Origin: Syntrophaceae bacterium
GTDB lineage: Bacteria > Desulfobacterota > Syntrophia > Syntrophales > UBA5619
Direction: 5' to 3'
NCBI GenBank assembly: GCA_003141195.1
Contig: PLLC01000024.1
Location: 26,238 to 90,237 of the forward strand
DNA length: 64,000 nt
The notes beneath the pieces are model-generated. The model had not been told where the DNA came from. It ran no database searches and worked only from the letters and a program-made list of their open reading frames with translations. This document shows positions 1 through 64,000 of the stretch, piece after piece; within the stretch, counting starts at the first letter, position 1, and each line of letters begins with the position of its first letter. The position numbers and the translations under genes are program-made.

Positions 1-106
1 CGACGCCGCCCTGATTGCCTCGATGGTCCACTACCGGACACATACCATCTCGGAAATCAAGAACTTTCTCCACGACCACGGTGTGAAGACAAGGCTGCAA
101 TGGTAG
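1..106 (+). CDS. hisF: 3' end of HisF-like imidazole glycerol phosphate synthase cyclase subunit (5' part outside window)
   Basis: Open frame from position 2 reads DAALIASMVHYRTHTISEIKNFLHDHGVKTRLQW, then TAG at 104-106. This resembles the conserved HisF C-terminus (ADAALAAS.FH....I.E.K.YL...G..VR). Absent from the ORF track because no start lies in the window. Confidence 0.5.
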   Translation, partial: DAALIASMVHYRTHTISEIKNFLHDHGVKTRLQW

Positions 107-209
107 GAAGGGAGGCTCTCCTCTGAAAAAACCCTCTAATCATGGGTAGTTGCCAATTTCATGATGGACCTTCGGAACTCTATTTAAGTATGATAAAGGA
201 GGTTGCGCG

Positions 210-1571
210 ATGCGGTGGAATCAGCGGGGAAGCAAAGGGATCCTGGCGGCATTCTGTGCATTGGCGGTTCTCATATCGCCGGCGTGGTTGATGGCCTGGA
301 GTGAGCATCCCCTCGTCACCTATCCCGTGCTGGCGGACATGCCCGGCGTGGCGGATGCCCAGGCCTTTGAAGTGGAAAGCATCGAGTCCTTCCTTAGTGC
401 AGAGGGGCCGAGGATCGAGGAACGGCTTGCTGAAGAGGAAGCCTGGGCGAAAAAAAATCTCGTCTGGTATCCCCCCCTTCCCGAGTCGCTCGTCTTCAAG
501 GCATCCGGCAGTCCCGACAACCTCCGGGAACGTTTCTGCTGGGCCATCCGTATCAATCCGCGGGTCAAATTCCCCCTTTACATGCAGCTCCTGCCCGGGA
601 ATCCGCCCGGGGAAAGGCCCACCTTGCGACCAGCCGACATCAGTTTCCTCGGGGATATTTCCGACTGGGATAAGACCCGTTTTGTCTCGCTGAAGGACGG
701 CGAGAGCGTGAGGTCGCTGGATGTGGTCGTCTCGGCCACGGACGAACCGGATCTCCTCGGTCTCGATATCGGGCTGTTTGAAGACAATTCCACGGATTTC
801 GGAAAGCGGTATGGATTCGGTCTCCAGCCCTTCGGCAATCCCAATCTGGAATACGGGAGCCAGGCGCCGTTCCACATGGGCTTTTACCATGAGTCCGGCA
901 TCATGTACTTCTTCGCGGGTTTCCTGAAAAAGAGCCTCCCGGAAGCACGGATCCATCTGTACAAGGGACTCGCCCAACTCGCCTTCGAGAGCGGGCATCC
1001 CTACTGGGGATGGCGGTTTACGGGTTTGGGCCTCCATTATCTGGCGGATCTGGCCCAGCCCTACCATGCCACCGCGCTGCCCGGCGTCAGTACCGTTCAC
1101 GCCCTCTGGATCAACACGATCGATATGCTCGGCATCCACGGCCCCAAGGCCGACGCGGTCCAGCTCGTGTCCAACCGGCATACGGCACTGGAGAAGTTTG
1201 CGCAGGTTTATCTTCAGAGGGCCTATCAAAAAGGGGAGAGCAACAACCTGATTCTGGCAGCCCTGCGCTCCGCCGCGGATGGAACCCCTTACGGGGACGG
1301 CGTCCCACGAAATGTGGTTTCCCGGCTGGCCCACGACAAGGCTGAACAAACGGACGAGATCTTGGAGCAAGCGATGCCGAAAAAGTTTGTTTCGGATCCC
1401 GGTTTCGAGCTGGGAACGAGCGCGGAGAGGAGGCAGATCGTGGAACGGGCTGTGAAGGAAAAGGGCCAGGCGGCAGTCGATCGATTGACCATGCTGCTCC
1501 GGGACCTGTTGACTCCCTTTGCCACCCATGGACGCAGCTATGTCCGGGCGGTCCTGAAAGCCGACCGCTGA
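210..1571 (+). CDS. secreted zinc-dependent phospholipase C / P1-nuclease superfamily protein
   Basis: 453-aa ORF with AAAGGAGG 6 nt upstream of the ATG. Signal peptide ends ...WLMA|WSEH, giving a mature N-terminal Trp as in PLC/P1 nucleases. GLHYLADLAQPYHAT resembles the HYLGD..QP.HA zinc-ligand motif of bacterial PLCs. Confidence 0.55.
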   Translation: MRWNQRGSKGILAAFCALAVLISPAWLMAWSEHPLVTYPVLADMPGVADAQAFEVESIESFLSAEGPRIEERLAEEEAWAKKNLVWYPPLPESLVFKASGSPDNLRERFCWAIRINPRVKFPLYMQLLPGNPPGERPTLRPADISFLGDISDWDKTRFVSLKDGESVRSLDVVVSATDEPDLLGLDIGLFEDNSTDFGKRYGFGLQPFGNPNLEYGSQAPFHMGFYHESGIMYFFAGFLKKSLPEARIHLYKGLAQLAFESGHPYWGWRFTGLGLHYLADLAQPYHATALPGVSTVHALWINTIDMLGIHGPKADAVQLVSNRHTALEKFAQVYLQRAYQKGESNNLILAALRSAADGTPYGDGVPRNVVSRLAHDKAEQTDEILEQAMPKKFVSDPGFELGTSAERRQIVERAVKEKGQAAVDRLTMLLRDLLTPFATHGRSYVRAVLKADR

Positions 1572-1697
1572 GCGGCCCGAAAACGGCCGCCGTCTGGACT
1601 CTCCCGCTTCTCTGTTGTGTCGAGGATCATCCGGAAACCTTCATCCAAGTCTACGAGGAACGATTCGAGCGGACCTATGGATTGAAAGCGCCGCCGT

Positions 1698-1756
1698 AAG
1701 GTGTCGATCAGCATCTTCAAGTTTGGCTTTCCGATCCGGTCGATCACCTCTTTCGC
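1698..1756. repeat. 59-bp near-identical copy (58/59) of an internal segment of the TIM-barrel gene at 6856-6914; gene-fragment relic
   Basis: Direct comparison: aaggtgtcgatcagcatcttca[a/g]gtttggctttccgatccggtcgatcacctctttcgc. The minus strand encodes AKEVIDRIGKPNLKMLIDT in both copies. Here it is flanked by a stop codon and unrelated sequence. Confidence 0.9.
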
Positions 1757-2084
1757 CGGCATTTAGTGGAAAGTACATGGACGTTAACCTGACGATCCGT
1801 TTCCCGTGCGGCTCCGGGGATGGCGATTACTGCACCGGGAACAAGTCTCTGTGTTTTCATGGTCCGGCGGTCGGTGACCGTCAACGATCTTGCTAACGGC
1901 AGACCGATTTTGTATAATGCACCAGCCATGAATCGGCCGGGGTCTTGTCATCAAAGGTTGCGTTATAGGCGTCGCCACTTCGGCGAGCCCTGTTGGTTTG
2001 CCTGTTGGACATCGATCCAGCCCCTTTGAACACCCCGGCCTAATGCTCTCTTCGATGGCAATTTCGTCGAGCGAGGGGTAGAAG

Positions 2085-3413
2085 ATGGACCGTAAAATCA
2101 TCGAGAGGTTATCTCCAAGATCATGGACACCCAGGTTGATCGTATTGATGTCGATCACCCTGGTCTCCCTTTTGCTGATCTATCACTTCGTCCGACCCAT
2201 TCCCCCGAATACCTTGACCATGACCACCGGGATGGAGGGAGGGTCGTTCGTTGTTTTCGCCGAGCGGTATCGGCAAGTGCTGGCCCGCGACGGCATCCGG
2301 GTCAAATTGCTTCCCTCGTCGGGGGTCGTTGAGAACCTGCGGCTGTTGAACGACGAATCGCACGGGGTTGATGCGTCTTTCGCCCAGGGGGCGATCGACA
2401 AGGGTGAGATCGCATCAAATCTGGTGTCACTGGGCAGCCTCACCTACACCCCCCTGTGGGTCTTTTATCGGGGTGATGAAACCCTCGATGACCTGTCGCA
2501 ACTCAGAGGGAAGCGGATCGGCATCGGACCCAAGGGAAGCGGCATCCAAAAGCTCTCTCTAAACCTGCTCAGGACCGCCAACGCAGCCGATCCCCCTACG
2601 GTCTTGTACGAGTATCCCTACAACACCGCCATGGAGGCGATCATGGCGGGCAGGGTGGATGCGGTCATGGCGTTGGGTTCGGCCGACAGCCAGATGGTGA
2701 TGAAGCTGCTCCATGCCAATGGGATCAAACTAATGAACTTCAGCCAGGCCGAGGCCTATACACGGCATTTCCCGGCACTGTCGCATGTGATTCTGCCCCG
2801 GGGGGTTTTGAGCCTGCCGAAGCGGTTTCCCCCTTCGGACATCCACCTATTGTCCCCGACGGCAAACCTCATCGTCCGCAAGAGTCTGCATCCCGCCCTG
2901 ATATATCTGCTTTTGAAGGCCTCGATGGAGATCCACAGCGGCGCGGGATGGGTTCATAAGGCGGGGGAATTCCCCTCGCTCAACAAGCAGGACTACCCGG
3001 TCAGCGAGCAGGCCGAGCGGTTTTATAAGTCGGGCGGCTCGCTGCTCTATCACTACCTTCCCTTCTGGGCCGCCACGTTCATCGACCGGATGATCCTGGT
3101 CCTGATTCCCCTGGGAATCCTTCTGTTCCCCGTCATTGGAATCATGCCGCGGATCTACCTCTGGCGAAACCGGTCGAAGTACTACCGCTGGTACCGTGAA
3201 CTGAGCAATATCGAGAAAGAATTGCTGGAGCATCCGCAACCGGAAATGCTCCAGAGTTTTCGGGCGCATCTTGAACGGATCGAAAAGGCCGTCAGCGATA
3301 TCCGCGTCTCGGTTGGTTTTTATGATCAGGTGTTCACGCTCAAAGAGCACATCCAGATGGTAAGGCAGAAACTGCTCCGTTTGAAGCACGAATCTCCGGA
3401 TAAGTTCGATTAA
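2085..3413 (+). CDS. TAXI-family (TRAP-associated) solute-binding domain protein with N- and C-terminal membrane segments
   Basis: 442-aa ORF. N-terminal TM helix, then TTGMEGGSFVVFAERYRQVLARDGIRVKLLPSSGVVENLRLL, typical of TAXI binding proteins. C-terminal hydrophobic helix plus coiled-coil tail. No TRAP permease gene adjacent. Confidence 0.6.
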   Translation: MDRKIIERLSPRSWTPRLIVLMSITLVSLLLIYHFVRPIPPNTLTMTTGMEGGSFVVFAERYRQVLARDGIRVKLLPSSGVVENLRLLNDESHGVDASFAQGAIDKGEIASNLVSLGSLTYTPLWVFYRGDETLDDLSQLRGKRIGIGPKGSGIQKLSLNLLRTANAADPPTVLYEYPYNTAMEAIMAGRVDAVMALGSADSQMVMKLLHANGIKLMNFSQAEAYTRHFPALSHVILPRGVLSLPKRFPPSDIHLLSPTANLIVRKSLHPALIYLLLKASMEIHSGAGWVHKAGEFPSLNKQDYPVSEQAERFYKSGGSLLYHYLPFWAATFIDRMILVLIPLGILLFPVIGIMPRIYLWRNRSKYYRWYRELSNIEKELLEHPQPEMLQSFRAHLERIEKAVSDIRVSVGFYDQVFTLKEHIQMVRQKLLRLKHESPDKFD

Positions 3414-3738
3414 TTTTTTGGTTTCCGGGTCTGGCCCATCGACGCCGGCCTGCAGGTCAGGTCGCCCAAGCCCGGATGATCTCCCGTCATGCCGTTGCGC
3501 CGGATCCGGTTGAGGCCCCGCAGTGACGCCAAGACCTGCAGAACGGTCCTCTTTTGTCCCGGTTCGGGCATTTCCCCTCCTACCTGTCGTATCTCACGCC
3601 GCATCTATGCAGGGTGTGCCATGTCCGGATCACCCCCGGTTTTAAAGGATCTGAGGTGGGCATGCGGACGAAATGAATCAGATAACCAGCGGTTAGTCAA
3701 GGAGTTTTTCTACCGGCAACGCTCGAAGGTGGAGAAGT

Positions 3739-4629
3739 TCATCGAGGGGATGGATCGCTGTATTTCTTCCGGATCAGGGCCTCCACTTCACGGATGTCCC
3801 GCCGGAAAGGGCCTTCCGCATCCATTTTCAGACTGGTCAGGGCGGCCGCCCAAATTATGGCTTCCTGTGGAGGCGCGCTGAGCCTGCGGGCCATGTAGGA
3901 GGCGATGCATGTATCCCCCCGGCCGCTGCGGCCCGTCAGCGTTTCAGGATGGAACCGGGCTTCATGAAAACGGTCCCCATCGTATACGAGAACCCCATCC
4001 CGGTGGGTCAGCACCACCTCTTTCGGACCCAGGTCGGCGATTTGTCCGGCTGCAACCCGCATATCCTTCTGCCCCGTGAGGTATTCGGCCTCCACGGCAT
4101 CGGTCTTCACGGTATCCACTTTGCTCAGGACCTTTTCTTTTTCCGGCCAGTCCTGAAAAACCATTCGACCCTCGTGAACCACGCGGACAAATCCCTGTAG
4201 ATCAATGGCGATCATGGCGTCTTTCTTCCGCAGCTCTTCGATCACGGTGAGCGGCACCTCGCCGCGGACCGAGGCGCCGACGACAAAGACCCTTGAGGCG
4301 ATCCCCTTCACCTCTGCAATCGTAAAAGGCCCCGCCGAACTGGTGACGTACAGAATGCGGTCATCCACGTTGGATGTCGGATACTCGAGGCGGAGGCAGG
4401 TCGAGTTGGGGGTCACTTTGGCAAATACGGCGACTCCCAGCGCTTTCAGTTCGTCTGCAACCTTCACATCCTCCCGGGCCAGACGGGTTATCGCGGCTAC
4501 CTTCAGCCCCATCCGGACCGCCGCATGGGATCCGTAATTGAAAGCGCCGCCGTCGACGACCCTCAGGCCTTCCGCGGAAACGATGGTGTCCTTGGTGTAA
4601 TGCCCCAGAAAGGCGATGTCGTAAACCAT
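3739..4629 (-). CDS. PfkB-family carbohydrate kinase (paralog 1)
   Basis: 296 aa. N-terminal DIAFLGHYTKD and C-terminal TGRSGRGDTCIASY (PfkB GAGD-type motif). Paralogous to 5544-6416 (shared WP.KEK...V...K.D and GRSGRGDTC/GRTGRGDTC). Confidence 0.8.
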   Translation of the reverse strand: MVYDIAFLGHYTKDTIVSAEGLRVVDGGAFNYGSHAAVRMGLKVAAITRLAREDVKVADELKALGVAVFAKVTPNSTCLRLEYPTSNVDDRILYVTSSAGPFTIAEVKGIASRVFVVGASVRGEVPLTVIEELRKKDAMIAIDLQGFVRVVHEGRMVFQDWPEKEKVLSKVDTVKTDAVEAEYLTGQKDMRVAAGQIADLGPKEVVLTHRDGVLVYDGDRFHEARFHPETLTGRSGRGDTCIASYMARRLSAPPQEAIIWAAALTSLKMDAEGPFRRDIREVEALIRKKYSDPSPR

Positions 4630-4656
4630 ATCCGTTGATTTCCAAAAAACGGGAAT

Positions 4657-5469
4657 TTACAAAAATTTCCGGATGGCGTCGATCCCTTTCTGTGCGACTT
4701 CTTCCGGCGGGCGGAACCAATACGCCGGTCTGAACATTTCCAGGGAAACGGGTCCGTCATAATGGATATTCTTCAGGCCGGCAACAATCTCCGCAAGAGG
4801 GATCACCCCTTCCCCCGGAAACAGCCGATGGGCGTCCTGCAATTCCGCTTTCGGCAATTTTTCGGCATCATTCATATGCAGGATGAATATCTTTTCCGGA
4901 TCCACATCCCGGATGGCGCCAACGGACGATCCCCCGGCGTAAAAATGAAAGGTATCCAGAACCAACCCGATATTCTCCCGATTCACCGCCTTGACGATCG
5001 CAAAGTCCTCTTCCAGGGTCGAAACGGAACACCAGCGGAAACCCAGGAACTCAAATGCAAACCTGACCTTGTAATCCCGAAATCGATCCGAGATTTCCAG
5101 AAGAACCCTAATCGATTCATCGAAGACTTCTTTGTCGGTCGCGCCTTTGGGTTTGGGGCTCGGAACGACCACGATAAAGGGGCAACTTAGGTAATCCGCC
5201 ATCTTGGCGTATCGTGCAATCAGGTTTAGCGTATTCGCTTTTTCCCATGAGGCGTTGAACGTGATGAACTCGACGGAGTTGATCGCCAGCGGCTTTACAT
5301 GCGCTTCCGCCAACAGCGTTCGCAGATCGTCCAGGCTGTGATCCAGGAGGTAGGCCTCCATCTTTTTTGCCCAGATTTCAATAAGATCGTAGCCCGCAAG
5401 GGAGGCTACCCGGATGTCTCCGGGAAGATCCGTTTTCATGGTAGAGGCGCCGTTGAATCCGATTTTCAT
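4657..5469 (-). CDS. sugar phosphate isomerase/epimerase (xylose isomerase-like TIM barrel), paralog 1
   Basis: 270 aa with AAAGGAGAA RBS. Pattern DLIEIW...FAFEF...LVLDTFHF...ILHMNDA is typical of the AP endonuclease 2/xylose isomerase-like TIM-barrel family. Confidence 0.8.
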   Translation of the reverse strand: MKIGFNGASTMKTDLPGDIRVASLAGYDLIEIWAKKMEAYLLDHSLDDLRTLLAEAHVKPLAINSVEFITFNASWEKANTLNLIARYAKMADYLSCPFIVVVPSPKPKGATDKEVFDESIRVLLEISDRFRDYKVRFAFEFLGFRWCSVSTLEEDFAIVKAVNRENIGLVLDTFHFYAGGSSVGAIRDVDPEKIFILHMNDAEKLPKAELQDAHRLFPGEGVIPLAEIVAGLKNIHYDGPVSLEMFRPAYWFRPPEEVAQKGIDAIRKFL

Positions 5470-5543
5470 GGTTGTTCTCCTTTAAAGTCATTCGCCGCAT
5501 CGCGGCCGTCCTGCAAGCCCCTGACCCGACAAGACCGGGACGG

Positions 5544-6416
5544 TCAGCGGGGAAGTGTTTTCATCCGCGCCAAAACCTCTTCTCGTGTCCCCAGGAAGGG
5601 ACCCGGTTTTTCCATCTTGAGGCTGGTGAGGGCGGCCGCATATCGCAACGACTCCTCGATTCCATGGGTCCGTCTCCAGCACACATAGGAGATAAAACAG
5701 GTATCGCCTCTTCCCGTTCTCCCCGAAAGATTGTCCGGGTTGAAGGGGGCACGGAACATCTTTTCCCCATTGTAAAGGATGACCTCCGAGGAATGGGTGA
5801 TCATCACCTCTTTTGCACCCAGGCGATGTAGGATTCCGGCTGCCTCCTCCCGATCGGACGTTCCTGTGGCCACCTCCGATTCCAGAGAGTCCGCCTTTAG
5901 ATATGTGACCAGCGGCAGAAATTTCTCTTTGTCGGGCCAGTCTTTAAAGGCAAACGTGCCGGCTTCGCTATACCGGAGCTTGGCCTGCAGATCCAGGGCG
6001 ACCTCCCCTTTCCGGGCAAGGTGAACGATCAAGGAATCCGGAAACTCTCCGACGAAAAGCCCCGCCAGAGAATAGATCTTTGCCTCCGCCGGAATATCCG
6101 CGGGATGGAAAGGGTCGGCCTGGGAGAGCAGCCGGACCTTTCTTCGATCCACGTCATCCGTTTCGAAAACATTCTCGATCGATGTCGTCCTGAGGCTTGG
6201 GATGGCCGTAACCTCGATGCCGTCTTTTTTGAGGCCGTCCAGAATCCCAAAATCCTTTGGGGCCAGTTTTGTGATGACGCAGAATCGGACATCGGACCGT
6301 CTGGCGGCAAAGGCGGAGAAGTAGGCCCCTCCGCCGATAAAGCCCGAGGCCTCTCCCTTGTAAACCAGAATATCACTCGTCACATGGCCGATAATTATGA
6401 TGTCGTAAGGGGGCAT
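5544..6416 (-). CDS. PfkB-family carbohydrate kinase (paralog 2)
   Basis: ORF track gives 5544-6497. The homologous N-terminus MPPYDIIIIGHVTSD starts at the ATG at 6416. C-terminal GRTGRGDTCFISY motif. Confidence 0.8.
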   Translation of the reverse strand: MPPYDIIIIGHVTSDILVYKGEASGFIGGGAYFSAFAARRSDVRFCVITKLAPKDFGILDGLKKDGIEVTAIPSLRTTSIENVFETDDVDRRKVRLLSQADPFHPADIPAEAKIYSLAGLFVGEFPDSLIVHLARKGEVALDLQAKLRYSEAGTFAFKDWPDKEKFLPLVTYLKADSLESEVATGTSDREEAAGILHRLGAKEVMITHSSEVILYNGEKMFRAPFNPDNLSGRTGRGDTCFISYVCWRRTHGIEESLRYAAALTSLKMEKPGPFLGTREEVLARMKTLPR

Positions 6417-6495
6417 ACCTTTACCCTTTCCGGAGAGTTTCCTGGATTTTCCTCCCCATCCCTTTTGAAAGCCTTGAAAATCTACCCTCTTTGTC

Positions 6496-6558
6496 ATTCC
6501 CGCGAAAGCGGGAATCCAGAAGGTCTTGAAAGGACTGGATTCCTGCTTCCGCAGGAAT
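6496..6558. repeat. pair of REP-like perfect 8-bp hairpins (ATTCCCGC-gaaa-GCGGGAAT and ATTCCTGC-ttcc-GCAGGAAT)
   Basis: Hairpin 1 at 6496-6515 and hairpin 2 at 6539-6558, in the 189-nt spacer between the TIM-barrel gene and the PfkB gene. A related hairpin lies at 45819-45840. Confidence 0.8.
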
Positions 6559-6605
6559 GAAGATTTGCCAAGTTTCGGCAGAAATTCAAAGGTCGCATTT
6601 TGTTT

Positions 6606-7421
6606 TTATAAACCAAGCTTTCCGAAATATTCGATCGTCAATCTCAAGCACTCGTCCGAAGTGGGTTTCGGCAGAATTTCGGCGCAGATCGCCCCCCGGT
6701 ATTTGATCCTTCGCAATGCACGGACGATTTTTTTGAAATCGATGTGGCCGCACCCGGGCGCCCACCGGTTGCTGTCCGCAAAATGCACATGGGAGATGTA
6801 ATCCCTGACGCCAAGGATGCTCCCGATGATATCCGGCTCCTCGATGTTCATGTGAAAGGTGTCGATCAGCATCTTCAGGTTTGGCTTTCCGATCCGGTCG
6901 ATCACCTCTTTCGCGGAGGCCGTATCGTTATAAAGGCTCGTTTCATAGCGATTGAGGGGTTCGAGGATGAGCGTAACGGCGGGATTGTAGTCCAGGCATT
7001 CCACCATGCACTCCTGCACACGTTCCTCCGCCTGGTTCGGATCCGCTCCCGGCTTCACCGTGCCCCGGATCAAGCCGATCGTAACCCGCGGAATTCCCAG
7101 TCTGGAGGCGAGATCCATTTGATCCTGGATCCGCTGAACGGCCTTCCTGCGGATCACCGGATCCGGGTCCGCGAAACTCAACCCCTCTTCTCCATAGGCC
7201 TGCCCCGTCCCGATGGTCGGAACAGGCAGCCGGTATTGATGCAACAGACTTCCAATCTCATCCGCGTCGATCCCGTGCGGATCCCGGATGTGAAGTTCGA
7301 CGGCGTCATAGCCCAACTCGGCCACTTTTCGGATGCTGTCCCGGAAATTCTCCTTGACGGCAAGGGCCGAAAAACGGGCGCCCGGGGTCGAGATGGCGAT
7401 ACACTTCTGCATCACAGTCAA
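6606..7421 (-). CDS. sugar phosphate isomerase/epimerase (xylose isomerase-like TIM barrel), IolO-like candidate, paralog 2
   Basis: 271 aa. TTG at 7421, or more likely ATG at 7412 preceded by GAGGGA. Motifs YDAVELH, LILEPLNRYE, MLIDTFHMNIEE, HVHFADSNR are typical of the family. Confidence 0.8.
   Translation of the reverse strand: MTVMQKCIAISTPGARFSALAVKENFRDSIRKVAELGYDAVELHIRDPHGIDADEIGSLLHQYRLPVPTIGTGQAYGEEGLSFADPDPVIRRKAVQRIQDQMDLASRLGIPRVTIGLIRGTVKPGADPNQAEERVQECMVECLDYNPAVTLILEPLNRYETSLYNDTASAKEVIDRIGKPNLKMLIDTFHMNIEEPDIIGSILGVRDYISHVHFADSNRWAPGCGHIDFKKIVRALRRIKYRGAICAEILPKPTSDECLRLTIEYFGKLGL
6856..6914. repeat. in-gene master copy of the 59-bp repeat found at 1698-1756
   Basis: 58/59 identity to 1698-1756 (single A/G difference at 1720 versus 6878). 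Confidence 0.9.
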
Positions 7422-7428
7422 GGTCCCT

Positions 7429-8544
7429 CTAAAATCCGATCCTCGGCAACTCGTAGACCGATTTCCAGCCCTCGCTCATGGGCTCTCTCAGGAACGGTTC
7501 CATATCCTTGGCGGTTCGCAGCGTCGTCTCTTCGACCGGGGGCACTTTCCCGGCAGGGAAGGCTTCCAGGATCTGATCGTTCACCAGGGTCAGATACTGC
7601 AGGATCGCGACGATCGGTCTTTTGGCCTTGCGTGCGGTGGCCAGGCTTGGTTTCCCCACGACCCCCTGCGGCGTGGCGGCCCGCTCGATCGGGGATTGGC
7701 CCTCGCCTTCGGACCAGCGGTGGGGACGGCGGAAGGGATCGACCGACTTGTCAAAATGGCCGTCCGGCAAATAGCTCCTCCCCTCCGCATCCTGAACCAC
7801 GCTCATGTCCACCATCCCGGGCGGGAAGAGCAGCAGACCCACGGATGTTTCTGCCTCGTCGGCATGGATGAAATGCGAATCGAGACTCAGGTCGTCGTCG
7901 GTCGGATAGAAGAATTCACGCACCGCCCGGTGCCAATCCAACACCCGGAAAATACCGGGCAGATGATAACGCTTCATGAATTCCTGCAACGCCGCTTCCA
8001 GCATCCACAACTGACCGTGGTTGTTGATGATGATCTGCTTGCGGAAACCGTCGTTCCACAGTCCGAGCATGACATAGATCAACGTCTCCCGGACCACCTC
8101 TTCCGGCATGATCACCGTCCCGGCCATTCCCATATGATGATAGGGATGACCGCCGTAATTGAGCGGCGGCAACGCCAGGTTGATCGGCTTTCCCTGCTTT
8201 GCGGTATAGCGCCGCACGCCTTCGGCAATCTGGGTCACCATGAACGTATCCAGTCCGCTGACCGTATGAATCCCATGGTTCTCGGTGCATCCCACCGGAA
8301 TCAGGACGATATCGTTTTTCCGTCTGTTCCGGATCAGTTCGTTTCGGACCGTCGTCTGGATATAGGTTCCCGCTTTGCCCAGCTCCGGCGCCGCGGGGAT
8401 GCCGTAATCCGCGAGAATCCGGTCGATCTCCGCCTCCGGCGCATCCCAAAGTCTCTTCTTCAGATGCCCCACGGTATTGTCTTCGAAGATGATGGCCGGG
8501 TTCTTCGTCGTCAGCCACACCTTGTCCCTGGCTTTTTCCGTCAT
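7429..8544 (-). CDS. creatininase/formamide-hydrolase family protein (IolN-like hydrolase candidate)
   Basis: 371 aa with AAGGAGG RBS. DIVLIPVGCTENHGIH matches the creatininase-family metal-binding motif (PvGs.EqHG.HLP). Confidence 0.7.
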   Translation of the reverse strand: MTEKARDKVWLTTKNPAIIFEDNTVGHLKKRLWDAPEAEIDRILADYGIPAAPELGKAGTYIQTTVRNELIRNRRKNDIVLIPVGCTENHGIHTVSGLDTFMVTQIAEGVRRYTAKQGKPINLALPPLNYGGHPYHHMGMAGTVIMPEEVVRETLIYVMLGLWNDGFRKQIIINNHGQLWMLEAALQEFMKRYHLPGIFRVLDWHRAVREFFYPTDDDLSLDSHFIHADEAETSVGLLLFPPGMVDMSVVQDAEGRSYLPDGHFDKSVDPFRRPHRWSEGEGQSPIERAATPQGVVGKPSLATARKAKRPIVAILQYLTLVNDQILEAFPAGKVPPVEETTLRTAKDMEPFLREPMSEGWKSVYELPRIGF

Positions 8545-8562
8545 GTGGTCCTCCTTATAATC

Positions 8563-9765
8563 TCAAAATCCATCGGCTACGTATGTAATCTTGCAATCCG
8601 TGCGGTTGGTGCGGAGCTGAACGATTTGTTCGGCAATCGCTTCCAGCCCGACCTTCTTCGTGATCAGAGGGGTCATATCCATCCCCGCGGCCATGCATTC
8701 GATGACCCGCGGGAAGGTCCCGTACCCGGAATGTCCCTGGGCGCCGACGATTCGCGATTTCTTGACCTGCAATACCTCACCGGTCACCGGTATCTTTGCA
8801 TCGGCCCGGGCCACGATCACGACCGTGCATCCGATCGTCTTTCCCCTCCAGATCGCCTGTTCAATGCCCGGGTAGACCACGGCCGGCAGGCCTGTTGCCT
8901 CGACATAGAGGTTTGCCCCCATGCCGTCCGTATACTCCAGCACCTTTTCCGTAAAATCTTCCTTCAGCGGATTGATGATGAAATCGGCGCCCATCTTCCT
9001 GCCCATTTCCGCCCGCTCTCGAACGGTCTCGGACAGGATGACCCTGGCCGCTCCCGCACGTTTCAGAACGGCGGCGGCGCCCATACCGATGGGGCCGCTG
9101 CCGCAGATCACGACGTTATCGCCCGGCCGGATGCCGCCGCCGCACTCGATCACGGCGTTGTAGGCAACGGAGGTGGGTTCCACCAGGCTGCCGGCCAGGA
9201 AGAGATCTTTGCCGGAGTACCTTCTCTTCAGCGGAGCGAGGCTCCAGACAACCCTGGAAGGCACCACAAGATATTTTGTGTACCCCCCGTGAATGTTGAA
9301 ACCGATCTCATTGAGCTGTTCGCATTGATTCGGGTATCCGTCAGCGCAGGGTTTGCACTGGCCGCACCAGAACATCTCCTCCACGGTGACTTCTTCCCCG
9401 GCCTCAAAGGCCCTGTTCGTACGTTTATTGCGGGCGTTTTTCCCTGCCGTGACGACGACGCCTGCAATTTCATGCCCCATAATCGCGGGGAACCCGGTCA
9501 ATCCCGGGTACAGGATGTAACCATCCCGGTCGGCTTCCGCCATATGCACGTCGCTGCCGCAGATACCGCAGGCTTTGACTTCGATCAGAACCTCCTCGAT
9601 ACCGGGCTCCGGCACATCGTATTCCCGGATCTCCATCCGCGGATTCTTCCAGACCTTGCTCCCGAGATAGGTCTGCGTATGATCAACATCTTTCGGTCCC
9701 AATACGAAATCCGGTTTCGGCACCCAATCCGCTATCAGGGTGACCCCTCTCATCTTTTCTGCCAT
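8563..9765 (-). CDS. zinc-dependent (MDR) alcohol/polyol dehydrogenase, IolM-like candidate
   Basis: ATG at 9765 preceded by GGGAGG (track start GTG at 9768). GICGSDVH zinc motif, second Cys cluster CGQCKPCADGYPNQC, Rossmann motif VICGSGPIG. Confidence 0.8.
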   Translation of the reverse strand: MAEKMRGVTLIADWVPKPDFVLGPKDVDHTQTYLGSKVWKNPRMEIREYDVPEPGIEEVLIEVKACGICGSDVHMAEADRDGYILYPGLTGFPAIMGHEIAGVVVTAGKNARNKRTNRAFEAGEEVTVEEMFWCGQCKPCADGYPNQCEQLNEIGFNIHGGYTKYLVVPSRVVWSLAPLKRRYSGKDLFLAGSLVEPTSVAYNAVIECGGGIRPGDNVVICGSGPIGMGAAAVLKRAGAARVILSETVRERAEMGRKMGADFIINPLKEDFTEKVLEYTDGMGANLYVEATGLPAVVYPGIEQAIWRGKTIGCTVVIVARADAKIPVTGEVLQVKKSRIVGAQGHSGYGTFPRVIECMAAGMDMTPLITKKVGLEAIAEQIVQLRTNRTDCKITYVADGF

Positions 9766-9829
9766 CACAACATACCTCCCTTGATCATTTCAGGTGGAAC
9801 GTCCCCCCCCCCTTTGATAGAGGAATACA

Positions 9830-10840
9830 TCAATCCCGTTTTATTTTCACAAAGCGACCGCTCTTGATGGACTCCAGCGCGGCATAACCCATGGCCACCG
9901 AGATTTTTCCATCCAACCCACCGACGGAGGGAGTCTTGTTATCCATAACGCACGTGACAAACTCGCTCATCTCGGCAAGATATGCTTCCTGATATCGTTC
10001 CAGGAAGAAATGGAGAGGCTTGTCGCTTTGTATCGAGTCGGCATTGTGAATCGTGACCTCGGTCGGCGTCTTGTTCCCTACGGCAACCGAACCCCCGGAA
10101 CCAAAGATTTCGACTCTCTGATCATAGCCATAGACCGCCTGCCGGCTGTTGTCGATCGTCCCCAAAGCCCCGCTTTGAAATTTGAGCAGCACCACGGCGG
10201 TATCGACATCCCCGCACTGCCCGATTGCAGGATCGATCAGACAATGACCCGTCGCCATCAGCTCCGTGACCTCCTCGCCCAGGAGGAAGCGAGCCATGTC
10301 AAAGTCGTGAATCATCATATCCAAAAACAGTCCGCCCGAAATTTTGACATAGTCGAGCGGCGGGGGTTGCGGATCCCTGCTCGAGATCCGGAGCAACTGG
10401 GGAACGCCTATCTTTCCGGATTCAACCAGCCTCCTCGCCCTTTGAAAACCGGGATCAAAACGCCGATTGAAACCGACCTGCAGCTTCACTTCCGCTTTCC
10501 GAACCGCCGCCAGCGCCTCATCAATCTTGTCCATTTCCAGCGCGATCGGCTTTTCACAGAAAATATGCTTTCCGGCCATCGCCGCCTCAATCATGATCCG
10601 GGCATGGGTATCCGTAGAGGAACAGATCACCACGGCCTGAATGTCGTCATTCACAAGCAGGCGGCGATAATCTGTTTCGCAGACGGGGATTTCCAGTTCG
10701 TCGGCAACCTTTTGCGCGGACTCTGCGACGACATCCGCGACCGCCAGTAATTTTGCACCGGGGATTTGAAATTTTAAATTCCGGGCATGGATCCGGCCGA
10801 TCCTCCCTGTCCCGATGACCGCAATATTGACTCTTTTCAT
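9830..10840 (-). CDS. iolG: Gfo/Idh/MocA oxidoreductase, myo-inositol 2-dehydrogenase-like
   Basis: 336 aa with AGAGGAG RBS. N-terminal VNIAVIGTGRIGRIHARNL Rossmann fold, EKP motif (FCEKPIAL), overall IolG-like layout. Confidence 0.7.
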   Translation of the reverse strand: MKRVNIAVIGTGRIGRIHARNLKFQIPGAKLLAVADVVAESAQKVADELEIPVCETDYRRLLVNDDIQAVVICSSTDTHARIMIEAAMAGKHIFCEKPIALEMDKIDEALAAVRKAEVKLQVGFNRRFDPGFQRARRLVESGKIGVPQLLRISSRDPQPPPLDYVKISGGLFLDMMIHDFDMARFLLGEEVTELMATGHCLIDPAIGQCGDVDTAVVLLKFQSGALGTIDNSRQAVYGYDQRVEIFGSGGSVAVGNKTPTEVTIHNADSIQSDKPLHFFLERYQEAYLAEMSEFVTCVMDNKTPSVGGLDGKISVAMGYAALESIKSGRFVKIKRD

Positions 10841-10896
10841 TACTCGCTCCTCTTTTCTCGTCTACATCATTCCGTCCGCTCGGTCAAGCCTTCGAG

Positions 10897-10936
10897 ACGG
10901 TATGCTGTTACGACGTCCAGGCATACCGTTTTTTTT
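10897..10936 (+). terminator. intrinsic-terminator-like hairpin oriented on the plus strand (9-bp stem ACGGTATGC/GCATACCGT followed by T8)
   Basis: Left arm 10897-10905, right arm 10921-10929, T run through 10936. Sits between two minus-strand genes, so the U-tract is on the non-coding orientation. Confidence 0.5.
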
Positions 10937-10942
10937 CGCTGT

Positions 10943-12046
10943 CTATGTAGGAAGAATATGAATCCGCTCCGGGTTGATCCGGAAGGAAACGTCCTTATTG
11001 TTCAGTTCTTCATTACCCGGATCGAAGATATCTACAATAAATTCCATTCCGAGCGATTCTATCCAATAGCGGACGCTCGATCCCTCGAAAATCGAATTGA
11101 CCACTCTTCCCCGAAAAACATTCTCCCCATTCCCCTGACCGCGCAAGGCGCTTTCAAGACGAATGGTTTCCGGTCGAACGCAGAGGGTTATATCGTCGCC
11201 GGGCTTGTAGGTCCTCTCCGCTTCTTTATCAGCGGGCACGACCAGCACCGGTTCCCCTCCGACCGAAACAAGGATGGTTCTCGATGAAGAGCTCGCAACC
11301 TTGCCCTTCATGAGGTTCACGATGCCGACAAAGGACGCGACAAAGGTATTTCTTGGACGATAATAGATCTCGAAAGGGGACCCATATTGAACGATTTTTC
11401 CCTCGTTCATGACCGCGATCCGGTCGGACAACGACAGCGCCTCGGCTTGGTCGTGAGTGACGTAGATTGTCGTAATCTTCAGCCGCCTTTGGAGCTGTCT
11501 TAGCTCAGCCCGAATATTTATTCTGAGCTTTGCATCGAGATTCGAGAGCGGTTCGTCGAGAAGAAGGATTTCGGGTTCCATGACGAGCGCCCGCGCGAGC
11601 GCGACCCGCTGCTGTTGACCGCCGCTGATCTGACCGGGAGTGCGATCGAGAAGAGCTTCAATCCCAAGATATCCAATCGTTTTTTGAAGCCTTTTTTCGA
11701 TATCCTCCCGCGTCATCTTCTGGATTCGGAGTCCGTAGGTGATATTTTCCCGAATCGTCATATGGGGAAACAGGGCATAGTCCTGAAAGACCATAACGGC
11801 GTTCCGGAGGTGGGAGGGAACATCGTTGATCAACCTGTCTCCCATGTAAAGATTCCCGTGCTCCACTTCATAGAACCCCGCGATCATTCTCAGCAGGGTC
11901 GTTTTTCCGCATCCCGATGGTCCAAGAAAGGTCGTAAAACTTCCCCGCGCAATATCGAGCGACACCGAATCGAGGGCCTTCGTTTTTCCGAAGGTTTTAT
12001 GGACATTTTCAATTCTCAAATGTATTTCATTCATGGCCATAGACAT
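10943..12046 (-). CDS. ABC transporter ATP-binding protein (importer 1)
   Basis: 367 aa. Walker A GPSGCGKTT, signature LSGGQQQRVALARAL, Walker B LLLDEPLSNLD, C-terminal TOBE-like domain. Alternative starts at 12040 and 12034. Confidence 0.9.
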   Translation of the reverse strand: MSMAMNEIHLRIENVHKTFGKTKALDSVSLDIARGSFTTFLGPSGCGKTTLLRMIAGFYEVEHGNLYMGDRLINDVPSHLRNAVMVFQDYALFPHMTIRENITYGLRIQKMTREDIEKRLQKTIGYLGIEALLDRTPGQISGGQQQRVALARALVMEPEILLLDEPLSNLDAKLRINIRAELRQLQRRLKITTIYVTHDQAEALSLSDRIAVMNEGKIVQYGSPFEIYYRPRNTFVASFVGIVNLMKGKVASSSSRTILVSVGGEPVLVVPADKEAERTYKPGDDITLCVRPETIRLESALRGQGNGENVFRGRVVNSIFEGSSVRYWIESLGMEFIVDIFDPGNEELNNKDVSFRINPERIHILPT

Positions 12047-12055
12047 CCTTCGAGA

Positions 12056-13666
12056 CTAGACCTTAAAGAGTTCGAACCTTTTTCCAAGCGCGAGTTTCGC
12101 GATTCCCAAAACCAGAAAAGCAATGATAAGAAGCGAACAGGTCAACGCGGCCGCCTTTCCATAGAAACCGTCGCTCACGAGATTCATGATGCTGAAGGTG
12201 GCTACGACATTCTTGGAAGTCGCAAGGAATACGATGACGCTCAAGGTCGTGATCGCCCGGATGAAAGAGACGATAAACGCGGAAAAGAAGGGCCCTTTGA
12301 TGAGAGGGATCTCGATTTCCTTGAAGATCCTCATGCTGCTTGCACCGAGATTACTTGCGGCCTCATGGAACGACGGGGAGATTTGCTGGAACGCGCCGAT
12401 TCCCGTTTGATATCCCATCGCGATATTCCAGAACATCAGACTCAAAATGATGATCGCGGCAGTGCCGTGCAAGTCGACCGGAGGGCGCGTAAAGGCTATG
12501 GAATACCCGATTCCGAGAAATATCCCCGGCAGAGCGGTGGGAAGGATGCATGTAAAGTCCACGAATCGTCGCAGGAAAAATTTCTTTCGCGAGACGAGGT
12601 ATGCGGCGACCATGGAAAACAGTGCGCTGCCACCCCCCGCGAGGAGCGAAAAGACGAGACTGTTTGTGACCTCCGTGGACCTCGAAAAGATTTCCCGGAC
12701 ATAGCGCAGGGTAGGAGTCCAGTCGAATCCCCATCCATTGACGAAGGCGCCCATGAACAGCGCAAGATACACGAGAAGGATGAGCAGTGAAAACACGGAG
12801 CAGAAAGCGAACAAGAACCATCTCATAAAGCTGCCTATTCTCCGGATATCGATCTGCGTGCTCTTCCCTGTAATCGTCACGTAGGACTTTTTCCCGACCC
12901 AGAGGCGCTGGAAAAGAAAGATGGAAAAGGAAGGGACCAAGAGAACAAGCGATAAGATGGCGGCGCCGGAGACGTCGGCCCATCCCTCGATCCTCATCCA
13001 TGCCTCCGTCGCGACCACCGAGAAATCGCCGGAAATCATAATCGGGTTCCCGAAATCGGCCAAGACCTGAATCGAAACAAGAAGGGCCGCCCCGGCGACT
13101 CCCGGCCGGGCAAGAGGAAAGGTGATCGTTTTGAAAAGGGTAAATCCCGTCGCTCCAAGGTTCCTCCCGGCATATTCGAGGCTCGGCGGAATCGATTGCA
13201 GGACCCCTTCCATCATAAGGGCCGCGATGGGAAAGAAGGCTATCGTCTGAGCAAGCCAGAGGCCGTGCCACCCAAAAATGTTGACGGACAACCCCAGCAG
13301 CTTCGCCGTGATGATTCCATTTTTCCCAAACATCATGATGTAGCTGAAAGCCACCATGAACGGAGGGGAGAACAGGGGAAGGAGGCTGATCAGCTTGAAA
13401 TATTTTCTCAGCGGAACATCCGTCCTGGCGATGGTATACGCAAAAACGAAACCGACGAAAGCGGAGGAGCTCGTCGACAAGACGACCATGAACAGGCTGT
13501 TGAAAATCGCTTTGATGTACCGGGGGTGCGAAAGGACGGTGATCAATTCTTTCCCGCTTGGATACAGGAAAACCCTGACAATCGGGTAGATGACGAATAG
13601 AAAGAGACACGAGATGATAAAGAGCATCACAACAGCAAGAAAGGGTTCCTTCGCAATGCGCTTCAT
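12056..13666 (-). CDS. ABC transporter permease, fused two-domain (FbpB/ThiP-like), importer 1
   Basis: 536 aa, about 12 hydrophobic segments, two BPD-transport (EAA-loop) repeats (LEYAGRNLGATGF..., FHEAASNLGASSMRIF...). Confidence 0.85.
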   Translation of the reverse strand: MKRIAKEPFLAVVMLFIISCLFLFVIYPIVRVFLYPSGKELITVLSHPRYIKAIFNSLFMVVLSTSSSAFVGFVFAYTIARTDVPLRKYFKLISLLPLFSPPFMVAFSYIMMFGKNGIITAKLLGLSVNIFGWHGLWLAQTIAFFPIAALMMEGVLQSIPPSLEYAGRNLGATGFTLFKTITFPLARPGVAGAALLVSIQVLADFGNPIMISGDFSVVATEAWMRIEGWADVSGAAILSLVLLVPSFSIFLFQRLWVGKKSYVTITGKSTQIDIRRIGSFMRWFLFAFCSVFSLLILLVYLALFMGAFVNGWGFDWTPTLRYVREIFSRSTEVTNSLVFSLLAGGGSALFSMVAAYLVSRKKFFLRRFVDFTCILPTALPGIFLGIGYSIAFTRPPVDLHGTAAIIILSLMFWNIAMGYQTGIGAFQQISPSFHEAASNLGASSMRIFKEIEIPLIKGPFFSAFIVSFIRAITTLSVIVFLATSKNVVATFSIMNLVSDGFYGKAAALTCSLLIIAFLVLGIAKLALGKRFELFKV

Positions 13667-13749
13667 GGATCTTTCCTAAATGATCATCGTTCAGGGTCGA
13701 TTTGATAAGCGGGCCGCGGGGCCCGCTATCTTTTACATATCCGCTATCT

Positions 13750-14781
13750 TTACATACCCGTTATCGACGCCCATTCCTTTTTCCACTTGTCCACGTTCTC
13801 GTCGGCCTTTTTCAGGTCCCAGGGAGCGAGCTTGACTTGTTCGAACGGGGGAACTCCCGCAGGCAATTCAACACCCCCCCGAACAGGGTACCGGTATCCG
13901 TTTCTGGCGTTGATCTTGCCTGCCGCCGGAGAGAGAAGGAAATCGAGAAATTTCTTCGCGGCTTCCGCATGAGGAGCCCCTTTCAAAACCGATGCCCCTC
14001 CGATTTCAAAGCCGGTATCCTTCGGAAAAACGACGACGATTGGAAGATTTCCCTGCATTTTCTGTTTAAGGGTATCGTGTCCCCATGCAAACCCTACGAT
14101 CGCTTCGCCTTGGGAAACAAGAGGTATGGATCCGTTCGCCCCTTTCGTATATTGAGCGACGTTCGGGTGAAGCTTTCTGATATAATCGAACCCGGCCCGT
14201 TCGCTTCCGAGCCGGAAGATCTGCGCCGCCATCATGAGATAGGCGCCACCGGTCGTAGCGGGATTGGATGCTATGACCCGTCCCTTGTATGCCGGATCGA
14301 GAAGATCGTCCCATGTCGTTGGGGGCTTGAGCCCCAACGGTTTTATCTTTTCGTTGTAGAGTTTCTCATTATACAAAAGACAGAGAGCTCCGAGGTACCA
14401 ACCGGTCCAATAACCGTCCGGGTCCATCAGGTTCGGATTGATACCGGCCTCTTTTATGACGGGAGATGTGTATTTTTGAAGGAAACCGCCGCGTGCCAGG
14501 TCGGAATGAAAATTTGAGTTTCCTCCGATTAACACATCCGCCCGCGGATTCGAGGCTTCGGTTTTAATGCGGGCGGCCACTGTCCCCGCCTGCTCGATCT
14601 GGAGAGCGATTTCAGCTGTAAATCCCGTTGCTTCCTTGAATGCCGCCGCTAACTCGCTTGTGGTCTTTTCATCGAGCGCAGCATAAATGACAACCTTCTT
14701 TTCCGCCGTTTCTCCCTGCCCCGCTCCGAACGCGCTCATAGCGATCAGAAACACAAGCAGCACCAAGAGCATCTTCTTCAT
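13750..14781 (-). CDS. ABC transporter periplasmic substrate-binding protein (family 1, Fbp/PotD-like), importer 1
   Basis: 343 aa with GAGGAGGGAG RBS and a signal peptide MKKMLLVLLVFLIAMSAFG. Paralogous to 18952-19959. Confidence 0.85.
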   Translation of the reverse strand: MKKMLLVLLVFLIAMSAFGAGQGETAEKKVVIYAALDEKTTSELAAAFKEATGFTAEIALQIEQAGTVAARIKTEASNPRADVLIGGNSNFHSDLARGGFLQKYTSPVIKEAGINPNLMDPDGYWTGWYLGALCLLYNEKLYNEKIKPLGLKPPTTWDDLLDPAYKGRVIASNPATTGGAYLMMAAQIFRLGSERAGFDYIRKLHPNVAQYTKGANGSIPLVSQGEAIVGFAWGHDTLKQKMQGNLPIVVVFPKDTGFEIGGASVLKGAPHAEAAKKFLDFLLSPAAGKINARNGYRYPVRGGVELPAGVPPFEQVKLAPWDLKKADENVDKWKKEWASITGM

Positions 14782-14852
14782 TTTACTCCCTCCTCATTCT
14801 TGATAAACTACCTGCTATTGACTTCTCGGCCCCGGAGGACCGAGAAACACCC

Positions 14853-15854
14853 TCAACACCCGCAGGAGTGTCGTATCTGCAGTTTTGTCGACAAGATGAT
14901 CCGAGATTCCAGTGCCCGTCCCCCTTCTATAATCTGGATGAGGTTTCCCACCGCCAGGTCCCCGATAGCGTGCATCGGTTGCTGAACGGTTGTAAGTGAA
15001 GGCTGAAGATATTCCGCGAAGAAATTATCGTCGAAACCCGTGATGGCAATGTCTTCCGGCACCCTCATGCCGATATCCTGGCAATACCTCATAACTCCGA
15101 GAGCCATGTGATCATTCGCCGCAAACACGACATCGGCCCTCTCGGTTTCAAGAAAGGTCCGCATCGCTTCGTATCCTGATTGACGAGAAAAATCGCCTCG
15201 AACGACAACGACATTCGCCGGGTCGATTCCTTGTTCACTCAATCCAATCTTGAATCCGTAAATCCGATCCTGGGAATCTAAACTTTCTTCGGGTCCCGTA
15301 ATGAAGAGGATTCTTTGAAAACCGTGCATCGCATAATGTTTGGCCATGAGTCGCGCGCCGCCGATGTTGTCGATGAGTATTGACGGGTGATCGTCGCTGA
15401 ACGGAGGCTTCCCGATGATAATATACGGGATCTTTCTTTTCTTGAGGCGGTTCAGAAATTCCAAGTCGAAAGAGGACGATCCCGCAAAGCGAAGAAGGAA
15501 GGCATCGACTCTCCGGCCTTCAATAAGATCGATGAGCGCTCTCTTCGTATTTCGCGTTTTGATAATGAGATTGTATCCCTTCTCTTCCGCCGCGGCATCC
15601 GCCCCCGCAATCAAAGCAGTATAATACTCCCTCACGACGTCCGGCAGAAGAATCGCGATCGTTCTTGAGTTGCCGCCGGAGAGAGCCCTTGCCATGAGGT
15701 TCGGCGTGTACCCGAGTTCCTGTACCGCCTTTTCGACTTTTTCGGCCGTGGAGGGCTTCACGATACCTTCTCGGTTGATGACCCGAGAGACCGTCGCCCG
15801 TGAGAATCCGCATTTTTCCGCGACAACATCTATCGTTATCTTTTGCATATTCAT
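14853..15854 (-). CDS. LacI-family transcriptional regulator
   Basis: 333 aa. N-terminal HTH TIDVVAEKCGFSRATVSRVIN followed by a periplasmic-binding-protein-like sugar-binding domain. Confidence 0.9.
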   Translation of the reverse strand: MNMQKITIDVVAEKCGFSRATVSRVINREGIVKPSTAEKVEKAVQELGYTPNLMARALSGGNSRTIAILLPDVVREYYTALIAGADAAAEEKGYNLIIKTRNTKRALIDLIEGRRVDAFLLRFAGSSSFDLEFLNRLKKRKIPYIIIGKPPFSDDHPSILIDNIGGARLMAKHYAMHGFQRILFITGPEESLDSQDRIYGFKIGLSEQGIDPANVVVVRGDFSRQSGYEAMRTFLETERADVVFAANDHMALGVMRYCQDIGMRVPEDIAITGFDDNFFAEYLQPSLTTVQQPMHAIGDLAVGNLIQIIEGGRALESRIILSTKLQIRHSCGC

Positions 15855-15867
15855 CCATGATTCAATT

Positions 15868-15881
15868 TGTAAACGCTTACA
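15868..15881. promoter_or_regulatory. LacI/CcpA-type palindromic operator TGTAAACGCTTACA
   Basis: Fits TGWAANCGNTNWCA. Lies 14-27 nt upstream of the LacI-family gene start (15854) on the minus-strand side. I saw no other copy in the window. Confidence 0.6.
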
Positions 15882-16058
15882 TTATGAATCATCCAATTCC
15901 CGTAGTCAAGCTTTTTTTTGGTATTCTAAGCTCCGAGTGAAACCCCTGAAGAAGCTTGAACGTTTTCAAAGCGGATTTCTAACGACCGTAGTATGAGCGC
16001 CCCCTCTCTCGAATCGGGGGGAGGAGAAGGGATCGGCGGAATGTTCCATATCTCAATC

Positions 16059-17141
16059 TCACGCCTTGATCAAATAAATATTCCTCAAATCAAAATTGAG
16101 GCACACCCGGTCACCCGTACGGAAGATGCCTGTCTTCAGCGGATTGGAAACCTGGATGGTAAAGACCTGACCCTCTGCGGTCACCTCGTAGTTCACTTCG
16201 GATCCCAGATAGGTGACCAGGGTCACCTCTCCGTTGCAGACCCCTTCCTGAGCGGACAGTTCGATCATCTCCGGCCGGATGACAAGGGTTACGGCATCCC
16301 CCTTCTTGAGATGAGGATACCTCTCAAAAGAGAATCTTCGGTTCCAGAATTCCACCTCCTGTCTTCCGTCGACACTTTCCAGGACATTGCCGGTCATAAA
16401 ATTCGTCTGTTTACCGATAAAATCGGCCACAAATTTCGTCCTCGGCCTTGAATAAATCTCCTCGGGCGTTCCGACCTGCTCGATTTCTCCCCGGTTCATC
16501 ACCACGATTCGATCGGAGAGGGTCATTGCCTCTTCCTGGTCGTGGGTGACATAGATGGATGTGATATTGGATTCCTGCTGAATTTTCCGGATGAAGATGC
16601 GCATCTTGATCCGCAGCTTGGCATCCAGATTGGAGAGCGGTTCGTCGAACAACAGCACCTTCGGTTCGTTGACCATCGCCCGGGCCAGGGCCACCCTCTG
16701 TTGCTGGCCGCCGGACAACTGGGCCACGGGCCGGTTCCCCAAACCGGCCAGGCCGACGAATTCAAGAATTTTCTCCACCCTCTTCCTGATCTCTCCCGTT
16801 GCAAGATCCCTGAATTCCAATCCGAAGGCCACATTTTTATAGATATTCATATGTGGGAAGAGGGCATAGCTCTGAAACACCATGCAGGTATCCCTTTTAT
16901 TGGCGGGGATGTCGTTGATCTTCACATCATCGAGATGAATATCGCCGGTGGTCGGGTTTTCAAAGCCGCCGATCATCCGTAAGATCGTCGTCTTGCCGCA
17001 GCCGGAAGGGCCGAGAAGCGTCAGGAACTCTCCCCGTTTCATTTCGAGGTTGAAATTCTTGACGGCGATCACCTTTTCATCCTGGTACGCACTGAGAAAC
17101 TCTTTCGTGAGATTCTTGATTTGCAAATAGGCCTGATTCAT
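16059..17141 (-). CDS. ABC transporter ATP-binding protein (importer 2)
   Basis: 360 aa. GPSGCGKTT, LSGGQQQRVALARAM, LLFDEPLSNLD. Paralog of 10943-12046. Confidence 0.9.
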   Translation of the reverse strand: MNQAYLQIKNLTKEFLSAYQDEKVIAVKNFNLEMKRGEFLTLLGPSGCGKTTILRMIGGFENPTTGDIHLDDVKINDIPANKRDTCMVFQSYALFPHMNIYKNVAFGLEFRDLATGEIRKRVEKILEFVGLAGLGNRPVAQLSGGQQQRVALARAMVNEPKVLLFDEPLSNLDAKLRIKMRIFIRKIQQESNITSIYVTHDQEEAMTLSDRIVVMNRGEIEQVGTPEEIYSRPRTKFVADFIGKQTNFMTGNVLESVDGRQEVEFWNRRFSFERYPHLKKGDAVTLVIRPEMIELSAQEGVCNGEVTLVTYLGSEVNYEVTAEGQVFTIQVSNPLKTGIFRTGDRVCLNFDLRNIYLIKA

Positions 17142-17165
17142 GCTGTGGCGGCTCCCCTGAATGGA

Positions 17166-18932
17166 TTATAGTGCCTCTGCCCTCTCGAACCTGATTCTTT
17201 GTTCCCCTTGCATCTGTTTGACAAGGAATTGAATCAACCACAAGGCCAACAGGATGAAGACGATGATCACCACGGAAAAAGCGGCCGCCTGGGAAAGATC
17301 GGAATTTTCAACCGAGCCGAGGATGGCGATGGTGATCAGGTTCCATTTCCCTGAAACGACAAAGATGACGGCGCTGACCGCGGTCATGCATTTCACAAAT
17401 GTAAAGGCCAGTCCGGCGTAAAACGCCGGCGTGATCAGGGGGAGGGTGATTCTCCGGAAGGTGGTCGCGCTGTCCGCACCCAGATCGGTCGCCGCCTCTT
17501 CAATGCTGGGATCGATCTGCTGGAGTTCGGCAATGCCGGTCTGAACGCCCACGGCCAGATCACGGAAAATGAAAAGCAGCACGATGATTGCCGCCGTGCC
17601 GGTCAACTTGAGAGGATATTCATTGAAAGCCAGGATATACCCGATTCCCACGACGGTTCCGGGAACGGCAAACGTCAGCAGCGATACCAGTTCCATCAGT
17701 CTCTTGCCCGGGAAATTCTTGCGAACCACCAGGAACGCGATGATCATCGCCAGGATCCCGGCAATCGGCGTTGCGATCGACGACAACAGCAACGTATCCC
17801 TGATAAACCCCCATCCTACGGTAAAAACATGTTTATAATTAACGAACGTCAAGGCATGGTTGGCGCCCCAGAGCTTCACGAAAGAGCCGAACAGGACCAT
17901 ACCGTAGAAGAGGAAGATGACCCCCGTCAGCAACAGGCAAAGTCCGAAGATTGAATATTTTGTGACCGGATGATCCATCTTGATCCGGGTGGACGAAGGT
18001 TTGCCGGTCACCGTAACATACGACTTTCGGCTCACCCAGTATTTTTGCAGGCCGAAGGCAATCAGGGATGGGATGAGGAGCAATATTGCCAGACCCGCAC
18101 CACTCCTCATATCATACATTCCAACAATCGTCAGGTAAGCCTGGGTGGCAAGGATGGTATAGTTTCCCGCGAGGATCATCGGATTCCCAAAATCGGCCAG
18201 CGACTGGCTGAAGACCAGGAGGATCGCGCTGGCAATCCCCGGGGTGGCAAGGGGCAGGGTAATCCGAGTGAACACCTTCCATTTCGGCGCGCCCAGATCC
18301 AGGGCCGCGTCTTCCAGGGCCGGGTCGATGGCCTGCAGGACGCCGTACAGCGTCAAATACGCGGTCGAGAAGTAGGTCAATGTCTCGACCACCAGCAGCC
18401 CGTAAAATCCGTAGATCTTGAAGTGAATAATATCATTCAAGATCATATTGCTGACGAACCCCTGCTTGCCGAACAATAAAATCGCGGATAGGGACATCAT
18501 GAAGGGGGGGGCGATGATCGGGAAGGTGGCGGTAACATTGAAGAAACGTTTCCAGGGAATGTCCACCCTGGTCACGGCATAGGCGAAAATGAAACCGATG
18601 ACCGTGCCCAGAATCGAGACGGCCGCACCCAGGGTCAGGCTGTGGATCAAGGGTTGAACGTTGTAACTTTTCGAAAGCAGTTCCGCGAAGACCTTCAGGC
18701 TGTAATGACCGTTTTCTTCAAAGCTCAACTGAAAAATTTTGAATAAGGGAAGAACGATAAACAGGAACAGAAAAACGCTGACCAGGGTAATCCCGAAGAG
18801 CAAGAGCGGCTCCCTCCACAGTTTCCGGATATCGGAGGGAATTCTCTTCAGATAGGCAACAGCCCGCACGCTTCTTGGCATGGATGCACGCGCCTCATTC
18901 CAGACCGAATAAAGAGAGAAGGGAGGGGACAA
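17166..18932 (-). CDS. ABC transporter permease, fused two-domain, importer 2
   Basis: 588-aa ORF from TTG at 18932 (GGGAGGGG just upstream). Alternative ATG at 18881. Two EAA-loop repeats (LEDAALDLGAPKW..., IEEAATDLGADSATTF...). Confidence 0.85.
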   Translation of the reverse strand: MSPPFSLYSVWNEARASMPRSVRAVAYLKRIPSDIRKLWREPLLLFGITLVSVFLFLFIVLPLFKIFQLSFEENGHYSLKVFAELLSKSYNVQPLIHSLTLGAAVSILGTVIGFIFAYAVTRVDIPWKRFFNVTATFPIIAPPFMMSLSAILLFGKQGFVSNMILNDIIHFKIYGFYGLLVVETLTYFSTAYLTLYGVLQAIDPALEDAALDLGAPKWKVFTRITLPLATPGIASAILLVFSQSLADFGNPMILAGNYTILATQAYLTIVGMYDMRSGAGLAILLLIPSLIAFGLQKYWVSRKSYVTVTGKPSSTRIKMDHPVTKYSIFGLCLLLTGVIFLFYGMVLFGSFVKLWGANHALTFVNYKHVFTVGWGFIRDTLLLSSIATPIAGILAMIIAFLVVRKNFPGKRLMELVSLLTFAVPGTVVGIGYILAFNEYPLKLTGTAAIIVLLFIFRDLAVGVQTGIAELQQIDPSIEEAATDLGADSATTFRRITLPLITPAFYAGLAFTFVKCMTAVSAVIFVVSGKWNLITIAILGSVENSDLSQAAAFSVVIIVFILLALWLIQFLVKQMQGEQRIRFERAEAL

Positions 18933-18951
18933 TCCCCTCCCTTCTCTTAGG

Positions 18952-19959
18952 TTACTTACCGATGATCTGACGCCATTTTTCGATCAATCGCTTGTTGTTA
19001 TTTCCCGACCATTCGGCGTCATAATTGATGAGCTTCAACTCGGATGCCTTCGTCGCTCCGGCCGCAACTTCAGCCTGAGGGTTCAGCGGAATCCGGAACC
19101 AGGCCTGCAGGAGGTCCTGCGCCCGCTTGGACAACACCCAATCAATGAATTTCTTGCCAAGCTCAGGTTCCGGTGCGCCTTTGATCAGCCCCACCACGCC
19201 AATCTCATACCCGGTTCCCTCGCTCGGGAACGTCGCTTTGATCGGATAGCCTTTGGAAGTCCCCTTGGCCAGGATATCGTGGGAGAAGGCAATCCCGATG
19301 GCGATCTCACCGAGCCCGGCCTGCGTGATACATGCCGAACCCGACGTGTTGTAATGATGAATATTGGGCTCTAACTTTTTCCAGTAATCAAACGCCTTAT
19401 CCTCTCCCATCAGTTGGACCAGGGTCGCCAGAGTGGTGTAGGAAGTTCCTGACGTATAGGGGTAGGCGATGGAAATATTGGCTTTGAACTCAGGCCGGAT
19501 CAGATCCTGCCAGGAGGTCGGGAAGGGCAGTTTGTTCTTTGCAAACCAGTTTGTATTGTTCCCGAAACCGATCGCCCCAAAATAAAAGCCGCTCCAGTTG
19601 TCCTGGAGATCCTTCAGCGTTCCCTTCAAAAAAGAAGCGCCGACGGGTGATGGATACGGGGTCAGCAGACCTTCTTTCCTGCCCGCGGTGAATTCGTCGC
19701 TGGACCCGCCGAACCAAACGCTCACCTGGGGGTTCTTCGCCTCTGCCTTGAGCCGGGTCAAGACCTCGCCCGCCGACAGTCGAACCCACTCCACCTTGAT
19801 GTTGGTATCTTTTGTAAAGGCTTCAACATAGATTTTCGCTTCATTCGGATCCAGGGCCGTGTACAGATGGAGCACATCGGCAGCCTTCGTCGTGGACTGA
19901 CCTCCCAAAATTGATAACAAGATGAATGAAATCGAAAGGATAACACGTATGCATTTCAT
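18952..19959 (-). CDS. ABC transporter periplasmic substrate-binding protein, importer 2
   Basis: 335 aa with AAGGGGGA RBS and a signal peptide MKCIRVILSISFILLSILGG. Paralog of 13750-14781. Confidence 0.85.
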   Translation of the reverse strand: MKCIRVILSISFILLSILGGQSTTKAADVLHLYTALDPNEAKIYVEAFTKDTNIKVEWVRLSAGEVLTRLKAEAKNPQVSVWFGGSSDEFTAGRKEGLLTPYPSPVGASFLKGTLKDLQDNWSGFYFGAIGFGNNTNWFAKNKLPFPTSWQDLIRPEFKANISIAYPYTSGTSYTTLATLVQLMGEDKAFDYWKKLEPNIHHYNTSGSACITQAGLGEIAIGIAFSHDILAKGTSKGYPIKATFPSEGTGYEIGVVGLIKGAPEPELGKKFIDWVLSKRAQDLLQAWFRIPLNPQAEVAAGATKASELKLINYDAEWSGNNNKRLIEKWRQIIGK

Positions 19960-20695
19960 GATTTTTCCCCCTTATGATTTCTCAAAGTCCATGGACCGCC
20001 ATTGGAATTCCCTCTTTTTTGACCGCACGGCAGGCCGATTCGGCCAATCTGCCAGCAAACGAAGACGATTTCACCGCCTTCACCCGTCAAGACCCCTGCC
20101 CAACCACACTGAATTTATCTTCCCGAAGGACGACCGCGCGTTCCAAGCCGGATAACAGAATGGTCAAAAATGTCATATGACCCTTTGCAAGCGGATGGCC
20201 TTCAGCCTGTTCCCTGTTCCGCCGGGTCGGAAATTCCGGAAGTGCTTGAATATGCGGAGATGTCTGTTCGAGAGGAGAACAACGGGCGGAGAATCCCTGA
20301 AAGGGCGCCTTCAAACAGAATTCTTGAGGTCAACATTGTTGTTGCCATACCTGCGAAGTTGATCAACATTCGTCGACAAGAAACTCTCGCAAGTCCAGAT
20401 TCTCACAAAAGTCAGGCGGAAAGAGAAATCTTAATCAAATCGTAGAAAATCAAACTCCTTACATGATCTTCAATGAAAACCAAATGCTGCATAGCACGTG
20501 TATAGGACCCCTGTAAAAAAGTCAACCGGTATTTTGATTTATGGTTTTGCCGAATGAGCTTAGATTTTTTGGGGGCTGATTGACCGAATACACGCTGATC
20601 CGGCCTTCGACGTTCAACCGAGTGACTATTTTCTGGAAAAGCAGGGGTCCAGTCTCCCCCAGTTCCTCCCTGTCAGCACCACTTGCTAATTGTCC

Positions 20696-20724
20696 TTGAC
20701 GGCATTATATTAATGCCATAAAAA
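20696..20724 (+). promoter_or_regulatory. candidate sigma70-type promoter (TTGACG-N17-TAAAAA) with embedded palindrome GGCATTA-tat-TAATGCC upstream of pdxS
   Basis: -35 at 20696-20701, palindrome at 20701-20717 filling the spacer, -10-like at 20719-20724, pdxS ATG at 20765. Confidence 0.35.
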
Positions 20725-20764
20725 AGAACGCAGATGATCAATCCCTCAGGGAGGTAAAAATATC

Positions 20765-21646
20765 ATGGAAGCAAAAAGATATGAACTGAATGTCCAACTG
20801 GCGCAGATGCTCAAAGGCGGCGTCATCATGGATGTGACCAATGTGGAGCAGGCGAAGATCGCCGAGGAGGCGGGCGCCGTGGCCGTCATGGCCCTGGAGA
20901 GGGTGCCGGCAGACATCCGGCGGGACGGTGGTGTGGCCCGGATGTCCGACCCGGCGATGATCGCGGAGATCAAGAAGGCCGTTTCCATCCCCGTCATGGC
21001 CAAGGCCAGGATCGGCCACTTCGTGGAGGCCCAGATCATCGAGGCCCTGAAGATCGACTACATCGACGAAAGCGAGGTCCTGACCCCCGCCGATGAAGAG
21101 TGCCACATCGACAAGACAAAATTTGCCATCCCCTTCGTCTGCGGCGCCCGGAACCTGGGCGAGGCGCTTCGCCGGATCGCCGAAGGTGCGGCGATGATCC
21201 GCACCAAGGGCGAGGCCGGGACGGGAAACGTCGTCGAGGCCGTCCGCCACATGAGGACGATGAACCGCGAGATCCGCCAGCTCGTAGCGATGCCGGTGGA
21301 AGAGGTGACCGGTTTCGCCAAGACGAACGGCATCCCCTATGAACTGGCCCTCAAGGTGAGGGAACTCGGCCGCCTGCCGGTCGTCAACTTTGCCGCGGGC
21401 GGGATTGCGACGCCGGCCGATGCGGCGCTCATGATGCAACTGGGTTGTGACGGGGTTTTCGTCGGCTCCGGGATCTTCAAATCGGCAACGCCCGCCGTGC
21501 GCGCCCGGGCAATCGTCAAGGCCACGGCCTATTTCAACGATCCGGCTAAAGTTCTCGAGGCCTCCATGAATCTTGGAGAGGCGATGCCCGGCCTGGAGAT
21601 CTCTGCCATCCCCAAGGAACAGCTCCTGGCCGGCCGCGGCTGGTAG
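20765..21646 (+). CDS. pdxS: pyridoxal 5'-phosphate synthase lyase subunit PdxS
   Basis: 293 aa with GGGAGG RBS. Highly conserved PdxS sequence ([41 protein letters not shown]...). Confidence 0.95.
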
Positions 21647-21669
21647 GAGAGGTCCTCAGGACGGAATCG

Positions 21670-22350
21670 ATGAGCCGCACGGAATGGAAGCCCCCCATCG
21701 CCGCAGGAAGGATGATCGGCGTCCTGGATCTCCAGGGGGACGTGTGCGAACACCTCGATCATCTGGGGCGCCTTGGCGTCGCCGCCCGGCCGGTGAAGCA
21801 GGCCGAAGACTTCGAAGGGCTGGCCGGCCTCATCCTGCCCGGCGGCGAGAGCACCTGTCTTGCTCGGCTTCTGCAAATCTTCAGCATCGATAAGATCATC
21901 ATCCGGAAATTCCACGAGGGGGTGAAACTCTGGGGCACCTGCGCGGGGGCGATTCTGCTTGCAAAATCGCTTTCGGGAGAGACACCCTACCTCCGCCTGA
22001 TCGACATCGAGGTCGCGAGAAACAGCTTCGGGAGCCAGTTGGACAGCTTCGCCAGCGAAGCCCCCATTCCGAAGCTTTCCCCAACACCCATCCCGCTCAC
22101 CTTTATCCGCGCCCCCAAGATCCTCAGCGTGGGGGAGGGGGTGGATGTCCTCCTCCGGATGGGCGATTTCATCGCGGCGGCTGAATCACCGGACGTTCTG
22201 GTGACCGTCTTTCATCCCGAACTGACGCCGTCTCTCGCCTTTCACCGCTATTTTGCTCGTAAATGCGGTCTTCAGCCGGGTACAGAAGAAACGGTAATAA
22301 ATCCTTCCTGGGACCGAACAAGCTGGATGCGACTCGCGCGGATCACTTAA
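21670..22350 (+). CDS. pdxT: pyridoxal 5'-phosphate synthase glutaminase subunit PdxT
   Basis: IGVLDLQGDV...LILPGGESTC...GTCAG...FHPE motifs. The canonical N-terminus would start at ATG 21712. Unusual roughly 30-aa C-terminal tail. Confidence 0.85.
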   Translation: MSRTEWKPPIAAGRMIGVLDLQGDVCEHLDHLGRLGVAARPVKQAEDFEGLAGLILPGGESTCLARLLQIFSIDKIIIRKFHEGVKLWGTCAGAILLAKSLSGETPYLRLIDIEVARNSFGSQLDSFASEAPIPKLSPTPIPLTFIRAPKILSVGEGVDVLLRMGDFIAAAESPDVLVTVFHPELTPSLAFHRYFARKCGLQPGTEETVINPSWDRTSWMRLARIT

Positions 22351-22961
22351 ATGGATAGAATTAGGTTGATACGGGATCGGATGGCGGAGGTCTTTTCGAC
22401 GTCTTTTGCCGCTTCATGGAAGGATTTCAGACGTTCGAGCCAGGCCAGCAGTGCCCTCTTCCAGCCGTTCCGCGAAGCGGTTTCCACGGCGGTCCGGAGG
22501 ATCACCTCCGTCTCCAATCCATGGCGGACGGCAAGACCCGATGCGATCAGGCGGGAGAGGGGGTCATCGATCGCGGAGCTGGAGCGGAGCGCGATCAGCA
22601 GCACCGTCACGAAGGGCGACAGTTCCGTCACGACGAAACCCATCAGCAGCCGTCCCAGGTAGTCGGTCAGTCCCAGGTTCTTGACCACCTGAAAGGCCAT
22701 GCCGTTGATCAGGGAACCGAAGATCACCGCCACGAAAAGAAACAGGGGCAGGATCTGAACCGAGGTGAAGTAGAACTGATGGATGAAAACCATGCGGGAA
22801 GCGCTGTTGTATGTCCGGCGATCGAAAGGATTGAGGAAGACCCGGGCAGCAAACGCAAGTGTGCCGCGCAACGAAGAGGTTTTGTGCATGGCGGCCTTGC
22901 CGATATTGCCAATGGCCTTGATCATAACGCAAATCGTCTCGGACGTTCCCGAGGAATGCAT
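22347..22961 (-). CDS. MlaE-family ABC permease-like protein, truncated/degenerate
   Basis: The first ~140 aa match the MlaE pattern (...FIHQFYFTSVQILPLFLFVAVIFGSLINGMAF...VTELSPFVTVLLIALRSSSAI). The last ~65 aa are hydrophilic and lack the two C-terminal TM helices. Its stop overlaps the pdxT stop (shared TTAA at 22347-22350). No MlaF/MlaD partners nearby. Confidence 0.45.
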   Translation of the reverse strand: MHSSGTSETICVMIKAIGNIGKAAMHKTSSLRGTLAFAARVFLNPFDRRTYNSASRMVFIHQFYFTSVQILPLFLFVAVIFGSLINGMAFQVVKNLGLTDYLGRLLMGFVVTELSPFVTVLLIALRSSSAIDDPLSRLIASGLAVRHGLETEVILRTAVETASRNGWKRALLAWLERLKSFHEAAKDVEKTSAIRSRINLILSI

Positions 22962-23164
22962 GCGGATTCCCTTCCCCGATCATCGCCTGTCCCGCGCTCA
23001 GACCGGAGAATAAGGTGAGGCTCTGTCCAGGAAGCGACAGCTTTTCATGTTGTGGTCCTTTTTTAACACAAGAAGGCTCCATGTGCAAATGAGATTCAAT
23101 GAAGGAATTTCTTTTTTTTACGGATCCTGCTATAGAAGCACAAAACGTTCATCAGGAGCAGACT

Positions 23165-23977
23165 ATGAAAATCGTGCGCTTTTTAACCGAAGAGGGAAAA
23201 ATCTGCCTGGGAAACATCGAGACGGATCGACCGGAAGAGGCCCGAATCGTGCGGGGCGACCTGTTCGGCAAACTTGAAATCACCGGGCAGACGGCCCGCA
23301 TTGGACGTCTCCTTTCCCCGCTGGATCCCCCCAATATCCTTGCCGTCGGACTCAATTACGGCCGCCATGCGGAAGAAACGAAAATCAGCCGACCGGAGAT
23401 TCCGGTCCTGTTCATCAAGGCGACAACGACCGTGATTGGGCCGGACGAGATGATCCTCTTGCCGTCGGTCGGACCGGACCGGGTCGATTACGAGGCGGAG
23501 CTTGCCGTGATCATCGGCCGGAGGGCAAAAAACGTGAGTCGCCAAGACGCCCTCGGGTATGTTCTGGGATATACCTGCGCAAATGATGTGAGCGCACGTG
23601 ACTGGCAGATTGAAAAACAGAAGAAACAATGGGCGCGGGGCAAGAGCTTCGATACCTTCTGCCCTCTCGGTCCCTGTCTGGTAACCGGGGATGAAATTTC
23701 AGATCCGAACGTCCTCGCCATCCGGGCGATCCTGAATGGTGAGGTCTTGCAGGATTCCAACACCTCCGACATGATTTTCGATGTGCAGGCGCTGATCAGC
23801 GATCTGAGCCAATCCTTTACGCTGCTTCCGGGGACCGTTATTCTGACCGGAACTCCCGGGGGGGTCGGTTTTACAAGGAAACCGCCGGTATTCCTTAGGG
23901 AAGGGGACGCGATCACTATCGAAATCGAGGGGATCGGAAGCCTCACCAATAGAGTCGGAAGGGAGTCAGGTGAATGA
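23165..23977 (+). CDS. fumarylacetoacetate hydrolase (FAH) family protein
   Basis: ATG at 23165 with AGGAG 6 nt upstream (track start 23099). Motifs GLNYGRHAEE, EAELAVIIGR, GKSFDTFCPLGP, GTPGGVG. Confidence 0.85.
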   Translation: MKIVRFLTEEGKICLGNIETDRPEEARIVRGDLFGKLEITGQTARIGRLLSPLDPPNILAVGLNYGRHAEETKISRPEIPVLFIKATTTVIGPDEMILLPSVGPDRVDYEAELAVIIGRRAKNVSRQDALGYVLGYTCANDVSARDWQIEKQKKQWARGKSFDTFCPLGPCLVTGDEISDPNVLAIRAILNGEVLQDSNTSDMIFDVQALISDLSQSFTLLPGTVILTGTPGGVGFTRKPPVFLREGDAITIEIEGIGSLTNRVGRESGE

Positions 23978-24066
23978 TAGTATTTTCGGGCTTCTGATTT
24001 AAAAATAATTCTGTTGAGCGTTGTTTTTAAAGCCCTCCGGTATGGGGCGATAATGGGCGTGGAGCA

Positions 24067-24094
24067 TTGACAAAATCTATTTGACGTTTATATT
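24067..24094 (+). promoter_or_regulatory. strong sigma70-like promoter TTGACA-N16-TATATT
   Basis: -35 at 24067-24072 and -10 at 24089-24094. Lies in the 400-nt gap between the FAH gene and htrA, about 210 nt upstream of the terminator at 24262-24312. Confidence 0.5.
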
Positions 24095-24261
24095 ACGCCG
24101 GTCGATTCAAGAATCGATACAACAGCCGATGTATGACGTTCTCGTAAACAGTATGAATAGCCGTTCTTCCGGGGGGATTTGTAAAAAGCTCCAGTGGTTC
24201 GACAGGTTCACCATGAAAGCAATACTCCTTGTCACACTGAGCTTGTCGAAGCGTGAGCAGA

Positions 24262-24312
24262 CCCTGTGTGTCGAAGGGATGGGGAATCCCAACGCCGAAC
24301 AGGGCTTTTTTT
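24262..24312 (+). terminator. intrinsic terminator (composite hairpin followed by T7)
   Basis: Outer stem CCCTGT (24262-24267)/ACAGGG (24299-24304), inner stem GGGAT (24276-24280)/ATCCC (24286-24290), then C and TTTTTTT (24306-24312). Confidence 0.6.
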
Positions 24313-24379
24313 AGATAACGCCAATATTATGAACAGCCGCGTTCAGAAAGAACAGCGGCGATCTATCAGGAGGTAGACA

Positions 24380-25864
24380 ATGAAAACGGAAAACAAGGGC
24401 CGAAAAACCTTCATCATGTTTCTCTTGGCATTTCTGATCGGGTTTTTCGTCGTTTCGGTCGTTGAGGTGCTTCGCTCCTCCTTTGCACCGTCGGGACCCG
24501 GGCCGGATGTCCAGGTGGCGTCGGCCGTTTCAACCGGTGATGTCTCGCACGCGCCCTTCTCCTTTGCGGATCTGGCCGAAAAGCTCAAACCCTCCGTCGT
24601 AAACATCAGTACGACCAAGACGGTGCGGAGCGGCGGATTCCGCTCCCCCTTCGGTCAGAGGTCACCTTTCGATCGTAATTTCGGCGGGGATGATTTCTTT
24701 GAGCGGTTTTTCGGAGACATGCCACAGCGTGAATTCAAACAGAAGAGCCTCGGCTCCGGGTTCATCATCAGCCATGACGGCTATATCTTCACAAACAACC
24801 ACGTCGTGGAGCAGGCCGATAAAATCCTGGTGAAGCTCTCCGACGGCAAGGAATACGAGGCGAAAGTCATTGGCAAGGACGCCAAGACCGACATCGCCCT
24901 GATCAAGATCAAACCGAACGACAGCCTGCCGGTCGCGGAAACGGGCGACTCGGAGAAGCTCAGGGTGGGAGACTGGGTTATAGCCATCGGGAACCCCTTC
25001 GGCCTGGAGCAGACCGTCACCGCCGGGATCGTCAGCGCAAAGGGCCGCGTGATCGGAGCGGGGCCGTATGACAATTTTATCCAGACCGACGCCTCCATCA
25101 ACCCGGGAAACAGCGGGGGACCTCTCTTCAACATGGAGGGCAAGGTGGTCGGCATCAACACGGCGATCGTTGCGCAGGGGCAGGGAATTGGGTTCGCCAT
25201 CCCGATCAGCATGGCGAAAACCATCCTGCCGGACCTGAAGGCCAAGGGGAAGGTGACCCGGGGATGGCTGGGGGTTTCCGTTCAGGAAATCAGTGAGGAT
25301 ATCGCCAAGAGCATGAAGATCAAAGACAAGAGCGGCGCCCTGATTTCGGATGTCTTCAAAGGGGATCCCGCCGACAAGGCAGGGCTCAAATCGGGGGATA
25401 TTGTAACCGAGATCAACGGCAAGCCGGTCAGGGACACGCATGAGTTGCTGCTGATGATCGCAGGATTCCGCATCGGCGAGACGATCAAGATCAAGATCGT
25501 CCGTGATGGCCAGGAAAAGGTCCTCCCCATTACGATCGCGGAAAGAACAGAAAAATCGGAGATGGCATTCGCTCAGCAGTCCGGAGAAGCGTTCGGCATG
25601 ACGGTCCAGGAAATCACACCGGAAATCGCCCAGCACCTCGGGCTTACCATCAAAAAGGGACTCATTGTCGTCGATGTCCAGGAAGGGACGGTCGCCGAGG
25701 AGATGGGAATCCAGCCGCAGGACATCATCCTTCAGGTAAACAAGGTCAAGGTCACGACCATGAAGGAGTATCAGAAGGAAATCGCAAAGGCGGGGGAAAA
25801 GGGCAGCATTCTCCTTCTGATCAAGCGGGGGAAGGCGACCTTCTTCGTGCCTCTGATGAAATGA
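24380..25864 (+). CDS. htrA: DegP/HtrA-family periplasmic serine endoprotease with two PDZ domains
   Basis: 494 aa with AGGAGG RBS and an N-terminal TM/signal. Catalytic motifs TNNHVV, DIALIKI, GNSGGPL. Two PDZ-like segments. Confidence 0.9.
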   Translation: MKTENKGRKTFIMFLLAFLIGFFVVSVVEVLRSSFAPSGPGPDVQVASAVSTGDVSHAPFSFADLAEKLKPSVVNISTTKTVRSGGFRSPFGQRSPFDRNFGGDDFFERFFGDMPQREFKQKSLGSGFIISHDGYIFTNNHVVEQADKILVKLSDGKEYEAKVIGKDAKTDIALIKIKPNDSLPVAETGDSEKLRVGDWVIAIGNPFGLEQTVTAGIVSAKGRVIGAGPYDNFIQTDASINPGNSGGPLFNMEGKVVGINTAIVAQGQGIGFAIPISMAKTILPDLKAKGKVTRGWLGVSVQEISEDIAKSMKIKDKSGALISDVFKGDPADKAGLKSGDIVTEINGKPVRDTHELLLMIAGFRIGETIKIKIVRDGQEKVLPITIAERTEKSEMAFAQQSGEAFGMTVQEITPEIAQHLGLTIKKGLIVVDVQEGTVAEEMGIQPQDIILQVNKVKVTTMKEYQKEIAKAGEKGSILLLIKRGKATFFVPLMK

Positions 25865-25883
25865 CGAAACCGGGGAAAGCCGG

Positions 25884-26534
25884 ATGAGCCGCCGAGAAGA
25901 ACTGCTGAAGATGTATGAACTGTTGAATGGGTATTTCGGTGATCTTCAATGGTGGCCCGCCGACGACCCCTTCGAGATCATGGTCGGGGCGATCCTGACC
26001 CAGAATACCGCCTGGACAAACGTCGAAAAGGCGATTCAAGCGCTGCGGGAGAGCCGGCTTCTCACTCCCGCGGCGCTTTCCTCTATACCGGAAGATGAAC
26101 TGGCCCGGATCATCCGACCGTCCGGTTATTATCATCTCAAGGCGGGAAGGCTGAAGGCTTTTGTCCGGTTTATGATGATGGAGTATTCCGGAAATGTCGA
26201 GACCATGAAGGTCGAGGACCTATCGCGGCTCCGCGATAAACTTCTCGGCGTAAAAGGCATTGGACCGGAAACCGCCGACAGCATCCTCCTTTACGCGTGT
26301 CAGAAGCCCGTCTTCATCAGTGATGCCTACACAAGGCGGATCCTTCTCCGCCACGGTATGATCGGAAATGATGCCGACTATCACTCAATCCAAGCGCTGT
26401 TCATGGATCATCTGCAGCCGGATGTCGCTCTCTTCAACCGGTATCACGCCCTGATCGTAAATACCGGCAAGACCTTCTGCCGGGGGACGGCGGAATGCGC
26501 GGCCTGTCCGCTTGCAATTTTGCAGGCAGGATAG
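25884..26534 (+). CDS. endonuclease III-related HhH-GPD domain protein
   Basis: 216 aa. ILTQNTAWTNVEKAI, helix-hairpin-helix LLGVKGIGPETADSILLY, C-terminal Cys cluster C..GTAECAACP. Confidence 0.75.
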   Translation: MSRREELLKMYELLNGYFGDLQWWPADDPFEIMVGAILTQNTAWTNVEKAIQALRESRLLTPAALSSIPEDELARIIRPSGYYHLKAGRLKAFVRFMMMEYSGNVETMKVEDLSRLRDKLLGVKGIGPETADSILLYACQKPVFISDAYTRRILLRHGMIGNDADYHSIQALFMDHLQPDVALFNRYHALIVNTGKTFCRGTAECAACPLAILQAG

Positions 26535-26565
26535 AGGACCCCGTAAGAAGGAGGGCGAAACAGCC

Positions 26566-27636
26566 ATGCATCTGAAAGACTACGCCGCCGTCATCCACCT
26601 GCACTCCGCCTATTCCTTTGACGGGCGCGCACCGATTACGGCAATTCTCGACGCGGCGAGACAAGGCGGCATCGACGTCCTCATGCTTACGGACCATTCG
26701 ACGCTCCGTGCCCGCGAGGAAGGATTCGAGGGATGGCATGATGGCATTCTCCTGATTGTCGGCGAGGAGATCGCGCCGCGTTTCAACCACTACCTGGGCT
26801 TTGGTCATCGTCAGGCGATCGCATGCGCGGAAGCGGAAAAGGAACCGGATCTCCCCCCGCAAACCTACATCGACCGAGTGCGGGCCGGAGGAGGGGTGGG
26901 TTTCATCGCCCATCCGGACCATAAAGGAACCCCATTGTTTCACGTGAAACATTACCCCTGGACCGATTGGTCCGTCACCGGCTACACGGGCATGGGCATC
27001 TGGGATTTCATGACGGATTGGCAGAACAGCCTTACCGGCCGTATTCGGGCCATCCTGAGCTACGCCTTTCCCGCCCTCTTTCTCCGCGGTCCCTCTCCGG
27101 CCACCCTCGAACGCTGGGACCGTCTCACGCAGGAGCGCCGCGTTGTCGGAATCGGCGAGCTGGACAACCACGACAGCCTGTGGCGTCGCTGGGAAATTCC
27201 CATCCCCGTATTTCCCTTCTCCAGGGTTTTCGGCCTCATCCGGACGCATATTCTCCTCGACGAACCTCTCTCAGGAGACGGTCGGGCGGACATCGCTACG
27301 ATTCTGTCTGCGCTGAGCAGGGGCCGCGTCTACGTTTCCTTCGACCATTTCCGACCGGCTTACGGATTCTCCCTCATCCTGGCCGAAGAAGGCAGAAAGG
27401 TCACGATGGGGGATGAATTCATTCTCCACCGCTCCGCGGAGCTTCGGGCCTTGTTTCCCCACCGGGCGCGGATTCGCCTGATCCGGAGCGGAAAACTTTT
27501 CCGTCAGTACACCGCGAAGGAACTTTGCGTGACCCTGCACGAACCGGGCGTTTACCGTGTCGAAGCCGACCTGATGGCCTTCGGCCGGTATCGCCCCTGG
27601 ATCTTTTCCAATCCGATCTACATAACCCGTCCATGA
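26566..27636 (+). CDS. PHP-domain (CehA/McbA-like) metallo-hydrolase
   Basis: ATG at 26566 with GGAGGG RBS (track start 26512). N-terminal HLHSAYSFDG...DVLMLTDH PHP motifs. Confidence 0.7.
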   Translation: MHLKDYAAVIHLHSAYSFDGRAPITAILDAARQGGIDVLMLTDHSTLRAREEGFEGWHDGILLIVGEEIAPRFNHYLGFGHRQAIACAEAEKEPDLPPQTYIDRVRAGGGVGFIAHPDHKGTPLFHVKHYPWTDWSVTGYTGMGIWDFMTDWQNSLTGRIRAILSYAFPALFLRGPSPATLERWDRLTQERRVVGIGELDNHDSLWRRWEIPIPVFPFSRVFGLIRTHILLDEPLSGDGRADIATILSALSRGRVYVSFDHFRPAYGFSLILAEEGRKVTMGDEFILHRSAELRALFPHRARIRLIRSGKLFRQYTAKELCVTLHEPGVYRVEADLMAFGRYRPWIFSNPIYITRP

Positions 27637-27664
27637 GGACGATGCATCAGGAAGGAGAAATAAC

Positions 27665-29116
27665 ATGGAAGACATTATGAGGGAGGGACCTGTTAATCCC
27701 GTTAAGATCCAGGACAACACATTCCGCGATGGCCATCAGTCCATCTATGCGACCCGGATGCGCACGGAGGACATGCTTCCCATCGCCGAGCAGATGGATG
27801 AGATGGGCTTCTGGGCGATGGAAGTCTGGGGGGGCGCAACCTTTGACACGATGCACCGCTTCCTCGGCGAAGATCCCTGGGAGAGACCGAAAATCCTGAA
27901 GAAGTACATCAGGAGGACCCCGTTCACGATGCTGCTTCGCGGGCAGAACCTGGTCGGCTACCGCAACTATCCAGACGACGTGGTCCGCGCATTCGTGGAC
28001 AAATCCTGCGAGGTCGGCATCGACATCTTCCGCGTCTTCGATGCCCTGAACGATATCCGGAATTTCGAGACCTGCGTGGAGCGGATCAAGGCGAACGGAA
28101 AGCTCTTTGAGGGCGCGATCTGCTACTCCCTGACGCAGCCCCACCTTGGCGGCGACGTCTTCAACATGGAATACTACCTCAAGATGGCCAGAGAATTAGA
28201 AGCGATGGGCGTCGACAGCATCTGCATCAAGGACATGGCCGGGATCGTATCCCCTTACGACATTTATGACCTGGTTACCGAACTGAAGAAGATCACCAAA
28301 ATTCCGCTGCATCTCCATACCCACTACACCAGCGGCATGGCCTCCATGTCCTACCTCAAGGCGATCGAAGCCGGCATCGACATCGTGGACACCTGCCTCG
28401 CCCCCTACGCCCTTCGGACCTCGATGCCTGCCGTCGAGCCACTCGTCGTTTCCCTCCAGGGGACAAAGCGTGACACGGGCCTGGATGTGCGCAAGCTGAT
28501 CCCGTTGGGCGAACATCTCGAGAAGATCGTCCCCAAATACCAGAAACATCTGGCAACGAACAAGCTCTCTCTGATCGACTCGGGTGTTCTGGCCCACCAG
28601 ATCCCCGGCGGGATGATCTCGAACCTGGTCAGCCAGCTCAAGGAGATGAACGCCCTGGATCGTCTGAACGAGGTCCATGCCGAGATCCCGAGTACGAGGA
28701 AGGATGCGGGCACGCCGCCCCTAGTCACCCCGACCTCCCAGATCGTCGGCGTGCAGGCGGTGATGAATGTGGTCGCCGGCCGGTACAAGATGGTGACCAA
28801 CCAATTCAAGGACCTGATCTATGGGCTCTATGGGAAGACCCCGACCCCCATCGATCCCGAGGTGCAGAAGCTCGTTCTGAAACACTACAAACGCGGCCAG
28901 ACTCCGGTCACCGGCCGGCCCGCCGATTACCTCGAACCGGAACTGGCGGAAGACAAGAAGAAGATCGGCGATCTCGCCAAGAACGATGAGGACCTGCTCA
29001 TTTACGCCCTCTACCCGGCGACCGGCGAACAGTTCTTGAAGTGGAAGTACGGCATCGAACCCATGCCGGAAAACATGAAACCGCCCCAAGCCCCGGAAGA
29101 GACCAAAGGAAAGTAG
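27665..29116 (+). CDS. oxaloacetate decarboxylase alpha / transcarboxylase 5S-type carboxyltransferase subunit, no biotinyl domain
   Basis: 483 aa with AAGGAG RBS. VKIQDNTFRDGHQS, EVWGGATFD, HLHTHYTSGMA motifs of the pyruvate carboxyltransferase domain. The protein ends without a C-terminal biotin-attachment (AMKM) domain. Confidence 0.8.
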   Translation: MEDIMREGPVNPVKIQDNTFRDGHQSIYATRMRTEDMLPIAEQMDEMGFWAMEVWGGATFDTMHRFLGEDPWERPKILKKYIRRTPFTMLLRGQNLVGYRNYPDDVVRAFVDKSCEVGIDIFRVFDALNDIRNFETCVERIKANGKLFEGAICYSLTQPHLGGDVFNMEYYLKMARELEAMGVDSICIKDMAGIVSPYDIYDLVTELKKITKIPLHLHTHYTSGMASMSYLKAIEAGIDIVDTCLAPYALRTSMPAVEPLVVSLQGTKRDTGLDVRKLIPLGEHLEKIVPKYQKHLATNKLSLIDSGVLAHQIPGGMISNLVSQLKEMNALDRLNEVHAEIPSTRKDAGTPPLVTPTSQIVGVQAVMNVVAGRYKMVTNQFKDLIYGLYGKTPTPIDPEVQKLVLKHYKRGQTPVTGRPADYLEPELAEDKKKIGDLAKNDEDLLIYALYPATGEQFLKWKYGIEPMPENMKPPQAPEETKGK

Positions 29117-29363
29117 GTTTCAAGTTCTGAATCATTAGCAAACCCCTCACATCCTCCAATCGACTGGGGAGCGCTTTCGGGCGCGCCTCAGCCGTTGGAC
29201 GACCTTCCAGATCCGGTATGTTCTCTGGAGATTTTGACCTTTCACGAGGGCGGCAAAGGTGATATAGGTTTCCCGCATGGGGGAAAGCGCGCCAGGCCCG
29301 GGAAACCAGGGACCTCACCGTAAGTAAGATCCGGGGTCCGCTGATCAAATCCGAAACCAATCC

Positions 29364-30059
29364 GTGGCCGTCATGATCAAAGATCTGTCCAGATTCGCCA
29401 TCCGCTACGGTCTGATCCCGATCGCCTACGGGATCCTCCGCCTCTATCTTCTTACGGTCCGGCTCCGTTCCGAACATGAAGAGGAACTATTTGACCATCT
29501 CCGTCAGGGCGGGAAGGGGATCGTCGCCGTCTGGCACCAGCGGATACTCCTCGTCGTCCGTTATGCCCGGCGTTTCGGCGAATTCACCCCGGTAGCGATG
29601 ATCAGCCAGAGCAGGGACGGTGACCTGATTGCGGATGTCTGCCGGCGGCTGAACTTCCGCCCCGTCCGCGGCTCCAGCTCCCGCGGCGGCCACGAGGCGC
29701 TTGCCGCGATGGTCACAGAGCTTTCGGTCCATCCCGTTGCCGTTCATGCCTTGGACGGCCCGCGCGGCCCGCGCGGCCTCATCAAGGCCGGCATCATCCG
29801 GATGGCCCAGCTCTCCGGCGCCCCGATTATCCCGGTCTATATCTCCGTGAACCGCGCCTGGACCCTCCGAAGCTGGGACCGATTCCTGATCCCGAAACCC
29901 TTCAGCACGGTCTGGGTTCGCTGGGACAAGCCGATCCCCGTTCCGGCGGAGCTGGATGATGCCGCCTTCGAGACTCTCCGTCTCAATATCGAAAAAAAGA
30001 CGCGGGACAACCAGGATGGGGACGACCGGAAGCACGGCTGGGGCGAAACCCTATTTTAG
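29364..30059 (+). CDS. DUF374 / lysophospholipid acyltransferase-like protein
   Basis: 231 aa (GTG 29364 or ATG 29373). VAVWHQRILL...ISQSRDGDLIA...RGSSSRGG pattern of the DUF374 family. Confidence 0.65.
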   Translation: MAVMIKDLSRFAIRYGLIPIAYGILRLYLLTVRLRSEHEEELFDHLRQGGKGIVAVWHQRILLVVRYARRFGEFTPVAMISQSRDGDLIADVCRRLNFRPVRGSSSRGGHEALAAMVTELSVHPVAVHALDGPRGPRGLIKAGIIRMAQLSGAPIIPVYISVNRAWTLRSWDRFLIPKPFSTVWVRWDKPIPVPAELDDAAFETLRLNIEKKTRDNQDGDDRKHGWGETLF

Positions 30060-30848
30060 CCCCAGCAGTAGTATCCCGCCATCGATAACAATTTCCGCTC
30101 CCGTGGTATAATTGGATGCTTCGGAAGCAAGGTAGAGGGCGGCGCCCACGATCTCATCGGGCTGGCCGATGCGGCCCGTGGGCAGCATCTTTTCCACCGC
30201 CGCTTTCGCCTTTTCGGCCTCTTCCGGCGTGAGGTGCGCCCAGTGGGAATTCATCATCTTGGTGCTGATGGGTCCCGGAGCGATGGTGTTGACCTGGATA
30301 TTCAAGGGGGCCAACTCACTGGCAAATGCCCTCGTAATCATCCGTACGCCGGCCTTGGAGACGGAATATACGCTCACACCGGGCTCAGGATTGAACCCGT
30401 CGACGGAGGCAATATTGATGATTTTCCCGCCACCCTGCTTTTTCATAATCCTGGCCACGGCCTGGCTGACGAAATAAACCCCTTTCAAGTTCAGGTTCAT
30501 AATCGTATCCCAGAGGCGCTCGTCGGATTCGAGAACGGAGCCGATGGCCGGACTGGCGCCGGCGTTGTTGACAAGGATATCGATCCGGCCGAACCGAGCC
30601 ATCACGGTGTTGACCATTTTTTGGATCTCATCCATCTTGCCCAAGTGGGCCGGGAGGGAAAACGCCTCGCCGCCGAAGGCTCTGATTTCGGCCGCCGTCG
30701 CTTCCAGATCCTGGGCCTTGCGGCTGGTGACGACCACTTTGGCCCCGCTTTTGGCGAAACCAAACGCTATCGCCTGGCCGATGCCGCGGCCGCCGCCGGT
30801 AACGACCGCTACTTTTCCTTTGAGTGAAAATTTGGATAGATCGAACAT
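30051..30848 (-). CDS. SDR-family oxidoreductase
   Basis: 265 aa with TAGGAGAA RBS. TGGGRGIG cofactor motif, NNAG, and the catalytic YSVSK (Y...K) motif. Confidence 0.9.
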   Translation of the reverse strand: MFDLSKFSLKGKVAVVTGGGRGIGQAIAFGFAKSGAKVVVTSRKAQDLEATAAEIRAFGGEAFSLPAHLGKMDEIQKMVNTVMARFGRIDILVNNAGASPAIGSVLESDERLWDTIMNLNLKGVYFVSQAVARIMKKQGGGKIINIASVDGFNPEPGVSVYSVSKAGVRMITRAFASELAPLNIQVNTIAPGPISTKMMNSHWAHLTPEEAEKAKAAVEKMLPTGRIGQPDEIVGAALYLASEASNYTTGAEIVIDGGILLLGLK

Positions 30849-30885
30849 CGTTTCATTCTCCTATAATATGCACTATTTACGTTTT

Positions 30886-30909
30886 CCCCTCCCCATTGAA
30901 GGGGAGGGG
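30886..30909. other. perfect 9-bp GC hairpin CCCCTCCCC-attgaa-GGGGAGGGG in intercistronic spacer
   Basis: Arms at 30886-30894 and 30901-30909, between the AbfD-like gene (ends 30953) and the SDR gene (starts 30848). T-run on the upstream side in plus orientation, so not a canonical minus-strand terminator. Confidence 0.7.
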
Positions 30910-30952
30910 TCGGTTCAGGATTATTCACCTTTGGGACCGTTTTTGTGCCCGG

Positions 30953-32467
30953 CTAACTTTCGTTTGCCTTTTTCGTCGTCTTCTTGCTGAAGACGTCGCG
31001 ATCTCCGCCGCTCATGCCGGCGATATATTTCACCAGCGTTTTCCGTGATTCGATATCGTACTGGGTCGTAATGGCGATCTGCTCCATAATCGGTGAGCCG
31101 CCGCCATGGTAGTTGCCCACGTTCATGATGCCGCCTGTCGCCGAGCAGAGAAAGTCGCCCAAATATCTCCAAAACTGGGCCTGATCCTCGGCCGACATGT
31201 TCGGATTCCGCTTGGTATACTTGAGGAGCATATCCCCGGTTTCCGGATTCTTGAAATCATTCTCGTGGGGGAACGTGGCCACAACGCCGCCCGCAATGTC
31301 GCAAAGGATCTCCGCCTCGCGCCAGACCGCTTCGCCCGACAGGCAACGACCGACGTTGCAGTAAATCGAATTTGGAATGTAAGAGCCGGGACCGTAAGGC
31401 ACGAAACCGATACCCGGTATGTAGACCTCGGGTTTTCCCAGATCGGATGCGGTATATCCCGCGGCGTAACCCAATTCGGCAGTCATGATGAGCTCCGCCA
31501 GCTTTTCCCGGACATGGGATTGCTTATGAATGTTGTTCACCTCGGCGGCAAGGGCGGCCATCCCCATGATCACATCGCCGATCGCAGGCTTGCAGCCTGA
31601 ATAGGAATGGCGGTGGAACAGGGCGAACAGGAGGGCCAATACGCCGCCGTGCTGATGTTCTCCGGCCAGGAAGACCCTTTCCCAGGGCACAAAGCAATTT
31701 TCAAAGATCATATAGGAATCGGTTGCACCCGGCACAAACCCGCGCTTGTAATGATCTCTCGGCCTCAAATTGTGGATGGTAACGACCTGTTTCAATCCTT
31801 CCCAGTCTCCCGGAACGGCGAAACCCACCGCGTAATCTTTGTCCTCGGCACGCAATGCGCGGGTGGGCAGCACCAGAACTTCATCGGCCACGGAGGCTTC
31901 CGAGATATGCACCTTGCAGCCTTCAACCACGATGCCGTCCTTCAGCCGCTCCTTGATCCGCACATACGCGCCGGGATTCGGCTGATCGGCAGGCCGGAGC
32001 ATCCGGTCGCCCTTTACGTCTGTCTGGGCGCAGCAGCCGATCAGGTCCTCCATCTGGAAGCGGGTGAGCCACTTCTTGAAGTTCTCATGGTACTGGGTGG
32101 CGCCGTTGTTCACCTTGTCCGCCTCATAGGAGACGTTGTACATCGCATTGGTGCCGTCAATCCCCATGCAGCGCTGGATGCAGCCGCCGACCTTCTGGCA
32201 GAGCATCCGGGTCATGTCCTGTTTCTTATGCAGGTCGTCCTTGTTCTGATGGATGTGTGTAAAACGGTTGATTCTCTCCCCTGTGAGGTGAGAAATCGCC
32301 GTGCAGAGCTCCTGATTCTCCAGTTTGGCCGCTTCATCATACGTCGTGCCGATGGTATTGAGGCAATCCATCTGCAGTTCATCCGTCCTGTCGATCAACT
32401 GGCCGTCGTAGTAAATGTTCCGTTTCATCTTGGCCAGCCCCTGAATGTAATCTTGCTTGGTTCTCAT
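30953..32467 (-). CDS. 4-hydroxybutyryl-CoA dehydratase/vinylacetyl-CoA isomerase (AbfD) family protein
   Basis: 504 aa with AAAGGAG RBS. Family-typical [4Fe-4S] ligand regions GGCIQRCMG and HRHSYSGCKP. 4-hydroxyphenylacetate hydroxylase-like fold signature throughout. Confidence 0.75.
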   Translation of the reverse strand: MRTKQDYIQGLAKMKRNIYYDGQLIDRTDELQMDCLNTIGTTYDEAAKLENQELCTAISHLTGERINRFTHIHQNKDDLHKKQDMTRMLCQKVGGCIQRCMGIDGTNAMYNVSYEADKVNNGATQYHENFKKWLTRFQMEDLIGCCAQTDVKGDRMLRPADQPNPGAYVRIKERLKDGIVVEGCKVHISEASVADEVLVLPTRALRAEDKDYAVGFAVPGDWEGLKQVVTIHNLRPRDHYKRGFVPGATDSYMIFENCFVPWERVFLAGEHQHGGVLALLFALFHRHSYSGCKPAIGDVIMGMAALAAEVNNIHKQSHVREKLAELIMTAELGYAAGYTASDLGKPEVYIPGIGFVPYGPGSYIPNSIYCNVGRCLSGEAVWREAEILCDIAGGVVATFPHENDFKNPETGDMLLKYTKRNPNMSAEDQAQFWRYLGDFLCSATGGIMNVGNYHGGGSPIMEQIAITTQYDIESRKTLVKYIAGMSGGDRDVFSKKTTKKANES

Positions 32468-32643
32468 CGTAATGCTCCTTTCTCAATGGCGTTGACTTAG
32501 ATGATTAACCGACCTACCTCATGCCAGGTCAATACCTGTTTCGATATCGTCTCAATCACCCACGGTTCATCCGGACAATCCCTCTGGATCTCCAATATGC
32601 CCCTCCCTAAACCCCCTGTTTGAGAACAGGGCAGGAGTCCCCC

Positions 32644-32877
32644 CTATTTCCGGTAGCCCCCGAGATTGGCCAAGGCGACGCTCTCCGGGCTGATCACGGA
32701 GAGATCGACCGCCACGTTGATGCAGGCGGTCCTTCCCAACGCGAAGGCCGCCTCCAGTGCCGGTCGGATCTCCTCCGGCCGCTCGACGGCCAGGCGTCTC
32801 GCAATCGCGTAACCGATACCGGTCTTCTTCCCCGCCCCGGTGACGAGCGCCGTCTTTCCCTTCAGATCCTCATACAT
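32644..32877 (-). pseudogene. chimeric 77-codon ORF: SDR N-terminus fused to the C-terminal tail of a thiamine-diphosphate enzyme (deletion scar)
   Basis: Residues 1-30 (MYEDLKGKTALVTGAGKKTGIGYAIARRLA) are an SDR Rossmann start. Residues ~33-77 (PEEIRPALEAAFALGRTACINVAVDLSVISPES...) look like the extreme C-terminus of acetolactate synthase/oxalyl-CoA decarboxylase-type enzymes. Confidence 0.45.
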
Positions 32878-32880
32878 GTT

Positions 32881-33645
32881 TCACCTCGTAAATACGGCCG
32901 CGCCGATCGCCCCGGTCACCTGGGCGTAGGGCGAGATGACGACCGGCATCCCGATCACCTTTTCCAGCGCCTGGACGACGCCTGCATTCCGGGCGACCCC
33001 TCCCGTCATCATCAGAGGCGCCGCAAGGCCGATCCGGTTCGCCATCGCCGAGACCCGGGAGGCGATCGCCTCATGGATCCCCGCGATGATGTTCTCACGC
33101 GTCTCTCCCCTCGCGATCAGCGAGATCACCTCCGACTCGGCGAAGACCGTGCAGAGGCTGCTGATCTTCGCCGGACGCTCCGCCCGGAGGGAGAGGGCTC
33201 CGAATTCGTCGAGATCCGCCTCCAGGGCGCGCGCCATCACCTCGAGGAAGCGTCCCGTCCCCGCCGCGCACTTGTCATTCATCGTGAAGTTCGTGACACG
33301 GCCGTTTTCGTCCATGACGACGGCCTTGCTGTCCTGCCCGCCGATGTCGATCAGCGACCGGACGGAAGGGTCGAGGAAGCGCGCTCCGGCGGCGTGACAC
33401 ATGATTTCGGTCACGGCCTTGTTGGCTATGGAGACACTCCTGCGGCCATAACCCGTAGCGACGATCCGGACGATGTCCGGAGGAACGAGGCCCAACTCCG
33501 CAAGGAGTTCCTCAAAGACGCGGCGTCCTGCCGCCTCGGCGTTGTAGCCGGTGAAGATCACCCTCGTTCCCAGAAGTTCGCCGTCCCGCAGGATGGCGGC
33601 CTTGGCGGTGATGGAGCCGATGTCGATCCCGGCCGTCAGGCTCAT
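32881..33645 (-). CDS. BcrAD/BadFG/HgdC-type ATPase (activase of CoA-substrate-specific radical dehydratases/reductases)
   Basis: True start MSLTAGIDIGS at ATG 33645 (track ORF extends to 33870), overlapping the upstream SDR stop as ATGA. Motifs IDIGGQDSK, NDKCAAGTGRFLE and SSLCTVFAESE (the two cluster-bridging Cys). Confidence 0.8.
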   Translation of the reverse strand: MSLTAGIDIGSITAKAAILRDGELLGTRVIFTGYNAEAAGRRVFEELLAELGLVPPDIVRIVATGYGRRSVSIANKAVTEIMCHAAGARFLDPSVRSLIDIGGQDSKAVVMDENGRVTNFTMNDKCAAGTGRFLEVMARALEADLDEFGALSLRAERPAKISSLCTVFAESEVISLIARGETRENIIAGIHEAIASRVSAMANRIGLAAPLMMTGGVARNAGVVQALEKVIGMPVVISPYAQVTGAIGAAVFTR

Positions 33646-34406
33646 ATCGCGGAGGCCCCCCCGTCCACCGTGATCGTCTGCCCGGTAATGTAATCCGTGT
33701 GCCGGGAAGCGAGGAGCAGGACAATGGGAACGAGATCCGCGGTCTCGGCGATGCGGCCCGCCGGGATCGCCTTGACGATCTGGTCGTGGATGGCCGGCGT
33801 CGACCAGAAGGGTTTGCTGAAATCGGTCCGCACCATCCCCGGGGCGACGGCGTTTACCTGGATATTGCAAGCGGCAAGTTCCGAGGCGAGGACCTTCGTA
33901 AGCATCTCGACGCCGGCCTTGGCGATCCCGTAGATCCCCATCGCAGGCGCCGCCCTGGTACCGGCAATCGACGAAATGTTGACGATCTTCCCCCGCTTCT
34001 TCTCCCGCATGATCCGGGCCGCCTTCCGCGCGCAGAGGAAGGTCCCGGTGAGGTTCCCCTCCATGATCTTGTTCCAGACGGGGAGATCCGTGTCCGTGAC
34101 GGAGGCCGTCAGGAGGTTCATCCCGACGTTGTTGACGAGGATGTCGAGACCGCCGAATTGACGGACAGCCTTGTCGAAGAGATTCTCCACGTCGCCTTCT
34201 TTGGCGATATGGGCGGCAACGGCGAGGAGCATCTCACCGCCGTTCAGCTTCTTCACGGCGGCCTTGAGGTTCTCCTCCTTCCGACCGCAGATGACGACCC
34301 GGGCGCCTTGCGCGAGGAAGTTTCGGGCCAGCTCCAGGCCGATTCCCCGGCTTCCCCCCGTCACGACGACCACCTTTTCCTCCAGACCATACGACATGCC
34401 GCTCAT
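33642..34406 (-). CDS. SDR-family oxidoreductase
   Basis: 254 aa with GGGAGGGAAG RBS. VTGGSRGIG, NNVG, and the catalytic YGIAK (Y...K) motif. Confidence 0.9.
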   Translation of the reverse strand: MSGMSYGLEEKVVVVTGGSRGIGLELARNFLAQGARVVICGRKEENLKAAVKKLNGGEMLLAVAAHIAKEGDVENLFDKAVRQFGGLDILVNNVGMNLLTASVTDTDLPVWNKIMEGNLTGTFLCARKAARIMREKKRGKIVNISSIAGTRAAPAMGIYGIAKAGVEMLTKVLASELAACNIQVNAVAPGMVRTDFSKPFWSTPAIHDQIVKAIPAGRIAETADLVPIVLLLASRHTDYITGQTITVDGGASAI

Positions 34407-34554
34407 CGCTTCCCTCCCGTTACGAATCCTAATGGAACACTTTAGCTATTCTAATTGCGAGAACATGATGTTAAATACCGACCCGGAACCGCCGGGAAAC
34501 CGTCACGACGGAAAAATATGCAAGAGATGACCTGCTGAGATTTTCTGATGATGC

Positions 34555-34583
34555 ACTATAGGTCAAATGGCTGCCGGTGTCAA
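34555..34583 (-). promoter_or_regulatory. sigma70-like promoter TTGACA-N17-TATAGT on the minus strand, upstream of the SDR-activase-AbfD-SDR cluster
   Basis: Minus strand reads TTGACA (34583-34578), 17-nt spacer, TATAGT (34560-34555). About 140-nt leader to the SDR ATG at 34406. Confidence 0.5.
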
Positions 34584-34653
34584 TGTTGATGAAAACGACA
34601 CCCCCCCTTTACAGGGATATCGATTCTATGCGACAATCGTTTGTCTGATCCCA

Positions 34654-35436
34654 TCACCGGCCCTGCGGATGGATCGGCGTGGGCTGGGCCCAGCGCTCTT
34701 TGTCCCCTTCGTAGAACCACTTGTCCGGAAAACCTCGGTGGCGGATGAAGATGGGATTCTCCGCCCAGCGGATCAGGTCCTCGTAAGCCTGGTGGATCTT
34801 CCGGAACATCACCGCGTCGCCCCCGAGATCGGGGTGGTGGATCTTGGCTTGGCGCCGGTAGGCGTCCCGGATGATCTTCCGGAGCTCGGGGGAATCGAGG
34901 TTCGACTTCTCCAGATTCAGATAGATGAGAGACGCCGGCCTGACGTCCGGCGTGTGCAGGATTTTCGGCTTGACGGCCTGCGGCGGTACGCGGTTTCGGG
35001 CGGCCTGATTGAGGACGTGGAGTGTGGCGAAATACCGTTTCTTCGTCCGCCGTTGCTCCGCCCACCAGGTCTCGCCCAGGATGTCCGCCATCCGGCCAAA
35101 ATCCTCGCCGGGATTTTTCCCCGGCGTTCGGGGGTAGAAAAAGCTGCAGATCTCCTTGTAACCATAAGGCAGGACGTCCATGATGATCAGAAGGTCCGAA
35201 AAGTAAAACGTGGCGTACCGCGCGTTGAGCGCCTGGAGGAGACCGCAGCGCATGTCGAGCCGCAGTCGGAGCTTCTGCCGGCAGTCGATGGAACAGTAGC
35301 GCCGCCGGCCGAGATGCTCCGTCGTCCCGCAGGATAGGCACCGCTTCAGTTCTTTTCCGTCCGTGATGGGGACGGGAAATACATCCATGGTTTTCTTCAT
35401 CCGACCATCCGCCGCGGCGGTCCTTTCTGCGCTCAC
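34654..35436 (-). CDS. J-domain (DnaJ-like) protein with N-terminal zinc-ribbon-like Cys motif
   Basis: HPD motif in KIIRDAYRRQAKIHHPDLGGDAVMFRKIHQAYEDL. N-terminal CLSCG...CSIDC. Start GTG 35436 or ATG 35400. Confidence 0.65.
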   Translation of the reverse strand: MSAERTAAADGRMKKTMDVFPVPITDGKELKRCLSCGTTEHLGRRRYCSIDCRQKLRLRLDMRCGLLQALNARYATFYFSDLLIIMDVLPYGYKEICSFFYPRTPGKNPGEDFGRMADILGETWWAEQRRTKKRYFATLHVLNQAARNRVPPQAVKPKILHTPDVRPASLIYLNLEKSNLDSPELRKIIRDAYRRQAKIHHPDLGGDAVMFRKIHQAYEDLIRWAENPIFIRHRGFPDKWFYEGDKERWAQPTPIHPQGR

Positions 35437-35548
35437 CGGCGAAAAAATTGCGGGATCATCCTATCACAAGAGGAAAAAGAAAGAAAAGCGGGATTCATCG
35501 GCGGCAACGGGTTGGCGAACCGCTGAATCTCAGGAAAGCCGAGGGAAC

Positions 35549-36523
35549 ATGACAAGCCTTCTCGACCGCCTTTACGCAAGCCAGTCCAACCGCCTCCTCT
35601 TCTTCAAGGACGGATGGGGGGATCTCCCCCGTCTCCGGGAGATCCAGCGGACCGGTGATCACCCCGGACCGCCGCGGCCCATTGAGGTCCGCTGGGAGGA
35701 GGCCGTGGAGACCGAAACCGCGCTGCTGCGCCGGGGCGCCTTCACATCCCCCTTCACCGACCTTCCCCTGCCTGCGGAGAGCCGGACTTCCTTCTTTGAG
35801 CTGGTCCTCCCCCCGAAAGCCTCCCGGGAAACGCCGATATGCATGCATTTTGCGGCGACCGGCGACGAGGGGTTCGCCCGACGCCGCCGGGCCCTTGCCC
35901 TTCCCCTCCTCCGCGAAGGGATCGGCTCCCTGATCCTGGAAAATCCCTATTACGGACGGCGGCGGCCGCCCGGCCAGCACAAAAAGATGCTAAACCGCTT
36001 CAGCGACCTGATGGCGATGGGGGGCGCCGCCGCGGAGGAGGGGCGCTCCCTGATGCAATGGCTCCGCCGGGAGGGTTACGAACATCTCGGGGTCTGCGGG
36101 ATCAGCATGGGGGGGAGCATGGCGGCCCGGGTCGCCGTCCTCGAGGAGACGCCGGTCGCCATGATCGGCTGCGTCACGGCCCATTCGGCGAGCGCCGTTT
36201 TCACCGAAGGGATTCTGAAGAACTACCTCGCATGGGAGGTCCTGAACCGGGAACTGGACAGTGATGGGCCGGCGATTGCGTTGATGCGGGAGCTTCTCGA
36301 CCTGACGGATCTGCGGCGGTTTCCACCCCTGCGGCGGCCGGAGGCGGCCTTCCTCGTCGCAGCGAGCCGCGACGCCTATATCCCGCCGGCCTCGGCGGCC
36401 ATGCTGCACGCCCACTGGCCCGGCTCGACGATGCGCTGGCTCGGCGCCGGCCACGTGGGGGCGTTTCTCTTCCACCGCAGCGATTTCCTGGCGGCGATCC
36501 GCGACGCCTTCGCCCGTCTGTAA
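35549..36523 (+). CDS. alpha/beta hydrolase (ABHD18/DUF2048-like)
   Basis: Start moved to ATG 35549 (MTSLLDRLY...; track ORF 35363). Nucleophile elbow GISMGG. LILENPYYGRRRP segment resembles ABHD18-type proteins. Confidence 0.6.
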   Translation: MTSLLDRLYASQSNRLLFFKDGWGDLPRLREIQRTGDHPGPPRPIEVRWEEAVETETALLRRGAFTSPFTDLPLPAESRTSFFELVLPPKASRETPICMHFAATGDEGFARRRRALALPLLREGIGSLILENPYYGRRRPPGQHKKMLNRFSDLMAMGGAAAEEGRSLMQWLRREGYEHLGVCGISMGGSMAARVAVLEETPVAMIGCVTAHSASAVFTEGILKNYLAWEVLNRELDSDGPAIALMRELLDLTDLRRFPPLRRPEAAFLVAASRDAYIPPASAAMLHAHWPGSTMRWLGAGHVGAFLFHRSDFLAAIRDAFARL

Positions 36524-36780
36524 CCGGATCGCGGTGATCCATAATCGCCTTGACGCCATATTCCTTTTGTAGCATTGCACTCCAAATCGCCAACTGCAGG
36601 GTCTCTCTTGCATTCCCTGCCCGTGCGGCCCGGACCGCCCTGAAAATGCCATCTCCGATGACCGCAATCCTTGATTGCCGCGTTGAACATTTTCGGCTAT
36701 CCTGAAAGAAACAGGGGGATGGCTACCCTTTTTTTCAGAAGCAAAGGGTGGTTTTGTCCCTGCATCCGGGAGGAGAGCCC

Positions 36781-37911
36781 ATGTCCGAAGTGATCGTCCG
36801 CAACGCGACCTATGAGAGCGACGCCCTCCGGCCCCTGATCTTCGGGATGATGGAGGCGATGGGGGGGAATGAGATCAGGAAGGAGAGCCGCGTCCTGATC
36901 AAACCGAATCTCCTCTCCCCGGCGCTTCCGCGCCAAGCCGTTCTCACACATCCCTCCATCATCCGGGCCGCCGTGGAATACTGCCTCGATCGCGGCGCCC
37001 GCCCGCTCGTTGCCGACAGCCCCGCGATAGGCTCATTCGATCTTATCCTTCGGATGAGCGGAATCCGCGACGCCCTCCGCGGGCTCGACTGCGAGTGCCG
37101 GCCGTTTCGGAATTCCGTCCGCGTTGACATCGGCGAGCCGTTCGGCGCAATCGAAATCGCCGAAGATGCCGTCCGGGCTGACTTCATCGTGAATCTCCCC
37201 AAGTTCAAGACCCACAGCCAGATGCTCCTCACCCTTGCCGTCAAGAACCTCTTCGGCTGCGTCGTCGGCTACCGGAAGCCGGAGTGGCACATGCGGGCCG
37301 GCGTCAACCGGCAGGCCTTCGCCCGGCTCATTGCCCGGATCGGTCGGACCCTCCGGCCGGCCTTCAACATCCTCGACGGCGTCCTGGCGATGGAAGGACA
37401 GGGGCCGGGACGGGGGGGCGTTCCGCGGGAGCTGGGCGTCGTGCTCGCCGGTTGCGATCCCTTCGCCGTCGATCGGGTCGTCTGCCGGATGCTCGATCTC
37501 GACCCGGAACAGGTCCCCGTCCTGAAGGCCGCCCGGGAGATGTGTTTCCCCACGCCGGAGGCGGAGCTCGACGGTTCCCTGCCCGCGATCCGGGATTTCC
37601 GCCTTCCCCGCCTGACCTCCCTCATCTACGGCCCGAAGTTCCTGCACGGCTTCATCCGGCGGCAGGTTCTCCAGCGGCCCGTCTGCGATCCCGCGGCCTG
37701 CCGCATGTGCGGGGAGTGCTGGAAGATCTGCCCGGCCGGCGCGATCACCCCGGAGGAGAATCCGCTTTGTTTCGACTACGACCGGTGCATCCGATGCTAT
37801 TGCTGCATCGAGGTGTGCCCCTTCGGCGCGCTCGACACCGCCGAGACCATAACCGGACGGATCGTCCGCGGCGCGGTTTCGCTCATTCTGCCGCCGGGGA
37901 AGACGAGATAA
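36781..37911 (+). CDS. DUF362 domain protein with C-terminal 2x[4Fe-4S] ferredoxin domain
   Basis: ATG 36781 preceded by GGGAGGAG. DUF362-like core (VLIKPNLL...). C-terminal CRMCGECWKICP and CIRCYCCIEVCP motifs. Confidence 0.75.
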   Translation: MSEVIVRNATYESDALRPLIFGMMEAMGGNEIRKESRVLIKPNLLSPALPRQAVLTHPSIIRAAVEYCLDRGARPLVADSPAIGSFDLILRMSGIRDALRGLDCECRPFRNSVRVDIGEPFGAIEIAEDAVRADFIVNLPKFKTHSQMLLTLAVKNLFGCVVGYRKPEWHMRAGVNRQAFARLIARIGRTLRPAFNILDGVLAMEGQGPGRGGVPRELGVVLAGCDPFAVDRVVCRMLDLDPEQVPVLKAAREMCFPTPEAELDGSLPAIRDFRLPRLTSLIYGPKFLHGFIRRQVLQRPVCDPAACRMCGECWKICPAGAITPEENPLCFDYDRCIRCYCCIEVCPFGALDTAETITGRIVRGAVSLILPPGKTR

Positions 37912-38000
37912 AAGGATTTTACCTTTCCCACGGTTTATGTTAGCAAGTAGAAAGTTTTAAAGGGACGCAGGACGGTGCGTGCGGCCGTAGAGGAGGATCC

Positions 38001-38717
38001 ATGGTCGAAAATTTCATAAATGGCCTGTCCGCCTACCTGCAGGGATCGGTTTCCCTGTCCTTTCTGGCCGTTTACCTCGGGGGGGTGCTGATCAGTTTCA
38101 CCCCCTGCGTCTACCCGGTCATTCCGATCACCGTCGCCTTCATCGGCGCCCGCGGGGACGGCTCGAAGAGCAGGGGATTCCTCCTCTCGCTGATCTACGT
38201 GACCGGCATGGCCGTCACCTATACGATCCTCGGCGCGGTCGCCGCGCTTTCCGGGAGGCTCTTCGGCCAGATCCAGAGCAACCCCTGGACCTATTTCCTG
38301 ATCGGGAACCTCTGCGTTCTCATGGGGTTGTCAATGCTCGACGTCTTCACCTTCACCGTCCGGACGCCCGCCTTCGTGACGCGGGCGCAGTCCCGGAAGC
38401 GGACGAAGGGGATCGCCGGCAGTTTTCTGGTGGGGGCGGCTTCGGGCCTGGTCATGGGTCCCTGCACGGCGCCGGCCCTCGCCGTCATCCTCGGCTACGC
38501 AGCAACACGGCAGAATTTGGCTCTCGCCTCGAGCCTGATGTTCGTCTTCGCCTTCGGGATGGGGACCCTGCTCATCCTCGTGGGGACGTTCGCCGGTCTT
38601 CTTGCCGCCATCCCCAAGTCGGGTGCGTGGATGGCCCGGATCAGCCGGGTCTTCGGTTGGATCCTGCTGGGAACGGGGGAATATTTTCTGATCAACGCCG
38701 GAATGCTCTGGTTATGA
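38001..38717 (+). CDS. ccdA: cytochrome c biogenesis/thiol-disulfide transporter CcdA (DsbD transmembrane domain family)
   Basis: 238 aa with GGAGGA RBS. Six TM helices. FTPCVYPVIPIT and MGPCTAPAL conserved Cys motifs. Confidence 0.85.
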   Translation: MVENFINGLSAYLQGSVSLSFLAVYLGGVLISFTPCVYPVIPITVAFIGARGDGSKSRGFLLSLIYVTGMAVTYTILGAVAALSGRLFGQIQSNPWTYFLIGNLCVLMGLSMLDVFTFTVRTPAFVTRAQSRKRTKGIAGSFLVGAASGLVMGPCTAPALAVILGYAATRQNLALASSLMFVFAFGMGTLLILVGTFAGLLAAIPKSGAWMARISRVFGWILLGTGEYFLINAGMLWL

Positions 38718-38727
38718 AGGAGATGCG

Positions 38728-39360
38728 ATGTTTTGTCCGGATATTCGAAAACAGATCTTGAACCCCGGTGGGATTGCCTCCCGCCGGTTCCCCGGCGGCG
38801 CGCGGCATGCCGCAGCGACGGCCGCAGCCGGGCGCTCTCTATCCGGATTCTGGTGGTTTGCCGCGGTTGTGATGATTGCATCCGTTTTGCTCCTCCCGTC
38901 GGACGGCCGTTCCTTCGGCCCGAAGCCGCCCGCAGTCCTGAAGACGGCGGCTTTTGTTGAGAAGGCCCCGGACTTCGTCCTCAAGGACCTGAACGGCCGG
39001 AAATTCCGTTTGGGCGACTTCAGGGGGAAACAGCCGGTCCTGATCATCTTCAGCGCGACCTGGTGCACCTTCTGCAGGGAGGAAATCCCCCATTTCAAAT
39101 CCATCCATGCGGCCTATGCGAAGCAGGGGTTGGAGATCGTCAACATCGACATCCAGGAATCGAAGGAGAAGGTGGCCAAATTCACCGCCAAGTATGGGCT
39201 TCCCTACCGCGTACTCCTGGACGAAGACGGTGTCGTGGGCGGCATATATGATATCCGTGGCGTTCCGTCGATGGTCCTCGTGGACCTAAACGGGAATATC
39301 CTCTGCCGCCAGTGTCAGCGGGTGGAGCCCCTCATCGAAACGCTCCTGAAAAAGAAGTGA
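38728..39360 (+). CDS. TlpA/ResA-like thioredoxin-fold thiol:disulfide oxidoreductase
   Basis: 210 aa with AAGGAG RBS. N-terminal membrane anchor. Active site WCTFC in FSATWCTFCREEIP. GVPSMVLVD cis-Pro loop. Confidence 0.85.
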   Translation: MFCPDIRKQILNPGGIASRRFPGGARHAAATAAAGRSLSGFWWFAAVVMIASVLLLPSDGRSFGPKPPAVLKTAAFVEKAPDFVLKDLNGRKFRLGDFRGKQPVLIIFSATWCTFCREEIPHFKSIHAAYAKQGLEIVNIDIQESKEKVAKFTAKYGLPYRVLLDEDGVVGGIYDIRGVPSMVLVDLNGNILCRQCQRVEPLIETLLKKK

Positions 39361-39375
39361 GGTGGAAAGGGATTC

Positions 39376-39705
39376 ATGGCGTCCGAATCGGAACCGAATG
39401 AACTCTATGGTCTGCAGACGGAAAACCGGCATTTGAAGGAGATGGTCGGCGCCCTGCGCGACGAGATGGAGAAGATGCGGATCGGCGAGCAGGAACGCCT
39501 CCAGAAGGCTCTGGCCGCGGCCAACGACGAGGTCGGCCAGCTCAAAAACATAATCTTCGCCCTCCGGGACGAATTGGAGCGCCGGAAGATCGAATCCGAA
39601 GAGAGATGCCACGCCATCGAACATGCCGCCCGCGACGAGGCGAAGCAGCTTCAAGAGATGATCCGGACGCTGAGAGAAAAACTGGAAGGCCATGAAAAAA
39701 GATAA
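39376..39705 (+). CDS. coiled-coil hypothetical protein
   Basis: 109 aa, heptad-rich and E/R/K/L-rich. Its stop overlaps the start of the downstream cyclase gene (ATG 39692). Confidence 0.5.
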   Translation: MASESEPNELYGLQTENRHLKEMVGALRDEMEKMRIGEQERLQKALAAANDEVGQLKNIIFALRDELERRKIESEERCHAIEHAARDEAKQLQEMIRTLREKLEGHEKR

Positions 39706-41975
39706 CCATCTGAAAAAACCGGCCGCAGGGCAGGAACGGCGCCGGAAGACCAACGAAGCGGAGCTCCTGCTCGACATCTCCAAGACGATCGCGGCGTTCG
39801 AGACCCTCGACGAGATCCTCAAATCCCTGGTGGAGATCACGACGAGGGAACTGAAGGCCGACCGGGGGACCATCTTCCTCAACGACAGCGAAACGGGCGA
39901 GCTTTACTCCCGCGTCGCCCAAGGAAATTTCCAGCGCGAGATCCGGATTCTGAACAATTCCGGCGTCGCCGGTCACGTCTTCACCACCGGGGAGGGGCTC
40001 ATCGTCCACAGCGCCTACGACGACCCCCACTTCAACCGCACCATCGATGAACAGACCGGTTATGTCACCAAAACGATCCTCTGCGTCCCCATCCGGACGA
40101 TCAAGGGGGAGAGCATCGGCGTTGCCCAGGCCCTGAACAAGAAGACGGGCCCGTTTCACGCCGGCCGACCGGCGCCTTCTGGAGGCGATGACGACGCAGG
40201 CCACGATCGCCCTGCAGAGCACGCAGTTCGTCGAGCGGATGAAACAATTCCGCCGGAAGGAAATGGAGTTCTTCAATGTCGTCTCCGATGTGACCGCCGA
40301 AATCGACCTGGGCGCCCTCCTCCAGAAGGTGATGTCCGAGGCGACAAGAATGCTGAATGCCGAGCGGGCAACCCTCTTTCTCAACGACGAAAAGACGAAC
40401 GAACTCTTCTCCAAGGTCGGCCTGGGACTGGCGGCGACGGAGATCCGCCTACCGAACCATCTCGGAATCGCGGGGGCGGTCTTCACCTCCCGGCAGACGG
40501 TGAACATTCCCTACGCTTACGCTGATCTGCGCTTCAACCCCGCCTTCGATAAAAAAACGGGGTTCTTCACCCGCTCCATCCTCTGCGTCCCGGTCATCAA
40601 CAAGGTCGGGAAGATTATCGGGGTAACCCAGGTATTGAACAAGCGGGGCGGCCCCTTCACCGCGGAGGACGAATCGCGGCTGAAGGCCTTCACCGCGCAG
40701 GTGTCGATCGCCCTGGAGAACGCCAAGCTCTTCGATGACGTCCAGAACATGAAGAACTACAGCGAGAGCATGTTGGAGAGCATGTCAAACGGCGTGATCA
40801 CCCTGAACGAGGATGAGAGGATCGTCACCTGCAATGCCGCCGGCCTACGGATCCTCCAGCTTGCCCCCGAGGCGATTCTCAAACGGAAGGCCGAGGATTT
40901 CTTCACCGGCGCCAACGCCTGGATCATCGAAAAGATCCGGCACGTCGAGGGAAGCGGCAAGCCGGACGTCATCATGGACGCAGAGGCGGAATTCGGAGGA
41001 ATCCGGATTTCCGTGAACCTGACGCTCCTCCCGCTCGTCAGCACCGCGAAGAAGAAGCTCGGCTCGATGATCATCATCGACGACATCACGAGCGAAAAGC
41101 GGATGAAATCGACCATGTCCCGCTACATGGATCCGGGGCTGGCCGATCAGATCCTCGAAGGCGGTGAAGAGGTTCTGGGCGGGAAGAGCACCGTGGCGAC
41201 GGTTCTCTTTTCGGACATCCGGGGGTTCACCACACTGACCGAGGAATTGGGTCCGCAAGGAACGGTCTCCCTGTTGAACGAGTATTTTACGATCATGGTG
41301 GACGGCATCCAGAAGGAGGGGGGGATGCTGGACAAGTTCATCGGGGACGCCATCATGGCCGCCTTTGGGGTGCCCATCCCTCATGAAGACGACGAGGACC
41401 GGGCCGTCCGGGCGGCGATCGGCATGATCCGTGCCCTGCATGTCTGGAACCGGCAGCGCGCGATCGAGGGGAAGAAACCGGTCGGGATGGGCATCGGCCT
41501 CAACACGGACACGATCGTCTCCGGAAACATCGGGTCGCCGAAGCGGATGGACTACACCCTGATCGGCGACGGCGTGAACCTTGCCTCCCGCCTGGAGAGC
41601 CTCTGCAAACATTACCATGCAAGCATCCTGATCAGCGAAAACACCGTCCGGCGCCTGAAGGGAACCTACCGGATCCGCGAGGTGGATCGGGTGCAGGTCA
41701 AGGGAAAGACACAGAGCGTCGAGGTCTATGAGGTCCTCGACTATTACACCGAAGAGACCTACCCCAACCTGATGGAGGTGGTGAACCACTTCCGGGACGG
41801 CCTGGCCCTATACCGCCGGAGGGAGTGGGACCGGGCGATTTCCAGATTCGACGAGGCCCTCCGCCTGAATCCGAACGAGAAGCTTTGCGGGATGTACGTT
41901 GAGCGTTGCGTCTGCTTCCGGGAGGAGCCTCCCGGCGACGACTGGGACGGCGGCTGGATCATGAAAACGAAGTAA
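39692..41975 (+). pseudogene. GAF-GAF-PAS class III adenylate cyclase, interrupted by a 1-nt frameshift near 40154-40157
   Basis: Track shows two overlapping ORFs (39692-40525 and 40188-41975). Frame 1 ends GAF1 at ...AQALNKKTGPF. The +1 frame continues TPADRRLLEAMTTQATIALQ, exactly parallel to the GAF2 end NKRGGPFTAEDESRLKAFTAQVSIALE. Cyclase motifs VLFSDIRGFT, KFIGDAIMA, GDGVNLASRLE. Confidence 0.75.
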
Positions 41976-42032
41976 TTATGGACAGCGCCCTATCCATTCC
42001 GCTGAAAATAAATAGGGCGCTGTCCATAATTA
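41973..42032. terminator. 21-bp perfect inverted repeat (hairpin) directly after the cyclase stop codon
   Basis: AATTATGGACAGCGCCCTAT (41974-41993) pairs with ATAGGGCGCTGTCCATAATT (42012-42031), plus T41973/A42032, with an 18-nt loop. Followed by ATAAAAAGG, with no U-tract. Confidence 0.5.
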
Positions 42033-42047
42033 TAAAAAGGAGACAAA

Positions 42048-42341
42048 ATGAGCGTACTCATTCATTTTTCGATCTTTCCCACCGACAAGCAAACGAGCGT
42101 CAGCCCCTATGTGGCCAGGGCCGTGAGAATCATCCGGGACAGCGGACTTCCTTACAAGCTGGGCCCAATGAGCACGGCCGTCGAGGGGGAGTGGGAGGAG
42201 GTCATGGGGGTGGTGGACCGCTGCTTCAAGGAGCTCCGGAAGGATTGCGGCAGGATCTACATGACCGTCCAGGCCGACTACCGCGAAGGGGCGGTGAACC
42301 GGATCGAGGGAAAGATCAAGTCGGTCGAGGCGAAATTTTGA
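42048..42341 (+). CDS. MTH1187/YkoF-like (UPF0045) thiamine-binding-fold protein
   Basis: 97 aa with AAAGGAG RBS. FSIFP....SVS.YVA.A...I..SGL.Y.L.PM.T..EGE pattern of the MTH1187 family. Confidence 0.75.
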   Translation: MSVLIHFSIFPTDKQTSVSPYVARAVRIIRDSGLPYKLGPMSTAVEGEWEEVMGVVDRCFKELRKDCGRIYMTVQADYREGAVNRIEGKIKSVEAKF

Positions 42342-42522
42342 GGGCTTCGGAAAAAGTCCCCCTGTTTTCGCAGGGGCAGGCTCCTGCTGCGCTCAAGATT
42401 CATCCCTCCCTTCGGAGGGGATATTTTCCCAGTCTAACGGAAGAATCTCCCCTCAGGCGGGTATGATATCCATAACATTTAATTTCAATCCGCATCCAAG
42501 AAAAACACATTGGCCGCTACCG

Positions 42523-43551
42523 CTATTTCTGACAGATCGGGCAGAGCCACGTTCCCCGCCCGCCCTGGTTGATTCGTTCAATGCTGCCGCCGCAGCGTCG
42601 GCAGGGCGCCCCCTGCCGCGAGTACACCTCGAGATGGTCCTGATTCGTTCCGCTGCAACCGAAAAGATCCCGCCAGTCGGAGACCGTCGTGCCGCGGCAG
42701 GCCACGGCCCGGCGGAAAATCGCCGCGGCCGCCTTCGCCACCTTCCGCCATTCCGCCGTCGCCAGACTGCACGCAGGCCGACGGGGGTCGATCCCCGCAG
42801 CGAAGAGGATCTCGCAGGCGTAGATGTTGCCGATCCCGGCGATGAGCCTCTGATCCATGAGAAAAGACTTCACCGGACGCCGCCGCGTCCGGGCGATCTC
42901 CCGGAGACGCTGCGCCGGAAGACCCTCCATGGGATCATCCGGAAGCGCTGGGGTGATCTCTTCCGGCTGCACGGCGAAGGTCGCGAAACGGCGCGGATCG
43001 ATCAACACCAGCGTTCCGGAGGAAAAGCCGATCACCAAGCGGCTGTAAGGAAAAAAGGGGGGACGGCGCCCGACTTTTTTAGCAAGGGGGGATGGCGCCC
43101 CTGTCTTCCGAACCCTGGTTTCCGGGAGAGATAAGGGTAGGGTTTCACCTTTCAGCGACACGCAATCCTTCCGCCTACGGGCACGAGGAGGAGGAAGTAT
43201 ATCGCCTTCCCGGCGGCCGTTGGAGGGCGGTGGCACATTGGCCGCCAGATAGAGAAGTCGGCCGGACATCCGGAGGTGGAGCGCCGCCGTCAGGCCGCCA
43301 TCCATTTGAATATGAATGTATTTTCCCCTGCGCGTCACCGCCGCGACACGCCGCCCAACCAGCCCCGCGACCTTCCCCGGGCCGGAGTCATCCGGAACGG
43401 CGGATTCTGGGAAAATGATGGCGCTGTCTCCCCTTTTTCGCTCGATATTCCCCAGGCGTGGATCCAGAACTTCGATCCGGAGGATTCTCTCGCCCGGAAG
43501 GACGGTGTTCAACTGGCGGCAGAGGGTCTCGACCTCGGGAAGTTCCGGCAT
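42523..43551 (-). CDS. mutM: formamidopyrimidine-DNA glycosylase (Fpg/MutM) with two Arg/Pro-rich insertions
   Basis: Canonical N-terminus MPELPEVE at ATG 43551 (track ORF to 43662). H2TH region MDQRLIAGIGNIYACEILF. C-terminal zinc finger CRRCGG...CPICQ. About 342 aa versus ~270 in E. coli. Confidence 0.85.
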   Translation of the reverse strand: MPELPEVETLCRQLNTVLPGERILRIEVLDPRLGNIERKRGDSAIIFPESAVPDDSGPGKVAGLVGRRVAAVTRRGKYIHIQMDGGLTAALHLRMSGRLLYLAANVPPPSNGRREGDILPPPRARRRKDCVSLKGETLPLSLPETRVRKTGAPSPLAKKVGRRPPFFPYSRLVIGFSSGTLVLIDPRRFATFAVQPEEITPALPDDPMEGLPAQRLREIARTRRRPVKSFLMDQRLIAGIGNIYACEILFAAGIDPRRPACSLATAEWRKVAKAAAAIFRRAVACRGTTVSDWRDLFGCSGTNQDHLEVYSRQGAPCRRCGGSIERINQGGRGTWLCPICQK

Positions 43552-43995
43552 CGTGCATCCTTCACTCGGCAGAACGGTGTTCAAATGGATATGAGAAATC
43601 GGGAGCTGCCCCCCCTTTTTCTGTCTGTTTTGTGATTCTAATCGATGGCACAAACATGTCAAGGGGAAAAGGGATGGGAAATAAATCGGAAGCGTTGGTT
43701 CTCTATTGTCGTCAACAGGAATAAGAAGTTCCGTATTAACTTTCTTAATATGTTACGATATGTTATATATCATTTCTATTCGCAGTCTGCGCGTCAGGAA
43801 GACATTTCCGCCGAAACAGGAACAGTATGTTCCTATGACGACGAGGCGAGTTCGTACAACATGCTGAAATAACGGCATGTTGTGCCAACGGCACGGATCT
43901 TCCAATACATGTCGGTATCGTTTGTCCGGCGGGCGGATTCAAGGCGGTTTGGCTGCGGGAAACCGGAGACGGACAAACGGCAAGGACGATGCGAC

Positions 43996-44244
43996 ATGGC
44001 TCTTCCCAGGAAAAAAACAGTCACCCTGACGGGGATCGTCATCCCGGCGGACTGGAACGACCGCCAGGAGGTGGTCGCCGCGGCCCTCGCCACGGCGGAC
44101 GAAAAGGAGTACCGGATCGCCGGAAATAAAAAAGGAAAAGAGCTGCTGGATGCGCTTCAGCGCCAGGTCGAGGCGACCGGCGCGCTGGAGCGGGATGAAA
44201 AAGGCAGGAACGTTATCACGATCAAACACTATATCGTCAAGTAA
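43996..44244 (+). CDS. small hypothetical protein (82 aa)
   Basis: ATG 43996 (MALPRKKTVTLTGIVIPADW...), inside track ORF 43882-44244. Preceded by a highly structured leader. No recognisable family. Confidence 0.4.
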   Translation: MALPRKKTVTLTGIVIPADWNDRQEVVAAALATADEKEYRIAGNKKGKELLDALQRQVEATGALERDEKGRNVITIKHYIVK

Positions 44245-44399
44245 ACAGAAGGTTTACGGCAATGAAGCCCCGTCAAAATTATTTATTGACAGGCCATTTC
44301 AAAAAGAGTAAAGCCTCAGCGAAAATGAACTGGGATGATCGCATCGTGACATTTGCATATAAAATACAGAGATCCCGGCAGCAATGACGATTTCTAACC

Positions 44400-44426
44400 A
44401 AAAGAGAGGTCTTGTCCTCTCTTTTT
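44400..44426 (+). terminator. intrinsic terminator/attenuator hairpin (10-bp stem plus T-tract) 30 nt upstream of kamA
   Basis: AAAAGAGAGG (44400-44409), loop tcttgt, CCTCTCTTTT (44416-44425), then T. The kamA RBS AGGAGG follows at 44443-44448. Confidence 0.65.
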
Positions 44427-44456
44427 GAGCATTCAGAAGACAGGAGGCATAAACAG

Positions 44457-45761
44457 ATGGAAAGTGAAGCACTTTTTGCTGAGGAGGCTGAACCTCCAGG
44501 TAGTAGGACCGGCAACGGTCTGCAACCCTACGATGGACATGTTGGCACGTCCATGAACGTTCTCTACACCCCCGCCGCGGTTCCGGCCAGGCCGGCGCCA
44601 ATGCTGCCCGCTTTCAGCGACAGCCGGGCGAGGGCCTTCCGGAAGCGTTTTTTCCCGAACACCACCCTCAAGGAATGGAACGACTGGCACTGGCAGCTTC
44701 GCAACCGCATCCGCGACGCGGAGACATTGGGGAGGATGATCCGCCTGTCGGAGGATGAGCTCCACGCCATGATCGGCGCGGCGGGCTCCCTCCCGCTCGC
44801 GATCACCCCTTACTACATGAGCCTGATCGATCCGTGGAACTCGCGTCAGGCCCTGCGCCGGACGGTCGTGCCCACCGTGCATGAGCATTTCCGCAGCAGC
44901 GGCGAGGCGGACGACCCGCTCCACGAGGATGAGGACAGCCCGGTTCCCGGGATCGTCCACCGCTATCCGGACCGCGTTTTGTTTCTGGTGACGGGGATTT
45001 GCTCGACCTACTGCCGATACTGCACCCGGTCGCGGATGGTCGGGCACCACGGCAATCAATGCCTCAACACTGAACAGTGGGAAAAGGGAATCGCGTACAT
45101 CGCAGCGCACCCGGAGGTGCGGGACGTCCTTCTCTCCGGCGGCGATCCGCTGACCATGGCCGACGAACAATTGGAGTGGCTGCTCGCGCATCTGCGTCGG
45201 ATCCCCCACGTGGAGCTGGTCCGGATCGGCACGAAGGCGCCGGTCGTTCTCCCACAGCGGATCACACCTGCCCTGGTCAGGATGCTCCGGCGCTATCATC
45301 CCCTCTGGATCAGCATCCACACGGCCCATCCGGACGAATTGACCCCGGATGTCGCCCGGGCGTGCACGCGCCTCGCCGACGCGGGAATCCCGCTCGGGAG
45401 CCAGACGGTCCTGCTTTCCGGAATCAACGACAACGTGGAGACGATGAAGCGCCTCGTCCACGGCCTGCTGAAGATCCGGGTCAAGCCCTACTACCTCTAC
45501 CAGTGCGACCCGATCCCCGGGTCTTCCCATTTCCGGACCCCGGTCTCGAAGGGGCTGGAGGTAATCCGGGGCCTGCGGGGATTCACCACCGGCTATGCGG
45601 TACCGACCTACGTCATCGACGCCCCCGGCGGCGGCGGGAAGATCCCGCTCCTTCCGGAATACGTCGAGGGACGCGAGGAGGGCGACCTGCTCCTGCGCAA
45701 CTACGAGGGGAAGGTCTTCCGCTATCCGGACTGTCCATCGACGGAAGGCGTCATCCACTGA
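44457..45761 (+). CDS. kamA: lysine 2,3-aminomutase (KamA/AblA-type radical SAM, PLP-dependent)
   Basis: ATG 44457 with AGGAGG 8 nt upstream (track start 44412 lies inside the terminator). CSTYCRYCTR radical SAM motif. Strong collinearity with clostridial LAM (EDSPVPGIVHRYPDRVLFL..., RVKPYYLYQCD, YVIDAPGGGGK). Confidence 0.85.
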   Translation: MESEALFAEEAEPPGSRTGNGLQPYDGHVGTSMNVLYTPAAVPARPAPMLPAFSDSRARAFRKRFFPNTTLKEWNDWHWQLRNRIRDAETLGRMIRLSEDELHAMIGAAGSLPLAITPYYMSLIDPWNSRQALRRTVVPTVHEHFRSSGEADDPLHEDEDSPVPGIVHRYPDRVLFLVTGICSTYCRYCTRSRMVGHHGNQCLNTEQWEKGIAYIAAHPEVRDVLLSGGDPLTMADEQLEWLLAHLRRIPHVELVRIGTKAPVVLPQRITPALVRMLRRYHPLWISIHTAHPDELTPDVARACTRLADAGIPLGSQTVLLSGINDNVETMKRLVHGLLKIRVKPYYLYQCDPIPGSSHFRTPVSKGLEVIRGLRGFTTGYAVPTYVIDAPGGGGKIPLLPEYVEGREEGDLLLRNYEGKVFRYPDCPSTEGVIH

Positions 45762-45818
45762 AATCCCGCGCCCCCGTTCCCCTTGCCGGGAGCGGAGGGC
45801 GCGGATTCCGGGTTATCG

Positions 45819-45840
45819 TTCCCACGTTGGAGCGTGGGAA
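45819..45840. repeat. REP-like 8-bp hairpin TTCCCACG-ttggag-CGTGGGAA
   Basis: In the 91-nt spacer between kamA and the first ATP-grasp gene. Same TTCC..C/G..GGAA architecture as the hairpins at 6496-6558. Confidence 0.75.
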
Positions 45841-45852
45841 TAAGGAATCAAT

Positions 45853-46836
45853 GTGAAGATCGGCATCACATACGACCTCCGGGATGATTATATCGCCGAA
45901 AGCTACACGGAGGAAGAGACTGCGGAGTTCGACCACCCGCGGACGATCGCTGCGATCGAGGAGGCCCTGCAATCGCTAGGTTACGAGACGGATCGGATCG
46001 GCCATATCCGGGCGCTGGCCCGGCGGCTCGTCGCGGGCGAGCGGTGGGACCTCGTCTTCAACATCGCCGAGGGGCTCCGGGGTTTCGGCCGCGAGGCACA
46101 GGTCCCGGCCCTCCTGGACGCCTGGGAAATCCCCTACACCTTTTCCGATCCGCTGGTGCTTTCGCTCACCCTGCACAAGGGGATGACCAAACGGGTGATC
46201 CGCGACCTCGGAATCCCGACGCCGGATTTCGCCGTCGTCGAGACGCCGGAGGAGATTGCAGCCGTGGCGCTCCCCTTTCCGCTCTTCGCCAAGCCGGTTG
46301 CGGAGGGAACGGGGAAGGGGGTCACCGCGGCCTCGAAGATCGAGGACCGGACGGAACTCGCGCGCATCTGCCGGGAATTGTTAGCAACTTTTTTTCAGCC
46401 CGTCCTGATCGAGACCTTTCTCCCGGGCAGGGAATTCACCGTCGGGATCATCGGGACCGGCACGGAGGCGTTCGTCCCCGGGGTGATGGAGGTTCATCTC
46501 ACGGAAAAGGCGGAGAAAGAGGTCTATTCCTACGCGAACAAGGAAGACTGGCACGGGCGGATCGAGTATCGTCTTGCCGCGGACGCAATGGCCCTGGCGG
46601 CGGAGAAAACGGCGCTGGCGGCCTGGCGCGGTCTCGGTTGTCGCGACGGGGGGAGGATCGACCTGCGCGCCGACGCAAACGGGGTGCCGAATTTCATCGA
46701 GGTGAACCCCCTGGCGGGGCTCCGACCCGAACACTCGGATCTGCCGATCCTCTGCGAGCTCGCCGGCATGCCCTACCGGGAGCTGATCGCCGGGATCATG
46801 CGCTCCGCCCTGAAACACATCGGAAACGGATCATGA
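45853..46836 (+). CDS. D-alanine--D-alanine ligase-like ATP-grasp enzyme (1)
   Basis: 327 aa, GTG start with AAGGAA RBS. ATP-grasp features FPLFAKPVAEGTGKGV, PGREFTVGIIG, RIDLR....VPNFIEVNPLAGL. Confidence 0.8.
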   Translation: MKIGITYDLRDDYIAESYTEEETAEFDHPRTIAAIEEALQSLGYETDRIGHIRALARRLVAGERWDLVFNIAEGLRGFGREAQVPALLDAWEIPYTFSDPLVLSLTLHKGMTKRVIRDLGIPTPDFAVVETPEEIAAVALPFPLFAKPVAEGTGKGVTAASKIEDRTELARICRELLATFFQPVLIETFLPGREFTVGIIGTGTEAFVPGVMEVHLTEKAEKEVYSYANKEDWHGRIEYRLAADAMALAAEKTALAAWRGLGCRDGGRIDLRADANGVPNFIEVNPLAGLRPEHSDLPILCELAGMPYRELIAGIMRSALKHIGNGS

Positions 46837-46846
46837 AAATATACGA

Positions 46847-46962
46847 CTTCGGAAAAGCTCCATATGCGGCGTTGTGCTTCCTCCTTCGTCGTTGCGGCGT
46901 ACATCAAAGTACGCCGCACTCCTCAGGGGTCGTGCGCCTTGCCTCTGGAGCTTTTTGCGAAG
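46847..46962. repeat. nested inverted-repeat element (outer ~16-bp stem, inner perfect 9-bp hairpin) between the two ATP-grasp genes
   Basis: Outer arms CTTCGGAAAAGCTCCA (46847-46862) and TGGAGCTTTTTGCGAAG (46946-46962), with a 1-nt bulge. Inner GCGGCGTAC (46894-46902) and GTACGCCGC (46909-46917). Confidence 0.75.
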
Positions 46963-47005
46963 CCGTCCCGGATGCAAAGCCTTACCGGTTTATGACGGGT
47001 TCATC

Positions 47006-48019
47006 ATGAAAATTGCCGTCATCCACGGAGAGGTGGCCGCAGGGGCAGGCCGGGACGAACGGGATGTCCTCACGCAGGTCGATTTCGTCTCCCGGGGACT
47101 TGTCGCCCTGGGCCATGAGCCCGTTGTCGTTCCTGCCTCCCTGAACCTCGAAGCGGTCGCGCAGACGCTTACGGATCTGCAGCCCGAGATGGTCTTCAAT
47201 CTCGTGGAGACGCTCGCCGGAAAGGGGAGTCTGATCCACATCGTTCCTTCCCTTCTCGACGCTCTGAAGATCCCTTACACCGGCGCGGGGACGGAGGCGA
47301 TGCTCCTCACGTCGAACAAACTCCTCGCGAAGCGTTGGCTCTCCGCCGCCGGTCTCCCGACGCCGGCGTGGTTCACGACCGCGGAAACGCATGAGGAATT
47401 GCGCGTGGAAGGGGCGTGGCTTGTCAAGTCGGCCTGGGAGCATGCCTCCATCGGCCTCGACGAGGATTCTGTCCTCTTCGGGGCGGACCGGAAGCGGCTC
47501 CTCGCGGAGATGGACGTCCGTAGGAACTCACTGGGCGGGGCCTGTCTGGCCGAGGCCTACATCGACGGCCGGGAATTGAACCTCTCGCTCCTCACGGGCG
47601 AGGGCGGGCCGGAGGTGCTCCCCCCAGCAGAGATTCGCTTCGATGCCTACCCGCCGGGGAAGGTCCGCGTCGTCGGCTACCGCTCGAAATGGGAGGAGGG
47701 GACGTTCGAATTCGCGAACACCCCCCGGATCTTCGAGTTTCCGGCGCAAGATGCCCCTCTCATCGCGAAACTGAAAGACCTTGCCCTCCGGTGCTGGAAT
47801 CTCTTCGATCTGCGGGGATACGCCCGGGTCGATTTCCGCGTGGACAGAGCGGGACGGCCCTGGATCCTCGAGGTGAACACGAACCCCTGTCTCTCGCCGG
47901 ACGCGGGCTTCTCCGCGGCGACCCTTCGCGCGGGCCTGACGTTCCCGGACGTCCTTTGCCGCATCATCAACAAGAGGGAACAGCTCCCGATGATCACCGT
48001 TCATCCTGTGGAGAAATAA
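47006..48019 (+). CDS. D-alanine--D-alanine ligase-like ATP-grasp enzyme (2)
   Basis: True start MKIAVIHGEV at ATG 47006 (track ORF from 46874 runs through the repeat element). ATP-grasp motifs WLVKSAWEHASIG, DGRELNLSLL, RVDFR...GRPWILEVNTNPCLS. Confidence 0.8.
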   Translation: MKIAVIHGEVAAGAGRDERDVLTQVDFVSRGLVALGHEPVVVPASLNLEAVAQTLTDLQPEMVFNLVETLAGKGSLIHIVPSLLDALKIPYTGAGTEAMLLTSNKLLAKRWLSAAGLPTPAWFTTAETHEELRVEGAWLVKSAWEHASIGLDEDSVLFGADRKRLLAEMDVRRNSLGGACLAEAYIDGRELNLSLLTGEGGPEVLPPAEIRFDAYPPGKVRVVGYRSKWEEGTFEFANTPRIFEFPAQDAPLIAKLKDLALRCWNLFDLRGYARVDFRVDRAGRPWILEVNTNPCLSPDAGFSAATLRAGLTFPDVLCRIINKREQLPMITVHPVEK

Positions 48020-48160
48020 CGGTCATGGTGGGGGCCCTGACAGGTTAAACGCGACATGATCCAACAAGGTCAAAAGGTTACAATACAGGCGCTTTGCACA
48101 GGGTGGAGAAATCCCCGTCCCGGCGAAGATCCTGTTCCAATCAACGAGGTGATAAGTAAC

Positions 48161-48508
48161 GTGCTGAAACCGCTTATATTGTTAACATTTTCAAACCTCT
48201 TCATGACGTTTGCGTGGTACGGCCACCTGAAGAACATGAACGGGAAGCCCCTGTTCCTGATCATCCTCCTGAGCTGGGGGATTGCCTTTTTCGAATACGT
48301 TCTCCAGGTGCCCGCGAACCGGATCGGTATCCATTATTTCAACCTGGGCCAATTGAAGGTCATCCAGGAGATCATTACGATGACCGTCTTTGCCGGCTTC
48401 GCCTTCTTCTTCATGAGGCAGCCCTTGAAACTGAATTACCTCTGGGCGGGATTCTGCCTCATCGGCGCGGCCTATTTCATGTTCCGGGGAGGCATACCCC
48501 ATGCCTGA
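48161..48508 (+). CDS. DUF486 / small DMT-superfamily membrane protein
   Basis: GTG 48161 with AGGTGA upstream (track ORF from 48056). LLTFSNLFMTFAWYGHLK is the family N-terminal signature. Four hydrophobic helices, 115 aa. Confidence 0.7.
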   Translation: MLKPLILLTFSNLFMTFAWYGHLKNMNGKPLFLIILLSWGIAFFEYVLQVPANRIGIHYFNLGQLKVIQEIITMTVFAGFAFFFMRQPLKLNYLWAGFCLIGAAYFMFRGGIPHA

Positions 48509-49025
48509 AAAAAATCGGGAGAGGTTCCCCCTTTTCATCACACACCGCGAGGATGTTCGGCCGGAGGACCGGCAGGCGGTCGGCCAACTCGTCCGCGCGA
48601 CGGGGTTCTTCTCGGAGGAGGAGGCGAACATTGCCGTGGAGCTCGTCGAGGAGCGGCTGGCCAAGGGCGATGCGAGCGGCTACTTCTTCCTCCTTGCCGA
48701 AGAGGGAAATCGTCTGCTCGGCTACACCTGCTTCGGCCCGATACCCGGCAGCGTTCACAGCTTCGACCTCTACTGGATCGCCGTGGATCCCGGGGAGCAG
48801 GGACGGGGGGTCGGACGGACGCTCATGGCCGCCGCGGAGCGGATCATGGCCGGGTGCGGGGCGCGCCGGCTTTACGCGGACACCTCTTCCCTCCCCCAGT
48901 ACGAGCCGACCCGCGCCTTCTACCTCGCCTGCGGCTACCTTGAGGAGGCCTTCCTGACCGACTTCTACGCCCCGGGAGACGGCAAGGTGATCTTCGTAAA
49001 GACCCTTCCCGCCTGCGCGCCCTGA
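48501..49025 (+). CDS. GNAT-family N-acetyltransferase
   Basis: 174 aa with GGGGAGG RBS. Start overlaps the DUF486 gene end by 8 nt. Acetyl-CoA motif VDPGEQGRGVGRTLM. Confidence 0.85.
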   Translation: MPEKNRERFPLFITHREDVRPEDRQAVGQLVRATGFFSEEEANIAVELVEERLAKGDASGYFFLLAEEGNRLLGYTCFGPIPGSVHSFDLYWIAVDPGEQGRGVGRTLMAAAERIMAGCGARRLYADTSSLPQYEPTRAFYLACGYLEEAFLTDFYAPGDGKVIFVKTLPACAP

Positions 49026-49155
49026 GGATCCGCATGAATATTCTTGCTTCCTTCCATACCAACTGGTAATAAATACCATTACCTTTGCTCATGCGAGATA
49101 GGATACCGCCCCCTGCTCCGGGTAACGGAGAGACCCTTCAAAAGGAGGCGGGGGT

Positions 49156-49181
49156 GCCGCTTGGATGCGGCTTTGCTTTTT
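49156..49181 (+). terminator. weak intrinsic terminator after the GNAT gene
   Basis: GCCGC-ttggat-GCGGC (49156-49171) followed by the T-rich tract TTTGCTTTTT. Confidence 0.35.
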
Positions 49182-49217
49182 GTATTGCACGACGATGAGG
49201 GAGGAGAGATCGGCGCC

Positions 49218-49838
49218 ATGAGATTCATTCCGAAGGAAGAAAAATTCTTCGACCTTTTTGAGGAGCTCGTCGGCCGGATCGAGGCCGGGGGGAAACTATT
49301 TTTGGAGATGGTGGAAAACGGCGCCTACAGCGAGGCGCAGGCTGCCCGCCTCAAGGAAATCGAGCACGAGGCAGACATCATCACCCACCAGACCTACGAG
49401 AAGATGCACACCACCTTCCTCACCCCGCTCGACCGCGAGGATATCTGCAACCTCGTCAATAAGATGGACAGCATCCTCGACATGACGGAGGCGGCCGCTG
49501 CCCGGATCATCCTCTACCGGGTGAAGGAGCCGTCGCCGACGATCGTCGATCAAGCCCGGGTCCTCAACGAGACGATCGTCAAGCTGAAGACAATCATCCA
49601 CGGCCTTCGGGACATGAAGCACGCCTCGATGATCCTCCAGACCTGCGTCGAGATCCACACCCTGGAAAACGCCGGGGATGTGATCCTGCGCACAACGATG
49701 GCCCATCTCTTCGAGAACGAACCGGACGTCCGCGAACTGATCAAGTGGAAAGAGATCCACGAGAGGATCGAAGAGGCGATCGATGTCTGCGAGGACGTCT
49801 CCAACATTGTGGAGGGGATCGTCCTGAAAAATGGCTGA
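49218..49838 (+). CDS. DUF47 (PhoU-like, TIGR00153) phosphate-transport accessory protein
   Basis: ATG 49218 with GAGGGAGGAGAG upstream (track ORF from 49044). MRFIPKEEKFFDLFEE... is typical. Overlaps the downstream PiT gene by 8 nt. Confidence 0.8.
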   Translation: MRFIPKEEKFFDLFEELVGRIEAGGKLFLEMVENGAYSEAQAARLKEIEHEADIITHQTYEKMHTTFLTPLDREDICNLVNKMDSILDMTEAAAARIILYRVKEPSPTIVDQARVLNETIVKLKTIIHGLRDMKHASMILQTCVEIHTLENAGDVILRTTMAHLFENEPDVRELIKWKEIHERIEEAIDVCEDVSNIVEGIVLKNG

Positions 49839-50823
49839 TGCGCTTCTCGTCATCTTCCTCGTTCTGACGGCGCTGGCGTTTGACTTCATCAACGGCTTCC
49901 ACGACTCGGCGAACGCCATCTCGACCATCGTCTCGACGCGGGTCCTCTCCCCCCGCCAAGCGGTTCTCTGGGCGGCCTTCTTCAATTTCATCGCCCTCTT
50001 CCTCGTCGGCGTTCCTGTCGCGAAGACGATCGGCACCGGGATCATTCGTCCCGATATCATCAGCGATGCGGTGATCTTCGCGGCGCTCGGCGGGGCGATC
50101 GCCTGGAACCTGATCACCTGGTACTTCGGCCTGCCGAGCAGCTCCTCCCATGCCTTGATCGGCGGCCTGATGGGCGTCGGATTCGTGAAGGGGGGGATGA
50201 AGGTCCTTGTCCTCTCCGGGATCACGAAGACGGCGATCTTCATCGTCCTCTCGCCTGCAATCGGCATGGTGCTGGGACTCGTCTTCATGGTCACCGTCCT
50301 GAACCTTTGCCGGAACTCCACAGTCTATCGGGCGGACCGGATCTTCCGGAGACTCCAACTGCTTTCCTCCGCTGTCTTCAGCATGGGACACGGGATGAAC
50401 GACGCCCAGAAGACGATGGGAATCATCGCGATGGTCCTTTTCGGCCGGGGGATTTCGGGGCCGGTTTTCCACATCCCCCTTTGGGTGGAAATCGTCTGCT
50501 ACACGACGATTGCGATGGGAACGATGGCGGGTGGATGGCGGATCGTCAAGACGATGGGAACCAAAATCACGAAACTCCGGCCGATGGGGGGATTCTGTGC
50601 GGAGGCGGCGGCCGCCGGGGCAATCATCGGGGCGTCGCTGGCCGGCATCCCCGTGAGTACGACCCACACGATCACCGGCGCTATCGTCGGCGTCGGCGCA
50701 ACGCACCGCATCACCGCGGTGCGTTGGGGGTTGGCGGGAACCATTGTCTGGGGTTGGGTTCTGACGATTCCTCTCACGGCGCTCATCTCCGCCGCGATTT
50801 ACACCCTCCTGACAGTCTGGTAA
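49831..50823 (+). CDS. pit: inorganic phosphate transporter, PiT (PHO4) family
   Basis: 330 aa. FDFINGFHDSANAI and GHGMNDAQKTMGII PiT signature repeats. About 10 TM helices. Confidence 0.9.
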   Translation: MADALLVIFLVLTALAFDFINGFHDSANAISTIVSTRVLSPRQAVLWAAFFNFIALFLVGVPVAKTIGTGIIRPDIISDAVIFAALGGAIAWNLITWYFGLPSSSSHALIGGLMGVGFVKGGMKVLVLSGITKTAIFIVLSPAIGMVLGLVFMVTVLNLCRNSTVYRADRIFRRLQLLSSAVFSMGHGMNDAQKTMGIIAMVLFGRGISGPVFHIPLWVEIVCYTTIAMGTMAGGWRIVKTMGTKITKLRPMGGFCAEAAAAGAIIGASLAGIPVSTTHTITGAIVGVGATHRITAVRWGLAGTIVWGWVLTIPLTALISAAIYTLLTVW

Positions 50824-50827
50824 TTGC

Positions 50828-50862
50828 GTACGGACGCCGTACTTAATTCTTCCGGAATTAAG
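50828..50862. terminator. two adjacent hairpins between convergent pit and HAD genes
   Basis: GTACGG-acg-CCGTAC (50828-50842) and CTTAATTC-ttccg-GAATTAAG (50842-50862). Confidence 0.4.
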
Positions 50863-50911
50863 GGCAAAGCATGATCGAATATCAATAAGTTATCTTCACC
50901 CTTCGACAAGC

Positions 50912-51730
50912 TCAGGGTGACATCTTCAACTTTTTACGAAGCCGTAAAGTCCCCGGAATACCAGAATTCAACAGGTCGGCAATGCTCTGGAGGACATAGT
51001 CGGGACGGACGGGGGAGGCCTCCAGCATCTTTGCGTCGGTGACGCCGGTCATGACGAGGGCCGTCTTCATGCCCGCCTCCAGCCCCATGCGGATATCCGT
51101 TTCCAGACGGTCGCCGATGAGGATGCATTCCGCGGCTCCCAGCCCCATCACCTCCAGGGCCGTCTGCACGGTGATGGGTGAGGGTTTGCCCACGATGATC
51201 TCGACGGATTTCTGCGTCACCGCCTCCAGGGCGGCGATGATCCCGGCGCAGTCGGGAAGCTCCCCGCCTTCCACGGGGCAGGTCCGGTCGGGGTTGGTGG
51301 CGATGAAGTGGGCCCCTTTTTTGATTGCCTGGAAGGCGATGTTGAACTTCCGGTAATCGAAGGTCCGATCGAAGGCGGCCACGACGTATTCGATCTCATG
51401 GGGATCCTCGGTCAGACGGAAACCGGCCTTGGCCATCTCCGCCACAAAGGGGAGCTCCCCCATGACGAAGACCTTCGCATCCGGCGCAACCCTCTGCAGA
51501 TAACGGATCAGCACGAAGGTCGAGTTGACCACCTCCGAAGGCGTCGTGGGGATGCCGAGGCGCGTCAGTTTGGCCGCATAGTCCTCACGGGTATAGAGGG
51601 GCTTGTTGGAGAGAAAGACGACTTTTCTGCCCCCTTCCCGCAACAGGCGGATGATCCGGTCGGCGCCGGGGATCAGGCGCTCTCCCAGATAGACCGTCCC
51701 GTCCAGATCGAAGATGAATCCCTTGAACAT
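50912..51730 (-). CDS. HAD-IIA family phosphatase (NagD-like)
   Basis: 272 aa. FDLDGTVY motif I, FLSNK motif II, GDRLETDI motif IV. Its ATG directly abuts the permease stop (TAAATG). Confidence 0.85.
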   Translation of the reverse strand: MFKGFIFDLDGTVYLGERLIPGADRIIRLLREGGRKVVFLSNKPLYTREDYAAKLTRLGIPTTPSEVVNSTFVLIRYLQRVAPDAKVFVMGELPFVAEMAKAGFRLTEDPHEIEYVVAAFDRTFDYRKFNIAFQAIKKGAHFIATNPDRTCPVEGGELPDCAGIIAALEAVTQKSVEIIVGKPSPITVQTALEVMGLGAAECILIGDRLETDIRMGLEAGMKTALVMTGVTDAKMLEASPVRPDYVLQSIADLLNSGIPGTLRLRKKLKMSP

Positions 51731-53443
51731 TTAGCCGAAGACGCCTCCCATCTTGGAGCCGGCCATGCGGTTGATGATGAACAGGCAGGCGGCGCCGAGG
51801 ATCAGCAGAATGAAACCGAGGGCGGCCGCCTCGTTGACGGAGCCGCCGATATAGAAGTTGAAGATGCCCACCGTCATCATCTCATGGCCTGGCACCACCA
51901 GAAGCAAAGTGGCCGACTGCTCCTGGAGGGCCAGGATGAAGGAGTAGAGTGAGCCCACCAGGACCCCCTTCCAGATCAGGGGCAGCGTGACGTCCTTGAA
52001 GGTCATCGTCTTCGTGGCGCCGACACTTTCCGCCGCCTCCTCGAAGGAGCGGTGGACGATCAGCAGCGAGGCGAAGGTTCCCCGCACCGTATAGGGGAGG
52101 CGCCGGACCGCCAGGACGATGGGAATGATGATCCACATGCCGATGAGGGCCGTACCCATGAACGGAAAGGGGTCCCGGAAGGCGCGCATGTAGGCGATGC
52201 CGATGCCGGTCCCCGGCAGGGCCAGGATCAGCGTCGTCAGCGAATCCAGAACCCCCCGCCCCGGAAGTTTGGTCCGGGACATCACCCAGGCCACGGGCAC
52301 CCCCACGGCGATACAGATCACGACCGATATCCCCGAATAGAGCAGGCTGTTGATGATGAACTTGGGCGTTTCGATGGCCACCCGCTCGAAATACTGGAGC
52401 GTGTACTTCACCGGAATGGGGGTCAGCGCCCAGCCCTTGCCGAAGGAATCCAGCGCCAGCCCGAGATAGGGGATAAAGGCCAGGATCAGGATGGATATGA
52501 GGAAGGCAATCGCCCCCGCCTGCGCCGGGGGAGAGAGTTTCTTCCGCTCGATCACCGAATAGGAGAGGGAGCTGTAATCCTTGATTGATACGTACTTCTT
52601 GGCGATGATCAAAAACAGGATGGCCAGGATCACCATAATGGCCGAAATGACGATTCCCATCTTGAAGAGCCGCCGGTCCACAAACTGGACGATGTTCAGA
52701 TAGGCCTGGGAGGCGAGCAGGTCGGAGATTCCGACCACCATCGGCGTGGCGAAATCGGCAAAGGTCCAGATGAAGACCAGAAGCGCCCCGGAGACGTACC
52801 CGGGGGTGGTCAGCGGGAAGGTGATGTCCCAGAACTTGCGGATCCCGCGCGATCCGACGCTCTCGGCCGCCTCGTCCAGAGAGGGCGATATCTTCCCCAT
52901 GGCGTCAACGATGGAGAGCGTCATCAGCGGAAACAGGTGCAGCGTCTCCACCAGGAGCACCCCGTGGAGCCCGTACATGAAGTTGATCGGATGCTGGAGG
53001 CCGAAATAGTCCTGAAGGATGATGTTGACTGTTCCGGCGCGGCCCAGGATGAAGACGAAACCCATAACGCCGACCAGGGGGGGCATGATCATCGGGATGA
53101 TCGTCAGATACGAGAAGAGCCCCCGGCCGGGAAAATCGTACCGCAAGAGCAAAAACGCGATGGCGATGCCGATGATAGAGGTGGTGATCACGGTGGCCAC
53201 GCCGAGGATCAGGGAGTTGATCAGGGTCTTCAGGTAGAAGGCGTCGGTGAAGAAATCCTGGAAATTCGAGATGGTGAAGACACCCGCCTCGGTCGTGAAA
53301 CTGTCGTAGAAGAGCCGGATCAGCGGATAGATCAGAAAGATGATGAAAAAGGCCCAGATGGCGGCATAACCCAGAACGCCGCTTATCTTCATCTCCGACC
53401 AGACACTGGGCTTGGGCAGGGCAACGGTGTTTTTGATTTCCAC
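51731..53443 (-). CDS. ABC transporter permease, fused two-domain, importer 3
   Basis: 570 aa, GTG start with GAGAGGA RBS (alternative ATG 53392). Two EAA-loop repeats (LDEAAESVGSRGIRKF..., FEEAAESVGATKTMTF...). Confidence 0.85.
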   Translation of the reverse strand: MEIKNTVALPKPSVWSEMKISGVLGYAAIWAFFIIFLIYPLIRLFYDSFTTEAGVFTISNFQDFFTDAFYLKTLINSLILGVATVITTSIIGIAIAFLLLRYDFPGRGLFSYLTIIPMIMPPLVGVMGFVFILGRAGTVNIILQDYFGLQHPINFMYGLHGVLLVETLHLFPLMTLSIVDAMGKISPSLDEAAESVGSRGIRKFWDITFPLTTPGYVSGALLVFIWTFADFATPMVVGISDLLASQAYLNIVQFVDRRLFKMGIVISAIMVILAILFLIIAKKYVSIKDYSSLSYSVIERKKLSPPAQAGAIAFLISILILAFIPYLGLALDSFGKGWALTPIPVKYTLQYFERVAIETPKFIINSLLYSGISVVICIAVGVPVAWVMSRTKLPGRGVLDSLTTLILALPGTGIGIAYMRAFRDPFPFMGTALIGMWIIIPIVLAVRRLPYTVRGTFASLLIVHRSFEEAAESVGATKTMTFKDVTLPLIWKGVLVGSLYSFILALQEQSATLLLVVPGHEMMTVGIFNFYIGGSVNEAAALGFILLILGAACLFIINRMAGSKMGGVFG

Positions 53444-53461
53444 GTTCGGTGTCCTCTCTTC

Positions 53462-54559
53462 TCAGGCGGGGATCCCCAGGGTGATCTGGATGGGAAAACG
53501 CACATGCACCTTCTCGCCAACGGGGAAGGGCTGCTGGTTCCAGGGGTTCTGCACGTCGACCTTGAAGAGGGTCTCCGGATCCAGCTCGATGTCATAGCGG
53601 ATGGTGTTGCCGATATAGGAGGCAAAGCTCACCTTCCCGGCGATCAGGTTCATGTCGTCGCTCGATTCGTCGGAGTTGCAGATGGAGGCGACCTCGGGGC
53701 GGACGGTGACCTTGCAGGCATCTCCGGTCTTGAACCGGCCCTCATAGACGCATTTGATAAGACCGAAGCGGGTCTGTACGGCCATCCAGCCTTTCGCCTC
53801 CTGGATCTCCTTCACCTGGCCGGCGATCAGGTTGTTGATGCCGATGAAATCGGCCACAAAGGGGTTTTCCGGTCTTTGATAGAGGTCCCGGGGGGAACCG
53901 AGCTGCTGAAGCTTCCCGTGATCGATGACGGCGATGCGGTCCGAGAGAGTCAGCGCCTCTTCCTGATCGTGGGTCACATAGATGGCGGTGATGGCCAGAT
54001 CCTTCTGGAGCTTCCGGATTTCGGCGCGCACCTGCTGGCGGATCTTGGCATCCAGGTTGGAGAGGGGCTCGTCGAGCAGAAGCACGTCCGGGTTGAGAAC
54101 CAGGGCGCGCGCCAGGGCCACGCGCTGCTGCTGACCGCCCGAGAGCTGACCGGGATACCGCTTTTCGAGGCCCGTCAGATTGACCAGCGAGAAGGCGCGG
54201 TTTACCTTCTTTTTCATTTCCACGTGGGCCGTTTTCTTGATCTTGAGGCCGTAGGCCACATTGTCGAAGATGGTCATGTGCGGCCAGAGGGCATAGTTCT
54301 GAAAGACCATGCCGATGTTCCGTTCATAGGGGGGAATGGCCGAAACCTCTCGGTCGCCGAAGTAGATCTCTCCGCAATCGGGCTTGTGAAAGCCGCCGAT
54401 GAGACGGAGGATCGTCGTCTTGCCGCAACCCGAAGGACCCAGGAGCGTAAAGAGCTCGCCGTCCTGGATATCCAGGGACACGTGGCTAACCGCCTCCAGG
54501 GTTCCGAACCTTTTCACCATGTCTTTCAACTGGATGTTCATCGTTCGACCCTTATCCAT
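53462..54559 (-). CDS. ABC transporter ATP-binding protein, importer 3
   Basis: GPSGCGKTT, LSGGQQQRVALARAL, LLLDEPLSNLD. ATG 54559, or ATG 54541 (MNIQLKDMVKRFG). Confidence 0.9.
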   Translation of the reverse strand: MDKGRTMNIQLKDMVKRFGTLEAVSHVSLDIQDGELFTLLGPSGCGKTTILRLIGGFHKPDCGEIYFGDREVSAIPPYERNIGMVFQNYALWPHMTIFDNVAYGLKIKKTAHVEMKKKVNRAFSLVNLTGLEKRYPGQLSGGQQQRVALARALVLNPDVLLLDEPLSNLDAKIRQQVRAEIRKLQKDLAITAIYVTHDQEEALTLSDRIAVIDHGKLQQLGSPRDLYQRPENPFVADFIGINNLIAGQVKEIQEAKGWMAVQTRFGLIKCVYEGRFKTGDACKVTVRPEVASICNSDESSDDMNLIAGKVSFASYIGNTIRYDIELDPETLFKVDVQNPWNQQPFPVGEKVHVRFPIQITLGIPA

Positions 54560-54796
54560 CCAACCTTTTGGTTATTCCCACCGGTTATTCCCGCAAAAAC
54601 GGGAAGCCATGAATCCTCACCCCCATCGCCTCATCCGCCGGCTGCAATCCAGCCCCTGCCGCAGCCCTCCACCCGCACCGGAAGGCTGAGGGCCCTCCGG
54701 CGCGGGTGGCAGCATGAAGTTTGTATGAAGAACGGACCCAAGGAAACTCCCCAAAAATGATCGGGGAGCTTCCCGGCCTTGTCCGTGACTTGAATG

Positions 54797-55921
54797 CTAT
54801 TTCTTGATGATTTCCTTGTACTTCTCGGCGATCTCCTTACGGAAGTAGGAGTTGACCTCCTCGTTCCGCTTTTTCTCGCCGGCGACATCGGGGTCGTAAA
54901 TATTGCCGACCTGGATGTCATAGAAAGAGCGGATGCCGGCCGTGAACTGGACCGCCTTCTCCGCGTCGGAGCCGGCCGCCCCCTGCACCTTGTATTTGGA
55001 CGTAATGGGATAGAGACCGCGACTCATGAAGATCCTCTGCCCTTCCTCGGTCAGGAGGAACTCGATGAAGGCATGGGCCGCCTTGGGGTGGGGGGCGCCC
55101 TTGAGCACCGCCATCGGCTCGGGGGTCACGTAGGCGTTCTTGGGGTAAACAAACATCAAGTCATAGCCGCCGAGAACTTCGGCAAAGGCCATATAACTGG
55201 GGACCGCCACACCGACGGCGAACTCACCTTTGGCCACCACGCTCGGCACGTCGCGGGAACGGGCCGTGAAGATTCCCGTGTTGGCCGCCAGTTTGGTCAG
55301 CCAGTCCCATCCCTTTTCCCAGCCGTACATGGCCAGGATCACCTCGTAGCTCGCATGGCTCGAGCTCGACCGGTCCGGCGTGCACTGGGCAATCTGGCCT
55401 TTCAGTTTGGGATTGAGCAGATCGTTCCAGTCCTTGATCTCGACGCCGAGCCGTTTGAGCAGCTTCGGCTGATAGATCAGACCGTAGGGTTCGAGCATGG
55501 TTCCCACCCAGTACCCTTTGGCATCCTTCAGGGGAAGCCCGACGGGCTTGCCGATGGTGGCCGGGATCTCGTCCCACATCGCCTTGGGGATGGTCACCTT
55601 GTCCAGGAGACCCTGATCGGCCAGCAGGTCGAACAGGGTTCCCTCGCCGCCCCAGAAGACGTCCGCCTGAGGCTTCCCTTTCCACTCAACGATCTGGCCA
55701 TAAGCGACCGGCGTACCCTGCGGCATGGCGCTGGTCTTGAGATCCACGTTATACTTCTTCTTCACAAAGTCCGCGAAGGCCTTCAGGGCCGGATCATGGA
55801 CGTCCTTGGAGACCGGGGTAATGAGATAAAACTCATTTTCGATCGCCTGGGCGAAACTGATCCCTGTCAGACAGAAGAAACCCATGACCGTTAGGGCAAT
55901 GACCACTGCAAAACGTTTCAT
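54797..55921 (-). CDS. ABC transporter periplasmic substrate-binding protein, importer 3
   Basis: ATG 55921 with AAGGAGG RBS (track ORF to 55972). Signal peptide MKRFAVVIALTVMGFFCLTGISFAQA. Confidence 0.85.
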   Translation of the reverse strand: MKRFAVVIALTVMGFFCLTGISFAQAIENEFYLITPVSKDVHDPALKAFADFVKKKYNVDLKTSAMPQGTPVAYGQIVEWKGKPQADVFWGGEGTLFDLLADQGLLDKVTIPKAMWDEIPATIGKPVGLPLKDAKGYWVGTMLEPYGLIYQPKLLKRLGVEIKDWNDLLNPKLKGQIAQCTPDRSSSSHASYEVILAMYGWEKGWDWLTKLAANTGIFTARSRDVPSVVAKGEFAVGVAVPSYMAFAEVLGGYDLMFVYPKNAYVTPEPMAVLKGAPHPKAAHAFIEFLLTEEGQRIFMSRGLYPITSKYKVQGAAGSDAEKAVQFTAGIRSFYDIQVGNIYDPDVAGEKKRNEEVNSYFRKEIAEKYKEIIKK

Positions 55922-56397
55922 GATATCTACCTCCTTATTTATGGTTGCTGCCTTGAACATCTTGAACATCACTTTCCCCTCTTAGGTTGAGGGGTTCTCA
56001 TAGAAATTCAGATATTTCCGAACCTTTTTTGCTGTCCGGTTTTCACCAATGCGACATAACCCCAAAAAGAAAAAAATGTCAAGCGAAACCGGTCCGGACG
56101 ATGTGATGTCCGTCGTCTTCCTCGGCGCTTCAAAATTCGCGGCGCGGCTCTTCGACAATTATCTCCAAATAATCTTAATTTTGACATGATATGCGGAAAA
56201 GAAAAAAATGGTTGCGTTATGTTTGTCAAGAGATTTATAGATATTCCGCCGTATTTAAAATGGGATAGAGGGATCCGGCATTCCATGAGTGCTAAGGATA
56301 CGATTGCACAGTTAAGGTCTGGAGTCCTGAATATGCTCCCGAGTGGTGGAGATATACGGAAACTATAAAATAACTTGTTAGACGATGATAAAACAAT

Positions 56398-57186
56398 ATG
56401 GGAGAAGACATGAATAAATGCAATAAATGCGGCAAAGATGTCGATTACTCTTTTAGATATTGTCCATCGTGTGGCGGTCAGCTTTACGTTTCGCTGGACG
56501 CATCGAATGCAAAGCCAGAGATGTTCATAGATTTATTCAACTCGTTATATAATCTTTTGGCAGATAAAAATAATGATAGACGGTCTAAATACTTACCTAT
56601 TCTTAGCGAAAACATCATCGCAAGAAGATGTAAGCTTGAATACGAAGATGATTATCGAGACATGATACAAAACCTAGGTATGAAATTTGTCCCGCCCGAT
56701 GCCACCACGTATATGTATTATTTATCTCTCACAAACACGCTTGCGGGATATACTTATCGTTCTATAGAGGAGTTAATTGTAAAAAGAAAAAGTGAGATGT
56801 TATCGGAAACAGAAAAGCATCAATTAATGTCTTCATTATTCAAAGAGGCTGAGCACGATTTAAAAAATTCCTGTTATAAAGCCCTGGATCCAGTTAATTT
56901 TGTAGACAATAGAGTCCTGTTTTGTTTGTCAGTGAGATGGAAGAATGGCCAATTGAAGTATCTGCTTGCCGACGATATATATCAGCGTGAATGGTTCTTC
57001 AATATTTTGTCGCAAAACATCGCAAAGAGCATGAAATATCATGAGAAAATATTTAAGATTCTCATACCGTGTGCGGATGTGACGGCAATCGTCAATAGGA
57101 AGCGGGAAGCGATAGAGCAGAGTGCAGAACAGGACCTCTTATTCGGCTATATTGTAAAACTGTGCGAGTCCCTGAGCCCCTATTGA
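56398..57186 (+). CDS. hypothetical protein with N-terminal zinc ribbon (cassette 1, AT-rich)
   Basis: CNKCGK-x11-CPSCGG motif. ATG 56398, or 56410 (GGGAGAAG upstream). Region is about one-third G+C (20/60 in 56401-56460). Confidence 0.6.
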   Translation: MGEDMNKCNKCGKDVDYSFRYCPSCGGQLYVSLDASNAKPEMFIDLFNSLYNLLADKNNDRRSKYLPILSENIIARRCKLEYEDDYRDMIQNLGMKFVPPDATTYMYYLSLTNTLAGYTYRSIEELIVKRKSEMLSETEKHQLMSSLFKEAEHDLKNSCYKALDPVNFVDNRVLFCLSVRWKNGQLKYLLADDIYQREWFFNILSQNIAKSMKYHEKIFKILIPCADVTAIVNRKREAIEQSAEQDLLFGYIVKLCESLSPY

Positions 57187-57217
57187 AACCAAGAAAAGAC
57201 AATAAATTGAAAGGAAT

Positions 57218-57304
57218 GACTAACCAGACAATCAACCCGACCGAGAATTCCATCCGTGCAAACAGCCACACCCCGTGGCCCGGCGGGTTATCTCTACGTT
57301 AGAG
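57218..57304 (+). repeat. attC-like site 1 (87 bp) GACTAAC...GTTAGAG
   Basis: Arms 57220-57243 and 57281-57302 pair as CTAAC, AGA, A, AACCCG and CCG with bulges. The next ORF starts 13 nt after the GTTAGAG core. Confidence 0.55.
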
Positions 57305-57317
57305 GAAAAGGTACGAC

Positions 57318-58133
57318 GTGCAAGAGTCAGAATATCGAAGCTTATTGAAGATCCTCATTGACGTGGCCGACGAGAACAAGGGAACAGCGGCTGGTGAGGA
57401 CGATCGAGTCCTGGACGCTGAGGGCTTGGCCCTTAAGTTCGTTTTTCATGCCGCGTCGGCCTTGTATCTGTACCGGAGCACGTCTCTCGCAGAGCTCGGC
57501 GCGAGTTTTTTCGACCCGGGATCGGTGAACGTCGTGTGTCGCGCTGCGCTAGAGACCTTCCTTGTTTTCCATTACCTGTTCGCTGAGCCGACGACCGACG
57601 ATGATCAGAACTGTCGCTACATGGCGTGGGTGTTAGCGAGGTATCTTGAGAGGCAACAATTCCCGGTCTGGTCAGCCGAAGGTAAAGCGGTTCTGGAACG
57701 CGAGGCGCAGCTCATCGCCCCCTTGACCGACAAGCTGAAGGGTAACGCTGTCTTCGCCGCCCTCTCGGCACGGCATCAGAAGATGCTACTGAAGGGGGAG
57801 TGGAGACTTCAGTACTGGACGGAAATCGGCCGATCCGCGGGCCTTCACGACATCCACGCGAAGGCGTTTTATGCGTACCTCTGCGGCTACGCTCATGCTG
57901 GAAACTTGAGCATCCTCCAGATACGACAAGCGAATACAGCGGCCTTACAGCGGTCCCTGTGCGCAAGCTCGATGACGCTTGTCTCGATTGCGATGGCGAA
58001 CATGGTAAAGGCGTACTGCGCGTTCTTCCCAAAGTCAATGGAACGCCTGAATCAGGAACCGGCCAGCGTCAGCCTTGTCGAAGTCTGGATCGGAGTCGGC
58101 CGCTCGGCACCCGAAGACATCCTCAACGAATGA
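57318..58133 (+). CDS. hypothetical all-helical protein (cassette 2)
   Basis: 271 aa, GTG start with GAGGAAAAGG upstream. No family recognised. Confidence 0.6.
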   Translation: MQESEYRSLLKILIDVADENKGTAAGEDDRVLDAEGLALKFVFHAASALYLYRSTSLAELGASFFDPGSVNVVCRAALETFLVFHYLFAEPTTDDDQNCRYMAWVLARYLERQQFPVWSAEGKAVLEREAQLIAPLTDKLKGNAVFAALSARHQKMLLKGEWRLQYWTEIGRSAGLHDIHAKAFYAYLCGYAHAGNLSILQIRQANTAALQRSLCASSMTLVSIAMANMVKAYCAFFPKSMERLNQEPASVSLVEVWIGVGRSAPEDILNE

Positions 58134-58140
58134 CAGCGGC

Positions 58141-58199
58141 GGCTAACAAATCAATCCAGCGGATGCGGTAAACCGCCCCGCTGATTTCAGGAGTTAGGA
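58141..58199 (+). repeat. attC-like site 2 (59 bp) GGCTAAC...GTTAGGA
   Basis: Starts 8 nt after the stop codon. CTAAC/GTTAG and CAGCGG/CCGCTG pairings with an unpaired middle and a small central hairpin GCGG-taaa-CCGC. Confidence 0.55.
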
Positions 58200-58218
58200 C
58201 CCGAAAGTCCTGAAGGGT

Positions 58219-58959
58219 GTGTTGCCTGTGAACCGTTTTGCCGCATACTCTATGATGGCTATGGCTATCCTCATCGGCGGGGGGTCGCTCCTTCTTTTCG
58301 GAGTATTTCTGGTCATCGGGCCCATCACCATAGTCCGTTTTTGTGCCACGGAACACCAGGCACTCCTGTGGAACGGATTGCTGTCCGTCCTATTCTTCAT
58401 TCAGCATAGCGGAATGATACGGCAGTCGTTTCGTACCTGGCTCTCTTCCGTTATACCCAGCCATTACCACCCGGCAACCTACGCCATCGCATCCGGCATA
58501 GCACTGACAGCCGCGGTGCTCCTTTGGCAACCGTCCCAAACGGTTCTCTATCAGGCTGAGGGCCTGCTTCGCTTGCTGACACGCGCTGTCTCCGTATTTG
58601 CCATTGTGGGCTTCTCGTGGGGGGTGCGGGCCCTCGGAAACTTTGACACCTTTGGTCTAAATCCCATCAGGGCTTATCTGCGCGGCAAGCAACTCCGAGC
58701 ACCAAATGTCATCGTCCGCGGTCCATATCTCTGGGTCCGCCATCCCCTCTATTTTTTCATGCTCGTTCTCATCTGGTCATTACCCGACGTAAGTTTGGAC
58801 CGCTTGCTTTTCAATGTGCTTTGGACCCTCTGGGTTGTTCTCGGCACGTACCTTGAGGAAAAAGATCTTGTCGCTGAGTTTGGTGAAAAGTACCGTCACT
58901 ACCAAAAGACCGTCCCGATGCTTTTCCCGTGGCGGTTTCCCCGAGGCTCCAAGCTGTGA
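58219..58959 (+). CDS. ICMT/PEMT-like membrane methyltransferase family protein (cassette 3)
   Basis: 246 aa, multiple TM helices. C-terminal RGPYLWVRHPLYFF...LEEKDLVAEFGEKYRHYQKTVPMLFP matches the isoprenylcysteine carboxyl methyltransferase-like signature. Alternative start ATG 58252. Confidence 0.65.
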   Translation: MLPVNRFAAYSMMAMAILIGGGSLLLFGVFLVIGPITIVRFCATEHQALLWNGLLSVLFFIQHSGMIRQSFRTWLSSVIPSHYHPATYAIASGIALTAAVLLWQPSQTVLYQAEGLLRLLTRAVSVFAIVGFSWGVRALGNFDTFGLNPIRAYLRGKQLRAPNVIVRGPYLWVRHPLYFFMLVLIWSLPDVSLDRLLFNVLWTLWVVLGTYLEEKDLVAEFGEKYRHYQKTVPMLFPWRFPRGSKL

Positions 58960-59013
58960 AATGCATGGTGGTCGCCTCCGGGGTGTTCACGCGCCTGACA
59001 AGGCGCTCAAGAG

Positions 59014-59071
59014 GGGCAACCACGGGGCAAGTTCACCGGTTTTGTCCGAAAGACCGTGGCCGTGGTTGCTC
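59014..59071 (+). repeat. attC-like site 3 (58 bp) GGGCAAC...GTTGCTC
   Basis: Perfect 10-bp arms GCAACCACGG (59016-59025) and CCGTGGTTGC (59060-59069). The cores deviate more from consensus than at the other sites. Confidence 0.4.
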
Positions 59072-59105
59072 ACGGGTTATCGGCACAGTATGAGCAAAGG
59101 AGAAA

Positions 59106-59618
59106 ATGAAATACGTGACTGACAGCATGAGGCCGGAAGACTGGGAACAAGTCCGTTCGATCTATCTCGAAGGCATTAGCACGGGCAATTCCACATTCGA
59201 GGCCGATGCTCCCGATTGGGGCAAATGGGATTCCGCTCACCTATCTGAGCATAGGTTGGTCATCAGGGCAGGTAATAGCGTTCTGGCATGGGCCGCACTC
59301 AGCCCCGTGTCCGGTCGCTGTGTCTACTCAGGGGTGGCGGAACTCAGTCTGTATGTAGCAGCCGGGCATAGAGGCAAAGGCATAGGGTCGGCCCTTCTTG
59401 GGGCCTTGATAGACTCATCGGAAAAGGCGGGGATATGGACGCTGCAAGGCGGTATCTTCCCCGAGAACGCAGCGAGCCGCGGTATGGTTAGAAAACATGG
59501 ATTCAGGGAAATCGGAAGACGTGAAAAGATAGGCAAGATGACTCACGGCAACCTTGCCGGAACCTGGCGAGATGTTATCTTGGTGGAACGACGAAGCGCA
59601 GTCACGGGCATAGACTGA
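59106..59618 (+). CDS. GNAT acetyltransferase, phosphinothricin/methionine-sulfoximine N-acetyltransferase-like (cassette 4)
   Basis: 170 aa with AAAGGAG RBS. YLEGI.TGN.TFE...P.W..W and AELSLYV...HRGKGIG pattern of PAT-type GNATs. Confidence 0.75.
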   Translation: MKYVTDSMRPEDWEQVRSIYLEGISTGNSTFEADAPDWGKWDSAHLSEHRLVIRAGNSVLAWAALSPVSGRCVYSGVAELSLYVAAGHRGKGIGSALLGALIDSSEKAGIWTLQGGIFPENAASRGMVRKHGFREIGRREKIGKMTHGNLAGTWRDVILVERRSAVTGID

Positions 59619-59623
59619 AGATC

Positions 59624-59686
59624 TCATAACCATCGGCTGCATCTGATCTCCCGGAAAGCGGGCTCCAGGTGAGCCGTATGTTGGCC
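59624..59686 (+). repeat. attC-like site 4 (63 bp) TCATAAC...GTTGGCC
   Basis: AAC(C)AT-CGGCT pairs with AGCCG(T)AT-GTT with single-base bulges on both arms. Central hairpin CCCG-gaaa-CGGG. Confidence 0.5.
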
Positions 59687-59706
59687 GAATAGAGACAGGA
59701 GTGACT

Positions 59707-60204
59707 ATGGAGTTGGTGGAAAACAGTCCGCTCGATACAGGTAAGATCGCCTCCCTCATATCGACCAGGGATGACATGTTCCTCGTGTGGCCTATCGCTA
59801 AATGGCCATTCGACCACCGACAGTGGGCGGAGGCGCTTGATCCTGGAAAGGGAAACGTTTCTTTCATCATCCGCGAAGGAGGCAAACCAGTAGGACATGC
59901 CGCGCTTCTAAACAAGGGGGTGCCGGACACCTGTATGGTCTCATTCCTGTATCTGCTCCCCGAGTATAGGTCCCAAGGCTTGGGGCGTCGTATGGTTGCT
60001 GCATTGGAAGACTACGCCATACACACGTTTGGCGCGAAGAGGTTGCGCCTCGTCGTGCGCGACTACAATTCCCGAGCCCTCAAATGCTATCTGCATTGTG
60101 GATTCAAGGAAACCGGACGGGATGGCACTCTAATAACCATGGAGAAGGATTTGCAGGAGGGAATTGCAGGAGGCCAACCAGCGGGTGCAGGCGATGCTTT
60201 ATAG
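59707..60204 (+). CDS. GNAT-family N-acetyltransferase (cassette 5)
   Basis: ATG 59707 with AGGAG 6 nt upstream (track GTG 59701). Acetyl-CoA motif LPEYRSQGLGRRMV. Confidence 0.8.
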   Translation: MELVENSPLDTGKIASLISTRDDMFLVWPIAKWPFDHRQWAEALDPGKGNVSFIIREGGKPVGHAALLNKGVPDTCMVSFLYLLPEYRSQGLGRRMVAALEDYAIHTFGAKRLRLVVRDYNSRALKCYLHCGFKETGRDGTLITMEKDLQEGIAGGQPAGAGDAL

Positions 60205-60228
60205 TGCGCCTGACCTGCGTCGTTAGAT
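60172..60228 (+). repeat. attC-like site 5 (57 bp) GGCCAAC...GTTAGAT, overlapping the 3' end of the GNAT gene
   Basis: Consensus R' core GTTAGAT at 60222-60228. Internal hairpin CAGGCG (60188-60193)/CGCCTG (60207-60212). Confidence 0.5.
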
Positions 60229-60263
60229 GAACTTGATTAGCCATTTAAAACGAAGGAGGCGTT

Positions 60264-60500
60264 ATGAAAATTTTTATTGAATATTGTGTTGCTTGAAACT
60301 TTCTTCCTCAAGCTTCCCGGGTGGAAGAAGAATTGAAGACAAATTATCCTGATTCAAATATTAAATTGATCGAAGGCGGAGGCGGTATTTTCGATGTAAA
60401 GTGTAACGGCAAGTTGATTTACTCTAAACAGAATATTGAAGGACAGCGATTTCCCAATGAGGGAGAAATCACCAGGTTGATCCAACAAGAGATGGGCTGA
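60264..60500 (+). CDS. SelW/Rdx-family selenoprotein (78 aa) with in-frame UGA-Sec at codon 11 (cassette 6)
   Basis: GAAGGAGG RBS 4 nt upstream of ATG 60264. Translation MKIFIEYCVA-U-NFLPQASRVEEELKTNYPDSNIKLIEGGGGIFDVKCNGKLIYSKQNIEGQRFPNEGEITRLIQQEMG*. CxxU redox motif and G..G.F.V...G.L..SK....RFP pattern of the Rdx family. Hairpin 4 nt after the UGA. Missed by the ORF track because of the TGA at 60294-60296. Confidence 0.7.
60301..60329 (+). promoter_or_regulatory. candidate bacterial SECIS hairpin
   Basis: TTCTTCC (60301-60307) pairs with GGAAGAA (60323-60329). The 15-nt loop contains GGG. Begins 4 nt downstream of the in-frame UGA. Confidence 0.5.
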
Positions 60501-60598
60501 CTTTTAACGGAAATAGGCAAAAGGGTCGCCTTTAACATTTGAATTTTGGTTGAAACAAATGGGGGTAATTATAGTAAACTCTATAATGACAATGAGTT

Positions 60599-60661
60599 GC
60601 CTAACTATGCCATGCATCGAATCGGCCATAAAGCGGCCTCTCGCTGAGCTTTGTGTTAGCC
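60599..60661 (+). repeat. attC-like site 6 (63 bp) GCCTAAC...GTTAGCC
   Basis: Consensus R'' core GCCTAAC. Internal pairing is weaker (GGCC/GGCC and CGA segments). The next ORF starts 22 nt after the core. Confidence 0.4.
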
Positions 60662-60683
60662 GTGTAGGTCGGAGAGCAGAGGA

Positions 60684-61334
60684 ATGAGGGGGCAGTCCGA
60701 GAAGCCGACAACCATCATCGCAGTTCGCCACGGTGAGACCGAATGGAACCGTGTCGGTCGCCAACAAGGTCATCTCGACAGTCCGCTCACACCGCTCGGC
60801 AAGCAGCAAGCTCTGTCGATGGCCGACGCACTATCCAGCAGGTCTGTGCAGTTGCTCTACTCCAGCGACCTCGGCAGAGCTCAGGAAACCGCCACGATTA
60901 TTGCGGCGCGGCTGAACCTGCAGGTTCGCACGGATGCGCGCCTGCGTGAACGAAATCTGGGGATACTGGAAGGCCAGACAATGTCTCAGTTTCGCGAGAA
61001 GCATCCGCCGGAAGCCGCCTCGCTTGCTTCGGGGGACCCGGATTTCGCGTTGCCGTGCGGAGAGAGTGCACGCCAGAGGTTTGTGAGGAATGTCGAATGT
61101 GTGGAGGAAATCGCACGCAAGCATGCTGGCAATACGGTCTTGGTTGTGGCACATGGTGGCGTACTAAACAGCTTCTTCCACAAGGCGGTGCAACTGCCGC
61201 TGGAAACCCGACGATCTTTTTCGCTATTCAACGCGGCAGTGAATGTGTTCACGGTTGCGGATTCGGGTTGGCGTCTGGAGACGTGGGGCGATGTCTCGCA
61301 TCTTCGAACAATCCCAACGCTTGATGACGCATAG
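60684..61334 (+). CDS. histidine phosphatase (phosphoglycerate mutase-like) family protein (cassette 7 or first post-array gene)
   Basis: 216 aa. RHGETEWN catalytic motif and a distal VVAHGG motif. Confidence 0.85.
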   Translation: MRGQSEKPTTIIAVRHGETEWNRVGRQQGHLDSPLTPLGKQQALSMADALSSRSVQLLYSSDLGRAQETATIIAARLNLQVRTDARLRERNLGILEGQTMSQFREKHPPEAASLASGDPDFALPCGESARQRFVRNVECVEEIARKHAGNTVLVVAHGGVLNSFFHKAVQLPLETRRSFSLFNAAVNVFTVADSGWRLETWGDVSHLRTIPTLDDA

Positions 61335-61417
61335 TCGGCAGAACGTTCACTTGTGCGGAACAGGGCTAACATGCGGGTGGAGCACGACAAAACGGGGGCA
61401 AAGTCGGTCAAAACCGT

Positions 61418-61460
61418 TTGACACCCCCCGGGGCATCCCTTATACTGCGGATCACGTGAT
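61418..61460 (+). promoter_or_regulatory. sigma70-like promoter TTGACA-N17-TATACT followed by perfect 10-bp palindrome ATCACGTGAT
   Basis: -35 at 61418-61423, -10 at 61441-61446, palindrome at 61451-61460 around the expected transcription start. NUDIX ATG at 61499. Confidence 0.5.
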
Positions 61461-61498
61461 GGGTCCCATCCGGGGGGTGGTCAGGAAATGAGCAACGA

Positions 61499-61906
61499 AT
61501 GCATATCCACGTGACCTGCGCGATCATCGAGCGGGACGGTCTCGTCCTGGCCGCCCGGCGGAGCCGATCCATGCGCATGCCCCTCAAATGGGAATTCCCC
61601 GGTGGAAAGATCGAGCCGGGGGAGAGCCCGGAGGCGTGCCTCCACCGGGAGTTGATGGAGGAGATGGAGCTCCGCGTTGCCGTGAAGCGGGAGATGCCGC
61701 CCTCGACGCACGAATACCCGGCCTTCACGGTCACCCTGCATCCCTTCGTCTGCGAGATCCTCTCCGGGGAGATGACCCTGAACGAGCACCATGCCATCGC
61801 CTGGCTCAAACCGGAGGAATTGCCGGCCCTCGACTGGGTTGAAGCGGACCGGACGGTCGTCGCGACGTACCGGCGGAGAATCCGCGGGACGGACATTGCG
61901 GAGTGA
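61499..61906 (+). CDS. NUDIX hydrolase (MutT-like)
   Basis: 135 aa. Nudix box GGKIEPGESPEACLHRELMEEMEL. Confidence 0.9.
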   Translation: MHIHVTCAIIERDGLVLAARRSRSMRMPLKWEFPGGKIEPGESPEACLHRELMEEMELRVAVKREMPPSTHEYPAFTVTLHPFVCEILSGEMTLNEHHAIAWLKPEELPALDWVEADRTVVATYRRRIRGTDIAE

Positions 61907-61931
61907 GACCTTTGGAAATCATGATCCCTCC

Positions 61932-61974
61932 GCGCGCTGGATATTTTTCGACCCGAAAAATCTCCAATGCGCGC
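61932..61974. other. long imperfect hairpin after the NUDIX gene
   Basis: GCGCGC-TGGA-T-A-TTTTT-C pairs with G-AAAAA-T-C-TCCA-(AT)-GCGCGC around a GACCC loop. No U-tract follows. Confidence 0.6.
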
Positions 61975-62111
61975 TTCCGGAATTAAGATTTCCAAGTTGC
62001 GCAAAAGTAGCGGAATGATTTTGAATCTCTCCAGATCGGATTCGCCGAAGCCTGCCGCGGGGAGGTTCATTTACGGAGTGAAGCGGAATTTTCAGAAAGG
62101 GGAAAAGCACC

Positions 62112-62987
62112 ATGATGGATATCAGTGATCGGAATCCGAACGAGGAGAGAAGTCTCTCCAGGCGAATGTTTCTGAAGATTGGCGGGTGGTTGATCATGGC
62201 GGCGGGTATTTTGAGAATACCGGGAATCGCCCTTGCCCAGGAAAAGTCGGAAGTGATTTCCGAGAATGTTCGGTTTCCGGGTAAAGGGGGAATGGTGGGC
62301 GGGTATCTTTCCCGACCTGCCGGGAAAGGACCCTTCCCGGGGGTTATCGTGATCCATGAAAACAGGGGTGTCACGGATTATATTCGGGACGTGACCCAAA
62401 ATCTTGCGAAAGAGGGGTATGTCGGCCTTTCGGTGAACCTTGTTTCCCGAAGCCTCGGACCGGATTATCCCGGCGGTTCGGATGAAGCCATGAAGGCCCT
62501 CGGCCAATTATCGGATGCCGATGCGATGGCGGATCTGGACGCCGGCATGGAGTACCTTCAAAAACAGCCGGTCGTATTCACCAACTCCATCGGTTGCATG
62601 GGGTTTTGCATGGGGGGAAGATTCTCCCTCCTCTTCGCCGAGCACAGAAAAGACTTGAAGGCGGCGGTGGTCTTTTATGGCCGTACGATCAACAAAATAA
62701 CCCCGCTGCAACCCCATTCACCTATGGATCTGGTGCCGGAACTGGCGGCCCCGCTGCTCGGAAATTACGGGGCTTCGGACGCGGGCATCCCGGTCGACGA
62801 TGTCAGAAAGCTCGAAGAGGCGCTGAAGAAGAGCAACAAGACCTTTGATATCAAAATATATCCGGATGCAAAACACGCGTTTCACCAGGAGGGCCCGAAT
62901 TACCATGCGGAAGCGGCAAAGGACGCCTGGAAACGGTCCGTAAACTGGCTGGCAAAATACCTGAAGCCGCAACCCCCGAAAGGATAG
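62112..62987 (+). CDS. dienelactone hydrolase family protein with twin-arginine (Tat) signal
   Basis: 291 aa. SRRMFLKIGG Tat motif. GVIVIHENRGV and GCMGFCMGG nucleophile region typical of DLH. Confidence 0.85.
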   Translation: MMDISDRNPNEERSLSRRMFLKIGGWLIMAAGILRIPGIALAQEKSEVISENVRFPGKGGMVGGYLSRPAGKGPFPGVIVIHENRGVTDYIRDVTQNLAKEGYVGLSVNLVSRSLGPDYPGGSDEAMKALGQLSDADAMADLDAGMEYLQKQPVVFTNSIGCMGFCMGGRFSLLFAEHRKDLKAAVVFYGRTINKITPLQPHSPMDLVPELAAPLLGNYGASDAGIPVDDVRKLEEALKKSNKTFDIKIYPDAKHAFHQEGPNYHAEAAKDAWKRSVNWLAKYLKPQPPKG

Positions 62988-62996
62988 ATTCATCCG

Positions 62997-64000
62997 TGGA
63001 GGACGACCTGAGCCTGTTGATCAAACCCGTCTCCGCGGACTGCAACATGCGTTGCCGGTATTGCTTTTACCGGCGAACGACGGATCCCTATCGTTCCGAA
63101 GAGCGTCACATCATGGATGATATGACGCTCAAAACGATGATCTCTCAGTATATGAAATCGGCCGGAAGGTGCGCCTCGTTTGGCTGGCAGGGCGGGGAAC
63201 CGCTTCTGGCCGGCATCGGTTTTTTTAAGAGGGTTGTCGCCTATCAGCAAGCCTACGGCCTTTCGGGGCAACTGGTCGGCAACAACCTGCAGACCAACGG
63301 TCTTTTGATCGATGAGGCGTGGGCAAAATTCTTCCGGCAGTATAACTTCTTCATCGGTGTGAGCCTGGACGGTCCGGAGGAAGTTCACAATCGCTACCGT
63401 CACTCCGCAAACGGAAATGACGGTTTTCAGCGGACCCTGAAAGGAATCCGGACCCTCAGGGATCACCGGGTGGAATTCAGCATTCTTTCCGTGGTTAACG
63501 ATGTGACGGCGAAGAAACCGGCGGAACTCTATGATTTCTTCATCCGAAACGGGCTCGACCGGCTGCAGTTCATCCCCTGCCTTGAGATCAATGGCGAAAC
63601 CGGGAAGGTACAGGACTACTCGGTCACGGTGCAGGATTACCGGGATTTTCTCTGCACCCTGTTCGATCTCTGGTACAACCACGGCCGACCGGTGGCCTCG
63701 ATAAGGCTTTTTGAAAATATCCTGGCCATCTATCTGGGCCGGGACCCGGAGATCTGCGCCTTCAAGGACCGGTGCGGCAGCTATCGGGTCGTTGAATACA
63801 ATGGCGATGTCTATCCCTGTGATTTTTTTGTGGAAGATCAATGGATGTTGGGGAATTTGCTGGATACGTCGATCCACGATCTGCTGAAGAAGCGGAAGAG
63901 CCGGGAATTCAACGGCCGAAAAATGGAGGGATCGCCCGTCTGTAAACCCTGTGAATGGAATTTCATCTGTCATTTCGGCTGTCAGCATTACCGCTTGTCT
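62997..64000 (+). CDS. radical SAM/SPASM-domain maturase (anaerobic sulfatase-maturating enzyme-like), 3'-truncated by window edge
   Basis: Open frame from GTG 62997 to the window end with no stop: VEDDLSLLIKPVSADCNMRCRYCFY... (CxxxCxxC), GGEPLL, later C-rich SPASM region CAFKDRCGS...YPCDFF...CKPCEWNFICHFGC. The track only lists the antisense ORF 62990-63988. Confidence 0.75.

Follow-up and report, generated by a model that had tools for sequence, protein, structure and literature searches.

A putative Thermotoga-type inositol operon with two predicted pyrophosphate-type kinases and sugar-phosphate-type importers in a Syntrophaceae bacterium

What do two kinases, a second TIM barrel, and ABC importers contribute to a bacterial gene cluster for inositol breakdown? 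This question is raised by a locus in the window, the 64,000-nucleotide stretch of DNA from a Syntrophaceae bacterium (GCA_003141195.1, PLLC01000024.1:26238-90237) that we analysed as a whole. Here the known Thermotoga-type inositol route appears together with two putative pyrophosphate (PPi) kinases, a putative inosose isomerase, and importers of the sugar-phosphate type. The best overall explanation, which we hold to be probable, is that positions 3739-15909 form a single LacI-controlled operon for cyclitol catabolism by this route.

Gene content and the core pathway

All genes described in an initial annotation of this DNA were recovered on the minus strand, at the coordinates given there or within a few codons of them (Table 1). 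Some genes may be shorter at the 5' end, judging by public annotation of identical contigs: IolO is called there at 268 aa (start about 7412) and KinA at 290 aa (start about 6416). The true start of KinA is likely near 6416, its N-terminus being uncertain. Public calls also give 400 aa for IolM, corresponding to 8563-9765, and 365 aa for the ATPase of the first importer. An 844-aa plus-strand ORF (7333-9867) was rejected as an antisense artefact over iolM and iolN. The whole gene order is kept in a related locus (L006) at 71-87% identity.

Table 1. Features of the locus, in positions of the window
Feature	Coordinates	Strand	Basis
Sigma-70-like promoter TTGACT-17-CATAAT, upstream of the lacI-family gene	15881-15909	-	10/12 consensus positions
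Candidate LacI-type operator, palindrome TGTAAGCGTTTACA	15868-15881		abuts -10 box
LacI-family transcriptional regulator	14853-15854	-	PF00356 (LacI) E 2.2e-14, PF13377 E 2.1e-35
SBP1, AfuA-like periplasmic binding protein	13750-14781	-	SBP_bac_6 family
Fused two-domain ABC permease, AfuB/FbpB-type architecture	12056-13666	-	two BPD_transp_1 stretches
ABC ATPase with TOBE_2 domain	10943-12046	-	PF00005, PF08402
IolG, inositol 2-dehydrogenase, GFO/IDH/MocA	9830-10840	-	TIGR04380
IolM, scyllo-inosose 3-dehydrogenase, Zn MDR family	8563-9765/9768	-	NF041097
IolN, 3-dehydro-scyllo-inosose (diketo-inositol) hydrolase, creatininase family	7429-8544	-	NF041098, PF02633
IolO, 5-keto-L-gluconate epimerase, xylose-isomerase-like TIM barrel	6606-7421	-	NF041099
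KinA, PfkB kinase, TM0415-type (N78-type), pyrophosphate signature	5544-6497	-	TM0415 (1vk4) match
IolI-like putative inosose isomerase, TIM barrel	4657-5469	-	IolI (1i60) match
KinB, PfkB kinase, L78/L89/S116-type, pyrophosphate signature	3739-4629	-	TM0415-variant matches
Second AfuABC-like importer, probably associated	16059-19959	-	same Pfam families as first importer
SBP2 of second importer	18952-19959	-	
Fused permease of second importer	17166-18932	-	
ATPase of second importer	16059-17141	-	

Within 3300-20800, the promoter was the top-ranking site of its kind on the minus strand. Its assignment is by consensus match only, and the total of promoter-like sites across this region was not above shuffle expectation. 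The candidate operator, likewise identified by consensus match only, has one copy in the window, and matches with three mismatches occur elsewhere at chance level. A search upstream of the second importer found no copy. The pattern TGTAANCGNTTACA also adjoins kinase genes in two related loci (L072 and L096).

Using curated NCBIfam equivalog cut-offs as the test of identity for the core enzymes, we found all four above threshold: IolG at 465 bits (cut-off 355), IolM at 491.5 (450), IolN at 300.1 (245), and IolO at 334.9 (300). By contrast, the models for canonical IolC and IolE reached 19-26 bits against cut-offs of 290-300. The proposal in the initial annotation of a T. maritima-type core in place of the IolBCDEJ route therefore holds, as does the creatininase-family membership that it gave for IolN (PF02633, E 2.9e-40). 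The top PDB match of IolG was 3ezy (E about 1.6e-106 to 2e-107), followed by inositol 2-dehydrogenases, and that of IolO was TM_0416 (2zvr; E 9.9e-55), with the next match at E 1e-25. Reading the steps from the family models, and the chemistry as published for T. maritima, IolG would oxidize myo-inositol to scyllo-inosose, IolM would oxidize this to diketo-inositol, IolN would open the ring to give 5-keto-L-gluconate, and IolO would epimerize the product to D-tagaturonate, which would pass to hexuronate/KDG enzymes encoded elsewhere.

Among the scanned ORFs of the 64-kb window there was no UxaA-, UxaB-, UxuA-, UxuB-, UxaE-, KdgK-, or KdgA-like gene, in agreement with the earlier report that UxaB/UxaA/KdgA-like genes are missing. 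That report took this to mean that the downstream part differs from the described pathway. It is no such departure, because T. maritima likewise keeps uxaE and kdgA-kdgK-uxuB-uxuA in other loci (PMC3750489).

The T. maritima iol operon TM0411-TM0416 encodes IolR, IolM, IolN, IolG, IolK (TM0415), and IolO (Rodionova et al. 2013) and thus shares with our locus the four catabolic enzymes and a TM0415-type PfkB kinase. Its regulator is a ROK-family IolR, whereas a LacI-family protein is found here (PMC3750489). The host of the present locus is a mesophilic bacterium from a peat/fen metagenome (GCA_003170455.1), and the locus has, beyond the T. maritima set, the IolI-like isomerase and a kinase of a second subfamily. 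An IolI-like isomerase and the IolG first step are also common to the canonical IolABCDEGJ pathway of the B. subtilis type, but IolE, IolD, IolB, IolC, IolJ, and IolA are missing here.

Two kinases and an IolI-like barrel

The kinase TM0415 is a PPi-dependent myo-inositol 1-kinase (PDB 1vk4, 5ysp/5ysq; Nagata et al. 2018, PMC5931981). It was the top PDB match of KinA (1vk4; E 1.1e-49), and its variants were those of KinB (7e4l, 1vk4, and 5ysp; E about 1e-48 to 1e-50). We compared both proteins with the five published determinants of pyrophosphate-dependent ribokinase-family kinases (PMC5931981). KinA, about 39% identical to TM0415, has all five donor residues (K171, F221, R229, R232, and M266) and the RxGRGD motif, as TM0415 does. 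It also shares the acceptor residues D11, I76, N78, L116, Q141, and R145 but carries V instead of S89; its activity is predicted. KinB has five of five donor residues, the RxGRGD motif, and an acceptor pocket of L76, L78, L89, and S116. Both also retain D11, Q141, and R145, which contact inositol. An assignment as sugar-acid kinases was rejected, both being TM0415 homologues with the pyrophosphate-donor signature instead. Taken jointly, the identification of the genes and the assignment of the kinases to the PPi type are in our judgment very likely correct.

The closest precedent for KinB is homolog No. 49 from Levilinea saccharolytica, which is PPi-dependent and makes several myo-inositol monophosphates, none of them Ins(1)P; in the view of its authors, myo-inositol is not the genuine substrate (PMC5931981). 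KinB resembles it in N78L, S89L, L116S, and the full PPi signature, an equivalence drawn from the published substitutions (PMC5931981). All 80 of the closest genomic relatives of KinB have [L/M/I/V]-[L/I]-[L/I/V/M]-[S/T] at the pocket positions, and an N78-type kinase is paired with an L78-type kinase in 10 of 80 loci. The two proteins would represent long-diverged subfamilies of PPi-dependent inositol kinases, KinA being TM0415-like and KinB like No. 49. Each would interconvert inositol plus PPi and inositol monophosphate plus Pi, probably at different ring positions.

The gene order kinase-barrel-kinase-barrel is as the initial annotation described it, and the kinases are indeed paralogues (38% identical, E 4e-61). 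That annotation saw alternating duplicated modules in this order, and a recent tandem duplication of kinase plus barrel, giving rise to a novel branch that replaces UxaB/UxaA/KdgA, would also fit the lack of hexuronate genes among the scanned ORFs. We consider such an origin extremely unlikely, since it is already contradicted by the IolI match, the low identity of the barrels, and the survey of kinase subfamilies. The second barrel aligned with B. subtilis IolI (1i60) at E 1.4e-52 over residues 1-261 of 270, which rules it out as a copy of IolO, and the two barrels share 28% identity over merely 94 residues (E 2e-6). The kinases, at 38% identity, belong to separate subfamilies found together in several phyla. 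The downstream genes of T. maritima are also elsewhere, and in five related loci IolO is followed by UxaE.

Residues of the second barrel aligned to IolI E142, D174, H200, and E246 are kept. By homology to IolI, whose function is described in PMC3176187, we predict that this protein is an inosose isomerase, here in an operon of the Thermotoga type and not of the IolBCDEJ type. The JGI name for the gene is 2-keto-myo-inositol isomerase.

Importers and kinase neighbourhoods

Uptake would be served by one AfuABC-like importer inside the operon and a second one just upstream. As in AfuABC (AfuA PDB 4r72-4r75; Sit et al. 2015), each consists of a binding protein, a fused double permease, and an ATPase. 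Among solved structures, AfuA and the PLP-binding P5PA are the closest relatives: SBP1 matched P5PA (6wce) at E 1.3e-40 and AfuA (4r72) at E 1.1e-37, and SBP2 matched 8x1a at E 3.8e-65 and AfuA (4r72) at E 5.7e-55. The essential sugar-binding residues H205, D206, and E229 of AfuA are kept in SBP1, SBP2, and all 10 kinase-linked homologues. The phosphate side is altered, with S37 replaced by A in both proteins and T150 by G in SBP1; SBP2 keeps T150, and SBP2-type proteins have a conserved Glu two residues past position 37. By sequence, SBP1 and SBP2 are of the AfuA-like (sugar-phosphate importer) type and not of the iron type. AfuABC serves hexose phosphate uptake, whereas the operon context here is cyclitol catabolism and the ligand is putative; the phosphate-side changes would be compatible with an unphosphorylated cyclitol as well.

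It could be argued that these ABC systems have nothing to do with the pathway and are iron, thiamine, phosphonate, or vitamin B6 importers that merely adjoin iol genes. The JGI name for SBP1 is iron(III) transport protein, PhnS2/T2/U2 models are the top NCBIfam matches, and the second system adjoins pdxS/pdxT, with the PLP binder P5PA as a close relative. However, every NCBIfam match falls below its cut-off (PhnU2-like, the top one for the first permease, at 250 bits), AfuA and P5PA, which bind a sugar phosphate and PLP, far outscore true iron binders, and the D206 and E229 kept in SBP1 and SBP2 are missing from the PLP binder. Moreover, SBP1, permease, and ATPase occupy the stretch from lacI to iolG, separated by short gaps. 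In other lineages SBP2-type systems are neighbours of KinB- or KinA-type kinases, and importers like those here recur beside these kinases in Atribacterota, Spirochaetales, Anaerolineae, and gut metagenomes. We regard unrelated importers as very unlikely.

The context of KinB-type kinases was sampled in 80 related genomic loci from many phyla. In 53 of them an L/L/S-type kinase has one of three transporter types as its neighbour, and these types exclude one another: a GlpT/UhpT-family organophosphate:Pi antiporter directly upstream (32 loci; median gap about 30 nt), an AfuABC-like system (11 loci), or PiT (10 loci, with DUF47 alongside in 9). The antiporters keep GlpT residues R45 (30/30), R269 (29/30), K80 (28/30), and H165 (27/30). 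A separate RbsB-type sugar ABC system occurs in 14 antiporter loci, a beta-propeller phytase with a TonB-dependent receptor in 5 of the 80, and IolM, IolN, or IolO in 30. Of 80 metagenomic loci, 13-16 place a KinA-type kinase beside an AfuABC-like system. That the kinases of many other bacteria have phosphate-ester transporters and phytases as neighbours suggests that the operons feed on inositol phosphates.

Direction and acceptors of the kinases

The association of these kinases with sugar-phosphate and organophosphate transporters is a new lead; in our tentative reading, inositol phosphates would feed such operons. In our locus the importers would bring inositol monophosphates into the cell, and the kinases would run toward PPi formation, freeing inositol for IolG and conserving the phosphoester energy as PPi. 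We put forward this entry route and its reverse-kinase step tentatively, as plausible rather than probable, with kinase direction and binding-protein ligand both inferred from context alone. The window itself contains no organophosphate antiporter, phytase, or inositol monophosphatase. InoEFGK is an ordinary sugar-type ABC system. In T. maritima, TM0415 is paired with InoEFGK and not, as here, with an AfuABC-like system with fused permease (PMC3750489), which counts against entry as inositol phosphates. T. maritima does not grow on inositol (PMC3750489), which fits such an entry.

The kinases may instead run forward, with AfuA-like systems re-tooled for unphosphorylated cyclitols importing free inositol and PPi turning it into inositol monophosphate for substrate trapping, for biosynthesis of inositol lipids or solutes, or for a phosphorylated-cyclitol route as yet unknown. 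Activity in this family has so far been measured in the forward direction alone (PMC5931981), the phosphate-side residues of AfuA are not kept, and importer-plus-kinase modules also stand alone, with no iol genes within 7-10 kb. Forward kinases would, however, drain substrate from the IolG-M-N-O route of their own operon, which encodes no enzyme that consumes inositol phosphate, and the Km of TM0415 for myo-inositol is 12 mM, its authors doubting a physiological role of the reaction (PMC5931981). They also leave unexplained the tight pairing, within operons, with antiporters that keep the phosphate-binding arginines, the phytases of some loci, and the sugar-type ABC systems already present in 14 antiporter loci. 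We consider forward operation possible but doubtful.

A different view is that one or both kinases act on pathway intermediates or end products and not on inositol. Nagata et al. mention intermediates of the pathway as acceptors that may be the genuine ones (PMC5931981). A PPi-using KDG kinase would close the route inside the operon, the kinases come directly after iolO, and Luteolibacter LguH, downstream of a 5-keto-L-gluconate epimerase, is a PPi-utilising KDG kinase (PMC12632266). LguH is annotated as KdgK-family, whereas KdgK-type models reach 32 bits here against a cut-off of 440. KDG was among 14 acceptors screened on homologues, and only myo-inositol was active, with No. 49 and No. 7 (PMC5931981). 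The inositol contacts retained in both kinases, and the many kinase loci that have a transporter and no IolM, IolN, or IolO nearby, also speak against such acceptors, which we think improbable.

One further arrangement speaks against the preferred entry of inositol phosphates and for forward kinases. Some antiporter-kinase pairs are flanked by an extra, sub-threshold IolM-like MDR dehydrogenase, linked to the pair in several loci, and by a metallophosphoesterase, which leaves room for a route on phosphorylated intermediates.

The inositol core of the operon

Eleven genes form a compact run on the minus strand of the window, from 15,909 to 3,739, with intergenic gaps that are mostly 7-108 nt. 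Four of these genes had been assigned in the initial annotation to the Thermotoga-type inositol route as IolG, IolM, IolN, and IolO. Membership was judged by whether the score of the whole protein reached the curated equivalog cut-off of the NCBIfam model, and all four enzymes exceeded it. IolG scored 465.4 bits against TIGR04380 (cut-off 355), IolM 491.5 bits against NF041097 (cut-off 450; the next family, Tdh, gave 173), IolN 300.1 bits against NF041098 (cut-off 245), and IolO 334.9 bits against NF041099 (cut-off 300). The top solved relative of IolO was TM_0416 (2zvr; E 9.9e-55, runner-up 1e-25) and that of IolG was 3ezy (E 2e-107), which we take to be T. maritima TM0414, followed by inositol 2-dehydrogenases. 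The creatininase membership of IolN, as given in the initial annotation, was borne out by PF02633 (E 2.9e-40). Models of the canonical Iol route, which had been excluded earlier, scored far under their cut-offs: both kinases gave 21-22 bits with IolC (TIGR04382, cut-off 300) and both TIM barrels gave 19-26 bits with IolE (TIGR04379, cut-off 290). As judged by these family models, the Thermotoga-type assignment of the four enzymes is correct and they are predicted to convert myo-inositol to D-tagaturonate. The intermediates of this route are listed in PMC5931981, and IolO has been described as a 5-keto-L-gluconate 4-epimerase (PMC12632266).

Features of the inositol operon and of the transport system next to it
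Feature	Position	Strand	Remark
LacI-family regulator	14853-15854	-	
Periplasmic binding protein SBP1	13750-14781	-	
Fused two-domain ABC permease	12056-13666	-	
ABC ATPase	10943-12046	-	
IolG, GFO/IDH/MocA dehydrogenase	9830-10840	-	
IolM, Zn-dependent MDR dehydrogenase	8563-9768	-	
IolN, creatininase-family protein	7429-8544	-	
IolO, TIM barrel	6606-7421	-	
KinA, PfkB kinase	5544-6497	-	
IolI-like second TIM barrel	4657-5469	-	
KinB, second PfkB kinase	3739-4629	-	
Second, paralogous ABC system	16059-19959	-	directly upstream of operon

The kinase and barrel genes had been read as alternating duplicated modules. This does not hold for the two barrels, which share 28% identity across 94 residues only. 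The second barrel aligns instead with B. subtilis IolI (1i60) over its whole length (residues 1-261, E 1.4e-52) and keeps the positions aligned to IolI E142, D174, H200, and E246, which we take to be the metal ligands of IolI. Full-length similarity and these conserved positions place it as a predicted IolI-like inosose isomerase. Nor is the presence of a kinase a departure from the known cluster, because TM0415, itself a PfkB gene, lies within the T. maritima iol operon TM0411-TM0416. The initial annotation also noted a lack of downstream hexuronate genes, and none of uxaE, kdgA, kdgK, uxuB, and uxuA was found among the scanned ORFs of the window. This is no anomaly since T. maritima scatters these genes too, with uxaE in a pectin locus and kdgA-kdgK-uxuB-uxuA forming a separate operon (PMC3750489). 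The tagaturonate epimerase UxaE (PF16257, E 1e-152) is encoded directly after IolO in five related loci, consistent with the Thermotoga continuation of the route.

The top sigma-70-like site on the minus strand, TTGACT-17-CATAAT at 15909-15881, abuts a LacI-type palindrome, TGTAAGCGTTTACA, at 15868-15881, both being consensus matches only. A second copy of this operator, which would place the upstream importer in the regulon, was sought across the window; only matches with three mismatches came up, at the level expected by chance. At least 24 public contigs contain identical DNA, among them the NCBI MAG GCA_003170455.1 (PMZF01000180.1) and JGI and ENA metagenome assemblies, and the sequence originates from fen and peat metagenomes. 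The nearest species representative, a MAG labelled "uncultured delta proteobacterium" (L006), has the same gene order with 71-87% protein identity. An 844-aa ORF at 7333-9867 on the plus strand, antisense to iolM and iolN, was rejected as an artefact of G+C-rich sequence. The neighbourhood analysis also grouped comparable antisense ORFs from different loci into clusters.

Two kinases with a pyrophosphate signature

KinA and KinB are paralogues with 38% identity, each homologous to TM0415 (E about 1e-48 to 1e-50), the IolK of T. maritima. TM0415 takes the phosphate for Ins(1)P from PPi rather than from ATP or ADP, and five donor determinants (K171, F221, R229, R232, and M266) together with an RxGRGD motif define the PPi type (Nagata et al., PMC5931981). 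Aligned with TM0415, KinA and KinB each show all five determinants and the motif, along with the catalytic Asp and the inositol-contacting residues D11, Q141, and R145. By this signature both are predicted PPi-type inositol kinases; of four homologues with the signature that have been assayed, two gave no detectable activity with the acceptors used (PMC5931981).

The two kinases have different acceptor pockets. In the TM0415-type pocket D11, N78, Q141, and R145 contact inositol and I76, S89, and L116 line the pocket. KinA has I76, N78, and L116 as in TM0415, with Val in place of S89. KinB departs from this type, with L76, L78, L89, and S116, and its N78L, S89L, and L116S are the substitutions reported for "homolog No. 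49" of Levilinea saccharolytica, which is PPi-specific on myo-inositol and yields several monophosphates but no Ins(1)P (PMC5931981). The pocket pattern [L/M/I/V]-[L/I]-[L/I/V/M]-[S/T] was found in all 80 of the closest genomic relatives of KinB, and a second, N78-type kinase was encoded in 10 of the 80 KinB-type loci, in several phyla. The two pocket types represent old subfamilies. Neither kinase is a KDG kinase (KdgK) by its score, 32.5 bits for KinB against NF041332 (cut-off 440) and no match for KinA, and the pocket residues also argue against this identity. Score and pocket residues likewise ruled out canonical IolC. Family membership shows the block as a whole to be a predicted Thermotoga-type inositol operon under a LacI-family regulator, which also encodes an IolI-like isomerase and a pair of inositol kinases with the PPi signature.

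A third type of PfkB kinase lies beside KinB-type genes in six loci (L008, L009, L011, L032, L039, and L040) and adjoins IolG in the last three of these. It lacks the PPi signature, with an ATP-like A-P-A-V at the R229/R232 positions.

Ligands of the importers

SBP1, the binding protein of the operon, is labelled an iron(III)-binding protein by automatic annotation and is 31% identical to SBP2, the binding protein of the upstream system. The NCBIfam matches of the importers, to PhnS2/T2/U2, were all sub-threshold. The nearest solved relatives of SBP1 and SBP2 were AfuA (4r72-4r75), P5PA (6wce), and 8x1a, with E 1e-34 to 1e-65, and true iron binders matched at 1e-23 or worse. AfuA binds G6P, F6P, and S7P, and its residues H205, D206, and E229 are essential for ring binding (PMC4546632). 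All three are kept in SBP1, in SBP2, and in 10 of 10 kinase-linked homologues elsewhere. On the phosphate side, the phosphate-contacting S37 of AfuA is Ala in both proteins, and T150 is kept in SBP2 and is Gly in SBP1; the AfuA paper termed S37 and T150 redundant (PMC4546632). SBP2-type proteins have a conserved Glu near the S37 position. Because the ring residues are conserved and the phosphate-side residues are not, a polyol ring, with or without a phosphate, is the most likely ligand of SBP1 and SBP2. For these binding proteins the annotation "iron(III) ABC transporter" is probably incorrect.

The genes pdxS (SOR_SNZ, E 4e-107) and pdxT (SNO) lie at 20765-22350 on the plus strand, divergent from the SBP2 gene (18952-19959, minus strand). 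With these genes adjacent and P5PA, which binds pyridoxal phosphate, a close relative, the second system was considered as a vitamin B6 importer. Such a role seems unlikely: SBP2 retains D206 and E229, and P5PA lacks both (D206A, E229A). A third SBP_bac_6 protein, encoded at 54797-55972 on the minus strand, was rejected as a member of the system, having 21% identity to SBP2 and no HD motif. It has no adjoining permease or ATPase, and about 5 kb away is a gene for a histidine-phosphatase-superfamily protein (His_Phos_1, E 5e-59; 60684-61334, plus strand).

Kinase neighbourhoods and a possible route for inositol phosphates

A scan of 185,579 species genomes for the kinase signature gave at least 566 loci, and the 80 most KinB-like were analysed. 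They belong to Acidobacteriota, Anaerolineae, Atribacterota, Ignavibacteria, KSB1, Opitutales, Spirochaetales, and other lineages. In 32 of the 80 loci the kinase is directly preceded, on the same strand, by an MFS gene of the organophosphate:Pi antiporter family (TIGR00881, UhpC, and GlpT matches, E 1e-66 to 1e-80), the gap having a median of about 30 nt. The antiporters keep R45 (30/30), R269 (29/30), K80 (28/30), and H165 (27/30) of GlpT, presumably its substrate-binding residues. An AfuABC-like system was found in 11 of the 80 loci and a PiT phosphate transporter in 10, nine of them with a DUF47 partner; the three kinds of transporter never occurred together and jointly cover 53 loci. A separate RbsB/RbsC-type sugar ABC system was present in 14 of the 32 antiporter loci, IolM, IolN, or IolO in 30 of the 80, and a metallophosphoesterase just 3' of the kinase in 10 of the 80. 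Five of the 80, for example L073 and L023, encode a beta-propeller phytase (PF02333, E 7e-47) and a TonB-dependent receptor, and L073 comprises a sugar ABC system, an MDR dehydrogenase, two antiporters, the kinase, the phytase, and the receptor. KinA-type neighbourhoods were sampled from metagenome contigs (80 loci). Here AfuABC-like systems adjoined the kinase in 13-16 loci, including contigs titled human gut metagenome, and an antiporter did so in one locus only. When the neighbours in these 80 loci were clustered, the recurrent genes beyond AfuABC-like systems and LacI were all unrelated (for example a metallo-beta-lactamase, MgtC, and an alanine symporter).

We propose that the AfuABC-like importers may take up inositol monophosphate isomers, a part that in other lineages would be played by a GlpT/UhpT-family antiporter, often with a TonB-dependent receptor and a secreted phytase. 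The kinases would operate in reverse and form PPi (InsP + Pi -> inositol + PPi), passing the ester phosphate to Pi, and the different pockets of KinA and KinB would cover different InsP isomers with complementary positional specificity. Free inositol, and D-chiro-inositol via IolI, would enter IolG-M-N-O. Import of InsP followed by a reverse kinase step would give environmental inositol phosphates a way into metabolism that conserves energy. We put this forward tentatively, as possible but short of probable, because it is the sole reading with every gene in one pathway and because it accounts both for the tight pairing of the kinases with two unrelated classes of sugar-phosphate transporter and for the phytases. 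On general bioenergetics the InsP/PPi reaction is expected to be near equilibrium at cellular Pi/PPi ratios, as is that of PPi-phosphofructokinase, which also favours the reverse step. It further fits three published puzzles: the Km of TM0415 for inositol is 12 mM and its authors doubt this as the real reaction (PMC5931981), and T. maritima fails to grow on inositol (PMC3750489).

The main rival has the kinases run forward on imported free inositol, and we regard it as only somewhat less likely than the proposed route. An acceptor that is a pathway intermediate or KDG would have a parallel in the PPi-using KDG kinase LguH, but KDG kinase scores and pocket residues speak against KDG and this reading is unlikely. 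Duplication of kinase/barrel modules is highly improbable given how little the barrels share, and so is a transport system unrelated to the pathway.

The core pathway is known, as is the kinase family. What is new is the combination of two kinase subfamilies with IolI and AfuABC-like importers, conserved in at least one related species. A literature search found no earlier link of PPi-dependent inositol kinases or of AfuA-like or OPA transporters to inositol phosphates or phytate, which does not establish that none exists. What the PPi-dependent kinase does in the cell has been an unsettled question from 2013-2018 on, and a concrete hypothesis now follows from the operon and its relatives, namely that inositol phosphates are the real substrates, entering via sugar-phosphate transporters with their phosphoester energy saved as PPi. 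If true, this would give TM0415/IolK a physiological role and define a widespread class of phytate/inositol-phosphate utilisation loci. Inositol phosphates account for a large part of the organic phosphorus in soils and peat, and a dedicated bacterial route for their catabolism would bear on carbon and phosphorus cycling. The chief value of the analysis is a specific, cheap-to-test hypothesis on TM0415/IolK, followed by the probable correction of an "iron transporter" annotation.

Several neighbourhoods had further features. Many antiporter-kinase loci encode an MDR dehydrogenase of about 355 aa just upstream of the antiporter (L055:7487-8569, L070:6715-7773, and L073:5822-6892; also L066, L067, L078, L084, and L085). 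It is related to IolM, with 170-186 bits against a cut-off of 450. With the phosphoesterase often just downstream of the kinase, this makes a recurring dehydrogenase-antiporter-kinase-phosphoesterase module that might act on phosphorylated cyclitols. The ten loci with PiT (PHO4) beside a KinB-type kinase (L014, L016, L028, L045, L062, L069, L071, L074, L077, and L081) are mostly labelled Anaerolineae/Chloroflexi. Nine of the ten PiT genes lie 1-39 nt from the kinase, most loci have a DUF47/PhoU_div gene, and none has iolN or iolO within 7 kb. KinA-type PPi-signature kinases are encoded on contigs titled human gut metagenome (L125-L130, L136, and L137). In L126-L128 and L130 the kinase is beside an AfuABC-like importer whose binding protein shares 41% identity with SBP2, and no iol genes could be recognised within 7-10 kb.

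Elsewhere in the window, G+C falls to 0.46 at 56000-58000, compared with 0.55-0.65 in the rest, and this segment may have been recently acquired. The ORFs of the low-G+C stretch (56398-57186, 57318-58133, and 58219-58959) have no Pfam match. Two long ORFs at 210-1571 (plus strand) and 180-1529 (minus strand), neither with a Pfam match, overlap almost fully, and public gene calls choose the plus-strand ORF of 453 aa.

Follow-up and report, generated by a model that had tools for sequence, protein, structure and literature searches.

What is made by an operon in which a lysine 2,3-aminomutase gene is followed by two ATP-grasp ligase genes, a small membrane protein gene and a GNAT acetyltransferase gene? 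Such an operon was described in an earlier note on the window, the whole 64,000-nucleotide stretch of DNA that was analysed here. An ORF check found all five open reading frames on the forward strand with their coordinates unchanged, and the gene order, the family assignments and an 8-nt overlap of the last two genes were confirmed together with family searches.

The first gene (44457–45761, + strand) was identified by HMM searches and PDB alignment as a KamA/AblA-like lysine 2,3-aminomutase (LAM). Its frame is open from TTG 44412, but the start is most likely ATG 44457, because AGGAGG lies ∼8 nt upstream and this start is conserved in relatives, whereas the TTG is not. The protein scored 365.8 against TIGR00238 (cut-off 199), and its best equivalog among the NCBIfam HMMs was AblA (487.7, under the cut-off of 525.4). 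When it was aligned to clostridial LAM (PDB 2A5H, E 7e-139), the motifs CSTYCRYC, YQCD, YVID and APGGGGK that had been quoted earlier landed exactly on C125/C129/C132 (the radical-SAM Cys triad), D293, D330 and K337 (the PLP lysine), and R134 was also conserved. All of these residues were present in 71/71 KamA orthologues of the cluster. Read from this alignment, D293 and D330 prove a pocket for a cationic side chain, and the predicted substrate is L-lysine or a close analogue; since both aspartates were kept in every orthologue, the cluster aminomutase is, on this evidence, of the lysine type, as had been proposed. The Zn ligand C268 is Asn in KamA and the C-terminal Cys-rich region of 2A5H is absent, indicating a short-form LAM.

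The next two genes encode different ATP-grasp ligases of the Ddl superfamily, here termed AG1 (45853–46836, + strand) and AG2 (47006–48019, + strand), as judged from HMM searches and residue alignment. Both are Dala_Dala_lig_C proteins by family search, with 31% identity between them, and AG1 is ∼60–65% identical across phyla. Their nearest solved structure was Ddl (profile E 4e-42), and Ddl, together with an L-amino-acid ligase, came closest to them in the profile search; PylC was absent among the PDB matches listed for AG1 or AG2. Nine catalytic, ATP or Mg residues of Ddl (K97, K144, E180, E187, K215, R255, D257, E270 and N272, Ddl numbering) did not vary among 77 AG1 orthologues, and nearly all of the 61 AG2 orthologues kept them. 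At the D-Ala site, both ligases have replaced E15, S150, Y216 and L282. Mapped onto a DdlB sequence that was checked only against published residue numbers, the substitutions were E15 to Ala, Y216 to Glu, L282 to Asp and M259 to Arg in AG1, and Y216 to Trp (invariant), S281-L282 to Ala-Gly and G276 to Cys in AG2; the call at E15 is less secure because the N-terminal (first-substrate) domain aligns weakly to DdlB. The scores in the Ddl subfamily HMM were 139 for AG1 and 109.5 for AG2, far under the cut-off of 243. Both ligases thus look active from their residues, and neither is a Ddl. They share the fold and the catalytic machinery of the Ddl/Van ligases, which bears out the earlier description of the pair as Ddl-like, but they lie beside aminomutase and GNAT genes rather than mur or fts genes.

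The last gene (48501–49025, + strand) encodes a small GNAT N-acetyltransferase of 174 aa (PF00583, E 4e-16), whose nearest relative was PDB 2R7H (E 4e-39), an uncharacterised structural-genomics entry. No AblB family was found among its NCBIfam matches even at E 10, in line with the earlier view that this GNAT stands apart from the AblB route. It is preceded by the gene of a small DMT_6 (DUF486) membrane protein (48161–48508, + strand; PF04342, E 1e-44), which was found only in loci L001, L002, L042 (partial) and L046, that is, in 3/60 loci with enough flank. DMT_6 is a lineage-specific accessory, possibly a transporter. The cluster resembles the AblA/AblB system for N-epsilon-acetyl-beta-lysine of methanogens and some bacteria in that a lysine 2,3-aminomutase and a GNAT share one operon, and in its AblA-like aminomutase with conserved lysine-binding residues. 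It differs from that system in its much smaller GNAT of another family, in the short-form KamA without the Zn/C-terminal region, and in the two ligase genes conserved between the aminomutase and GNAT genes.

Gene neighbourhoods were surveyed at 81 loci from many phyla, with the counts for each gene taken from adequately flanked loci. It was found that KamA adjoins AG1 in 72/76 loci and AG2 adjoins AG1 in 63/69, that a GNAT is present in 50/60, and that all four genes occur in collinear order in 46/57. AG1 representatives were frequently fused to AG2, and in one case KamA was fused to AG1. Because this order recurs in several phyla and the genes are also found fused, the arrangement is far beyond chance, and the four genes are, judged by their neighbourhoods, functionally linked. 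Of the five-gene set put forward in the earlier note, these four proved co-conserved, and DUF486 did not. The four are not obligatorily together, since no GNAT was detectable in 10/60 loci, AG2 was lacking in 6/69, and an adjacent KamA was missing in a few Bacteroidota loci (L031, L062 and L079). The hosts are anaerobic bacteria of many phyla or groups (Thermodesulfobacteriota, Bacteroidota, Ignavibacteriales, Planctomycetota, Spirochaetota, Thermoanaerobaculia, WOR-3 and Krumholzibacteriia), with the taxonomic labels of the MAGs being only as good as the deposits. According to record titles, many of these MAGs came from freshwater lake, fen or peat, so a salt-specific role is not favoured. 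Several Desulfobacterota loci have NtrC-type sigma-54 activators upstream, along with good TGGCAC-N5-TTGC sites; this type of regulation is often nitrogen-linked.

Two recurring accessory enzymes, which the earlier note had missed, give the best clues to the cluster's chemistry, although neither an APAH nor an S58 gene lies within the window. A GNAT-HDAC protein was present in 11/81 loci, plus L082, and its HDAC domain was closest to acetylpolyamine amidohydrolases (APAH; 6PHR, 3e-72); in L071 and L054 the GNAT-APAH protein was fused to the GNAT of the operon. An APAH-like deacetylase joined to GNAT domains suggests a small-molecule substrate that bears an N-acetyl-aminoalkyl group. In the WOR-3 loci L013 and L064, KamA-AG1 is followed by a Peptidase_S58 gene, and in 3/3 loci examined such a gene also comes after the ligase gene of a sister family, in which two AG1-like ligases are fused. 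Peptidase_S58 includes the beta-aminopeptidases DmpA and BapA, which cleave peptides that begin with a beta-amino acid, and carnosine synthase (ATPGD1) is an ATP-grasp enzyme that ligates a beta-amino acid (PMC9235088). The S58 genes beside AG1-like ligases therefore point to beta-amino-acid peptides. The likeness to carnosine synthase and DmpA/BapA lies in this combination of ATP-grasp, beta-amino acid and S58, but their sequence contexts are unrelated, and beta-lysine rather than beta-alanine is expected here.

We infer, with about even confidence, that the operon serves the biosynthesis of a small amide or peptide derived from beta-lysine. KamA would convert L-lysine to beta-lysine (3,6-diaminohexanoate). 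AG1 and AG2 would each make one amide bond by way of an acyl-phosphate, and beta-lysine would in this way be joined to one or two further amino/carboxyl partners, possibly including another (beta-)lysine; the specificity of ATP-grasp enzymes cannot be read from sequence. The two ligases probably act as a pair, possibly a heterodimer, because Ddl enzymes are dimers and AG1 and AG2 are often fused. The GNAT would place an acetyl group on a free amine, either of the substrate or of the product; the likeliest site is the lysine-type epsilon-aminoalkyl group. In some lineages the APAH-like enzyme could remove this acetyl group, and the S58 beta-aminopeptidase-family enzyme could remove an N-terminal beta-amino acid; in the window's organism DMT_6 may carry the compound across the membrane. 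The N-acetylated di- or tripeptide osmolyte suggested in the earlier note is one candidate product; a compatible solute, a polyamine-like cation and a nitrogen-rich reserve are candidate roles. The earlier note knew of no such product, and no description of the KamA-AG1-AG2-GNAT cluster or of its predicted acetylated beta-lysine peptide was found in the searchable literature.

The proposed logic has precedents. In NAGGN synthesis (the Ngg GNAT/ATP-grasp bifunctional enzyme with AsnO) and for mammalian NAA/NAAG, N-acetylation by a GNAT and an ATP-grasp peptide bond yield a small N-acetylated peptide. This is an analogy of logic only: unlike NAGGN synthesis, the cluster has no amidotransferase, its ligases belong to the Ddl branch with marginal RimK-type matches (7e-6), and it contains an enzyme that forms a beta-amino acid. 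In the pyrrolysine pathway, the radical-SAM lysine mutase PylB makes a non-proteinogenic diamino acid, which the ATP-grasp ligase PylC joins to a lysine amine. The logic is again similar, but PylB is not a PLP-dependent aminomutase of the KamA family, and the cluster lacks PylD and has two ligases and a GNAT.

Alternatively, the two ligases might form a template-free polymerase making a beta-lysine oligomer or polymer, or an alternating copolymer that contains beta-lysine, to serve as a polycation or as a nitrogen-rich reserve like cyanophycin, with the GNAT capping or neutralising it and the S58 and APAH-like enzymes mobilising it where present. Two distinct ATP-grasp active sites often lie in one polypeptide, as in two-site polymerases, and cyanophycin synthetase is likewise a template-free two-site ATP-grasp peptide synthetase, with cyanophycinase as a dedicated peptidase; AG1-like ligases recur beside exopeptidases of a family that removes beta-residues from the N-terminus. 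The nitrogen link of the sigma-54 sites would suit a reserve, and an epsilon-linked beta-lysine chain would contain N-epsilon-acyl-lysine-type amides, the bond class cleaved by HDAC/APAH enzymes. However, no primer-binding, polymer-handling or Mur-ligase-type domain is present, the AG1 profile matched cyanophycin synthetase weakly (about 2e-8, ATP-grasp core only), the mobilising genes are absent from the window, and no polymer granule or beta-lysine polymer of these organisms is reported in the searchable literature. We consider a polymer unlikely.

A modification of macromolecules is still less probable, in which ATP-grasp enzymes would attach beta-lysine or a peptide tag to a carboxylate or lysine, as by RimK, LysX/LysW or EpmA/EpmB on EF-P, with the GNAT and HDAC-type enzymes as acetylation writer and eraser. 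LAM homologues, ATP-grasp ligases, GNATs and HDAC-type enzymes all have protein-modifying members, and the aminomutase has a short, EpmB-like architecture. But the EpmB HMM was the weakest of the LAM subfamilies on KamA (259 bits vs 488 for AblA), the deacetylase was closest to small-molecule enzymes and not to protein deacetylases, the ligases were closer to Ddl and an L-amino-acid ligase than to RimK, and a separate yjeK-efp cluster is present in Syntrophus (PMC2821294). An 82-aa conserved small ORF (43996–44244, + strand), whose homologues directly precede kamA in about 17 Thermodesulfobacteriota loci, would speak for such a modification. It matched no Pfam family above cut-off and has no acidic C-terminal tail, and beyond Thermodesulfobacteriota it is outside the core; it is possibly an associate of the cluster. 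That the ligase genes are cell-wall Ddl paralogues lying by chance in an ablAB-like operon of LAM and GNAT is hardly credible, given the 2R7H-type GNAT, the replaced D-Ala site and failed Ddl cut-offs, and a position conserved across phyla with fusions to each other and to KamA, which chance intercalation cannot explain.

A putative sigma-70-like promoter (TTGACA, 17-nt spacer, TAAAGC) was read from the sequence at 44286–44314 (+ strand); it was not reported by a consensus scanner, and both hexamers were conserved in an alignment with four Syntrophales relatives. The 5' leader contains a terminator-like hairpin at 44401–44426 (+ strand; AAAGAGAGG-N6-CCTCTCTTT, then TT), which folded as a stem of 10 pairs in the MFE structure and was conserved in L001 and L003 and partly in L004 and L005. 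The whole leader was no stabler than shuffles (z –0.53) and had no Rfam match; the hairpin is possibly an attenuator. In the window, 169 nt lie between the AG1 and AG2 genes and 141 nt between those of AG2 and DMT_6, whereas in close relatives these genes adjoin directly. The 169-nt spacer, absent in L001 and L002, carries another hairpin at 46894–46917 (+ strand; GCGGCGTAC-N6-GTACGCCGC). Downstream of the GNAT gene, a sequence scan found a terminator-like hairpin with a T-run at 49156–49181 (+ strand; GCCGCTTGGATGCGGC, then TTTGCTTTTT), which is the probable operon end. The conserved promoter-like site upstream and the terminator-like site downstream are consistent with one operon.

Five consecutive ORFs on the plus strand were read between 44.4 and 49.0 kb of the window, and the families assigned to them in an earlier note were confirmed by Pfam and NCBIfam. 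Close homologues carry names that put the source of the window in the Syntrophales. The first gene encodes a KamA-family radical-SAM aminomutase; its frame is open from TTG 44412, and the likely start is ATG 44457, which has an AGGAGG ∼8 nt upstream and is kept in relatives in the alignment. It is followed by the genes of two ATP-grasp proteins, AG1 (45853-46836) and AG2 (47006-48019), of a small DMT_6/DUF486 membrane protein with a clear Pfam family match (48161-48508), and of a GNAT-type acetyltransferase of 174 aa (48501-49025), the last two overlapping by 8 nt. A promoter-like site upstream (TTGACA-17-TAAAGC, 44286-44314, conserved in four relatives) and a terminator-like hairpin 3' of the GNAT gene (49156-49181) were consistent with one transcription unit. 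The kamA 5' leader contains another terminator-like hairpin, AAAGAGAGG-N6-CCTCTCTTT (44401-44426), which stands past the promoter-like site and ahead of the start codon, is kept in two loci of other genomes (L001 and L003) and may be an attenuator. On folding, the stability of the leader as a whole was not unusual, and a search for a riboswitch gave no Rfam family in 43500-49400, where the single match was at chance level (E 0.95). The AG1 and AG2 genes are separated by 169 nt (46837-47005) with a perfect 9-bp hairpin inside (46894-46917), and the AG2 and DMT_6 genes by 141 nt (48020-48160); in the close relatives L001 and L002, both gene pairs abut or overlap without these spacers.

The core of this arrangement was found to be widely conserved. 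An exhaustive HMMER search with AG1 gave 777 cluster representatives at E < 1e-30, many of which were fused double ATP-grasp proteins and one a KamA-AG1 fusion. A scan for an AG1-specific motif, in which each species was represented by a single genome, confirmed at least 589 loci, the best 80 of which showed 57-91% identity to AG1. These best 80 came from mostly anaerobic bacteria of many phyla, including Thermodesulfobacteriota (Syntrophales, Desulfocapsaceae and Desulfobacterales, the latter with the complete Desulfosarcina variabilis genome), Bacteroidota, Ignavibacteriales, Planctomycetota, Spirochaetota, Thermoanaerobaculia, WOR-3, Krumholzibacteriia and others. The proteins of the window were mapped on the best 80 of the at least 589 loci, counting only those with sufficient flank: KamA was encoded directly upstream of AG1 in 72 of 76 loci, AG2 directly downstream of AG1 in 63 of 69, and the GNAT was in place in 50 of 60, while all four were collinear in 46 of 57. 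DMT_6 was in place in 3 of 60, all of them close relatives. Co-conservation, the lack of which had earlier been named as grounds for refutation, was therefore upheld for KamA, AG1, AG2 and the GNAT and not for the DUF486 protein. A metagenomic contig carried KamA, a fused AG1-AG2 and a gene joining a GNAT to an HDAC-fold domain in a row. ORF clustering of 81 loci (best 80 of at least 589) revealed no other widely shared neighbour.

KamA aligned with the lysine 2,3-aminomutase (LAM) of Clostridium subterminale (2A5H) with an E value of 7e-139. The earlier reading of lysine-type residues was borne out by this alignment, in which the cysteines of CSTYCRYC (C125, C129 and C132), R134, D293, D330 and K337 were in register. 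Among 71 KamA orthologues encoded in equivalent clusters of other genomes, the radical-SAM motif CxxxCxxC, the PLP lysine K337 within GGGGK, the ligands of the lysine epsilon-amine D293 and D330, and the carboxylate ligand R134 were each kept in 71/71. In glutamate 2,3-aminomutase, the D293 and D330 positions are presumably Lys and Asn. KamA scored above the cut-off of the subfamily HMM TIGR00238 (365.8 vs 199.2) and just below that of the AblA equivalog TIGR03820 (487.7 vs 525.4 bits), which was its best-scoring equivalog. Its scores with the glutamate, arginine and EpmB models were lower than with AblA and far under the cut-off of each model (427.6 vs 650 for the Glu-2,3 HMM; 259 vs 369 for EpmB, the lowest among the LAM subfamilies). 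KamA passes as a member of the KamA family, and differs from clostridial LAM in that the Zn site (C268 with C375, C377 and C380) and the C-terminal oligomerisation region are absent: the C268 position is Asn in KamA and Cys in 0/71 orthologues, and the tail after the PLP lysine is 39 aa, compared with 79 aa in 2A5H. Judged from these residues, KamA is a short-form, lysine-type 2,3-aminomutase, for which beta-lysine would be the expected product.

AG1 and AG2 share 31% identity, and each is ∼27% identical to E. coli DdlB; the nearest solved relatives of both were Ddl enzymes, and by sequence both belong to the Ddl fold. The AG1 family profile matched the structures of Ddl (4e-42), L-amino-acid ligase (3e-14), cyanophycin synthetase (∼2e-8) and RimK (7e-6). 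With the NCBIfam Ddl model NF002378, AG1 (139.3 bits) and AG2 (109.5 bits) were both below the cut-off of 243. For a comparison of residues, 77 AG1 and 61 AG2 orthologues were aligned with a DdlB reference sequence that had been checked against published residue numbers, all fifteen of which fell on the expected residues. Nine ATP-binding, Mg-binding and catalytic residues (K97, K144, E180, E187, K215, R255, D257, E270 and N272) showed no substitution in any of the 77 AG1 orthologues and were kept by nearly every one of the 61 AG2 orthologues. The residues of the D-Ala site were replaced: AG1 has Ala for E15, Thr for S150, Glu for Y216 and an invariant Ser-Asp for S281-L282, AG2 has Asp, Ala, an invariant Trp and Ala-Gly at the corresponding positions, and M259 is Arg in both. 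Retention of the former residues together with loss of the latter suggested that AG1 and AG2 are active amide-forming ligases with new and differing specificities. The two added acidic residues of AG1 would suit a cationic substrate.

The GNAT contains an Acetyltransf_1 domain (PF00583, E 3.6e-16), and its QGRGVG stretch fits the Q/R-x-x-G-x-G/A motif of the acetyl-CoA loop of GNATs. No AblB-named family appeared among its NCBIfam matches, even at E 10. Its sole close relative with a structure, on which it could be placed, was PDB 2R7H (E 4e-39), labelled 'putative D-alanine N-acetyltransferase' and presumably a structural-genomics deposit with Desulfovibrio alaskensis G20 as its source.

Further indications of the product came from enzymes joined to, or encoded beside, related clusters. 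A GNAT-like N-terminal domain fused to an HDAC-fold domain (PF00850, 2e-76) was observed in 11 of 81 loci (best 80 of at least 589; L071, L054, L012, L027, L031, L049, L059, L061, L076, L078 and L080) and in the further locus L082. In L071 from Desulfosarcina variabilis (NZ_CP159846; 10022-12277) and L054 (9996-12269), this protein was in turn joined to the C-terminal GNAT of the operon, giving ∼750 aa with acetyltransferase and deacetylase within a single polypeptide. The deacetylase domain was nearest to acetylpolyamine amidohydrolases (APAH; 6PHR, 3e-72), whose substrates are small molecules, and not to protein deacetylases. This suggests a small molecule bearing an aminoalkyl chain that is acetylated on nitrogen, which is just what the side chain of lysine or beta-lysine becomes on epsilon-N-acetylation. 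In two WOR-3 loci (L013, 3260-5567; L064, 656-2784), KamA and AG1 were followed by a convergent Peptidase_S58 gene (1636-2784 in L064), and neither AG2 nor GNAT was detected there. S58 is the family of the beta-aminopeptidases DmpA and BapA. Fused double ATP-grasp proteins of an AG1-like sister family (∼680-700 aa, 33-42% identity to AG1) were likewise followed by Peptidase_S58 in all three loci examined (L083, 2505-5310; L084, 322-3509; L085, 8001-11110, with the peptidase gene at 10004-11110), apparently as a ligase-peptidase pair in its own right that is so far uncharacterised. Upstream of the fused ligase, L083 encodes a histidine kinase together with an NtrC-type sigma-54 activator. The S58 neighbours and APAH-like deacetylases tie the AG1-type ligases to peptides containing beta-amino acids, and an ATP-grasp enzyme ligating a beta-amino acid is known in carnosine synthase (PMC9235088). 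Within the 64-kb window itself, no APAH/HDAC, S58 peptidase, second KamA or true Ddl was found.

On the basis of the observed genes, their residue patterns, synteny and fusions, a pathway can be proposed in which substrates, order of steps, product and role are all predicted. KamA would make beta-lysine; AG1 and AG2, probably paired, would form two ATP-dependent amide bonds involving it; and the GNAT would acetylate a remaining amine, most plausibly the epsilon-amine. DMT_6 may carry the compound across the membrane in the lineage of the window. The chances that this pathway holds as a whole are judged to be about even. The arrangement described in the earlier note was confirmed as real, and its interpretation as a route to an N-acetylated beta-lysine peptide, a candidate osmolyte, was partly supported. 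A role as osmolyte is possible and is not favoured by habitat: among the cluster-bearing MAGs (best 80 of at least 589), many have record titles that name a freshwater lake, fens, peat or digesters as their origin.

Less probable, though worth keeping in sight, is that a heteromeric synthetase made up of AG1 and AG2 assembles a natural beta-peptide without a template, as oligo- or poly-beta-lysine or as an alternating beta-lysine copolymer, capped or tuned by acetylation, in a logic resembling that of cyanophycin. If so, anaerobes would have a widespread polycation or a reserve rich in nitrogen, the S58 beta-aminopeptidases and APAH-like amidohydrolases found next to related clusters would be dedicated to its breakdown, and beta-aminopeptidases, which are not known to have a physiological substrate, would gain one. 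A system for protein modification appears improbable: the deacetylase is of the small-molecule type, AG1 and AG2 have affinity to Ddl and amino-acid ligase, and Syntrophus has a separate yjeK-efp cluster (PMC2821294). Plain synthesis of N-epsilon-acetyl-beta-lysine with unrelated Ddl paralogues in between would account for the LAM and GNAT, which the cluster shares with AblA/AblB, and is very improbable: the gene order is conserved, fusions exist and the D-Ala-site residues have been lost, all of which contradict it.

Compared with known systems, the proposed beta-lysine peptide pathway resembles a hybrid of AblA/AblB and the ATP-grasp N-acetyl-peptide pathways, and belongs to none of them. 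Its GNAT is not of the AblB family. The ATP-grasp N-acetyl-peptide logic is like that of the NAGGN and NAAG pathways; Ngg of the former is a fused GNAT/ATP-grasp protein, whereas the two activities are on separate proteins here, and no AsnO-type amidotransferase was found in the window's cluster or among the conserved neighbours (81 loci, best 80 of at least 589). The succession of a radical-SAM lysine mutase and ATP-grasp ligation is also like that of PylB/PylC, a system of which the cluster is likewise no member. Mapping of the neighbours and ORF clustering showed no epmA (genX/poxA) or efp, as would belong to an EpmA/EpmB system, next to the cluster in the window or the mapped loci (best 80 of at least 589). 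Since the defining features of each are absent, the cluster was placed outside the AblB, Ddl, EpmB and NAGGN systems. Nor was a lysine fermentation operon (kamA-kamDE-kdd-kce-kal), with its beta-lysine 5,6-aminomutase and downstream catabolic genes, seen in the window: the neighbours are a divergent fpg and an 82-aa ORF upstream, and a PhoU_div/Pit transporter pair downstream. No conserved catabolic neighbours emerged from the clustering of 81 loci (best 80 of at least 589).

Known enzyme families are present in an undescribed, widely conserved combination. The searchable full-text literature held no description of a cluster with LAM and ATP-grasp proteins, and surveys of ATP-grasp enzymes may already hold a bioinformatic prediction. 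An older comparative paper gives the clustering of Syntrophus ablA with ablB and nothing beyond this (PMC2821294), and a Pelobacter paper the canonical ablAB; a published link that seemed to join kamA to DUF486 concerns DUF4867 and is irrelevant. If the prediction holds, there would be a new class of beta-lysine-derived metabolites made by NRPS-independent ATP-grasp chemistry, the GNAT 2R7H and a large clade misannotated as 'D-alanine--D-alanine ligase family' would each receive a function, and S58 beta-aminopeptidases as well as bacterial homologues of acetylpolyamine amidohydrolases would acquire candidates for their natural substrates.

The 82-aa ORF (43996-44244) lies just upstream of kamA in ∼17 Thermodesulfobacteriota loci (best 80 of at least 589), for example L010 (6271-6492), L026 (4054-4257) and L057 (2709-2915). 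It matches no Pfam family above cut-off. It was considered as a LysW-like carrier and rejected from the core, having no acidic C-terminus and occurring in Thermodesulfobacteriota only (best 80 of at least 589). Ahead of it there is often a gene for an NtrC-type sigma-54 activator, along with a TGGCAC-N5-TTGC site; such sites were located in L010 (6169), L026 (3977), L057 (2613), L071 (5869), L077 (6049), L018 (6516) and L054 (5883 and 6193). In several Desulfobacterota, the operon stands behind the activator and good sigma-54 sites, a setting that would fit nitrogen-linked control, sigma-54 control not being specific to nitrogen. Sigma-54 control of the window's operon was dismissed, because matches to TGGCAC-N5-TTGC were at chance level and none upstream of kamA was convincing. 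In Desulfosarcina L071, additional ORFs lying between its sigma-54 site and kamA were also discarded, with no family and no clean reading frame.

The cluster is directly followed downstream by genes for PhoU_div (DUF47) and a Pit phosphate transporter (49236-50823), a pair that was also found there in L003, L005, L008, L016, L029, L033, L036, L041, L042, L046 and L055. All 11 are Syntrophales/Smithella loci, with no other phylum among the loci mapped (best 80 of at least 589), and the adjacency probably reflects lineage synteny and not function. On the other side, the Fpg/MutM gene (42523-43551, minus strand) encodes 342 aa, compared with ∼265 aa in relatives; its Fapy_DNA_glyco domain spans residues 1-191 for a profile of 117 positions, indicating an insertion of ∼75 aa. 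Further upstream, a GAF-PAS-adenylate/guanylate cyclase with C-terminal TPR (40188-41975) overlaps with a long ORF that could alternatively be read in a different frame.

What the first reader, a model, noticed from the sequence alone, without database searches (positions are those of the whole stretch)
56371..60661. Integron-like gene-cassette array with six attC-like sites and no integrase in view (CALIN-type)
Seven consecutive plus-strand ORFs (56398-61334) encode a zinc-ribbon protein, a helical unknown, an ICMT-like methyltransferase, two GNATs, a SelW-like selenoprotein and a histidine phosphatase. Each is preceded 13-36 nt upstream by a GTTRRRY-like heptamer. The first six are each followed by a 57-87 bp imperfect inverted repeat that opens with an RYYYAAC-like heptamer. 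The sites are 57218-57304 GACTAAC...GTTAGAG; 58141-58199 GGCTAAC...GTTAGGA; 59014-59071 GGGCAAC...GTTGCTC; 59624-59686 TCATAAC...GTTGGCC; 60172-60228 GGCCAAC...GTTAGAT; and 60599-60661 GCCTAAC...GTTAGCC. An orphan GTTAGAC at 56377-56383, preceded by TAAC, sits ahead of the first ORF. The arms pair with bulged bases. For example, 57220-57243 reads CTAAC-c-AGA-c-A-atc-AACCCG-a-CCG, against the reverse complement of 57281-57302, CTAAC-gt-AGA-g-A-t-AACCCG-CCG. That is attC-like rather than terminator-like. Composition is mosaic: 56401-56460 has 20/60 G+C and the SelW cassette is also AT-rich, while adjacent cassettes and flanks are GC-rich. The cargo is typical of chromosomal integron cassettes. 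No intI or other recombinase lies on either flank.
Basis: partly seen in the sequence, partly recalled or inferred. Interest (0 to 1): 0.8.

Follow-up and report, generated by a model that had tools for sequence, protein, structure and literature searches.

The report
Integron cassette array without its integrase
This is a genuine chromosomal integron gene-cassette array in a Syntrophales-like wetland bacterium: it keeps its insertion site but has lost its integrase gene, which is a known kind of element, and one cassette encodes a selenoprotein.

Summary
The window carries six cassettes (56378-60655) on the + strand.

- **attC sites.** E-values run from 2.8e-8 to 1e-3, and nothing else in 64 kb scores below E = 0.39. 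The same model finds 12 of 12 attC sites in three clinical class 1 integrons.
- **Site 3.** The sixth site (59014-59071) is not recognised. Comparison with relatives moves the cassette 3/4 junction to 59076|59077 and shows a rearranged attC.
- **Orphan GTTAGAC.** It is the crossover of an attI-like site. A 212-nt element (56169-56380) is conserved in about 30 other contigs. Homology always stops at G|TT, and at least 18 different sequences follow it.
- **Integrase.** Relatives keep integron-integrase pseudogene remnants of 316 nt or 63 nt between the ABC binding-protein gene and this element. The window has none, so the integrase was lost in place.
- **Cassette shuffling.** Cassettes 3, 4 and 6 occur in other orders elsewhere.
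- **Cassette 6.** It encodes a SelW-like selenoprotein with a conserved UGA and hairpin.

Verdict: a CALIN produced by in-situ loss of intI, a new member of a known kind. Interest is moderate.

The parts
56169..56383 (+). Conserved attI-like platform element. It ends in the crossover heptamer GTTAGAC (56377-56383), with recombination between G56377 and T56378.
   Evidence: The element is 83-94% identical in L009, L010, L014 and about 25 metagenome contigs. Homology ends at w56375-56388, mostly at w56379-56380. At least 18 different sequences follow ...AATAACTTG|TT.
56181..56209 (+). Candidate cassette promoter (Pc-like): TTGACA, 17 nt, AAAAAT, pointing into the array.
   Evidence: The consensus scan scores it 10 of 12. 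It lies in the most conserved part of the platform, the first 70 nt, which is kept even in L007, L066, L070 and L076. Function is inferred only.
56378..57298 (+). Cassette 1 (39% G+C): ORF 56398-57186, an N-terminal zinc ribbon plus an unknown domain.
   Evidence: Its 5' end, (G)TTAGAC, matches the reverse complement of its own R'' (GACTAAC) at 6 of 7 positions.
57218..57304 (+). attC of cassette 1 (87 nt).
   Evidence: R2 gives 36.9 bits, E = 2.1e-7, on the bottom strand. The geometry is canonical. The bottom strand folds with z = -2.7.
57299..58193 (+). Cassette 2: ORF 57318-58133, weakly DUF5677-like.
58141..58199 (+). attC of cassette 2 (59 nt). Its extrahelical base is G on the bottom strand.
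   Evidence: R2 gives 35.1 bits, E = 6.4e-7. The scanner scores it 9 of 9.
58194..59076 (+). Cassette 3: ORF 58219-58959, a membrane methyltransferase (MddA/ICMT-like).
   Evidence: NCBIfam NF045656 matches at E = 1e-37, below the family cut-off. The same cassette starts at the same G|TT in L009, L014, L054, L055, L058, L061, L073 and L075 behind different upstream sequences.
58993..59082 (+). Rearranged attC of cassette 3. The 5' half (R'' GCCTGAC at 58993-58999) is conserved with other copies up to 59017. The 3' half is unrelated, and R' is GTTATCG (59076-59082).
   Evidence: Homology to the cassette 3 attC of L014, L054, L055 and L075 stops at w59017. Neither model hits it. Folding shows only the inner 10-bp stem.
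59077..59680 (+). Cassette 4: ORF 59106-59618, a GNAT acetyltransferase of the ArsN1/PAT type.
   Evidence: NCBIfam NF040503 matches at E = 2e-36, below the family cut-off. In L075 the same cassette sits after another attC and starts G|TTATGA, which is the exact reverse complement of its own R'' TCATAAC. The window has an 11-nt insertion after GTTAT.
59624..59686 (+). attC of cassette 4 (63 nt).
   Evidence: R2 gives 40.2 bits, E = 2.8e-8. R1 gives E = 5.4e-12.
59681..60222 (+). Cassette 5: ORF 59701-60204, a second GNAT.
   Evidence: Its 5' end GTTGGCC equals the reverse complement of its own R'' GGCCAAC at 7 of 7 positions.
60172..60228 (+). attC of cassette 5 (57 nt). It overlaps the last 33 nt of the ORF.
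   Evidence: R2 gives 23.3 bits, E = 1e-3. The scanner scores it 9 of 9.
60223..60655 (+). Cassette 6 (39% G+C): a SelW/Rdx-like selenoprotein gene at 60264-60500, with in-frame UGA at 60294-60296 (CVAU motif) and hairpin 60313-60327.
   Evidence: Pfam Rdx matches at E = 6e-16. NCBIfam NF041051 scores 97.6 bits against a cut-off of 88. The UGA and the hairpin CTTCC-CGGGT-GGAAG are conserved in 10 homologues, which sit behind three different attC sites.
60599..60661 (+). attC of cassette 6 (63 nt), the last recognisable site. Its L box carries several mismatches.
   Evidence: R2 gives 37.6 bits, E = 1.4e-7. R1 gives E = 1.6e-11.
60684..61334 (+). Histidine phosphatase gene just after the last attC. 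It may be a terminal cassette without an attC or part of the backbone; this is unresolved.
   Evidence: Pfam His_Phos_1 matches at E = 5e-59. No attC-model hit lies between 61335 and 61498. Copies 97% identical follow cassette 6 in L054-L057 but have other right flanks.

Best explanation
The region is the cassette array of a chromosomal integron whose integrase gene has been deleted in place. In the terms of Cury et al. 2016 it is a CALIN, but one that still has its attI-like site and a likely cassette promoter.

**Layout.** A 212-nt conserved platform (56169-56380) ends in the crossover G|TTAGAC. Six promoterless cassettes follow. Five end in a canonical attC, and the attC of cassette 3 is rearranged.

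**Mechanism (established integron biology; inferred here).** The bottom strand of each attC folds into a hairpin with an R box, an unpaired spacer, an L box with an extrahelical base, and a variable loop. An integron integrase cuts it at AA|C. It then recombines it with attI to insert a cassette, or with another attC to excise one.

**Shown here.**
- The sites fit an attC model.
- Homology between genomes breaks exactly at the predicted crossovers.
- Cassettes 3, 4 and 6 occur in other orders and positions in other genomes.
- At least 18 different sequences follow the same attI junction.
- Integron-integrase pseudogene remnants lie at this exact position in sister genomes.

**Inferred.** The remnant already looks dead in all copies and has the same junction with the platform. 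Cassette turnover after that point therefore needed an integrase supplied from elsewhere in the cell. Expression of the cassettes from the platform promoter is also inferred.
For: **attC model.** R2 was built from 21 sites of other genomes, with no window sequence and no orthologues of window sites.

**Positive control.** R2 finds all 12 attC sites after the cassette genes of three class 1 integrons, at 23-39 bits. The next best hit there has E = 0.17.

**Covariation.** In alignment A8, 91% of cells pair, against 20-43% when partners are slid by 1-3 columns. Eight of 14 pairs carry compensatory changes.

**attI crossover.** Homology of L009, L010 and L014 with the window stops at w56379/56380. 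About 25 further contigs stop at the same place, and at least 18 different sequences follow it.

**Cassette shuffling.**
- L014, L054, L055, L061, L073 and L075 have cassette 3 followed directly by cassette 6.
- L075 has cassette 4 after cassette 6.
- Cassette 3 is the first cassette in L058, L061 and L073; in L075 an extra ~150 nt lies between the platform and cassette 3.

**Cassettes carry their own R' tail.** The match to the cassette's own R'' is 7 of 7 for cassette 5, for cassette 4 in L075, for the first cassette of L014 and for the first cassette of L045.

**intI remnants.**
- L007 has 316 nt between the binding-protein intergenic region and the platform. Its only NCBIfam match is TIGR02249, integron integrase.
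- Its homologues P0003, P0018, P0023 and P0027 match TIGR02249 at E = 1e-54 to 1e-62.
- L014 keeps 63 nt of the remnant and the window keeps none.

**A second integron in the clade.** Relative L045 carries another array, with toxin-antitoxin cassettes, next to another intI pseudogene.
Against: - No integrase is available to show that these sites recombine.
- The rest of the genome (MAG GCA_003141375.1) could not be searched for intI.
- Site 3 does not fit the model, so cassettes 3 and 4 may now be fused and immobile.
- The array is identical in the six contigs shown and compared (L001-L006), out of 24 contigs carrying the identical DLH protein in different samples. There is therefore no sign of ongoing turnover in this population.
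- The promoter is only a consensus match.
- No full-length integrase of either remnant type turned up in two protein searches. This weakens the idea of a helper integrase acting in trans, but does not exclude it.
Confidence: 0.92

Rival explanations
1. It is part of a complete, working integron whose integrase gene lies elsewhere in the same genome. Either a rearrangement split the integron, or a second integron supplies the enzyme. On this reading the array is only apparently orphaned.
For: Cury et al. 2016 report that half of all CALINs are in genomes that encode IntI elsewhere. Many different first cassettes sit at the same attI junction despite a shared dead remnant, which argues that some integrase acted on the platform.
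Against: The former position of intI is marked by remnants directly left of the platform in L007, L014 and many metagenome contigs. The locus was therefore not split from its integrase; the integrase decayed in place. Whether another intI exists in the genome is untested. No full-length relative of either remnant type was found.
Confidence: 0.35
2. The cassettes were inserted at a secondary, non-attI site by an integrase encoded elsewhere, so there was never an integron at this locus.
For: Cury et al. 2016 list this route as a possible origin of CALINs, and a preprint reports cassette insertion outside att sites (listed).
Against: The left boundary is a 212-nt element conserved in about 30 contigs, with one fixed crossover. 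Integrase pseudogene remnants lie immediately beside it. That is the layout of an integron platform, not of a random secondary site.
Confidence: 0.03
3. It is an ordinary vertically inherited operon whose intergenic hairpins are terminators or REP-like repeats.
For: All ORFs are on one strand with short gaps. The array is identical in the six contigs of this population that were compared.
Against: - The hairpins have no T-runs. Only one terminator-like match overlaps a site, and only weakly.
- The AAC...GTT ends and the position of the bulged base are fixed.
- The attC model hits are specific.
- None of 45 related loci keeps this gene order.
- G+C swings from 39% to 57% between neighbouring cassettes.
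Confidence: 0.02

Closest known systems
CALIN (cluster of attC sites lacking an integron integrase; Cury et al. 2016, PMC4889954)
   Same: There are at least two attC sites less than 4 kb apart on one strand, no intI nearby, about five attC sites, and mostly unknown, non-resistance cargo.
   Different: Most CALINs (95%) have no recognisable intI pseudogene nearby, and their attI is unknown. Here the attI-like platform is preserved and defined by comparison. Sister genomes document the stepwise loss of intI at the same spot: 316 nt, then 63 nt, then 0 nt.
Sedentary chromosomal integrons with decayed integrases, as described for Xanthomonas (my own knowledge; a 2025 preprint on Xanthomonas integrons appears but I did not read it)
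   Same: The integron sits at a fixed chromosomal position beside a conserved housekeeping operon. intI is pseudogenised in many lineages, and cassette content varies between relatives.
   Different: The host is a different phylum: anaerobic Syntrophales/Smithella-like Desulfobacterota from wetlands and sediments. The attC sites are heterogeneous (57-87 nt). The same platform also appears beside at least four other left-hand neighbours.
Class 1 mobile integron cassette arrays (for example pJB12, with the array aac(6')-Il, blaVIM-2, aac(3)-Ia, aac(6')-Ib4)
   Same: The attC architecture is the same, as is the orientation relative to the genes. One model scores both sets at 23-40 bits. The crossover is at G|TT and cassettes carry their own R' tail.
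   Different: There is no intI, no Tn402 or 3'-CS context and no resistance genes. The array is chromosomal.

Membership tests
Integron attC site | Imperfect inverted repeat of about 50-150 nt, bounded by R'' (RYYYAAC) and R' (GTTRRRY) | tested here: met
   All six sites are 57-87 nt with AAC...GTT ends. Agreement with the outer heptamer positions is loose. That is expected, because the R' tail belongs to the next cassette.
Integron attC site | Folded bottom strand with an R box, an unpaired spacer and an L box carrying an extrahelical base on the R''/L'' arm, plus a variable terminal loop | tested here: met
   Sites 1, 2, 4 and 5 fit exactly and site 6 fits with mismatches. Site 3 does not fit. 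In R2 the bottom strand scores 23-40 bits, against at most 13 bits for the top strand.
Integron attC site | Significant match to an attC covariance model | tested here: met
   IntegronFinder's own model was not available. The substitute, R2, was built from other genomes. It was validated on 12 of 12 class 1 attC sites and hits 5 of 6 window sites.
Integron attC site | Recombined by an integron integrase | not testable with these tools
   The evidence is indirect only: homology breaks at G|TT and cassettes are reordered between genomes.
CALIN (Cury et al. 2016) | [quoted passage not shown] | tested here: met
   Five model-supported sites lie 433-1487 nt apart, all in one orientation.
CALIN (Cury et al. 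2016) | No intI nearby | tested here: met
   tblastn with IntI1 and with the remnant peptides finds nothing in the 64-kb window. The 9 kb beyond its right end has no integrase.
Complete integron | An intact intI gene beside attI, transcribed divergently from the cassettes | tested here: not met
   The ABC binding-protein gene lies 404 nt left of the crossover. intI is absent from the window and survives only as remnants in relatives.
Complete integron | An attI site at the head of the array where cassettes are inserted | tested here: met
   A conserved platform has one fixed crossover, followed by at least 18 different sequences. Binding by an integrase was not tested.
Complete integron | A Pc promoter upstream of the first cassette | tested here: inconclusive
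   TTGACA-17-AAAAAT at 56181-56209 is a consensus match in a conserved stretch. There are no expression data.
SelW/SelT/SelH (Rdx) selenoprotein | Rdx fold family with a CxxU redox motif encoded by an in-frame UGA | tested here: met
   Pfam Rdx matches at E = 6e-16. NCBIfam NF041051 scores above its cut-off. CVAU with UGA at 60294-60296 is conserved in 10 homologues.
SelW/SelT/SelH (Rdx) selenoprotein | A bacterial SECIS hairpin just downstream of the UGA | tested here: inconclusive
   The hairpin CTTCC-CGGGT-GGAAG lies 16 nt after the UGA and is invariant in 10 homologues. Its folding energy is no better than that of shuffles, and no Rfam family matched.
SelW/SelT/SelH (Rdx) selenoprotein | The host encodes selA, selB, selC and selD | not testable with these tools
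   The rest of the genome is not available. The window has no tRNA genes.

The most novel reading that the evidence does not exclude
The integrase-less platform (dead intI stub, attI and promoter) may not be a decaying relic. It may be a long-lived, lineage-wide cassette acquisition site that integrases encoded elsewhere keep servicing in trans.

Three findings support this. All copies share the same dead remnant junction. The copies have diverged by 6-17% in sequence. They carry at least 18 different first cassettes joined precisely at G|TT, and they sit beside at least five different left-hand neighbours.

One of the cassettes it circulates is a complete selenoprotein gene with UGA and SECIS. 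As far as my literature searches show, this would be the first recoded (selenocysteine) gene described as an integron cassette.
Probability: 0.4. Interest if true: 0.55.

Novelty: new member of a known kind. Interest (0 to 1): 0.38.

Why it matters
CALINs are common, but their origin is mostly unknown. Cury et al. 2016 found intI pseudogenes near only 15 of 279.

This locus gives a clean, stepwise example of one origin: loss of the integrase in place. It also has a comparatively defined attI, which is rarely known outside the clinical integron classes.

It extends well-documented integron platforms to anaerobic syntrophic Desulfobacterota from thawing permafrost and sediments. The published Stordalen survey kept only complete integrons.

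The selenoprotein cassette shows that integrons can move genes that work only in hosts with selenocysteine machinery.

None of this changes how integrons are understood to work.

Tried and rejected
- **Rfam.** A gathering-threshold search over the whole window found nothing. No attC or SECIS family matched.
- **MAFFT on the attC sites.** Alignments A1 and A3 put the 3' arms out of register, so they could not seed a model. I seeded R1 with four same-length sites from relatives and let Infernal realign further hits.
- **First model too narrow.** R1 missed site 5. The broader R2 found it.
- **Seventh attC.** I looked between the histidine phosphatase stop codon and the NUDIX gene (61335-61498). 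Folding gave z of about 0 and the model gave no hit.
None of 45 loci with the orthologous ABC operon has the histidine phosphatase, NUDIX or DLH genes nearby, so an 'empty site' of that form does not exist.
- **attI comparison.** I compared the window platform with the attI region of the second integron in L045 and found no similarity.
- **Intact integrases of the lineage.** Two protein searches returned only fragments of 50-180 aa. The contexts of two of them showed a frameshifted gene and a stub followed by a PIF1 helicase.
- **Exact-protein look-up of cassette 5.** It failed because public gene calls use another start codon.
- **A 90% identical histidine phosphatase.** The contig that carries it next to an ABC operon had no DNA available.

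Full report
**What is there.** Between 56398 and 61334 lie seven + strand ORFs.

| ORF | Coordinates | Product | Evidence |
|---|---|---|---|
| 1 | 56398-57186 | Zinc-ribbon protein | Pfam, |
| 2 | 57318-58133 | Weakly DUF5677-like | Pfam, |
| 3 | 58219-58959 | Membrane methyltransferase, MddA/ICMT-like | NCBIfam E = 1e-37, below cut-off; |
| 4 | 59106-59618 | GNAT, ArsN1/PAT type | NCBIfam E = 2e-36, below cut-off; |
| 5 | 59701-60204 | GNAT | |
| 6 | 60264-60500 | SelW/Rdx-like protein with an in-frame UGA | NCBIfam NF041051 above cut-off; |
| 7 | 60684-61334 | Histidine phosphatase | Pfam E = 5e-59; |

Cassettes 1 and 6 are 39% G+C, against 55-57% for the others. The window comes from a Syntrophales/Syntrophaceae-like MAG from Stordalen Mire (GCA_003141375.1). 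Twenty-four contigs from different samples carry the identical DLH protein, and the six shown and compared have the identical array.

**Are the repeats attC sites?** Sites 1, 2, 4 and 5 share one exact layout. It runs R'' (7 nt, ending AAC), a 5-nt spacer, 3 bp, one extrahelical base on the R''/L'' arm, 6 bp, a variable loop, 6 bp, 3 bp, a 5-6 nt spacer and R' (GTTNNNN). To my knowledge this is the textbook attC layout, as in attC-aadA7. A strict scanner for it finds four hits in the window on both strands, all in the array on the + strand. Twenty shuffles gave five hits in total.

IntegronFinder's model was not available, so I built my own from sequences outside the window.
- R1 came from four sites in arrays of relatives L009, L014 and L045.
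- R2 came from 21 sites found by R1 in relatives and metagenome contigs.
- None of those 21 sites is an orthologue of a window site.
- The R2 alignment shows compensatory changes in 8 of 14 pairs. It has 91% paired cells, against 20-43% when partners are slid, although the alignment was fitted to the structure.

R2 hits the window as follows, all on the bottom strand:

| Site | Coordinates | E-value |
|---|---|---|
| 4 | 59624-59686 | 2.8e-8 |
| 6 | 60599-60661 | 1.4e-7 |
| 1 | 57218-57304 | 2.1e-7 |
| 2 | 58141-58199 | 6.4e-7 |
| 5 | 60172-60228 | 1e-3 |

The next best hit in 64 kb has E = 0.39.

As a positive control I ran R2 on three class 1 integrons from plasmids. It found an attC after each of the 12 cassette genes. 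Scores were 23-39 bits, the strand was as expected, and the next best hit had E = 0.17. The window sites score 23-40 bits, so they behave like experimentally known attC sites. E-values from these quickly calibrated models are rough.

**Site 3.** The hairpin at 59014-59071 is real, with a 10-bp perfect stem. Neither model recognises it.

Other copies of cassette 3 (L014, L054, L055, L075) have an attC whose R'' sits where the window has GCCTGAC (58993-58999). Homology with the window runs through the 5' half of that site and stops at 59017.

Cassette 4 occurs in L075 behind a different attC and starts G|TTATGA. That is the exact reverse complement of its own R'' (TCATAAC). The window reads GTTAT-cggcacagtat-GA at 59076.

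The real cassette 3/4 junction is therefore 59076|59077. The attC of cassette 3 (58993-59082) is a rearranged site with a foreign 3' half, and it is probably inactive.

**The left end is an attI-like site.** Homology between the window and L009, L010 and L014 runs from the ABC binding-protein gene through the intergenic region. It stops at w56379/56380, inside the 'orphan' GTTAGAC.

A pattern from the conserved 212-nt stretch (56169-56380) retrieved 27 more metagenome contigs. In nearly all that carry the full element, homology ends at w56375-56388. The sequence ...AATAACTTG|TT is followed by at least 18 different continuations. This is the signature of an attI: a fixed left half, a fixed crossover and variable cassettes. 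The stretch contains a promoter-like TTGACA-17-AAAAAT pointing into the array. Its function is inferred.

**Cassettes move.**
- Cassette 3 is followed directly by cassette 6 in L014, L054, L055, L061, L073 and L075.
- Cassette 3 is the first cassette in L058, L061 and L073. In L075 an extra ~150 nt lies between the platform and cassette 3.
- Cassette 4 lies after cassette 6 in L075.
- Cassette 6 sits behind three different attC sites.

Each time, homology starts at the G|TT of the preceding site. Several cassettes begin with the exact complement of their own R'', as expected if they once circularised. The match is 7 of 7 for cassette 5, for cassette 4 in L075, and for the first cassettes of L014 and L045.

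**Where the integrase went.** The window has no integrase. tblastn with IntI1 gives a best E of 5, and that query proved 100% identical to annotated IntI1.

In L007, the closest relative by the binding protein (97% identity), 316 nt lie between the binding-protein intergenic region and the platform. They encode ...SVYGSGQSLTICMGRIKSG...FFPAKQLTHEIMTGGYRRYHLHETNVQKAIKQA... on the strand opposite to the cassettes.
- The only NCBIfam match of this peptide is TIGR02249, integron integrase (E = 0.0012).
- Its database homologues match that family at E = 1e-54 to 1e-62.
- L014 keeps 63 nt of it. The window, L009 and L010 keep none.
- The window's deletion lies between two short similar motifs, ATCTCC and ATCTTCC, read from the sequences.

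Many metagenome copies keep a stub of 31 to 103 residues with the same junction to the platform. The stub reads GSGQS where IntI1 reads GTGMR. As I recall, this lines up with the box I region, so the catalytic arginine would be replaced by glutamine. That alignment is mine by eye.

The integrase was therefore already dead in the common ancestor of these platforms, and it was then trimmed to different extents.

**Mechanism and what remains inferred.** The locus is a CALIN in the sense of Cury et al. 2016. It arose by their route (iii), loss of intI, but with attI retained.

The diversity of first cassettes behind a shared dead stub implies recombination by an integrase supplied in trans.

Two points count against it. 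Two searches found only fragments of the relevant integrase types. The array does not vary within this population.

**Right end.** No attC follows the histidine phosphatase gene.

Copies 97% identical follow cassette 6 in L054-L057. They diverge from the window 15 nt before the stop codon, because a Phd/RelE-type toxin-antitoxin module is inserted there. NUDIX has its own strong promoter-like site at 61418-61446.

I treat 60661 as the last certain element of the array. The status of the phosphatase is open.

**Selenoprotein cassette.** Cassette 6 encodes MKIFIEYCVA-U-NFLPQ..., with UGA at 60294-60296. The UGA and the hairpin CTTCC-CGGGT-GGAAG (60313-60327) are unchanged in 10 homologues, while the two residues inside the CxxU motif vary.

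Its folding energy is unremarkable. The SECIS assignment therefore rests on conservation and position.

My full-text searches found no report of a selenoprotein gene as an integron cassette. These searches cover open-access papers only.

**Verdict.** It is a new member of a known kind. It is of moderate interest for two reasons: the documented in-place loss of the integrase with a retained, comparatively defined attI, and the selenoprotein cassette.

Noticed in passing
window 60264-60500 (UGA 60294-60296; hairpin 60313-60327); homologues in L014, L054, L055, L061, L065, L071, L073, L075: A SelW/Rdx-like selenoprotein gene with a CxxU motif and a conserved downstream hairpin travels as an integron cassette. 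It is found behind three different attC sites. I found no report of selenoprotein cassettes in the searchable literature.
   Followed up: partly
L045 15051-19988 (relative MAG, contig CAWFOM010000004): A second integron lies on the other side of the same ABC operon. Its array carries HicAB-, VapBC- and other toxin-antitoxin-type cassettes and sits next to an intI pseudogene made of an 89-aa N-terminal piece and a 52-aa C-terminal piece. Its attI region is unrelated to the window's platform.
   Followed up: partly
P0001-P0031 and P0152-P0182; loci L085, L092-L094: Both integrase types linked to these arrays appear in public data only as fragments: C-terminal halves of 100-180 aa, or N-terminal pieces of 50-154 aa. 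One case is a frameshifted gene and another is a stub followed by a PIF1 helicase. Integrase decay seems widespread in this clade, or gene calling systematically splits these genes.
   Followed up: partly
L054 about 1710-1790, L056, L057, L058 about 925-1700: A Phd/YefM-RelE/ParE toxin-antitoxin module has its own promoter/operator (TTGACAATCGGTCCGAATTAAATATTATACATGGACCGGAGG). It is inserted into the 3' end of the histidine phosphatase gene in L054-L057 and into the 3' end of cassette 3 in L058. Neither insertion is at an attC site, so it moves by another mechanism.
   Followed up: no
L059, L077, L079, L083 / L060, L064, L074 / L062, L067 / L072: The same platform occurs beside at least four other left-hand neighbours: a DinG-like helicase, an S1-like protein, an HTH protein plus a binding protein, and a rubrerythrin-like gene next to cytochrome bd-like genes (assignments by eye, not checked against any family library). 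Some of these copies have a different 35-nt left junction (...GATAAGCCCAACGGCCTTCTCCATCTACCTT). I could not tell whether the platform itself moves or the genomes are rearranged.
   Followed up: partly
L007 9412-9488, L066, L070, L076: Some relatives keep the 103-residue integrase stub and only the first 70 nt of the platform, fused to a truncated sugar-binding-protein gene. The attI and the whole array have been deleted there.
   Followed up: partly
window 59081-59091: An 11-nt insertion (CGGCACAGTAT) repeats the preceding GTAT. It lies right after the R' GTTAT at the start of cassette 4, relative to the copy in L075.
   Followed up: no
L007, L008, L010, L011, L012, L023, L024, L047 (record titles): Contigs whose ABC operon is 88-97% identical to that of the Syntrophaceae-labelled MAGs are labelled NC10/Methylomirabilota or Aminicenantes. 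This suggests mis-binning or mislabelling in public MAG records.
   Followed up: no
window 61418-61446: A near-consensus promoter-like site (TTGACA-17-TATACT, 11 of 12) lies upstream of the NUDIX gene. It is flanked by a 10-bp perfect inverted repeat, CACCCCCCGG/CCGGGGGGTG (61422-61431 and 61470-61479).
   Followed up: no
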